From positions 1 through 31,026 of IMG/VR virus record IMGVR_UViG_2667527789_000013: 31,026 nt of DNA; one strand, written 5' to 3'. This document shows positions 1 through 31,026 of the stretch, one piece after another. The stretch is from a virus. Taxonomy: Duplodnaviria > Heunggongvirae > Uroviricota > Caudoviricetes. Both the position numbers and the translations under genes were made by a program. Under the pieces are notes generated by a model. The model did no database searches. It worked only from the letters and a program-made list of their open reading frames with translations, and had not been told where the DNA came from. Each line of letters starts with the position of its first letter. Position 1 is the first letter of the stretch.

Positions 1-516
1 ATGAAATTTAAAAAATGTCTTCTGCCTGTGGCAATGTTAGCGTCATTCACTCTGGCAGGATGCCAGTCAAATGCTGACGATCATGCCGCCGATGTTTATC
101 AAACCGATCAACTGAATACCAAACAAGAAACTAAAACCGTTAATATTATTTCCATTCTTCCCGCAAAAGTTGCCGTAGACAACTCCCAAAATAAACGGAA
201 CGCACAAGCCTTCGGCGCGCTTATTGGCGCAGTCGCTGGCGGTGTTATCGGCCACAACGTCGGTTCTGGCAGCAATTCCGGAACGACGGCAGGGGCAGTT
301 GGCGGCGGAGCTGTAGGCGCGGCAGTGGGTTCTATGGTGAATGATAAAACCTTAGTGGAAGGTGTTTCTTTAACATATAAGGAAGGCACCAAAGTGTATA
401 CCTCTACCCAGGTGGGTAAAGAGTGCCAGTTTACGACAGGTTTAGCCGTTGTTATTACCACAACGTATAACGAAACGCGTATTCAGCCAAATACTAAATG
501 TCCTGAAAAGAGCTAA
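1..516 (+). CDS. Lipoprotein with glycine-zipper region (YcfJ/SlyB-like), probable host flank
   Basis: ATG at position 1; hydrophobic N-terminus with lipobox LAGC; Gly/Ala-rich stretch AGGVIGHNVGSGSNSGTTAGAVGGGAVGAAVGS typical of glycine-zipper envelope lipoproteins. Family assignment from memory. Confidence 0.6.
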   Translation: MKFKKCLLPVAMLASFTLAGCQSNADDHAADVYQTDQLNTKQETKTVNIISILPAKVAVDNSQNKRNAQAFGALIGAVAGGVIGHNVGSGSNSGTTAGAVGGGAVGAAVGSMVNDKTLVEGVSLTYKEGTKVYTSTQVGKECQFTTGLAVVITTTYNETRIQPNTKCPEKS

Positions 517-531
517 TAATCAGGAGGAGTC

Positions 532-1071
532 ATGAAGAAAGTTTTTCTTTGCGCCATCTTGGCCTCCTTAAGCTATCCGGCTATCGCCTCATCATTGCAG
601 GATCAACTCTCTGCTGTAGCAGAAGCTGAACAGCAAGGTAAAAATGAAGAGCAAAGGCAGCATGACGAATGGGTCGCGGAGCGCAACAGGGAAATCCAGC
701 AAGAGAAGCAACGTCGCGCAAATGCCCAGGCCGCCGCTAACAAAAGAGCGGCAACGGCAGCGGCAAATAAGAAAGCTCGTCAGGATAAACTGGACGCCGA
801 AGCCTCTGCGGACAAAAAACGCGATCAAAGTTATGAAGATGAGCTACGCAGCTTAGAGATTCAGAAACAAAAACTGGCGCTGGCAAAAGAAGAAGCCCGC
901 GTTAAGCGAGAAAACGAATTTATCGATCAGGAACTGAAGCACAAAGCTGCGCAAACCGATGTGGTGCAATCTGAAGCTGACGCCAACAGAAATATGACTG
1001 AAGGCGGTCGCGATCTGATGAAAAGCGTGGGCAAAGCAGAAGAGAACAAATCGGACAGCTGGTTTAATTAA
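532..1071 (+). CDS. Secreted low-complexity charged protein (hypothetical)
   Basis: AGGAGG Shine-Dalgarno a few nt upstream of ATG; signal-peptide-like N-terminus MKKVFLCAILASLSYPAIASS; K/E/A/Q/R-rich coiled-coil-like body. Confidence 0.5.
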   Translation: MKKVFLCAILASLSYPAIASSLQDQLSAVAEAEQQGKNEEQRQHDEWVAERNREIQQEKQRRANAQAAANKRAATAAANKKARQDKLDAEASADKKRDQSYEDELRSLEIQKQKLALAKEEARVKRENEFIDQELKHKAAQTDVVQSEADANRNMTEGGRDLMKSVGKAEENKSDSWFN

Positions 1072-1110
1072 TCGATGTTAGTAACTTCAAGCCTATGATT
1101 CTTGAAGATA

Positions 1111-1142
1111 AAAAACCCTCTGTAGTAACAGAGGGTTTTGTT
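1111..1142. terminator. Rho-independent terminator, bidirectional architecture
   Basis: A-run, stem CCCTCTGT (1116-1123) / ACAGAGGG (1128-1135) with 4-nt loop, then TTTTGTT; lies between convergent genes 532..1071(+) and the Rz-like gene(-). Confidence 0.55.
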
Positions 1143-1276
1143 CATTCATAGTGCAGGGATTAAAATCATTCCCACTCAATTATTTACGGATACCATAACC
1201 AATTGAGTGATAACATTTTTCCTAAACTTCATTTTGATCATACCGTTTTATATACCGTCACCGAAAATCAGTACCC

Positions 1277-1765
1277 CTATTTTTGCTTCTTCAATGAGTC
1301 GTATTGCTGCTCGCAGAATTCCCCTGCGATACGATACTTTTCAGCCTCAACTGCTGTTGCGTTGTAAACTCGGTTGCTTTCTTCAAGCATGTCGGCGAGC
1401 ACACTGATGACCTTGCTGGCTGACGTGCCAGAGGGGAAAGATCCGGTATAGTGTTCGGCGAGTCGCTTGGTTTTGTCAAGCTCGGCGCGCATGCTGTCAG
1501 CAACGGTATTAGCATACTCAGCATCAGCACGCGCCGCATCGATACGGGATTGTGCTTCACGTTCAATTTGTGTTTTCTCCTGCTCACGCTGTGACCTGAA
1601 CTTATCATCAGCCTGTTTCTGATCTGCCTGTGCCTTCGCATAACCAGCGTCGAACTGACGGCTGCCGTGTACATTCCAGGCAACAACTCCTGATATGACC
1701 AGAACAACAAGCACCACAATGATAATCAACTGTTTCCAGTATGCTTTTAGGAATACCCAGATCAT
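1277..1765 (-). CDS. Rz-like inner-membrane spanin (i-spanin)
   Basis: N-terminal TM helix followed by charged coiled-coil region (lambda Rz-like architecture); last gene of lysis cassette, overlaps endolysin stop by 4 nt. Confidence 0.7.
1291..1539 (-). CDS. Rz1-like outer-membrane lipoprotein spanin (o-spanin), embedded in the Rz-like gene in another frame
   Basis: Alternate-frame ORF wholly inside 1277..1765; internal ATG codons at 1539, 1524, 1515 give [17 protein letters not shown] with lipobox LTAC followed by Pro/Ser-rich mature region. No clear SD, so start choice is uncertain. Confidence 0.45.
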   Translation of the reverse strand: MRRVLMLSMLIPLLTACAPSLTKPSDSPNTIPDLSPLARQPARSSVCSPTCLKKATEFTTQQQLRLKSIVSQGNSASSNTTH

Positions 1766-2391
1766 ACCATCAGCGCCTTACTGGCAGTGATGTACCGCGC
1801 GCTCCGGTCGTCGATGCCGTTCCTGCCACCATTGATAATCAGAGTTACACGTGCTATATCGCCGGTATACTTCATGCAGCCTTTGCTGGAGAAGAACCAC
1901 GCCGCGCTACGAGCCGCATATTCATCCTGCGCCAGCAGTTCAGGCTGCTTAACTAGATCCACCTTTAATCCGTTGCCACAGTCACGATAGTTATTCAGAC
2001 CGGTAATCTGGATAAGTCCGCGCCCACGATAATTCCAGCCATCGCCGGGAGCATTGTTCCCCATGCGTTTGCTGTACACCAGATTGGCGATCGCTCTCTG
2101 CCGCTCAAGTGGCAATGGTGGTTCACCAGCACGGCGACCCAGTGCATTAGCCTGCCACTGAGTGAGACGACCAGCCCGAACAAAGTTAGCCAGTCCGGTG
2201 ACGCTGTAGTTGAAATTCTCCTGCAACCTGGTGAAGCCCCCAGACTCATGCCCGACCTGAGCAATAAACATTGCCTGATCTTCGGGTTTGCTGATTCCAA
2301 ACTCTTTCATCGCAGAAGTTATATGCGAGAACCAGCGTACGGCCAGAGCCTCGCTGATACCAGTTGCGCGCCGGAATTGTTTAATCTCCAT
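1762..2391 (-). CDS. Endolysin, glycoside hydrolase family 19 (chitinase-like) type
   Basis: 209 aa; motifs [25 protein letters not shown] characteristic of GH19 phage endolysins; no N-terminal TM/SAR segment; sits between holin-like genes and Rz. Confidence 0.75.
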
Positions 2392-2689
2392 CTTTAGACC
2401 TCGTTATTTTGAAAATCTGAACGACGTTACCGCGAGTTTTAAAAACCGCAGCAAACATGACGGCGTTGATAATGAGCTCTGATAAATCCACAACCATTGG
2501 TATGTGATACCAGATTGCATATACTGCGCGGACAGGGATGCTGGCTGACGCCACAATAAGGAAGTAGGCTAGCCACCCACCCCACCTCCGGTGTTGAGAT
2601 CCATTACGCTGGAAGGTTACGATGCGTATTGCTATTGCAGAACAGATAAGCGCATTAGCAATGAGTAAAAGCAGCTCATGAGTTGTCAT
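2381..2689 (-). CDS. Small membrane protein of lysis cassette (holin/antiholin-like)
   Basis: ATG at 2689 (MTTHELL...) preceded by GGGGAG SD; 2-3 predicted TM helices; overlaps holin stop by 14 nt and endolysin start by 11 nt. Track ORF 2381..2785 has a longer N-terminus I consider less likely. Confidence 0.45.
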
Positions 2690-3080
2690 CGTCTTTTCTC
2701 CCCGGTATAAAATCGCGTGGATTGTCTGAACGATGATAGAGCCAGATACCAATACGTACTGCGACAATTGCCGACACGAACGCACCAGCAGAGAAGACGA
2801 CCCCTTTCTCGAATGAATCCTGCGTGATAGTTGGGATCAGGCTGGCTATGCCGATAAGAATTGATGCAGTTGGTTTGTAAAAGAGAAGGCCGCAGAGGAA
2901 GCTGAGCATCGACAGCAGAACCCGTCGATGAACAGGATATTCTATGGCCGAGGTAACAAAAATTACCGCCCCAGCCAAAGCCCCCAAAGCCACCTCAGGA
3001 GGAACTCCAGCAATGACTGCTACAAGAGATCCCATACTAAGCCACTGATTTAAAGAACCACTTGTTGGATGAGTTAACAT
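2676..3080 (-). CDS. Holin-like membrane protein
   Basis: 134 aa with about three hydrophobic TM segments and a charged C-terminus ([18 protein letters not shown]); first gene of lysis cassette just downstream of tailspike; second in-frame Met at residue 16 suggests a possible dual-start motif. Confidence 0.55.
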   Translation of the reverse strand: MLTHPTSGSLNQWLSMGSLVAVIAGVPPEVALGALAGAVIFVTSAIEYPVHRRVLLSMLSFLCGLLFYKPTASILIGIASLIPTITQDSFEKGVVFSAGAFVSAIVAVRIGIWLYHRSDNPRDFIPGRKDDDNS

Positions 3081-3105
3081 ACATAAACCATATATAAATA
3101 AAAAT

Positions 3106-3128
3106 AACTTCTATTTTCAAAAGAAGTT
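3106..3128 (-). terminator. Weak AT-rich hairpin overlapping tailspike stop (possible partial terminator)
   Basis: Inverted repeat AACTTCT / AGAAGTT with 9-nt loop; on the minus strand followed by a T-rich tract; stem is AT-rich so probably leaky. Confidence 0.25.
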
Positions 3129-5259
3129 AAGTGCGATTTACGCGAGAAATCTCATTCCAGAATCCTCCAGCGTAGATTAATTCGATAGTGTCAAAAGCAC
3201 CTAACATAAAATCACCATTGATACGCAGATTTCCTGTCTGATTCTTCAACGTTATGTTATCAGTTGATGTATTACGTATGAGAATGACCCTCATGCCTTC
3301 ATTACCACCATTGATAGTCGATAACTCCTGTGTACCACCAGATAATTTATGAAAGTTTCTGGTAACTGTAATTTCGCCACCAGATACAGTGACCACAGTA
3401 TAAGATGAGTTAGCGATAATACCTTTATCATCAACTGATAATTTAATGTCATTATCTTTCATTACATGGAAATTTCCTGTATTGTCCCGACGAAGAATAA
3501 TACCACTAGTGGTAATTTTTGGATTATCTGTTAGCTGAATATTGGTTTGATTTTTACTTCCAGTAAAGCGTCCACCAACTTTTCCTTTCCAAAACTCCAA
3601 TCCATAGCCAGCATTACTACCAGAGACAATCACGGTTGATTCTGTAGCAGTTTCCAGTAAAGCACCTGAAATACGAATCTGGTCTGAATTAAATCTGCAT
3701 CCAAAGAAACCTATATCACCTGTATTACTGGTTCCAATTTGTTTTTTAATACCCCCAGCTTGTTGGCTACCTGCTTGTGTTGCATTCTCAAACACCACAC
3801 CAAAATACTGAACGGCTCCACATCTGTCATATTTTACAGGAACATCCAGCTTAGTCGCTAACCAGGTTCCGTGAAAAGAAATACCGTTTCTGGATCCTTT
3901 TCCTGAAGCTGAAGGAATATCAATAAAAAGGGCATGCTCCCCCCATTGTTCAACACCTTTTTCGGTATTACGACTATGATGATCATTGCCAAAAATAGCG
4001 CCTCCGTGCATATTGAATGCACTGTTAGTTCCTGTTTGATCACCAATAATAGCCAGGCCAATATTACCCATTGTACGTGTATTGATAATTGTACAACCAT
4101 CGGGATCCTGCCCCATGTGTACAATTCCAGATTTTTTAAAGTAGCCACCTACAGTAACATTCACCGGCCCTGACAAATCAGTATTGTCAAGTATCAACCC
4201 AACATCATAATCAGCAGAATTATCATTATTAGGTTGAGTTATATTCCCATGTTGATCTTTAAAGTCAAAATCACAAACGACAGAAAAATCCCCACCAAAT
4301 GCAGTAAGCCCTTTATCTTTTCGACCTACATTACGGATGCAGTAACGCATCGATGAGAATTTATCGCTTCTACCTGTAGTAAATACCTTGCTACCAGTAC
4401 CTTTGAATAAAAGGCAAGTTCCAGGCAATTTGTGCTTATTTCCTGGAACCATATAAACTTTATCATCGTTTAGTGGAAATACACCTATTTTTGCCGCACC
4501 AACACCAGTCCACTCGCACGTTTTATCAATCCCATCAGTACAAACGTAAACACCTCTTGGGAAATGTAATGTGGCACCAATTGATGTGGCTGTATCATTT
4601 GCCAGCTGAATATATGGGGTATCATCACTAAAACCATCCCCCTTCGCCCCAAAATCGCGAACACTGACGGTATCCCGCATCTTATCCTGGAACGTTCGGT
4701 ATACTGCCCCAGAACCATACTGAATAAACCAGCCAAAACCACCAACAACCCCGGCGATTGCAGCATCGACATAATTACGCATTGAGCGATTATTTACAGC
4801 GTCCTGCTCAAGTGATGGCTCTGCAAGGTTAGATATTCTGTTTTGCTTTGCATCGTAATACCTGGCAAGCAACGAAGGTTTTATGAGCGCTCGCCTGAAC
4901 CATCCGATACATTGCTGAATAAGCATGGTCAGATAGTCAAGTGCATCCTCGTGGACCTCTGGAAAAAACTTCCCCTGATTACGAAGGTCTGTCTCCTGCA
5001 CTACATCAAGTACACGGTTTATAGTGATTCTCCAGCCATCAGCAAGCGGAGATGGCAGAACCACAGAACCGCCACTATAACTACCTGCACCAGTTACCGT
5101 ATAACCAGTATCCAGTACCAGAATTGTTACATTCCCGTTTATGTCCGATACCTGAACCACAAGGTCTGAATTTCTGAAAATTCGAAACCTGTACGGGAAT
5201 GATGTCGTAACCCCGTTACCAGTGTATTCATTGTGGTCAACTTCGGTTGAGACTGTCAT
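3127..5259 (-). CDS. Tailspike protein (T7-gp17-like N-terminal adaptor + beta-helix receptor-binding/depolymerase body)
   Basis: 710 aa; N-terminus NEYTGNGVTTSFPYRFRIF matches the conserved tail-fibre/tailspike N-terminal adaptor motif of T7-supergroup podoviruses; remainder is Gly/Asn/Thr-rich repeat-like with DFGAKGDG, typical of pectate-lyase-fold tailspikes; GGAG SD before ATG at 5259. Confidence 0.8.
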   Translation of the reverse strand: MTVSTEVDHNEYTGNGVTTSFPYRFRIFRNSDLVVQVSDINGNVTILVLDTGYTVTGAGSYSGGSVVLPSPLADGWRITINRVLDVVQETDLRNQGKFFPEVHEDALDYLTMLIQQCIGWFRRALIKPSLLARYYDAKQNRISNLAEPSLEQDAVNNRSMRNYVDAAIAGVVGGFGWFIQYGSGAVYRTFQDKMRDTVSVRDFGAKGDGFSDDTPYIQLANDTATSIGATLHFPRGVYVCTDGIDKTCEWTGVGAAKIGVFPLNDDKVYMVPGNKHKLPGTCLLFKGTGSKVFTTGRSDKFSSMRYCIRNVGRKDKGLTAFGGDFSVVCDFDFKDQHGNITQPNNDNSADYDVGLILDNTDLSGPVNVTVGGYFKKSGIVHMGQDPDGCTIINTRTMGNIGLAIIGDQTGTNSAFNMHGGAIFGNDHHSRNTEKGVEQWGEHALFIDIPSASGKGSRNGISFHGTWLATKLDVPVKYDRCGAVQYFGVVFENATQAGSQQAGGIKKQIGTSNTGDIGFFGCRFNSDQIRISGALLETATESTVIVSGSNAGYGLEFWKGKVGGRFTGSKNQTNIQLTDNPKITTSGIILRRDNTGNFHVMKDNDIKLSVDDKGIIANSSYTVVTVSGGEITVTRNFHKLSGGTQELSTINGGNEGMRVILIRNTSTDNITLKNQTGNLRINGDFMLGAFDTIELIYAGGFWNEISRVNRT

Positions 5260-5362
5260 GTTAAATCTCCAGATAGTCGCAGCACCTGTTGCGCCGCATA
5301 TCTGGTTATAGTATTACCATAAAAACCATATATGAATAAAAATAATATAAAAACAAAAATCT

Positions 5363-5379
5363 ATTACCTTTTGGGTAAT
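5363..5379. promoter_or_regulatory. Operator-like palindrome ATTACC-TTTTG-GGTAAT (site A)
   Basis: Perfect 6-bp inverted half-sites separated by 5 nt; one of six similar intergenic sites; in the divergent region between tailspike and the 5455 gene. Confidence 0.4.
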
Positions 5380-5415
5380 TTTAAAAACCTAGTAGATAGA
5401 AAAAACATAATTTGT

Positions 5416-5435
5416 TACTGTATAAATACACAGCT
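5416..5435 (+). promoter_or_regulatory. LexA (SOS) box candidate overlapping a -10-like element
   Basis: TACTGTATAAATACACAGCT fits CTGT-N8-ACAG (consensus TACTGTATATATATACAGTA); contains TATAAA; 20 nt upstream of ATG 5455 and its GGAGAAG SD. Confidence 0.5.
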
Positions 5436-5454
5436 ATCACATGGAGAAGATAAG

Positions 5455-5712
5455 ATGCAGCAGTATCACTATCCACTGAAAGACGGATTTACGGAAAGAA
5501 TTCATACTCCGGAAGGCGTCAGATCACTGGTGGAGGGATCGCACCTGATGGCATTACTCCGGGAGCTTGATAAAGATGGTTTTAATGTCGATGGCCCACT
5601 TGCCGAACTGACTGCACTGATTAACTACGTCACCAGCTCACAGATGTCTATGCAGGATCTGCAAACACATCTCGACTATTGTACCGAACAATTACGAAAA
5701 CAAACTACATAA
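5455..5712 (+). CDS. Small protein homologous to the C-terminal domain of the Bro-N antirepressor-like protein at 6860..7570 (putative SOS-inducible antirepressor-type factor)
   Basis: 85 aa from ATG 5455 (track ORF 5332..5712 extends upstream through the AT-rich promoter region); by-eye alignment to the last ~80 aa of 6860..7570 shares PLK, G, IH.P.GV, S.LM.LL, DG, AELT, QTH, Y (roughly one third identical). Confidence 0.55.
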   Translation: MQQYHYPLKDGFTERIHTPEGVRSLVEGSHLMALLRELDKDGFNVDGPLAELTALINYVTSSQMSMQDLQTHLDYCTEQLRKQTT

Positions 5713-5734
5713 AGAAAAGGCCGCAAGAGCGGCC
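5705..5734. terminator. Bidirectional rho-independent terminator between convergent genes
   Basis: Stem GGCCGC / GCGGCC with AAGA loop (5719-5734); T-run on the minus strand side (TTTTCTTT) and weaker T-rich tract on the plus side; overlaps stop of the minus-strand gene. Confidence 0.5.
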
Positions 5735-6462
5735 TATCGTTTCGCTTTGTGATCGTCCCAGCACGTTTTGCACCATGCCATTAAACCATCCGCATTTTGA
5801 TTATTAGGATAAAAGCTGGTTCGTTTTCTGCGGACATTACAAATTGGGCACCACTTCATATGACGTGTATTCTTTGGGCCATCAAGACACCTTGCACACC
5901 ACTTAGTCAATCCATCTGGATTTTTTGACGATTTCCGGAATTTTTCATATGGAAGGTTTATTCTGCATCGCAAACACTGCTTGCGGCCACTTGAAACTCT
6001 GTTAGCTGATTCTTCTTTTGACGGCGATACAGAAGGTATTCTTGCTGGCTCTGATACTGCCTGAGGTGCTTTTTTAGGTGACTGAGACGATATGTCATCA
6101 CCAGGAAATCTTCCATGATATGCCGGACGTGTTGACACTCCAGGTGGAAGCTCTGCTGCAAATGGCTTTGGCTGAATCAGTTGCCTCTCTTTTGCTAACT
6201 CCTGCTGTTTATAATATGTCTGGATTACCGCACTATCATAAGCAGGAGGTACGGAAATATTAGGCGCATTACCTCCCGTTTTTTGAAACTGAGTAGAGGT
6301 GTGTTCTATCACCTGTGTACGATTAATCGTTATCTCCCCATCTTCGGTCTTTATCGTTTTGTTATGATTAACGACCGTACGATCAGAGATCTTAGTCTTG
6401 TTCTGGTGAAGGACATAAATAATCACCGCAACCACACCAACAACTATCCAGAAAACTTCCAT
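5734..6462 (-). CDS. Membrane-anchored protein with tandem C-terminal zinc-ribbon-like repeats
   Basis: 242 aa; N-terminal TM helix (FWIVVGVVAVIIYVL) then KTK; long Pro/Ser/Gln-rich linker; two repeats of C-x2-C-x(20-25)-DGL-x2-WC-x2-C (CLRC...WCARC and CPIC...WCKTC); GAGGA SD upstream of ATG 6462. Confidence 0.6.
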   Translation of the reverse strand: MEVFWIVVGVVAVIIYVLHQNKTKISDRTVVNHNKTIKTEDGEITINRTQVIEHTSTQFQKTGGNAPNISVPPAYDSAVIQTYYKQQELAKERQLIQPKPFAAELPPGVSTRPAYHGRFPGDDISSQSPKKAPQAVSEPARIPSVSPSKEESANRVSSGRKQCLRCRINLPYEKFRKSSKNPDGLTKWCARCLDGPKNTRHMKWCPICNVRRKRTSFYPNNQNADGLMAWCKTCWDDHKAKR

Positions 6463-6481
6463 TGCTTTTCCTCACAATAAC

Positions 6482-6498
6482 ATTACCTTAAAGGTAAT
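6482..6498. promoter_or_regulatory. Operator-like palindrome ATTACC-TTAAA-GGTAAT (site B) overlapping putative promoter of the 5734..6462 gene
   Basis: Perfect half-sites; read on the minus strand this gives TTGATC-N16/17-TACCTT, with the -10-like element inside the palindrome, about 20-36 nt upstream of the ATG at 6462. Confidence 0.4.
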
Positions 6499-6574
6499 AT
6501 CTTGCTTTCAGGTGATCAAGCGTTAAACGTAACAAACCAAATGCGGTTGATTTTGATATCTCTCCGCGTTTATC

Positions 6575-6591
6575 ATTACCTTTGCGGTAAA
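6575..6591. promoter_or_regulatory. Operator-like palindrome ATTACC-TTTGC-GGTAAA (site C)
   Basis: Same half-site motif with one mismatch in the right half; lies just upstream of the structured RNA element and about 270 nt upstream of the Bro-N gene. Confidence 0.35.
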
Positions 6592-6625
6592 TTTACATCG
6601 CACTCCTCTTGTGCCATAGTAATCG

Positions 6626-6703
6626 GGCACTGGCAAAATCCAGTGCCGGGATTGGCGTCCCGAGTTACTAAGTGGCGCATACCACGCCAGACGTGGTTTT
6701 TTT
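6626..6703 (+). ncRNA. Candidate small structured RNA or transcription attenuator ending in an intrinsic terminator
   Basis: Perfect 8-bp stem GGCACTGG / CCAGTGCC with 6-nt loop (6626-6647), then terminator stem CCACG / CGTGG followed by seven T (6682-6703); no ORF with SD in this stretch; promoter not identified. Confidence 0.3.
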
Positions 6704-6859
6704 ATGCGTTAAGCACAGCTATATCCGAATTATGGTGGGCTGGGCAGGGGTCCGAAAGGACGCCGGTACCACTTAGGCCGGTACGCCAACCTTGTCCAGT
6801 TCACCACCAGTAATTGGCGTTGCGGTGGTGATTAAAATCACTAAGTGGAGATAACCACC

Positions 6860-7570
6860 ATGGCTAATGCTCAAACTGCCATCTTCAAATTTGAATCTGT
6901 TAACCCTATCCGTTCCATCATTATCGATGGCCAACCATGGTTTGTAGCCCAAGACGTTTGTAGTGCGCTGCGTATCCAAAACGTCACCCAATCACTTGAA
7001 AAACTGGATGATGATGAAAGGTCTATGTTCAACATAGGGCATGAACATCGTGCAATTTTTGACAGCCGAGTAAAAGAGATCAACATCATCTCCGAGTCAG
7101 GCCTCTACACACTGATCCTCCGCTGCCGCGACGCAGTGACACCAGGCACTATACCCTACCGCTTTCGTAAATGGGTTACAGGTGAGGTTCTTCCTCAGAT
7201 CCGCCGCACAGGAAGTTACATTAAAAACTCGCTCCCGCAGAAAGAACGCATAAAGATGGTTGCCGACCAGGTAGCCAACGCCACGGCGTCAGCAGTAATG
7301 CAGGCGATGAAGATAGAGAACAAAACCTACAGTGCCCCACTGAAGCCCGGCTACCGCAGCCTGATTCACTCGCCGTCTGGTGTTCTCGGCCTGACGGAAA
7401 ACTCACTGCTGATGAATCTGCTTAACCAGTTGCAGGACGACGGGCACGACGTATCGGGCGCGGCGGCGGAGCTGACCACCATGTTCTGCTACATCGTCGG
7501 TGTGAGCAAGTGCCTGCGTGATATCCAGACGCACGCGGAGTACATCAACGACAAGGCAGGGTTCTTCTGA
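6860..7570 (+). CDS. Bro-N domain antirepressor-like protein (Ant/KilA-type)
   Basis: ATG 6860 with GGAG SD 9 nt upstream (track ORF starts at GTG 6845); N-terminus ...FESVNPIRSIIIDGQPWFVAQDVCSALRIQNV...LDDDE matches the Bro-N motif; C-terminal ~80 aa paralogous to the 5455..5712 product. Confidence 0.7.
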   Translation: MANAQTAIFKFESVNPIRSIIIDGQPWFVAQDVCSALRIQNVTQSLEKLDDDERSMFNIGHEHRAIFDSRVKEINIISESGLYTLILRCRDAVTPGTIPYRFRKWVTGEVLPQIRRTGSYIKNSLPQKERIKMVADQVANATASAVMQAMKIENKTYSAPLKPGYRSLIHSPSGVLGLTENSLLMNLLNQLQDDGHDVSGAAAELTTMFCYIVGVSKCLRDIQTHAEYINDKAGFF

Positions 7571-7613
7571 CGGCGGCGGCACAGGGATGTGCCTTTAAAT
7601 AATTCTGTACAGA

Positions 7614-7642
7614 TTGCAGACTGTGGGTGAATAGCGTACTAT
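7614..7642 (+). promoter_or_regulatory. Sigma70-like promoter TTGCAG-N17-TACTAT for the two-gene cassette
   Basis: -35 TTGCAG (7614-7619), 17-nt spacer, -10 TACTAT (7637-7642); about 75 nt upstream of the small ORF SD. Confidence 0.4.
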
Positions 7643-7657
7643 TACCTCAAGGGTAAA
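7641..7657. promoter_or_regulatory. Operator-like palindrome ATTACC-TCAAG-GGTAAA (site F) abutting the -10 element
   Basis: Half-site motif begins within the last 2 nt of TACTAT; followed by a second inverted repeat ACGGATT ... AATCCGT (7657-7685) in the leader. Confidence 0.4.
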
Positions 7658-7716
7658 CGGATTGGTTTCATTTTTATTAATCCGTGTAATGAACTTATGA
7701 GATATGAGGTAATGTC

Positions 7717-7896
7717 ATGCGAAACGAAAAATTGCAGATGCGTAGAGCGCAAGCTGCCGCAAGACGTTCTTTCAATGGAAGCGTAGAGTACGTAAAAGTT
7801 ACTATGACAAAAGATCACGCAAGTCGCGTATCCCGCGCTTTCTTTGATTCTCGTAACAATAAGGAAAATTATGAGTTCGTCTGCGTCGCAGAATGA
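7717..7896 (+). CDS. Small basic ORF (59 aa), candidate antitoxin/regulator of the downstream gene
   Basis: ATG 7717 with GAGG SD 7 nt upstream; product MRNEKLQMRRAQAAARRSFNGSVEYVKVTMTKDHASRVSRAFFDSRNNKENYEFVCVAE; its 3' end overlaps the downstream ATG by 26 nt; below the size cut-off of the supplied ORF track. Confidence 0.35.
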   Translation: MRNEKLQMRRAQAAARRSFNGSVEYVKVTMTKDHASRVSRAFFDSRNNKENYEFVCVAE

Positions 7897-8416
7897 TAAA
7901 AATCAAATTATCAGATATAAGGGTCGAGTGTTGCATACGCAAAATTTCTCGGCCCTTTGTGCATCTGATCTTGAGCTGAAGAAAGTATCTGATGCCTTTG
8001 CCCAGTATTGGAAAACGGGATACCATCCATCTCTTGGTAAAGATGCTGCATTTGCTCGTCCGACAGAAATGCTTAAACTAAATGTCAGGCATACTCATGT
8101 CGATAACCAAGACTATATTCCAGAAGATAGTGATAAAAAACACACTGGTAAAAAATCATCTTGGGATGCATGGAAAAATATAGCGTCTGTACAAGTAAAA
8201 TGCATACCAACAAGTGATTGCTTTTTAGTTTATTCGGTAAATCACAATCGTGATGCGCTGGTTATGTTTTTTGTTGACGCAGATGCTCACAACATAACTG
8301 AGCAAGAAGAGTTTAAAGAGGCAGCAATCACAATCAGTTATCAATTCTTTGAGAAAACAAAAACAGAACCAATGCCTTTAGAAGAAGATCTTTTTTCTGA
8401 TAAATGGAAGGAATAG
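7871..8416 (+). CDS. Hypothetical 181-aa protein, possible YafO-like toxin
   Basis: ATG 7871 with AAGGA SD (track start 7844 is TTG); soluble; segments YWKTGYHPSLGKDAAFARP...LKLNVRHTHV and CFLVYSVNHNRDALVMFFV resemble, as I recall them, the conserved pattern of YafO-family ribosome-dependent mRNA interferases; visibly AT-rich coding sequence. Confidence 0.6.
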   Translation: MSSSASQNDKNQIIRYKGRVLHTQNFSALCASDLELKKVSDAFAQYWKTGYHPSLGKDAAFARPTEMLKLNVRHTHVDNQDYIPEDSDKKHTGKKSSWDAWKNIASVQVKCIPTSDCFLVYSVNHNRDALVMFFVDADAHNITEQEEFKEAAITISYQFFEKTKTEPMPLEEDLFSDKWKE

Positions 8417-8438
8417 CCCGCAGCGCGGGCTTTTTTGT
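8416..8438 (+). terminator. Rho-independent terminator after the two-gene cassette
   Basis: Stem GCCCGC / GCGGGC followed by TTTTTT, immediately after stop codon 8414-8416. Confidence 0.6.
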
Positions 8439-8470
8439 GTCTGCGGATTCCCGCCCAGGTGGCGGTGGCA

Positions 8471-8500
8471 TTCGTTAAAAACAAGGCCGCGAAAGCGGCC
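8471..8500 (-). terminator. Rho-independent terminator ending the ejection-protein operon (after the secreted-protein gene)
   Basis: Stem GGCCGC / GCGGCC with GAAA loop; on the minus strand followed by TTGTTTTTAA; 8 nt downstream of the minus-strand stop at 8508. Confidence 0.5.
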
Positions 8501-8507
8501 TGTTTGA

Positions 8508-9359
8508 TCACTGTGCAGTTTTCGCTGATCGATTTTCAGCTCTAAATTCAAGAACCGTTTCAATATTTCTTTCCTTCAGCATATCAATAACATTTTTATT
8601 CATTTGACTATCACTGGTTAATAACTGGTAAACGTTGCTTCTCTCTTTATCAGAGTTTTCTTTAACAGCTGCTTTGCATGCCAAATGCTTATTGAAATTT
8701 TCTACATCGCTAGTACAGGAATTTACGGCTGCTGATGAAATATCAGACGCTGAAGAAACACCATCATCCAAACGTTTTATAGCATTTTCTATACATGAGT
8801 TAAGGGAATAAACGACAACTGAGCGATACCCTTCAGACGCACACCATTCTAAATTTCTTGAAGGATCGAGTGGTTTTACTTCGCTGGATTGAATTAACTT
8901 GTCAAAAACTGACTTATATTCAATCTGTTTTTTATCTATAGCCCATACTTCAGTAGCTGATTTATAATTCCCCGTATGCCTATTAACATCAAATCCATGT
9001 TTTATAAGCAAATCTGCCCATGAAAGATTTATTGATTCATTGTTATGAGGCCATTTTCCTGTCAGAACCGCCCCCATAGACCCCATATGTCCGCCATATG
9101 ATGGTATAGCACCATGGCTCAGTAACTTCTCAGCAACCACAGGGCAATTAATTACATAAGAGGCGTAAAGCCCATTCCATAAAGCCCCTCTATAGTAATC
9201 GCCACGATTAGGTTCTTTTAAGTCGATAGCCTTTGATAATTGTTCACACGTTTTGCATGCATCAAAGTTATCCTTATTGCATTGCAATGAACTGGCAGCT
9301 GTAGGATTTACAGAGACTATTGAAAGCACTATGCCAAAAAACAAATTTATTTTTTTCAT
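8508..9359 (-). CDS. Secreted/periplasmic Cys-containing protein of unknown function (cargo; candidate lysogenic-conversion or exclusion factor)
   Basis: 283 aa; signal peptide MKKINLFFGIVLSIVSVNPTAAS; several Cys; visibly AT-rich relative to flanking structural genes; ATG 9359 lies 1 nt after the stop of the upstream ejection-protein gene. Confidence 0.6.
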   Translation of the reverse strand: MKKINLFFGIVLSIVSVNPTAASSLQCNKDNFDACKTCEQLSKAIDLKEPNRGDYYRGALWNGLYASYVINCPVVAEKLLSHGAIPSYGGHMGSMGAVLTGKWPHNNESINLSWADLLIKHGFDVNRHTGNYKSATEVWAIDKKQIEYKSVFDKLIQSSEVKPLDPSRNLEWCASEGYRSVVVYSLNSCIENAIKRLDDGVSSASDISSAAVNSCTSDVENFNKHLACKAAVKENSDKERSNVYQLLTSDSQMNKNVIDMLKERNIETVLEFRAENRSAKTAQ

Positions 9360-9360
9360 C

Positions 9361-12300
9361 CTATTTCATCTGCTCTTCAACTTTATTTAGTAATGGTGAT
9401 ATCGCCCACAGATTCTGAAAAGGTAGCATTTTACGGACAGCGTGGGTTTGCTGGCTGTCAAATTCTCCGTTAAGTACACCATTTGCAACCGTCGCGGCAT
9501 CACCGCCAAGATCAAAGGTAGGACCAAGTAAAGCACCAATAGCATTACGACTCTGAAACCTTGATACCGGAGGCGCACCAAACATCGCGCCAAGACCAAA
9601 CCTACCGCCGCTTATGTTCTCAACGGTATTCAGCGGCTCAGAGAGCCAGCCAAGCATTCCGCCCCGGTCGATCCCCTCTTTCACAAGGTTATTCCAGCTG
9701 TAATCGATATCGCGACCGCTTAACTTCTGTTTCATCATATAGACCATTGAGCCAAGCGCAATCGTGCCAAGCGCACCAAGATAGAATGCAGCATCGCCCT
9801 GCTGGATACCAGATACCAGCACCCTGTTATGCTGTGCGAAGATAAACGTTTTAAACTGCGTGATCATCTTCCAGCCTTCTTTACTAAAAAACAGCGGGGT
9901 ATCACCTACGCCAGGCGTTACAATCACTGAGTCTACATCTTTCAGCACTGCAGACTGGAAAATCTCTCTAGCGAAACGGTCATCCCACAGATGACTATGC
10001 CCGGTTAACAGCCCGTCCATATCCTCTCCGTGCTTCCCGAATTGCTCCCCGATTCGGCGCAGAACATCTTCATTGATGCCGACCTGTGCCATCTTCCGCA
10101 TTTCACTTTTGGAGAGCGTGCCACCAGCAGAAACTTGGCGAGCCGCGTCAAGTATCCTCGACTGCACTATCATCCCGGACCATGATTTAAGTGCGCTGTT
10201 CCACTGATTCATCAGCGTCCAGTTACCGAATTTCTGCGTCATCCAGTTCAGGCCTCGCTCAGCGGCGCTTCTCCGGCTATAGGGGTCAGTAAGATCCGCT
10301 ATAGCCTTTGTACGCGTAGACAGGACATAATCAAGCCCAACGGCCATTTCTCGCAAATCCCTGGTTGCAATCTTCACTGAGTACATATTTTTAAGCATGC
10401 TTACCATTGGTCCGAGAGATTTTCTCAGGCCATGCTGCATCATCGGTCGCATCAGATCAGTTGCAGCGGAGACGGTCATTCCACCAAGCAAACGGAGGAA
10501 GTTAATATTCCTAGCAACTCGCCCGGCACGAACAAAGAAACTGCGTGGATCTTGAGGTGCACCGTAAGTACCAAGCAGTCGATCACGCATAGCCGTAATA
10601 TCCCTAATATCAGCCTCCCGTTGCTTCTCAAGAACTGCACGTCGTTTAGGTGTTTTAGCCTCTTTTATTAGCCGGGTATATTCCTCACTAACCTGACGGA
10701 TTTGCTCCCCCATATCTTTACGGCCAAACTGCGCAGTCAGCTCAATTTCTGGTGCCACCTGCCGGAGATAACTTTCCATGATGTAGTTAACATCTGATTC
10801 AAGAAAATCTTCTATACGCTCATCAGGAATAAGCAGCGTTCTGCTTTTAGTGAAACCAGCCCGACCAACGAGTCTCTCTGGGATAATATCGGCTGGTACA
10901 AGCCCGGAAGGTGCGCCTATTATTTTATTCACGATCTCGTCAGCAGCGTCCTCTGCTTCCTCTCGGGATAGAGGCTCCATCTGCTTCAGTGCTCGTTCGC
11001 GGCTTGCATTCAGCCTTGTGGTTGAATTTGCCCGTTTTTGCAGTCGGCGAAGCTCAGAACGATATTTCCGTGGATTATCCAACAACTCCATATGGCGCTG
11101 ATAGACAGGAAGCTCACTCTTTGCCTGCGCTATATCATCAAGGCGTGTTTTAAGGTCAGAGCTTTCTTTCATCATTCTTGCCTGAAGTTTTTCTGATGAA
11201 GTCTCGGCCAACTCTTTTTCTATTCTTGTAAGACGCGCCTGTGTGTCAGTCTCCTGAGATATAAGCTTATTTCGTTTATCCAGTTCTTCCATGAGTAGAA
11301 TTTTTTTACCAGACCATTTCTCCGCTTCAGCGATTTCACTAGCGAGAGCATCAGCGCGCGGTGCCGATTCCTCTGCAGTTTTTAGCAATGAATTTATCCT
11401 TTCAATTCGCTGACCTGCTTTGTCAGCACCTTTGGCACTAATCCCTTGTATCCAGTTGGCAATTCGCCCTCTGAATTCAGTGCGGTCGGAAAGTATCTTA
11501 TCGAACTTATAAATGCGGGGAAGATAACTTTTCGCCGTCACGACATCGATATCCTTAGGAAGGATCCCCAGTTCCTGCATACGGGCTTTTGTGCTCTCGA
11601 AAATGGGGCGGATTCTGGCGGCTGCTTGTGAAACCTCAGGAATATCACTCTGATCACCACGGCGCATAGCCATGCCAACAGCTTCATTGAAATCAATAAA
11701 GTTCATCCTCTTCACGCCGCGGGCGCTAACAGATTTGCTGTACTGCTGGTAAGCATCACGAGTGGCTTCCATCTGCTTATAAAGCATGGCGTCGTATTGC
11801 TTAATCTTAGTCTCGACTGCCGTAAACGTAGCCAACCCCTCATCATTTTTGGCGAAGAAATAGTTATTTTCGGCAAGCTGCTGGTTAATCTGACGGGAGA
11901 CAAGAGATGGTGATTGCGCCAAGCGGCCAGCAGGAGTGACACTCAACGTTTTGTTAGCCAGTCCAAGTCCAGCGAGCTGTTCCTGATCGAGTGTGGTATT
12001 GAAAACCTGAGCTGCACCAATGCTTTGAGGAGAATCCATACCTCGCAAATGATTACCTACTGAGTTAACCACTGCCTCGCGCGCGCCAGGTCCAGCAAGT
12101 AGCTGTGCACCAGCACCAAGGATCCCACCAACGAGAGCATCAACAACAACATTCGATACGCTCTCCATCGGTGAGCGAGCTTCCTGAGTGGCCTGTAATG
12201 CGGCCTCTGAAGCAACACTGCCAGCAGCATTCGCCAGGGCAAAACGCCCGGCTGTTTCTGCAATACGACCGCCACGAACGACAGCGCCGAACGGAATAAA

Positions 12301-12750
12301 CATAGAAATCGCATTGAATGGATCTGCTAATCTCATTGCTACAGAAGAGACTGTACCAGCAAATCCCAAGCCTGAATTGTATTCCATGTCAGCTCTCTGC
12401 TGATCGATTCGATGTTTAATTGCCATTGTTTCTTCAGGCGAACCGGAGTTGATAAACGAATCTGCAAAATCTTCATAGCCTTTAATATCTGCTGCATCGT
12501 TATCAAATGGGTTATATCCTTCAACCCTGTCAAACTGACTGAAAGGAGCACTGGCAATAAAGCTACCCAGCGTGTTATCTATACGAAATGCTGCTTGTCT
12601 AGACCTTTGAACGCGTTGATCACTGGTAAATGGGTTCACAGCAGAAAGCAAAGAAGGTGTTTCCATATAGAAATTACTGTCATCAGGTGCTGCTATTTGC
12701 TGAATATCCTCGCCAAGCAACTCTTTAGGATCCTGTTCATATATCGGCAT
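9361..12750 (-). CDS. Internal virion/ejection protein (T7 gp16-like position), 1129 aa
   Basis: Large protein at the last position of the internal-core gene set; coiled-coil-rich middle; start overlaps stop of upstream gene; GGGGG SD. Confidence 0.6.
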   Translation of the reverse strand: MPIYEQDPKELLGEDIQQIAAPDDSNFYMETPSLLSAVNPFTSDQRVQRSRQAAFRIDNTLGSFIASAPFSQFDRVEGYNPFDNDAADIKGYEDFADSFINSGSPEETMAIKHRIDQQRADMEYNSGLGFAGTVSSVAMRLADPFNAISMFIPFGAVVRGGRIAETAGRFALANAAGSVASEAALQATQEARSPMESVSNVVVDALVGGILGAGAQLLAGPGAREAVVNSVGNHLRGMDSPQSIGAAQVFNTTLDQEQLAGLGLANKTLSVTPAGRLAQSPSLVSRQINQQLAENNYFFAKNDEGLATFTAVETKIKQYDAMLYKQMEATRDAYQQYSKSVSARGVKRMNFIDFNEAVGMAMRRGDQSDIPEVSQAAARIRPIFESTKARMQELGILPKDIDVVTAKSYLPRIYKFDKILSDRTEFRGRIANWIQGISAKGADKAGQRIERINSLLKTAEESAPRADALASEIAEAEKWSGKKILLMEELDKRNKLISQETDTQARLTRIEKELAETSSEKLQARMMKESSDLKTRLDDIAQAKSELPVYQRHMELLDNPRKYRSELRRLQKRANSTTRLNASRERALKQMEPLSREEAEDAADEIVNKIIGAPSGLVPADIIPERLVGRAGFTKSRTLLIPDERIEDFLESDVNYIMESYLRQVAPEIELTAQFGRKDMGEQIRQVSEEYTRLIKEAKTPKRRAVLEKQREADIRDITAMRDRLLGTYGAPQDPRSFFVRAGRVARNINFLRLLGGMTVSAATDLMRPMMQHGLRKSLGPMVSMLKNMYSVKIATRDLREMAVGLDYVLSTRTKAIADLTDPYSRRSAAERGLNWMTQKFGNWTLMNQWNSALKSWSGMIVQSRILDAARQVSAGGTLSKSEMRKMAQVGINEDVLRRIGEQFGKHGEDMDGLLTGHSHLWDDRFAREIFQSAVLKDVDSVIVTPGVGDTPLFFSKEGWKMITQFKTFIFAQHNRVLVSGIQQGDAAFYLGALGTIALGSMVYMMKQKLSGRDIDYSWNNLVKEGIDRGGMLGWLSEPLNTVENISGGRFGLGAMFGAPPVSRFQSRNAIGALLGPTFDLGGDAATVANGVLNGEFDSQQTHAVRKMLPFQNLWAISPLLNKVEEQMK

Positions 12751-15497
12751 TATTTGCCCCCTGCGTATATATTGCTCGGAAGGTAATTGGCTGAACCATA
12801 ACCGAATGGTTTGGTCAGATCTGGAGGAGTATATCCATCTTTATTGCTGAACTGCGGCAGCGGATTGCCTTCTCTCCGCACTCTAGCCTCATCAACACGC
12901 TGTTGCTGGAACTGAATGGTTTGCCTGTACATTGGAGATGTCAGCTGATCCGGCTTGAAACGAACAGGGAGACCATTTTCTCCAATATAATTTCTCGGTT
13001 CTATCGCTCTGTTTGCGTCAGGCTGTAAAACCATAACAGCATAACTCCTATCCCTTGCCGTAAGGCCATCAGAAACAAGTATTAAGTCCGTATCACTGCG
13101 AGGACCGCCAAAGGATTTTGATTTAAGCTCGCGTTTTTCCTGCTCCCACTGCCCCTGTATCCAGTTACCAGCACCATTATTTACTCCGTACAATGCCTCA
13201 GGTGCATACTTCATAACCTCTGCTTTGCCATTAACCGTAGAAACTCCCCAGGTGGTTCTGATCATGGCATTGGTCATTTTCTCAGCCTGTTCTGCATCGC
13301 CACCTGTCTGTACAAAGTTAGCATCGTAAATTGTCTGGTAATCTCGCTGATAGGCCGCATTTGATTTTCCTGGATCGGTAATATCCGGAGACCACGAACC
13401 AAAGGAAGTCAGACTGCTGGCGTTATTTTGTGCAGCAGTTGCCCTCGCCGCGACATATTTTTTGTCTCGCATGGCAGTGGAAAGCATCTGTTTCATTCGG
13501 TCATCCTGTTGGAACACCTGGCTGTAAGCCATATCAACAGCCTTATCCTCCGGCACGCCAGCGCGGGAATAATCGTAAACCTTGCCGTAAAATGCCATCG
13601 TACTTTTATCAAGTGTTGCCGCTGCCGCCGGATTATTATCGAATAACTGACCGTAGAATTTTGCCATCGGGACAACCAGCGCAGGATCTCTTGATGTTGC
13701 TCCACTGTTAAGCATTGTTTTAACCTGAGTTGGTATCATGCCGCTTTTAGTTGTGACGGTGACCAGTGTATTGATGCTCTGCGGATCAGATATGGAAAAC
13801 GAAGGCGCGATATCCTGCGCGAAATAACGGTCTACCGCTGCCTGATTGTTTTTGTCGTTCGGGTCCAGCGGGAAGTTATTTTGCATTGAAGACACGAACC
13901 TGTTTCTTCCCTGCTGAATCTCCCACTCCCTATTCATCTCTTTAAATTTGGCCTGCATTTTCTCCCAGCGTTGCTGGTTAGCTGCAAATCCAGGAGCGTT
14001 TGGATCCTGTGGACGTAAACGTTCAAGAATGTCTTGTCGTCCTTCTGGAGTGAGGTCTTTAGCGGCGCCAATGACACCTCCATATTGTATCTGCGCCTGC
14101 ATATCCTTCCACTTCATAGCGCCAATGCGCGGACCATTGGCCCGGATAAAATCGTCCTCAGAAGGTAACTTCTCAGGTTTCAATCCTTCATCAAGGGCTG
14201 AATATGCATCTTTAACTACGGTGCTAAGCTGGTCCGCATACTGCTGGCGGTACTGATTTCTCAGCTCATTAGCCTGCCTCAATGCCTGTATTTGCATTTG
14301 AGGGCTCATAGCATCAAATGCCGCATTGCCCGTATAACGCTTAGGTGAATCAAGGTTAGTTAGACCAAGGGCTGCCGAGATACCAGTTTCAAGCTGTTCG
14401 GTGCTATAAGGCATACTGCCATTTTCGTGTTTAATAATCCCAGCACATAAAGCAGCTAGTGTCTTTGGGTTAGAGATATCAAGCTGATCATTCTCCCCAA
14501 CACCAAGCTCACCACACAATGCCCTAATATAAGCATCAGTATTATTACCATCACTAGCCGGAGCATAGCGATTAACAATCTCGCTAACGGTGTCATAGCC
14601 TTGACGCTGGTAAGACAACATATTTTTACCCAACGCGCGGATTCCATGCTCAGGGGTAGCAAACGTTGCAAAACGTCCATCGCTACCGATCTGACCTTCC
14701 CACGGGTTAGATTTGCTCGCTTCAATATTACCAGGGTTATTATTACGTAAACCACGAGCATCCAATGAATTACCATGTGATATTGCACGACTCACACCAT
14801 CAAGATCCCCTGGCTCTCCATTAACCTGAAGAAACTCGTTGTATTTTTGAGCGATATTTCCTATCCATGCTTGCTGCCCCATTTGTTCCTTGAGCTGAGT
14901 TTTCTGCTGAACACGCCACTCATCAGGAAGCCCATGCGCATCAGCGTATTGATCAATAGATTCAAATCGCTGCTTGGCTAAATCGACAAATGCTTGGTTA
15001 TCGCTATATAGCCCCGCAGACTGAGTGACAGCCAATGCATTTCCTGACAAATACGTTTGATCTTGAAATTGCTGAAACTGCCCAACTTCATATCGACGTG
15101 CCTGATTGTAATAAGACTGCATAGACTGCTGGAGTTGAAAGGATAATTTATTCCTTTCCTCACTTTCAGGAATTGAGTCTAATAATGCCTGAGCCCTTTC
15201 CTGCATATTTTTCATAACAGCGTCACTCTGACCAAGAGCGTTTTTACCCTGTTTAGAAATCAGCCCATTTTCAGGGTTGTTAATCTGGTCATCTGCAAAT
15301 TGGTTAAATTGCAGTAACGCCTCCTCGGCCATAGCAACATTCGCTTTCTGCCTGGCTTCACCATATGCCACCGCATACTGATCTGCGACATTCGCCAGCA
15401 CCTGACCTGCTTGAGGAACATCGAAGGTCTGAAAACCACCGGTTTGCACACCACGACTTTGCACCTGGCGTCCGGATGTAGTAGGAACAACAGGCAT
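12750..15497 (-). CDS. Internal virion/ejection protein (T7 gp15-like position), 915 aa, with a possible peptidoglycan-hydrolase-like segment
   Basis: AGGAGG SD; position and size fit gp15-like; residues about 245-365 contain LRNNNPGNIEA...W.G...F.TF.TPEHGIRA...YAP, which I associate with virion-associated muralytic domains (unverified). Confidence 0.6.
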   Translation of the reverse strand: MPVVPTTSGRQVQSRGVQTGGFQTFDVPQAGQVLANVADQYAVAYGEARQKANVAMAEEALLQFNQFADDQINNPENGLISKQGKNALGQSDAVMKNMQERAQALLDSIPESEERNKLSFQLQQSMQSYYNQARRYEVGQFQQFQDQTYLSGNALAVTQSAGLYSDNQAFVDLAKQRFESIDQYADAHGLPDEWRVQQKTQLKEQMGQQAWIGNIAQKYNEFLQVNGEPGDLDGVSRAISHGNSLDARGLRNNNPGNIEASKSNPWEGQIGSDGRFATFATPEHGIRALGKNMLSYQRQGYDTVSEIVNRYAPASDGNNTDAYIRALCGELGVGENDQLDISNPKTLAALCAGIIKHENGSMPYSTEQLETGISAALGLTNLDSPKRYTGNAAFDAMSPQMQIQALRQANELRNQYRQQYADQLSTVVKDAYSALDEGLKPEKLPSEDDFIRANGPRIGAMKWKDMQAQIQYGGVIGAAKDLTPEGRQDILERLRPQDPNAPGFAANQQRWEKMQAKFKEMNREWEIQQGRNRFVSSMQNNFPLDPNDKNNQAAVDRYFAQDIAPSFSISDPQSINTLVTVTTKSGMIPTQVKTMLNSGATSRDPALVVPMAKFYGQLFDNNPAAAATLDKSTMAFYGKVYDYSRAGVPEDKAVDMAYSQVFQQDDRMKQMLSTAMRDKKYVAARATAAQNNASSLTSFGSWSPDITDPGKSNAAYQRDYQTIYDANFVQTGGDAEQAEKMTNAMIRTTWGVSTVNGKAEVMKYAPEALYGVNNGAGNWIQGQWEQEKRELKSKSFGGPRSDTDLILVSDGLTARDRSYAVMVLQPDANRAIEPRNYIGENGLPVRFKPDQLTSPMYRQTIQFQQQRVDEARVRREGNPLPQFSNKDGYTPPDLTKPFGYGSANYLPSNIYAGGK

Positions 15498-16075
15498 CAG
15501 TAACCTCCTATTTTGAATCGGGAGTCAGAATTCATAAAACCTGAGTTAGATAACATTGGCGTCCCACCACTAGATGTACTTCCTTTAGAGAACGGACTCC
15601 ACGTCCCACCAAACATCTGGTATGCACCGTACGCTTTTAGTGGTGCCGTTAACAAAGTGCTGGTCATCGATGATTTAGCAGCCGACTGAGCAGCAGCCCT
15701 CTGTGCCTGAGCATTCATTCCCTGAACCTGATATCCATATGCCTCACGCTGAGCATTATTCACTGTCGTTAACGCATCAAGAGTGCCGAACTGAGCATTA
15801 TCCGCAAAAACGTCAAGAGCTGTTCCGCTACTTAATTCCGCACCGGTAGCCCCCATAGTAGCCGCCGCAGTGCCTGAGCGTTGACGCATTTCACGACGAC
15901 GCTGATCTGCTTCAATATTCCCACGATTGATTGAATCCTGTGCCTGAGCTTCAGCAATTTCAGCATTCCGATCAGCTATGGCTGACTGGTATTTTGCCTG
16001 CTTGCTCTGGCTGTACATTGACGCGGCTGTGGATGCCACTGTGACGGCAACCAAAGCGATGGCTGGGTTACACAT
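15497..16075 (-). CDS. Internal virion protein (T7 gp14-like position), 192 aa
   Basis: Ala/Gln-rich with hydrophobic N-terminus; size and position between gp13-like and gp15-like; stop-start overlaps on both sides. Confidence 0.5.
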   Translation of the reverse strand: MCNPAIALVAVTVASTAASMYSQSKQAKYQSAIADRNAEIAEAQAQDSINRGNIEADQRRREMRQRSGTAAATMGATGAELSSGTALDVFADNAQFGTLDALTTVNNAQREAYGYQVQGMNAQAQRAAAQSAAKSSMTSTLLTAPLKAYGAYQMFGGTWSPFSKGSTSSGGTPMLSNSGFMNSDSRFKIGGY

Positions 16076-16539
16076 TATTTTCTCTCCATGTGAAATCTGT
16101 GGAAATTAATACCAAGAGCACCATAAGGCGCGGCTTCTTCAAGCCTGAATCCAAGCCAGTGCAGCCATGCTTTGGCAACATGGTTTCGCTCGTCGACGTA
16201 GTTTTCCAGGCGCGGATAAACTGCCAGCATCTGCTGCAATACAGGGCGGCAGTGGCGCAGAAATGTCTTCTGATATTTTTCAATACGGCTGGTTCCGACC
16301 AGCCAGGGTGTACCATTGCCACCGATCATTGACGCCGGAGATACACCAAACATGGTTACCAGTTCTCCGTTCGCAAATCCTGACCAGGCCATAGTCGCAG
16401 TACGCAGACCAACACGCAGCGCATCTTCGGTAGTCATCAGTGATACCGCATACAGTTCGTCAATATCAGCCTGACGAACATCCGGCAAAATCATCTGAAG
16501 ATGCTCTTCGGTAGCGGGAATAATTTGAACATCGATCAT
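16075..16539 (-). CDS. Virion-associated protein (T7 gp13-like position), 154 aa
   Basis: Position immediately after the large tail-tube gene and size comparable to gp13; no recognisable catalytic motif. Confidence 0.45.
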   Translation of the reverse strand: MIDVQIIPATEEHLQMILPDVRQADIDELYAVSLMTTEDALRVGLRTATMAWSGFANGELVTMFGVSPASMIGGNGTPWLVGTSRIEKYQKTFLRHCRPVLQQMLAVYPRLENYVDERNHVAKAWLHWLGFRLEEAAPYGALGINFHRFHMERK

Positions 16540-19010
16540 CAGAATCCCCCAACAGTAAGGCGAGGAATAACGGCAAGAACAGACAGCGGCAACGGGTCAA
16601 GCTGACGGATTTTTACACGTCCGTTTTTGCCCCAGTTACTGTCCAGTTTCACTTCTACTTTTCCGGTAGCATCATCAACAGGATCATCGTAGAACTCGAA
16701 TTCACGCTGTGGATATTCGTACCATTTACCGCCTGGCGTAGTCGCCCAGATGCCGCGACTGGCATTCACAACCAGAGTAACGGACGGGATCACCTGTTTT
16801 TTGTCCAGCAGCGTTTCCTGTCCGTTAATGTTGATATCCAGTGTTTCGAATTCAGCAGTTATTGGCAGGCCGATGTGCACAACAGCCCCCGGTGATTCCA
16901 GCGTGACGGCACCTCCGGAAACTACTTTCTGTGGTTCCACGTTCGCATCAGAGAGGATGTTTACGGTCTGACCTTCAAGATGAGACAAGCCGCCAAATGT
17001 CCGGCGCGCCATCTGCCAGTTCGTGGTGGCCACATTCCTGAGGGATGGCGGGACGTTCCTGTTAGCACGAACCACTACAGCGGTATTGCTGGTTACAGAA
17101 ATAATGTCGCAACGTAATTCTTTTGACACTTCATCGCCAATATCAGGATCAGTTCCGGTATAAGGGAACTGTAGTTGCGCGCCGACATCACTACTGGTGA
17201 AGTACGCACCACCAGAAACACTGATTGTATATTCCGCGCGGTAATCCCATTCACCAGAACCACCAGTGATGATCATCGTTCTGTCAGACGTATTTCTTCC
17301 ATCATAGCTAAGGCCAGAATCAACAAAGAAAGCATCTTCATCGCTGGTAAATAAACGGCTGGACAGTCTCTCTATGTATCTCACTGTTTGCCCGTTAACG
17401 GTTCGGTTAACGACGAAATACACCGCATCTTCATTGCCTTCGCTGATACTGCATGTGCTTTCATATTTTCCGGTACTGGATTGTGGTGCCCATGCAAAAA
17501 CCTGCTGATCACGCAAATAGGTCATCACCAGTAATTTACCGTCATCACGAATGCAGAAGGCGCTGGAGTAAGGGACAATAGAGAAGCACCAGTCAACAAT
17601 GCTGTGCTTCTGAAAAAGATGATTGGCAAGGATAGTAAGGTCGTTCCCCTGATATCCGTCAACATCGAATGAGTAGGCCAGATCACGTACAACACTGCCT
17701 TTCTCCTGGACGAACAGAGCAATATTCGCCACGGCAATTGGTGGGACATTGCTCGAGCCATTTGATCCCTGAGAGCTGAATGCAAATGATGATGGGGTTA
17801 ATACTTTGTTCTGGTCGCCGGTGATGACGTACTCACCTCCGGAAGTCAGCGCCACCAGCGAACCAACATCAATCAGGTGGCGGATCTCATTAACCTGACG
17901 CCCGGCATAGGTGTAGATAATTCTGTCGTCATCCTGCGTAGGATTGCTTTTGCCAAAATCCTTATAATCCCCGGTACGGCTGGCCCAGATAGTCTGAGGG
18001 AACGCAGTCGATGCGGCGAAGTAAAGACGTTGTTGATAATAAACAACAGTGCCAGGATAACCGTTAACACTGTTCCAGGCATATTTAGCCCATTTATAGC
18101 TGGCATTATCCTCGCCAACTACCTGCGAAGGGATATAGGAAATCACCTGGGCAGTTGCAGTAGTGCCATTTGCAACAGTGATACGGGCAATGCCAAAACC
18201 ACTGTGCAGATATTCCCACTCAATGCCAGTATAATCATCTCCGGATCCGCCCCAGCCATCCCATGATGTGCCTTCTGTATGCGAAGGGCGCAAAGTACCT
18301 GTTTTGCCTGCTGTAACGGCGCGATAGTAGTTACTGTCTGCACGGCGAATATCGCCAATCGACGTACTCTTACTGGTTTCCCATACCGGCACTGAATCCA
18401 CTGCAGGCTGTTCCAGATAGAACAATTTGCCTACCTGCTCCGCGCCAAAAATAGAGGCGCTTGCCGTTAACGTAATTGTCCCGGTGCTGGCGCTGGCATA
18501 AACCGTCACTAACTCGTCAATATTGATATCTTCAAATGGCCCGTTCTTCGTTACCACATCAACCAGTTGCCAGTTGTCATGCGCATAGCGGCGCAACTCT
18601 TTCGGCGGGTATGCCGGGTGAACCAGCGTAAGCACGTCTGCGCTTTGCGTGAATTTAATTCGGAACAGATCGGCTTCAGTATATGGCGTGGCAATTTCAT
18701 AAATAACATTGCTGCTGTTCAGCACCAACGCACCATCTTTGATAACGCGCATGTACTGGTGCCCGAACTCCAGAGCATAGGTCTGAACCGTCGAGAACTG
18801 GAACGGGATCAGGCGGCATTTCCGATTTGGGTATTTGGCGGCACCGACAAAACGCGTACCAGGTCGATTCTCAACGCCGCCATACTGCCGCACGATAAAG
18901 TTATCGCACTTGCGCAATGCCACCTGGTACTTCGCCATGTCGATACGCCCGTACAACGACGGTCCAATCTCACCACCAGCAAAGCTTGGCTGGATCCAAC
19001 TGATAGCCAT
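16539..19010 (-). CDS. Tail tubular protein B / nozzle (T7 gp12-like), 823 aa
   Basis: Size (T7 gp12 about 794 aa) and position after the gp11-like gene; beta-rich, Gly/Thr/Ser-rich composition typical of tail-tube proteins. Confidence 0.6.
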   Translation of the reverse strand: MAISWIQPSFAGGEIGPSLYGRIDMAKYQVALRKCDNFIVRQYGGVENRPGTRFVGAAKYPNRKCRLIPFQFSTVQTYALEFGHQYMRVIKDGALVLNSSNVIYEIATPYTEADLFRIKFTQSADVLTLVHPAYPPKELRRYAHDNWQLVDVVTKNGPFEDINIDELVTVYASASTGTITLTASASIFGAEQVGKLFYLEQPAVDSVPVWETSKSTSIGDIRRADSNYYRAVTAGKTGTLRPSHTEGTSWDGWGGSGDDYTGIEWEYLHSGFGIARITVANGTTATAQVISYIPSQVVGEDNASYKWAKYAWNSVNGYPGTVVYYQQRLYFAASTAFPQTIWASRTGDYKDFGKSNPTQDDDRIIYTYAGRQVNEIRHLIDVGSLVALTSGGEYVITGDQNKVLTPSSFAFSSQGSNGSSNVPPIAVANIALFVQEKGSVVRDLAYSFDVDGYQGNDLTILANHLFQKHSIVDWCFSIVPYSSAFCIRDDGKLLVMTYLRDQQVFAWAPQSSTGKYESTCSISEGNEDAVYFVVNRTVNGQTVRYIERLSSRLFTSDEDAFFVDSGLSYDGRNTSDRTMIITGGSGEWDYRAEYTISVSGGAYFTSSDVGAQLQFPYTGTDPDIGDEVSKELRCDIISVTSNTAVVVRANRNVPPSLRNVATTNWQMARRTFGGLSHLEGQTVNILSDANVEPQKVVSGGAVTLESPGAVVHIGLPITAEFETLDININGQETLLDKKQVIPSVTLVVNASRGIWATTPGGKWYEYPQREFEFYDDPVDDATGKVEVKLDSNWGKNGRVKIRQLDPLPLSVLAVIPRLTVGGF

Positions 19011-19618
19011 CAGGACAACCTCGCAATGGTAAACTCGTCAACCGGAGGCTGTGGTTCCTGTGATTCATTCTGGCTATGCGAGCCAGCACTAATAATCACG
19101 CGATTGTACATATTGAGGGCAAACGTACCGAGGTCTGCATTCCCAGTCAGCGCCATGTTAATAGCTGCCGCAAGACGCCAGGCCAACGCCTCCATAAAAA
19201 TGGCATCAAACATGTTCACATCTGAAACGCGAGAGACATACTTGAGCCATGCCTGCGGCTGGTCTGTGTAGATCAACTTTCCTGTTCCGTTGGTGTCTGC
19301 ACCAACTTCGTACTGAACGCGCATTGCTGCTGTTGGATTGCGTACACCAGGAAGCATAATTTCAGTAATGCGTAGACAATCGGACGGGTACTGGTACGCA
19401 TATTCCCAGTCAGGCGGTGGATTGCTCGTATCTGCAAGCGCCACGCGTTTGGTAGCAAAGTTCCAGTCAAAATCAGAAAGCACAGCATCACGGCAGGCCT
19501 CAAAATGCAGCGAACACTCCCCCGCTTCCTTGCTGGCTTCCGTCAGGCTGTTAATGCTGCGGCTGTTGCCAATATTGGACAGCGCACGATTACAGATCTC
19601 TACTACAGAGGCCATCAC
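19010..19618 (-). CDS. Tail tubular protein A / adaptor (T7 gp11-like), 202 aa
   Basis: Size (T7 gp11 about 196 aa) and position directly upstream of the gp12-like gene; stop-start overlap. Confidence 0.55.
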   Translation of the reverse strand: MMASVVEICNRALSNIGNSRSINSLTEASKEAGECSLHFEACRDAVLSDFDWNFATKRVALADTSNPPPDWEYAYQYPSDCLRITEIMLPGVRNPTAAMRVQYEVGADTNGTGKLIYTDQPQAWLKYVSRVSDVNMFDAIFMEALAWRLAAAINMALTGNADLGTFALNMYNRVIISAGSHSQNESQEPQPPVDEFTIARLS

Positions 19619-19938
19619 TCCCCCCCGTTACCGTAGATGGTTTCAGCTGCTGATTTTTCTACATCACCGGAAACAGGAGCGATTGCCATATCAGTGATCT
19701 GCAGATCAGCGCTGCGATTAACACCATCGTCAGTTTCTCTGGCAGACAGGCCTCGAATAACAGCCTTTGCAGTTATCATCACTTCTGTTCCGACGCCCTG
19801 AGGTTGCGCCTTCAGCTTATTCAATATGTCGTTATTCAGCGTGATGCACAGCCCCCACGGGTATTCATCGCGAGTTCTGGTTTCTCCGCTCTCATCCTGG
19901 TAGCTGTCAGTGCCGGTTTTGAGGTTTACGAGTTCCAT
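19615..19938 (-). CDS. Hypothetical virion/assembly protein (107 aa)
   Basis: ATG 19938 (MELVNLK...) with GGAG SD (track start 19944 is GTG); first gene after the terminator that follows the capsid cluster. Confidence 0.45.
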   Translation of the reverse strand: MELVNLKTGTDSYQDESGETRTRDEYPWGLCITLNNDILNKLKAQPQGVGTEVMITAKAVIRGLSARETDDGVNRSADLQITDMAIAPVSGDVEKSAAETIYGNGGE

Positions 19939-19950
19939 ATACACTCCTGC

Positions 19951-19970
19951 AATAAAGGGGCCGAAGCCCC
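19951..19970 (-). terminator. Strong rho-independent terminator/attenuator after the capsid gene cluster
   Basis: On the minus strand: GGGGC-UUCG-GCCCC (GC stem with UUCG tetraloop) followed by TTTATT; downstream genes are still needed, so read-through is expected. Confidence 0.55.
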
Positions 19971-19988
19971 TTGTCTGATCCGCGAGGC

Positions 19989-20333
19989 TTACACGCCCAG
20001 TTCTTTACGCTTATCTGCGATCTTCTCGCGGAGCGTTTCGGCTTTGGCGTTATGGTGTGGCTTCTCGTTAAAGAGCAATTCGTACTCTTCACGGAGCTTA
20101 TCCAGTTCACCATCATCTGACACATCGTTGATGATTTTGGTGCTGGTTGCTGCCATTGACACCTTTCCTGCAACTTTTGCTTTTGCCTGTCTGGCTGCAT
20201 CGTTAACAGGTTCCAGTGCGCTACCAGGCTCACCTTCGTATTCGATTTCTGCCCCCTCCGGCCACAGAGTGTTATGGATATGAGAGAGGCGCAGAACGCG
20301 GTATCTTGGTTTCTCACCTGACATCGATATCAC
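19989..20333 (-). CDS. Hypothetical head-associated protein (114 aa)
   Basis: Compact ORF in the capsid cluster; charged, helical C-terminus; function unknown. Confidence 0.45.
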   Translation of the reverse strand: MISMSGEKPRYRVLRLSHIHNTLWPEGAEIEYEGEPGSALEPVNDAARQAKAKVAGKVSMAATSTKIINDVSDDGELDKLREEYELLFNEKPHHNAKAETLREKIADKRKELGV

Positions 20334-20334
20334 C

Positions 20335-20772
20335 TTAACCAGTTACTTTTGAGCGGATCGGATACGGCGTATTGGCATCAACATCAAGACTGATACCCGC
20401 AGTGAATTCGCCAGCCGTTAGTGGGCCAGTTGCGACGGAATAGTTAACACGCAGATATCGCTGAACACCGGCAGGCACCTTTGCAGAAACAACTCGTTTA
20501 CCTGCTGTCAGGGCGGTCTTTGCCAGTGCGCCACTATCATAAATAGTGGTCCATGAGCTGTTATTCTCACTCGTCTGCAACTGGATGTTTACAGTTGCAT
20601 CACCGCTTGCCGCGGCGGCTGTGTTAACCAGCGCCCAAAACTCAAGCGGGTAACCCACGCCGATATCACGACGTTTTCCGTCAATTGGACCGAGATCGAT
20701 TACGTCAGTAGAAGCCGCGGTATTCGTAACCGCCTGAGCTTCGGAGAACATCAACAGTTTGTCGGTGATCAT
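20335..20772 (-). CDS. Putative capsid decoration/cement protein (145 aa)
   Basis: Immediately downstream of the major capsid gene; beta-rich Thr/Ala/Val composition; position typical of decoration proteins. Confidence 0.45.
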   Translation of the reverse strand: MITDKLLMFSEAQAVTNTAASTDVIDLGPIDGKRRDIGVGYPLEFWALVNTAAAASGDATVNIQLQTSENNSSWTTIYDSGALAKTALTAGKRVVSAKVPAGVQRYLRVNYSVATGPLTAGEFTAGISLDVDANTPYPIRSKVTG

Positions 20773-20823
20773 CTTCTTTCTCCATTAGTGGGTCTGTTAC
20801 GACCCACAGGTTAATAACAGGCG

Positions 20824-21816
20824 TTACACCACGCGGGCTTCTGTTTCCAGAAGCGCATCAGTTTCACGGATTGGTACACCACGGAATGAAGTCCACCACT
20901 CGCCTTCTGTCTCTTTTACGCTGATCGCCAGAGATGTTTTCTCCAGAGATTGCAGATCGAGAGCCTGACCTACAGTGCGGTTCATATAGAACACCGGGCG
21001 CCCAATGCCACGGTTTGGAATGCGATGTAGTGCTTTAACCATCAACTTCGCAATATTTGCGGCAGAGGAAGGTTCTGAAAGATTGCTGACATCAATGTTC
21101 GCAACGCGAACAACATAACGCCAGTCACGCAGAGTAAGTCCATTGTCCCATTTGTAATGAGTACGGTAGCCTTCGTACTTGCCGCCACTAGCATCTTCCA
21201 GTGTCACCTGGCCTTTATCTTCCATCTGGATGCCAGCCTTCTGCCCTTTCGGGAAGATGCCATGCACAGTGTTTTCCCCCCACACTATTAACCAGATTGA
21301 GGTGTTGTCTGTACCCGTGCCACCAGCATCAATAATGTTCTGAGCATTACCCGCAGACAGACTGGAATAGCGGGAAGACAGCCCCATAAACTGCTGAGGG
21401 TTAACGCTGGAATCACCGTAAAACAGCGTCTGCGCCATCGCCTGATTCATCGCTTCAATAAATGCTCGGTCTTCAGACAGGCGGAATTCAGCGGTATTAC
21501 CGTTCAGATCAGCCAGTGACTTATCGACTTCAGCATAGGTTTCCAGCATGCCAACGGTATCGGTGATCTGCACAGTGGTTGATTTGCTCGGTTGTACGCC
21601 ATAGTTCAGCAAACGCCAGGTAGCTGAAGGTAAACCAGAACGAATGGTGGTTCGATGTCCGGTAGGAAGGTTCCCTTCGACAAAAGGCATATCCTGAAGG
21701 ATCGGGTTAGTTTGACCGAGAAGCTCGATAATCTTATCGACTTTCCCGTTTGGATCGACGCGCTTACCCCAGTCAGCCAGCGTTAGCGCAGTTAAGCCTT
21801 TAACAGCCATTGTCAT
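20824..21816 (-). CDS. Major capsid protein
   Basis: 330 aa, follows the scaffold gene; size and composition consistent with an HK97-fold coat protein of podoviruses. Confidence 0.75.
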   Translation of the reverse strand: MTMAVKGLTALTLADWGKRVDPNGKVDKIIELLGQTNPILQDMPFVEGNLPTGHRTTIRSGLPSATWRLLNYGVQPSKSTTVQITDTVGMLETYAEVDKSLADLNGNTAEFRLSEDRAFIEAMNQAMAQTLFYGDSSVNPQQFMGLSSRYSSLSAGNAQNIIDAGGTGTDNTSIWLIVWGENTVHGIFPKGQKAGIQMEDKGQVTLEDASGGKYEGYRTHYKWDNGLTLRDWRYVVRVANIDVSNLSEPSSAANIAKLMVKALHRIPNRGIGRPVFYMNRTVGQALDLQSLEKTSLAISVKETEGEWWTSFRGVPIRETDALLETEARVV

Positions 21817-21824
21817 TTCCTCTC

Positions 21825-22520
21825 TTATTTGCCATAGAGCACTTCGGCCGCACTACGCTGGCCTTCATTACCACCGGTGACCATGCCATCTTCAGACATC
21901 GCCTTTCCGATTTTCACGAACGTTTTGACCAGATCAGGGTGATTACCCAGCCCGGTGGTGTTCAGATATTCTTTGAGTTCAGGTGTCCCGAACTGGTCAA
22001 GCGCACGCTGTGCGGCGCTAAGGTTAGAAATCAACTTGTCGCCACCGATTTCTTTGTCAGCTTTTACATCCGCAGCCCACTGCTCGGTTGTTTTCTGCCA
22101 GGCTTCTGCCTGGCGCTGCTGAACACCTGCCAGAATCTTCGGATAAGCATCAACCAGCTTTTGCGCTTGCTCGTTGGTCAGGTTAAGTTCTCGCGCCACC
22201 GGCTCGAATTCCTTCAACGCTTCTGTATCCAGCTCTACGCCTTCGGCAGCCTGAAACTCGTACTTCTCCGGCGCACCCTCTGGTTTATCGCCGTCCTTTT
22301 TTTCATCCTGCTTATCGTTTTCAGGCTTTTTGTCATCAGCAGGTTTATCGCCATCAGCAACAGGTTGTGGCTTATCACCTTCCTGTTGTGATGGATCACC
22401 AACTGGAGCAGGGTTATCACCTGCAGGCGCTGACGGTTCTGACGCAGCCGGAGCTGCTCCACCATCGACTGGCTGCTCATTGCAAAGACGGTAGTTAATT
22501 AAAGAATCAAATAAACTCAC
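21825..22520 (-). CDS. Scaffolding protein
   Basis: 231 aa, highly acidic, Pro/Asp/Lys-rich N-terminal low-complexity region and helical C-terminus; between portal and capsid as in T7 gene 9. Confidence 0.6.
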   Translation of the reverse strand: MSLFDSLINYRLCNEQPVDGGAAPAASEPSAPAGDNPAPVGDPSQQEGDKPQPVADGDKPADDKKPENDKQDEKKDGDKPEGAPEKYEFQAAEGVELDTEALKEFEPVARELNLTNEQAQKLVDAYPKILAGVQQRQAEAWQKTTEQWAADVKADKEIGGDKLISNLSAAQRALDQFGTPELKEYLNTTGLGNHPDLVKTFVKIGKAMSEDGMVTGGNEGQRSAAEVLYGK

Positions 22521-22531
22521 GATCTTTCCCC

Positions 22532-22801
22532 TTAAGCCATAATCCCGGCTGCCTTTAACTTGGCCAGCAGAGAATTAAAATCAGCGACGACTCCACTAAC
22601 ATCACTCGCGACAGAATTAGCTTGTGTTGCAGCTTTCTTGACGCCACCTATAACTGATTCAGTTGCCGCAGGCGGCGTAAATGTTTCAGGCTTTTCCTGA
22701 ATATCACTCCAGGAAACAGGAGCATCATCACCAATGACATTTACTTCAGCGATGGTGCTGTCTCCATCAAGCCTGATCGGTCTAATTTTATTTAAAGACA
22801 T
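22532..22801 (-). CDS. Hypothetical small protein (89 aa)
   Basis: ATG 22801 (MSLNKIRP...) preceded by AGAGG SD; track ORF 22532..22819 begins at a GTG further upstream. Confidence 0.45.
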   Translation of the reverse strand: MSLNKIRPIRLDGDSTIAEVNVIGDDAPVSWSDIQEKPETFTPPAATESVIGGVKKAATQANSVASDVSGVVADFNSLLAKLKAAGIMA

Positions 22802-22805
22802 TTGC

Positions 22806-23102
22806 CTACCTCTGTTCACTGGCCTCTTTGGCCATCTTCAAATACTGTTCAGGGCAATGCGCCATAACGCGCTGAAACAGTTCCAGCGCCAGATTGCGTT
22901 GCCCCTCATTAAATGCCATTGCCATAGCGTCCATCGGTGAGATAGCGGAAAACACCCGGCCTTTCTCCAGCACCGACCAGACAACGCGACGCCCCTGTTC
23001 ACTGCTCATGACAAAGCGAATGTCATCAATTTCACGCTGTGCCATGTCACGTTGCTTACGGGCGTTTTCTTCTTTCAGTTGATCGTCTTCGTAATCTGTC
23101 AT
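22806..23102 (-). CDS. Hypothetical small protein (98 aa) downstream of portal
   Basis: ATGA-type overlap with the portal stop; charged helical protein of unknown function. Confidence 0.5.
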   Translation of the reverse strand: MTDYEDDQLKEENARKQRDMAQREIDDIRFVMSSEQGRRVVWSVLEKGRVFSAISPMDAMAMAFNEGQRNLALELFQRVMAHCPEQYLKMAKEASEQR

Positions 23103-24778
23103 TGTGATTTCCCACCCTGACCACTAACTGCATTCGCCATAGCTGACAAAACACTCGGATCCGAAGTTTTAGCTTCGCTTAGCGTCTTGGCACCCTGTGC
23201 CGCCGCCATCCCCATCGCCATCATTTGTTGCTGCTGTTGTTGCTGTGCCCGTTGCTGGCGAGCCTGCTCAACCTGTTCCTGCGGAACAATGACGGTTGGA
23301 GACACTCCGGACATATCAGCGAATGCATCGATCGCCTGATCAACGTTGAGTTTGTCGAGAGCTTCTGGTTTCGCTTGTGCAAGTTGACCAATGAAGTTGA
23401 CCGTGGATGCCAGACTGGACAGGCCGATAGACTTCTGCGCCTGAGCCATGACGGAAATGTATTCGACCTTCAGGGGCATACCTTCCATCGCGTCAGGCGG
23501 TGGCGGCAGCATGTTTTTACGCACCATCATCGAGAAAGCGCGGTCAATGAGAGGATTAAGACATTCGTCGTTCAGACGCTCAAGTACCGGCCCCAACATC
23601 AGAAGTTTTTCTTCTTTCATTTCGATCACCGCTTCAACAGGCATCGAGCGGGTATTGATGTTCTGCAACATCATGAACAGATCGACAAAGTAGGCGCTGT
23701 TAATGATTTGACGAGTGTCCTGAATGTCTGCCACCAAATCTGCTGTACTGGGGTTAACCAGATAAGCAGGCCTGAAGCCATCCTGACCAGTAATCTGATC
23801 GATATACGTGATGTCGCCAGGAAGAAGGGAGGCGCGCTGATTCTTGAGGGAAGTCGGAGCAACCATCGGCGGATTGGTGGCTTTATCAATCAACTGCGAC
23901 TTGCGCTTCTGGAGAAGCTGCAATGCCTTAACAGGTCCAAGCGCCAGCATACCCGGGCATGATGATCCATAAACATCTTCGCCGTTAACTTCCCAGCGCG
24001 GAGCCATAATTGGAAACTCATCAAATCCGGACTCACGCAACAACTTGTCGTTATCGCCACCAACCTCGTAATAAACCGATTTGAATGGCTTGTTCTTGCT
24101 ATCCAGCTTCGATGTATCGCGGTCAATGTTCGGGTAAACCGAATGCATCACTTCAATCCACTTCTCGTAGGTGCCGCTTTCCCACATGCTTTTTACGGAT
24201 TCGCTGACGTTATTTAGCCCGAACTCCTGAACAAGCTGACGAACAGTCATAGAGAACTTGCGAAAACAGGTGTCCACACTGCCACGAGGTGAGTTAGCCA
24301 GGTAGTAACTGCCTATCGGGAATGGCATTGTGCGAATGATGTCCTCGTCATCCTCCAGTACTGCCATTGCACCAGTGCTGTATGTGCCGAGGCTTCCGTA
24401 TAACTGCGGCAGCGACTGATAGAGATTCGACTTATTGAACATATCGTTCATGCGGTTCTGCACCGCCTCAAGCCACAACTTAACAGGACCATAATCCATC
24501 ATTTCAGGATCAGGCGTAGCCAGGCGAAACCACGGACGCGCGGGGCTTGTGATGCCAGACATCATGCCGCTGGCGAGAGTGCGCGCCGCCATAGTCCCGG
24601 TCGAATCAATAATGCGTGTATTGCGTCGATCGTTACTGTTGACCTCAGAAGTAAGAAAGCGGGAACCACGCGGGTTGATGTAATCACTCAACTCGCGCCA
24701 GTGCGGCTCGAACGACTGACGCTCGCTTTCAAGTTGTGCGAACTGTTTGTTCAATCGCTCTTTAGTTGTTTCCGCCAT
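23099..24778 (-). CDS. Portal (head-to-tail connector) protein
   Basis: 559 aa; position after terminase, size and Gln/Ala-rich C-terminal tail (QARQQRAQQQQQQQMMAMGMAAAQG) typical of T7-type portal proteins; GGAG SD. Confidence 0.75.
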   Translation of the reverse strand: MAETTKERLNKQFAQLESERQSFEPHWRELSDYINPRGSRFLTSEVNSNDRRNTRIIDSTGTMAARTLASGMMSGITSPARPWFRLATPDPEMMDYGPVKLWLEAVQNRMNDMFNKSNLYQSLPQLYGSLGTYSTGAMAVLEDDEDIIRTMPFPIGSYYLANSPRGSVDTCFRKFSMTVRQLVQEFGLNNVSESVKSMWESGTYEKWIEVMHSVYPNIDRDTSKLDSKNKPFKSVYYEVGGDNDKLLRESGFDEFPIMAPRWEVNGEDVYGSSCPGMLALGPVKALQLLQKRKSQLIDKATNPPMVAPTSLKNQRASLLPGDITYIDQITGQDGFRPAYLVNPSTADLVADIQDTRQIINSAYFVDLFMMLQNINTRSMPVEAVIEMKEEKLLMLGPVLERLNDECLNPLIDRAFSMMVRKNMLPPPPDAMEGMPLKVEYISVMAQAQKSIGLSSLASTVNFIGQLAQAKPEALDKLNVDQAIDAFADMSGVSPTVIVPQEQVEQARQQRAQQQQQQQMMAMGMAAAQGAKTLSEAKTSDPSVLSAMANAVSGQGGKSQ

Positions 24779-24792
24779 TTCAATGACTCCGG

Positions 24793-24999
24793 TTACTGAC
24801 CAAGCAGCGTTTTACCGCTGGTATTAGCGGTTGATGTGTCGCCCTGAGAACCGGTAAGCAGCGTAGAACTACGACCAGCAGCAGCGCGACGGCGACGTGT
24901 TTCTTCGTCGCGGGCATCAACAACGGCAGCATCCTGCTCCTGTGGTGCTGCCTGAACTTCTGGTGTTGCAGGCACTGATGGTGAGCTACCCATGCACAT
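24793..24999 (-). CDS. Small ORF (68 aa) immediately upstream of portal, uncertain
   Basis: ATG 24999 preceded by CGGAGTCATTGA, the same 12-nt translation-initiation context that precedes the portal ATG; low-complexity Ala/Arg/Thr-rich product. Confidence 0.3.
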   Translation of the reverse strand: MCMGSSPSVPATPEVQAAPQEQDAAVVDARDEETRRRRAAAGRSSTLLTGSQGDTSTANTSGKTLLGQ

Positions 25000-25067
25000 A
25001 TCAATGACTCCGTACGCAATTAAATTATTACCAATTTAACCACATATGATTTATTTATCGTAGATAG

Positions 25068-25096
25068 TTGACATTTAACGCACGAATTATTACCTT
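25068..25096 (+). promoter_or_regulatory. Sigma70-like promoter TTGACA-N17-TACCTT for the plus-strand tRNA/Gp49-like unit
   Basis: Perfect -35 TTGACA (25068-25073), 17-nt spacer, weak -10 TACCTT (25091-25096) lying inside operator site D. Confidence 0.35.
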
Positions 25097-25105
25097 TTAG
25101 GTAAG
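25089..25105. promoter_or_regulatory. Operator-like palindrome ATTACC-TTTTA-GGTAAG (site D)
   Basis: Same half-site motif as sites A-C, E, F; overlaps the -10-like element of the putative promoter. Confidence 0.4.
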
Positions 25106-25426
25106 CAAATGGTTCATTCCAGTTATTAACCTGACTGGCTTGTCGTTAAATTGAACAGGTGGAGTGAGCTTTTATTTTGAGCAGTACGGCGTATGGCACA
25201 TGCGCCGATAGCGGTCTGGATACGTTTAAGGGGCACCCTCCCTTGCTCGGGCAAACGAACCAGGTAGCCGGAATGTGCAAGTCGAGCGGTTTTATTCCGC
25301 GCACGGGGATTCACCATCCCGGCGATTCGGTGTGACGCCTCGGAAGAGACGAGGGTACAACGATGAGAGCATTTATGGAGCCGCGACAAAGTGTGGCGCC
25401 TTAACAGGCTAAGTGCTCTCAGCGTT

Positions 25427-25503
25427 GTGGCATTAGCTCAGCTGGACAGAGCAACCGCCTTCTAAGCGGTTGGTCGCAGGTTCGAATCCTGCATGCCACG
25501 CCA
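25427..25503 (+). tRNA. tRNA-Arg (anticodon TCT; reads AGA)
   Basis: 77 nt cloverleaf by hand: acceptor GTGGCAT/ATGCCAC, D-arm GCTC-AGCTGGACA-GAGC, anticodon stem ACCGC/GCGGT with loop CTTCTAA, variable TGGTC, T-arm GCAGG-TTCGAAT-CCTGC, discriminator G, encoded CCA. Differs from E. coli argU as I recall it in the acceptor and anticodon stems. Confidence 0.85.
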
Positions 25504-25546
25504 GAATCACGCCTAAGAACCGTGATGCCAGAAGTTCCAGTGGCTT

Positions 25547-25589
25547 GGCGGTGATGGTTTCCCTTGAAGGACTATCACCGCCCTTTTTA
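25547..25589 (+). terminator. Hairpin plus T-run downstream of the tRNA
   Basis: Stem GGCGGTGAT / ATCACCGCC (9 bp, 18-nt loop) followed by CTTTTTA. Confidence 0.4.
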
Positions 25590-25666
25590 CAGCAGGACGC
25601 CATTGCGATGACTTCATGCTGTAAACCCGTACAGCCACGGAAGGCATAACTCATTGCTTCCAGTTC

Positions 25667-25690
25667 GCCCGGTTCGCCGGGCATTTTTTT
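25667..25690 (+). terminator. Intrinsic terminator/attenuator immediately upstream of the Gp49-like SD
   Basis: Stem GCCCGG / CCGGGC with TTCG loop followed by seven T; the T-run ends 1 nt before the AAGGTGA SD of the ATG at 25702. Confidence 0.45.
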
Positions 25691-25701
25691 AAGGTGAGAT
25701 T

Positions 25702-26073
25702 ATGAACGACCAGCAAATCGAAAAAGAAATCGTTGAGAAAGGCAAAACGGCACCGCGCGTTACGCCAGACCATATCGAAGGCATTATTGCTCAGGAGGCA
25801 TATTTCACAGCAGAAGATGGTGCCTTTGGCAAAGCCATAAAAGCGAAACATACTGGCGGAGAGGTAAACTACCAGCCGCACGAATCACTTTCTCTGCTGA
25901 CGTTCTGCGTCCTGGTGCTGCGCAACGGCTTCACCGTCACCGGAGAGAGCGCCTGTGCAAGCCCGGAAAACTTTGATGCAGAAATTGGTCGGAAGATTGC
26001 CCGGCAGAATGCTGTAAACAAAATCTGGATGCTCGAAGGTTACTTGCTGAAGCAGAAGCTAAGCGAGCAATAA
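25702..26073 (+). CDS. Gp49-like phage protein (N4 gp49 / Sf6 gp66 family), cargo gene
   Basis: 123 aa; motifs TAPRVT, NGFTVTGESACASPENFDAEIGRKIARQNAVNKIWMLEGYLL match my recollection of this widespread prophage family; plus strand, opposite to the structural operon. Confidence 0.55.
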   Translation: MNDQQIEKEIVEKGKTAPRVTPDHIEGIIAQEAYFTAEDGAFGKAIKAKHTGGEVNYQPHESLSLLTFCVLVLRNGFTVTGESACASPENFDAEIGRKIARQNAVNKIWMLEGYLLKQKLSEQ

Positions 26074-26093
26074 CACCGTGACATGTCACAAAC

Positions 26094-26120
26094 AGCCAGC
26101 CGATGAGCTGGCTTTGTTTT
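26094..26120 (+). terminator. Rho-independent terminator after the Gp49-like gene
   Basis: Stem AGCCAGC / GCTGGCT with 6-nt loop followed by TTTGTTTT. Confidence 0.55.
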
Positions 26121-26163
26121 ATCCTCATCAGAGGATATCAACGACATTATCCCCACCAGCGGA

Positions 26164-27639
26164 TTAAGCATACGGGTCATAATCTGTGATGGCCTTGCCT
26201 TGCTGGTTCTGCTGCCCAGGAATTCGCAGACGCTTCGACACAGGGAACGCAAACGTCAGCAGTAGCGCATCGCCTTTACCCGGCGAACGCCCAAGACGCT
26301 CTTTGATATCTTCCTTCGGTTCGATAACGATTTTACCGTCCACACGAACTTTGTACTCTGCCGCCGACAGGTCGTCTGCTGTTTCCTGGTCATCCAGTAT
26401 GCCGCCCAGCCTCAGCCATGTCTTGCATGAATTGAACATCTCCCCACGCTTGTTGAGCATCTGCGGGTCAGTAGACGCGCCACCGAACGGAACAAGTTGC
26501 CATGTACGACCCCATCCGTCACCGATTGACTTCAGACCGGTTCCGTAACCGAAGTCGATGAACACCGCGTCAGCCTGGTACTGGTCTTCAAAGTCAGCGA
26601 TACGCTTCGCCATAATCAGATCGTCTGTGGTCTTGTTACCAGTCCATAGCACCTTACTGTGCAGCCCCTGCCGCAGGTATATCACCGCGTCATCAACGCC
26701 TGAGTATGCCGGGTCAACGCCGATTATCACCGGAGCATGTGCAACCTGCGCAGCGGTTACCACCCGTTTCATTGCCTCATCAGTAAGACCGGTAGGGATA
26801 AACTGCAATTCAGATGCATCAGGGAATATGCCGCGCACACGGATTTTAACGAAGTCGCTGTCTTCCCCGTAGTCATCAACCCATTTCTGCAACTGCTGTT
26901 TGTTAGTGCCTTCCACCGTCCGGCTGTCAATCTGCGCACACTTCCAGCGGTGTTTGTACTTGCGGAAACATTCACGGAAACGCCCGGTGTTACGCGTCGG
27001 GTTCCCGAACGCCACCCAGATGATTTCGGTGTCTTCGTCCGTCAGCGCACCCTCTGCTACCTCCCACACCAGATCGGCAATGTTCGACGCTTCATCGAAT
27101 ACCACGATGATGCGTTTGCGCTCGTTGTGTAGTCCGGCGAATGCCTCAGTGTTGTGCTCAGACCAGGGGATTGCGTCAGCTCGCCACCGCTTGTCGTGCC
27201 CAGGATCATTGCTGTACATCGCGGTAGCGGTACAGGTAAACCAGTCTTTCGTGATAGCAAGGTTCGACCACTTGATAATTTCCGGCCAGGTCTTCGTTCG
27301 TAGCTGGTTGTCGGTGTTGGCGGTCACCACGACCTTACAATCCTCGCAAGTGGACATGCCCCAGTTGATCAGCATTGAGATGAATGCGGATTTACCAATA
27401 CCGTGACCAGAAGCGCGTGCCAGCATAAGCGGCTGATAGCGCGTCTCTGGATTCTGCAGGTGATCACGTATCTCTCGGAACGCATCAGCCTGCCACTGAC
27501 GTGGACCGGTGGCATGTGCCAGTTCAGTCCCCTCTTCCCCCCACGGGAACGCATAGAGGGCATAACCAAGCGGATCGTGAGTGAACCCTGCAATATCCTC
27601 GATTAACTGCTCTTCAGGAGATAACGCTGTATCTGTCAC
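26164..27639 (-). CDS. Terminase large subunit
   Basis: 491 aa; Walker A-like ASGHGIGKS near the N-terminus, acidic nuclease-type C-terminal half; directly follows the small-subunit gene with ATGA overlap. Confidence 0.8.
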   Translation of the reverse strand: MTDTALSPEEQLIEDIAGFTHDPLGYALYAFPWGEEGTELAHATGPRQWQADAFREIRDHLQNPETRYQPLMLARASGHGIGKSAFISMLINWGMSTCEDCKVVVTANTDNQLRTKTWPEIIKWSNLAITKDWFTCTATAMYSNDPGHDKRWRADAIPWSEHNTEAFAGLHNERKRIIVVFDEASNIADLVWEVAEGALTDEDTEIIWVAFGNPTRNTGRFRECFRKYKHRWKCAQIDSRTVEGTNKQQLQKWVDDYGEDSDFVKIRVRGIFPDASELQFIPTGLTDEAMKRVVTAAQVAHAPVIIGVDPAYSGVDDAVIYLRQGLHSKVLWTGNKTTDDLIMAKRIADFEDQYQADAVFIDFGYGTGLKSIGDGWGRTWQLVPFGGASTDPQMLNKRGEMFNSCKTWLRLGGILDDQETADDLSAAEYKVRVDGKIVIEPKEDIKERLGRSPGKGDALLLTFAFPVSKRLRIPGQQNQQGKAITDYDPYA

Positions 27640-28232
27640 TGATTACCATCCTGACGTTCTTTGAGTCGCTTCCTGGCTGCTGCTATGCGATCAGCAATTG
27701 TCACATTCACATTAACATCCAGATGTTCTTTGAACGCGTTGACATCAACATGCTTACCAATCAGCTCAAGGTTCTTCACCTTGTCAGGCCATTTAATTTT
27801 TTTGAGGATTGTCTCTATCGAATCCTCGTTCATGTTCATGATGGTCGATGACAGATCAAAGCCACTAAGCGTAGTGCGCCAGATTTTCGGCCACTCACGG
27901 ATTGGTTTAAGGCTCCCATCGTCGTTGAGGATGTCGATCACGTCCATCTGATCGATCTCCACCAGGCGCATGAGAACGTAATCAACACTGACGCGCATTC
28001 GTTTGTTGCGCTCCTCCATCAACTCGGCAATCCGTTTTTGAATACGTTCATCGCGCATCATTACACTGGCTTTAACTGCCGCTGTATTTGGGGAGAATCC
28101 TGCGTTAATCGCTGCCTGAGTCTGGTTTTCAGGCGTTTGGATGTATGACTGGCAATAAGCCTCCTGCATTGCTGTTAGTGGCTTAAATTGCGTTGATTTG
28201 CGTTTATAGGTTTTAGGTTCAGCAGGCATCAT
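27636..28232 (-). CDS. Terminase small subunit
   Basis: About 198 aa from ATG 28232 (MMPAEPKTYKRK...) with GGTGG SD; track ORF 27636..28310 starts at TTG and runs through an upstream terminator hairpin; basic N-terminal region and position upstream of TerL. Confidence 0.55.
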   Translation of the reverse strand: MMPAEPKTYKRKSTQFKPLTAMQEAYCQSYIQTPENQTQAAINAGFSPNTAAVKASVMMRDERIQKRIAELMEERNKRMRVSVDYVLMRLVEIDQMDVIDILNDDGSLKPIREWPKIWRTTLSGFDLSSTIMNMNEDSIETILKKIKWPDKVKNLELIGKHVDVNAFKEHLDVNVNVTIADRIAAARKRLKERQDGNQ

Positions 28233-28249
28233 AACCACCGTGGTAATTG

Positions 28250-28265
28250 TTACCGTTTTGGTAAT
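28250..28265. promoter_or_regulatory. Operator-like palindrome (G)TTACC-GTTTT-GGTAAT (site E) with an extra GGTAAT half-site at 28242-28247
   Basis: On the minus strand reads TACTAT-TACC-AAAAC-GGTAAC-A-ATTACC just before the TerS SD; the same TACTATTACC-N5-GGTAA arrangement occurs at site F. Confidence 0.4.
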
Positions 28266-28274
28266 AGTACCATG

Positions 28275-28301
28275 CAAAATAAAGCCGCCATAGTTGGCGG
28301 C
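28275..28301 (-). terminator. Rho-independent terminator upstream of the terminase genes
   Basis: Stem GCCGCC / GGCGGC with 6-nt loop; on the minus strand followed by TTTATTTTG; lies between the 28307 gene stop and the TerS start. Confidence 0.5.
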
Positions 28302-28306
28302 AGTAT

Positions 28307-28519
28307 TCAAAGTCCATCAAATTCATCGTAAAAACTCTCGTCAAGATACCCTTCCCATTTACCGCGAATAAAAATTACATCCTCACCGCAAGGGTGCTGA
28401 CTGTCGATAACTATATCCCTCCTGTCGCAACCATACTTATTCATAAGAAATTTAACCTCTTTCTGAAAATTTGCTGAGTTATCTCTCATATCTTCAAGGT
28501 CGTAGCGTATTTTTGGCAT
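28307..28519 (-). CDS. Hypothetical small protein (70 aa)
   Basis: ATG 28519 (MPKIRYDLEDMRDNS...) with AAGGTG SD; track ORF 28307..28540 starts at GTG. Confidence 0.45.
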   Translation of the reverse strand: MPKIRYDLEDMRDNSANFQKEVKFLMNKYGCDRRDIVIDSQHPCGEDVIFIRGKWEGYLDESFYDEFDGL

Positions 28520-28536
28520 AACACCTTCGTGACATG

Positions 28537-28875
28537 TCACACTATTAATTTCGTTTCATGCCAGCCTTTAGTCACCCAGCATTGCGAGTCACCATTACAC
28601 GGGCATGAATTAACTGGAACTCTCTCGCCGCACTTACCGCAACGTTTTCTGCTGATCGATTTTATACGCCCGCGCACGCGTGCATCATCCTGGCGGATCA
28701 GTAACGCTATATACTCACCAAATTCGTAAGGCGCACGCCCGGGGCGACGCGTGGCACAGTTACGCTCCAGCATTTCAATTTCCTGAGCATCAAGCACAAT
28801 CTCCAGCTTACGCACACCAGATGCAGCTTGTCTGGCTCTCTGAGCGGCTTTGCGCTCTGCTGCTGATTTAGCCAT
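28537..28875 (-). CDS. Hypothetical protein with basic N-terminus and C-terminal Cys cluster (zinc-ribbon-like)
   Basis: ATG 28875 (MAKSAAERKAAQRARQ...); C-terminal RCGKCGERVPVNSCPCNGDSQCW; track ORF starts one codon upstream at TTG. Confidence 0.5.
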   Translation of the reverse strand: MAKSAAERKAAQRARQAASGVRKLEIVLDAQEIEMLERNCATRRPGRAPYEFGEYIALLIRQDDARVRGRIKSISRKRCGKCGERVPVNSCPCNGDSQCWVTKGWHETKLIV

Positions 28876-29149
28876 CAATATTTACCTTTATCGCGTACAC
28901 CTTTACCGGTTTATCGCCGAAGTGGGGATGTGTGATTGTTTTCACTTCATATCCTCCATACGGAACATCAATTCTGCGGCTGGAGTCGTCGCGCTTCGGA
29001 TATCCCTTTGTGATAATCAGGCGGTCATACTTACGGTTAACGAGGCGCTTATTCCAGTAGTCATTACACAGGCGATACTCTTCCGTTTTCTCCCCGCGAA
29101 TCATGGCATCGAAGTATTCACCTTTAACGGCAAGTTGCAGGTTAGCCAT
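28868..29149 (-). CDS. ASCH-domain-like protein
   Basis: MANLQLAVKGEYFDAMIRGEKTEEYR fits the ASCH/PUA-like N-terminal pattern (K.eyFdai..GeKt.E.R); ATG 29149 has strong GGAGGTGA SD and TAATG overlap with the upstream stop (alternative ATG at 29170). Confidence 0.5.
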   Translation of the reverse strand: MANLQLAVKGEYFDAMIRGEKTEEYRLCNDYWNKRLVNRKYDRLIITKGYPKRDDSSRRIDVPYGGYEVKTITHPHFGDKPVKVYAIKVNIDG

Positions 29150-29409
29150 TACCTCACCTCCAGTCTCCATACCGCCTGACCAATCCAGCTGGCATGGGTA
29201 TCTTTGGATACTGTTCCGTCTTTAGCCAGCTCCATAAGAATTTTGCGCAAATCTGCCGAACGCCATTCTTCATCAGGAAATTCCTTCTCCATTGCCAACC
29301 GCAGATTCCAGGTTGCCATCCTGAATGGATATTCCCCGCCGAGAGCTTTATCTTGCAGGGCAGCCCGGGAACGCATCACCTGCAAAACCTTCTCTTTTAC
29401 ATCCATCAT
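29149..29409 (-). CDS. Hypothetical protein (86 aa)
   Basis: ATG 29409 (MMDVKEK...) with AGGAGG SD and ATGA overlap with the upstream stop; track ORF 29149..29553 begins at TTG and would overlap the upstream gene by about 150 nt. Confidence 0.45.
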   Translation of the reverse strand: MMDVKEKVLQVMRSRAALQDKALGGEYPFRMATWNLRLAMEKEFPDEEWRSADLRKILMELAKDGTVSKDTHASWIGQAVWRLEVR

Positions 29410-30020
29410 TTCGCCTCCTGCGGCGGTTCTGGTAGCGGCATCCAGAACAAGGCGTTCCCTAACCACGATAAAGTGCCGTCGCTCAACTCCACGTATTCCC
29501 CTTGTACCTGTCCTGCCATATACTCGCCATGCTTTGAATAAATTAAAATCCAATCATCTTGAGGGGGCATTCGCTCACTACAGCTTATCCAACCATCCGG
29601 AGTTACCGGAGAGTTGCCATCCAGCGCGTTCAACTTGTAAGCCTGGCTTACAGGTTCGGCACTATGAAGCATGGCTGCGCGGCAGGCGTTCCAGCCTGTA
29701 GCGTATGCAGCCGCTTTGCTGCTGCCTTCAACTGGCGCATCCTGCCAATACATTTCTTCCGGCACAACCGGCGCAGGTGAGTCAGCATAAACAGGAATAA
29801 CGTCCGGTTGCTCTTTATTGCTTTCATCCGTTAAAGCCCAGAATAATTTCCCGGCCGGATGTTTGAAAATATAAGCAACTGGTTCTGCTTCCAGCGATGC
29901 CAGAGCAATTCGTGCCAGTTCTTCCGCTTCTTCTGCTGGCAGTACAACGTTGCTACCCGGTCCGTATGTTTCGCGCCACTGCTTGATTGTCAGCAGTCGC
30001 TCTTTGGTAATAGTGGTCAT
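29406..30020 (-). CDS. DUF551-like phage protein
   Basis: 204 aa; C-terminus ...ALFWMPLPEPPQEAK matches the characteristic WMPLPEPP ending of DUF551 proteins; ATGA overlap with the upstream gene. Confidence 0.5.
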   Translation of the reverse strand: MTTITKERLLTIKQWRETYGPGSNVVLPAEEAEELARIALASLEAEPVAYIFKHPAGKLFWALTDESNKEQPDVIPVYADSPAPVVPEEMYWQDAPVEGSSKAAAYATGWNACRAAMLHSAEPVSQAYKLNALDGNSPVTPDGWISCSERMPPQDDWILIYSKHGEYMAGQVQGEYVELSDGTLSWLGNALFWMPLPEPPQEAK

Positions 30021-30532
30021 GCCGCGTTTCCTTCTTTCTTATTAACAATTACACCGTCATATATTTCATTAAGGTGCCCTCTCAACTCCATGCGCCTTAA
30101 TGCAGATAACATGTAATCGCATTCAACCTGCTTATTCCCAATAAAAGGTTTATCTTCAGGGTTACCCCAACAGCAATTCCCCTTGGGCCAACCATGTACT
30201 TTCCGTACTCTTCCGTTAACAACGTGAAGTAATCCCCAGCCAGGTGGTAAATCCTCAATTGAAATAATTCCCGGCTCACTAATAAAGAATCGCCAGTCGC
30301 CCATTCCAAGAGACGGATTTTTACGAAAACGCTTTTTTCTATCTGCCAACAAGTCAGCACGAGAACACTTCGCCTCTATCAGGCATGATGCTGAATTTCT
30401 GAATCCCATAGCATCTGGCTGTTCTCCGGTACTGGTTACAGCTATAAAGCGGTCATGAAAACAAACCTTGAACCCGTTGCGCTTAAGGAACTTGTACGCA
30501 ATCTGACAGAGTTCGCGGTGTGTTAACGCCAT
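30017..30532 (-). CDS. Hypothetical protein with PD-(D/E)xK-like motif (possible nuclease)
   Basis: ATG 30532 (MALTHRELCQ...) with AAGGAG SD (track start 30583 is GTG); segment PDAMGF...CLIEAKCSRADL resembles a D...E.K nuclease core; unverified. Confidence 0.45.
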   Translation of the reverse strand: MALTHRELCQIAYKFLKRNGFKVCFHDRFIAVTSTGEQPDAMGFRNSASCLIEAKCSRADLLADRKKRFRKNPSLGMGDWRFFISEPGIISIEDLPPGWGLLHVVNGRVRKVHGWPKGNCCWGNPEDKPFIGNKQVECDYMLSALRRMELRGHLNEIYDGVIVNKKEGNAA

Positions 30533-30718
30533 ATCACTCTCCTTTAGTGCGCAAGTGGTTTTTCCTGCGGTTTTGCGCTGCACTGGGCTTTTTGCAACAA
30601 CTGTGACCCATCACCCCTAAAAACCCCGTCAACCTCAACCGTCTGTTACTAATCCTCACCCATCGCCAGACCCCAACACCGTTTCTGCGAGCTAACAGAA
30701 TTTTTGCTTTACGGTTTT

Positions 30719-30895
30719 TCATCGCTTTGCTCTCCTGCGTCTCTTTGCTGCTCGTCGTGCCGCTGCAATACCGGTATGGCGGCGCTTTGGTGCCGGGATG
30801 ATGTTGTCAGCCATCAGGACATGTGGCTTTGCAATTAGCGCAGAAGCCCAAAAACGAGTCGGGTACGGTAACAAGCCGATACATGCCACACGCAT
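30719..30895 (-). CDS. Small basic ORF (58 aa), uncertain
   Basis: ATG 30895 preceded by AAAGGAGGTGAGTA and overlapping the upstream stop as TAATG; product ends in an Arg/Lys-rich tail; below the track size cut-off. Confidence 0.3.
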   Translation of the reverse strand: MRVACIGLLPYPTRFWASALIAKPHVLMADNIIPAPKRRHTGIAAARRAAKRRRRAKR

Positions 30896-31026
30896 TACTC
30901 ACCTCCTTTGATGCGAATGCCAGCAACACGTAGTGCATGTTCTAAGTCAGCCAGATAAAGCCAGCAGCCATTTTCTTTAGGTATCATGACGTGGCGCTCA
31001 TCATCATTTATCGGATGTCCATATCG
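30895..31026 (-). CDS. 3' end of a gene continuing beyond the window (partial, 43 codons visible)
   Basis: Open frame from the window edge ending at TAA 30895-30897 (...HALRVAGIRIKGGE), translationally coupled to the next ORF. Confidence 0.3.
   Translation of the reverse strand, partial: RYGHPINDDERHVMIPKENGCWLYLADLEHALRVAGIRIKGGE

Follow-up and report, generated by a model that had tools for sequence, protein, structure and literature searches.

The window analyzed here, a stretch of 31,026 nt from the IMG/VR virus record IMGVR_UViG_2667527789_000013, is an epsilon15/phiV10-like (Uetakevirus) prophage of Escherichia coli whose genes run head to tail on the minus strand. It shares with described members of this group both sequence identity and the synteny of the terminase, portal, capsid and tailspike genes, and its portal matches those of phiV10, TL-2011b, Tyrion and epsilon15. 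A 99.8% identical prophage in strain STEC1585 is annotated with terminase, portal, capsid and tailspike, and its replication genes are followed by an accessory string, the terminase and the portal. The features considered in this study are listed in Table 1. Most of the small proteins had no match in Pfam; the ASCH-like and 58-aa ORFs match PHROG families with hundreds of relatives.

Table 1 Genes, gene-start contexts and junctions discussed in the text.
Feature	Position	Strand	Remark
Portal gene	23099..24778	-	
CGGAGTCATTGA, one base, then the portal ATG	24791..24780	-	
68-aa gp3-like ORF	24793..24999	-	
CGGAGTCATTGA, one base, then the ATG of the 68-aa gp3-like ORF	25012..25001	-	
ASCH-like gene, 93 aa, phrog_625	28868..29149	-	Downstream partner of J1
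J1, GGAGGTGAGGTAATG	29161..29147	-	Shine-Dalgarno and TAATG overlapping the ASCH-like gene start
86-aa gene, phrog_2814	29149..29409	-	3' end supplies the J1 Shine-Dalgarno site
DUF551 gene, 204 aa	29406..30020	-	C-terminal codons (..PPQEAK*) hold the ribosome-binding site caGGAGGcgaaATGA for the 86-aa gene
171-aa gene, phrog_9263/631	30017..30532	-	Within the cassette replaced in strain STEC1585
62-aa gene, phrog_1380	30534..30722	-	
58-aa gene, phrog_13831	30719..30895	-	Downstream partner of J2
J2, GGAGGTGAGTAATG	30906..30893	-	Shine-Dalgarno and TAATG overlapping the 58-aa gene start
J2 initiation region, ~30 nt, GGCATTCGCATCAAAGGAGGTGAGTA, encoding ..GIRIKGGE*	30896..30927	-	Kept with the 58-aa gene; remainder of the upstream gene variable
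ead/Ea22-like gene (phrog_250), 3' end	30895..31026	-	Upstream partner of J2; continues beyond the window

Strong Shine-Dalgarno sites at two stop/start overlaps

Neighboring genes overlap at 18 of the 31 minus-strand junctions. One-base T[AG]ATG overlaps (TAATG or TGATG) account for eight junctions, four of them TAATG, and overlaps of the ATGA type for seven. An earlier note on this DNA had singled out the gene starts at 29149 and 30895 as being preceded by the same strong Shine-Dalgarno (SD) site and a TAATG, and both arrangements, referred to here as J1 and J2, are indeed present on the minus strand. At J1, the stop codon TAA (29151..29149) of the 86-aa gene overlaps the ATG of the ASCH-like gene at 29149, and the SD site lies inside the last codons of the upstream gene (GAG GTG AGG TAA, E V R stop), whose protein ends in ..WRLEVR*. 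At J2, the TAA (30897..30895) of the Ea22-like gene overlaps the ATG of the 58-aa gene at 30895, and the SD site is again contained in the last upstream codons (GGA GGT GAG TAA, G G E stop), with a protein ending in ..IRIKGGE*.

Anti-SD duplexes were computed for 32 gene starts against GAUCACCUCCUUA, which we take from textbook knowledge to be the 3' tail of the 16S rRNA. The J2 duplex is the strongest of all (−17.5 kcal/mol, 10 contiguous bp) and that of J1 ranks second (−15.2 kcal/mol, 8 bp), with only 0.5% of random 22-mers reaching −14 kcal/mol. The distance from GGAGG to ATG is 7 nt at J1 and 6 nt at J2, so that both combine contiguous pairing to the 16S tail with a spacing within about 5-9 nt.

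Overlapping stop and start codons accompanied by an SD site (UGAUG, UAAUG or AUGA) provide translational coupling in bacterial and phage operons. By analogy with such textbook junctions, the genes on either side of J1 and J2 are probably coupled as well: the next gene would be started at the overlap either by a ribosome that has just terminated on the gene before it or by a free 30S subunit retained through 8-10 bp of pairing with the 16S tail, so that the small accessory genes would be translated as a coupled string. Neither J1 (z = −0.8) nor J2 (z = −1.3) lies in a predicted local RNA fold of significant stability, and thus no significant fold of the kind that would sequester the start in a coupling hairpin was predicted at either junction.

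Junctions J1 and J2 as copies or convergent sites

When aligned, J1 and J2 have 14 identical bases with one 1-nt indel, and both stand at gene starts within a single gene string. This is the ground for the proposal, made in the earlier note, that one junction cassette was duplicated or reused within this prophage. The 9-mer GGAGGTGAG is also over-represented relative to shuffles, occurring three times in the window versus 0.19 expected. Base composition underpredicts this count; selection for anti-SD pairing accounts for the two copies at gene starts, but not for the internal third (17840..17832), which is found inside an 823-aa gene with no start codon nearby and is taken to be a chance occurrence. 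That the internal GGAGGTGAGTA (17830-17840) serves in programmed frameshifting or pausing was considered and rejected, there being no start codon, overlapping ORF or supporting evidence there. In a direct-repeat search of the whole window, neither the J1/J2 pair nor the pair of 12-mers discussed below was among the 20 largest families shown.

The behavior of the two sites in relatives differs. J1 is polymorphic (A/C and T/A), also at positions shared with J2, the variants being GGAGGTG[A/C]GG (a synonymous change in Arg) and GGAGGAGCGG. At least four different junctions occur in front of the ASCH-like gene, according to the gene upstream of it: TAATG after ..LEVR*, aggaggttaaccGTG after ..QEVNRG*, aggaggaaggtcGTG after ..KEEGRG* and gatgagtgATG after ..WDEDDE*. 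Its conservation begins only at +2 (58 distinct sequences). The J1 ribosome-binding site (RBS) thus belongs to the upstream 86-aa gene. At J2, relatives carry TAATG or TAGTG (21/80 loci), and column conservation is at least 0.97 from about −28 among 33 distinct relatives. Homology blocks near J2 end at 30921-30938, and the C-termini of the upstream proteins vary. Here the site is part of an initiation region of ~30 nt that travels with the downstream 58-aa gene.

These observations weigh heavily against duplication. Of the nine core bases shared by the two junctions, eight (GGAGGTGA) are dictated by the 16S rRNA 3' tail, to which they are exactly complementary, and the similarity ends at this functional core, with flanks that are unrelated both upstream (gagact vs atcaaa) and downstream (GCTAAC vs CGTGTG). 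The upstream genes are unrelated, without a homologous C-terminus (..LEVR* vs ..KGGE*), and contain the motifs in different frames, the spacing of the motifs differs by 1 nt, and the site segregates with the upstream gene at J1 and with the downstream gene at J2. Furthermore, a 9-nt run in two of 32 ATG-anchored contexts is not unusual, since 20% of random sets of 32 such sites contain a pair with a shared run of 9 nt or more. In 1.1 Mb of related loci, GGAGGTGA followed by a start codon precedes at least 10 unrelated genes. Because of the SD complement, the different frames and spacing and the different modules to which the sites belong in relatives, we do not consider J1 and J2 to be a reused or duplicated junction, and regard this origin as extremely unlikely. 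The earlier note had itself allowed that the repeats might be no more than the generic SD consensus, and for J1 and J2 only that consensus and a common stop/start overlap are left once the alignment is taken beyond the core.

We conclude that J1 and J2 are very probably two independent strong SD sites at stop/start overlaps in a tightly packed, mosaic-jointed prophage. They are alike because both converge on a perfect complement of the 16S tail at the preferred distance from a stop/start overlap. This conclusion is built on observed sequences, pairing strengths, reading frames, behavior in relatives and joint positions.

The initiation context shared by the portal and its upstream neighbor

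The portal and the small gp3-like ORF upstream of it had also been noted to share a 12-nt initiation context. We found CGGAGTCATTGA at both starts, and exactly twice in the window. An in-register run of at least 12 nt was obtained in 4 of 300 random sets (p ~0.013), and the match is thus nominally more than expected by chance. The portal start also has a local RNA fold with z = −2.1.

Among relatives, the 12-nt match is confined to the E. coli phiV10-type and Tyrion-type lineages, and 14 of the 16 lineages sampled share only (A)CGGAG. The portal of Sodalis phiSG1 contains a stop codon and was left out of the alignment. The small-ORF context, ACGGAG..ATTG.., is recognizable more widely, in epsilon15, SPN9TCW, 65FD and two Citrobacter prophages (ACGGAGCTATTGCT), and one further lineage has GCGGAGTCATTGAA at the small ORF only. 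Both Tyrion copies read CGGAGTCATTGT, with T in place of A at −2, and the two copies of a Tyrion-like contig have TCATTGT; at positions −1 and −14, the portal copy is unlike the small-ORF copy. Our first scan with the small ORF returned only proteins that were 99-100% identical, 78 of 80 being identical to the query, and hence almost no variation. An IMG/VR query with the small protein of Tyrion recovered those E. coli contigs again and nothing further. When the whole collection was scanned for CGGAGTCATTGNNATG, most hits fell in prophages already found, the others being one Tyrion-like contig, the GCGGAGTCATTGAA lineage and scattered matches in unrelated environmental contigs that look like chance.

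Tentatively, the 12-13 nt identity could reflect copying of the small-ORF initiation region onto the portal, by micro gene conversion or a short replacement, in a common ancestor of the phiV10-type and Tyrion-type phages. The improbability of the in-register run within the window, the presence of the small-ORF context in relatives whose portal context does not match it, and the −2 substitution found in both copies would all fit such an event, and the one covarying position is weak evidence consistent with a local copy of the initiation region onto the neighboring gene. However, this is a single position in two lineages, the nearby positions −1 and −14 are not alike in the two copies, most lineages share only the RBS core, and a tract of 12 nt is very short for homologous conversion. 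Chance could also suffice, given the number of patterns that a reader can notice. Overall we consider copying to be a realistic possibility that nonetheless falls short of being the probable origin of the match. Alternatively, an identical sequence at an identical distance from two adjacent starts might be bound by a translational regulator or a small RNA acting on the two genes together. Yet the sequence is not conserved across the genus, a third or reverse-complement copy is absent from the window, and complementarity to the window's isrK and C4 RNAs is unremarkable, making such a site very unlikely. The idea of duplication, given up for J1 and J2, survives in a weak form for this pair, whose similarity extends past the RBS core, is lineage-specific and includes one covarying position.

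Mosaic joints and comparison with known phages

Both J1 and J2 lie at or beside recombination joints of a mosaic accessory region. Homology-block ends pile up at 29148, 30723, 30528, 28527 and 28878, all of which are gene junctions. In the small sample of joints covered, the joint falls at +1 at J1, between the RBS and TAATG in STEC1585, and 26-42 nt upstream at J2. In STEC1585, the 3' end of the Ea22-like gene is kept with GGAGG(G)TGAG and followed by a different downstream gene, the break being exactly between the RBS and TAATG. Conversely, the J2 core follows unrelated upstream genes ending in ..KGGE* at locus L150 and at one other locus. Another junction, CAGGAGGTGAAGT[AG]ATG (..QEVK*), follows the coding sequences of several unrelated proteins and leads into several different genes. 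Thus, for the J2 core and the ..QEVK* junction alike, one short junction is found with different genes on either side in different genomes, and in this wider gene pool the notion of junction reuse holds to a limited degree.

These findings raise the question of whether RBS junctions act as short shared linkers at which recombinases exchange cassettes. Such linkers would be a cause of the mosaicism and not only its result, and are compatible with independent SD sites at J1 and J2. The multiple partners of the J2 core and of the ..QEVK* junction, as well as the concentration of homology-block ends at gene junctions, are in keeping with this, and RecET-promoted recombination at 5-13 bp, like the idea of short conserved flanking sequences, has been discussed (PMC2327257). 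However, random illegitimate joints followed by selection for intact genes predict the same pile-up at boundaries, the four quite different junctions of the ASCH-like gene are unexpected with a common crossover linker, and most J2 joints lie 26-42 nt 5' of the ATG, outside the motif. We therefore view the linker role as unlikely. A broader version, in which cassette exchange in the accessory strings of temperate enterobacterial phages takes place preferentially at strong RBS junctions of 10-30 nt and micro gene conversion homogenizes adjacent initiation regions (gp3 and portal, for example), strikes us as quite improbable; if true, translation signals would double as recombination linkers.

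Our preferred explanation for J1 and J2, strong SD sites at mosaic gene joints with translational coupling as their effect, is already known and amounts to normal phage gene packing. On its own the result is of little import, and its practical message is that short gene-start repeats consisting of an anti-SD complement plus a stop/start overlap are not to be mistaken for duplications. As a useful by-product, mosaic joints of two kinds can be viewed at nucleotide level within a single gene string. In one, a gene borrows the RBS of whichever gene precedes it; in the other, a gene carries its own initiation region of ~30 nt and so rewrites the C-terminus of its upstream neighbor. The two kinds could inform the placement of module boundaries in phage annotation.

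The window resembles known systems at each of these levels. Like the Uetakevirus phages epsilon15, phiV10, TL-2011b and Tyrion, whose portals are 80-99.8% identical to that of the window, it has the order terminase, tRNA-Arg, gp3-like small ORF and portal as well as the repressor palindrome ATTACCnnnnnGGTAAT, and in these phages the accessory gene set upstream of the terminase varies from phage to phage. With coupled SD/stop-start junctions in general, J1 and J2 share the 16S complement, the 6-7 nt spacing, a site within the last part of the preceding gene, and the one-base overlap; there is no substantive difference, J1 and J2 merely having the two longest anti-SD complements of the window (8 and 10 bp). 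The sharing of an RBS junction among different gene partners is likewise known from the mosaic joints of temperate phages. As in lambdoid and related phages, homology blocks end at gene junctions, and the DUF551, ASCH-like, Ea22-like, phrog_2814 and phrog_13831 genes recur in varied combinations in lambdoid, Stx, P1-related and Uetakevirus genomes. Compared with known mosaic joints, those of the window are placed to the nucleotide: J1 has its joint between the RBS and the start codon, J2 ~30 nt before the start.

The prophage and its accessory gene string

The window is an epsilon15/phiV10-type prophage of the genus Uetakevirus, adjoined by the E. coli genes yfgH and yfgI and with its genes on the minus strand. 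Its portal shares 99% identity with those of phiV10-type phages; the figure is 94% for Enterobacter phage Tyrion and 80% for the Salmonella epsilon15 group. Positions 15587-29910 were 99.8% identical to a prophage of E. coli STEC1585, whose annotation lists lysis genes, tailspike, capsid, portal and terminase, with small accessory genes in a string between the replication genes and terminase. The corresponding string in the window (29140-30910) runs, in transcription order, from the 3' end of an ead/Ea22-like gene through a 58-aa gene (phrog_13831), a 62-aa gene, a 171-aa gene, a DUF551 gene and an 86-aa gene (phrog_2814) to an ASCH-like gene (93 aa, phrog_625), followed by a regulator-like gene and then terminase. 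Two blocks are replaced relative to STEC1585, with 99-99.8% identity elsewhere: 6851-15587, with the genes for large virion/injection proteins (1129-aa and 915-aa ORFs and neighbours), and 29910-30898, with the 5' part of DUF551 and the 171-aa, 62-aa and 58-aa genes. The tRNA-Arg gene, between terminase and the gp3/portal genes on the strand opposite to theirs, was found likewise in SPN9TCW and STEC1585.

Coordinates of the junctions, start contexts and other elements in the window
Feature	Position	Strand	Sequence or remark
J1, 86-aa gene to ASCH-like gene	29161..29147	-	GGAGGTGAGGTAATG
J2, Ea22-like gene to 58-aa gene	30906..30893	-	GGAGGTGAGTAATG
Internal match, 823-aa virion gene	17830-17840	-	GGAGGTGAGTA; 11 nt identical to J2
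Portal ATG	24778		follows CGGAGTCATTGA
68-aa ORF ATG	24999		follows CGGAGTCATTGA; ORF just before portal
68-aa gp3-like protein	24793-24999	-	phrog_831
Predicted 15-bp hairpin	25013-25046	-	UAUGUGGUUAAAUUG-GUAA-UAAUUUAAUUGCGUA
tRNA-Arg	25427-25503	+	anticodon TCT
isrK Hfq-binding sRNA and C4 antisense RNA	6627-6703 / 6728-6811 (one each; isrK listed first, C4 second)	+	Rfam, above gathering score
AntA/AntB-type antirepressor ORF	6845-7570	+	
Palindrome ATTACCnnnnnGGTAAT	5363-5379, 6482-6498, 6575-6591, 7641-7657, 25089-25105, 28231-28247, 28249-28265		

Ribosome-binding sites at two overlapping junctions

The two junctions J1 and J2 are present as the earlier note gave them, read on the minus strand, and in both the final A of the TAA stop is the first base of the next ATG. 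That note proposed reuse or duplication of junction sequences within the element. The 9-mer GGAGGTGAG indeed occurs three times in the window against 0.19 expected, one copy lying inside an 823-aa gene without a start codon nearby; the internal match in this virion gene serves as an internal control, as such matches arise without any junction. Among 32 curated gene starts the run common to J1 and J2 is 9 nt, and 20% of random sets, each of 32 ATG-anchored sites, contained a pair with a common run at least this long. Comparison of the flanks found no similarity between J1 and J2 beyond the core of common bases, the upstream genes read the motif in different frames (..WRLEVR* at J1, ..IRIKGGE* at J2), and the spacing from Shine-Dalgarno (SD) sequence to start differs by one base. 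Duplication is thus unsupported for this pair, whose repeat is no more than the SD consensus once aligned past the core, the outcome that the note had itself given as counting against its reading. Nor is the TAATG overlap special in the window, since 18 of 31 junctions overlap; the overlap is a single base in eight of them (TAATG in four, TGATG in four) and four bases in seven.

J1 and J2 are instead independent strong SD sites at overlapping stop/start junctions, and what they have in common is the functional part of the sequence. GGAGGTGA complements the 3' tail of 16S rRNA exactly. Pairing with this tail extends over 10 contiguous bases at J2 (-17.5 kcal/mol) and 8 at J1 (-15.2 kcal/mol), stronger than at any other of the 32 starts. 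Their likeness reflects convergence on this complement at optimal spacing. From established knowledge we infer that they likely serve efficient, coupled translation of the small-gene string; predicted local RNA folds were unremarkable.

In relatives, the two junctions behave in opposite ways. Across 80 IMG/VR loci with the ASCH-like gene, at least four unrelated junctions precede it, set by the upstream gene: ..ctGGAGGTG[A/C]GGTAATG after proteins ending ..LEVR* (the 86-aa gene), ..caGGAGGttaaccGTG after ..QEVNRG*, ..aaGGAGGaaggtcGTG after ..KEEGRG*, and ..gatgagtgATG after ..WDEDDE*. The start codon itself varies (ATG or GTG), and column conservation begins only at +2 (58 distinct sequences). 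GGAGGTG[A/C]GG is kept at the 3' end of the 86-aa gene even with another gene downstream. The ribosome-binding site of J1 thus belongs to the coding sequence of the upstream gene. J1 is also polymorphic at bases common with J2 (AGG/CGG, synonymous Arg), and GGAGGAGCGG was found as well. At 80 IMG/VR loci with the 58-aa gene, conservation climbs sharply about 30 nt before the ATG (33 distinct upstream sequences), and the Ea22-like proteins upstream diverge widely until a constant ..GIRIKGGE* tail; at two loci quite different upstream genes still end ..KGGE*. The 58-aa gene thus brings its own initiation region along in mosaic exchanges. The overlap alternates between TAATG and TAGTG in 21 of the 80 loci. 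In STEC1585 the 3' end of the Ea22-like gene is kept together with GGAGG(G)TGAG (locus L003, 1870-1925, GGAGGGTGAG); it has an additional G in the ribosome-binding site and carries the annotation of a pseudogene fragment. The next gene is a different one with a GTG start, the break falling exactly between ribosome-binding site and TAATG.

Ends of homology blocks between the window and relatives cluster at gene junctions (29148, 30723, 30528, 28527 and 28878), and J1 and J2 both lie at mosaic joints. Recombination joints at gene boundaries have long been known from temperate phages, and the two junctions agree with that pattern. In 1.1 Mb of related loci, GGAGGTGA with a start codon precedes at least 10 unrelated genes, and a recurrent CAGGAGGTGAAGT[AG]ATG junction (..QEVK*) joins several upstream proteins to several downstream genes. 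It is debated whether such joints arise illegitimately and are then filtered by selection, or arise by exchange via short conserved flanking sequences (PMC2327257); the junction sequences common to different gene combinations are compatible with crossovers using them or not.

Start context of the portal and small ORF

The 12-nt start context noted earlier for the portal gene and the small ORF was confirmed: CGGAGTCATTGA has exactly two copies in the window, each one base upstream of an ATG. The match exceeds the ribosome-binding core (GGAG plus the spacer TCATTGA) and is nominally unusual: of 300 random sets, 4 gave a run of 12 nt or longer. Both copies match in two of 16 lineages compared, phiV10-type and Tyrion. 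The contexts have only (A)CGGAG in common in the other 14: phages epsilon15, VB_ST_E15, SPN9TCW, 65FD, Klebsiella ST11-OXA245phi3.2 and Enterobacter BUCT554, and prophages of Superficieibacter, Kluyvera, Pseudocitrobacter, two Citrobacter species, Pseudescherichia, Providencia and Erwinia. Conservation of the small-ORF context reaches further than that of the portal context: it reads ACGGAGCTATTGCT in six of these lineages and GCGGAGTCATTGAA in another, where the portal context is unrelated. At position -2, both Tyrion copies have T for A, and TCATTGT likewise stands in both copies of a Tyrion-like contig. The pattern, with its single covarying position, fits a transfer by copying from the start of the small ORF to that of the portal, which may have been renewed once. 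The window contains no third copy of the 12-mer, and comparison of the start contexts with its isrK and C4 RNAs gave no specific complementarity. Sequence reuse is unsupported for J1 and J2 and survives in a weak form for the 12-mer and for junction sharing across the phage gene pool; the junctions and the 12-mer are features of an already-known kind.

In all relatives examined, ranging from E. coli to Providencia and Sodalis, the 68-aa protein (MCxGS...AAPQEQD...RRRRAA...TSGKTLLGQ) is encoded directly upstream of portal and strongly conserved. The predicted hairpin ends right before its ribosome-binding site, and ttaaattggtaataatttaattgcgtacggag there, though intergenic, hardly varies among E. 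coli, Salmonella, Citrobacter and Tyrion relatives. A late promoter is one candidate role for it, an RNA element acting in processing or regulation another; in the epsilon15 record an RNase III site is annotated further upstream.

Probable operators and a possible antirepressor module

The seven palindrome copies (at most one mismatch) compare with 0.06 expected. The same 17-mer (ATTACCTAAAAGGTAAT) is annotated as a repressor binding site in the epsilon15 GenBank record, and the seven are probably prophage operators, at several intergenic sites with one pair near the start of the terminase small subunit. The isrK and C4 matches lie directly upstream of the antirepressor ORF, an arrangement that resembles, inside a Uetakevirus prophage, the antisense-controlled antirepressor module of P1/P7 immI.
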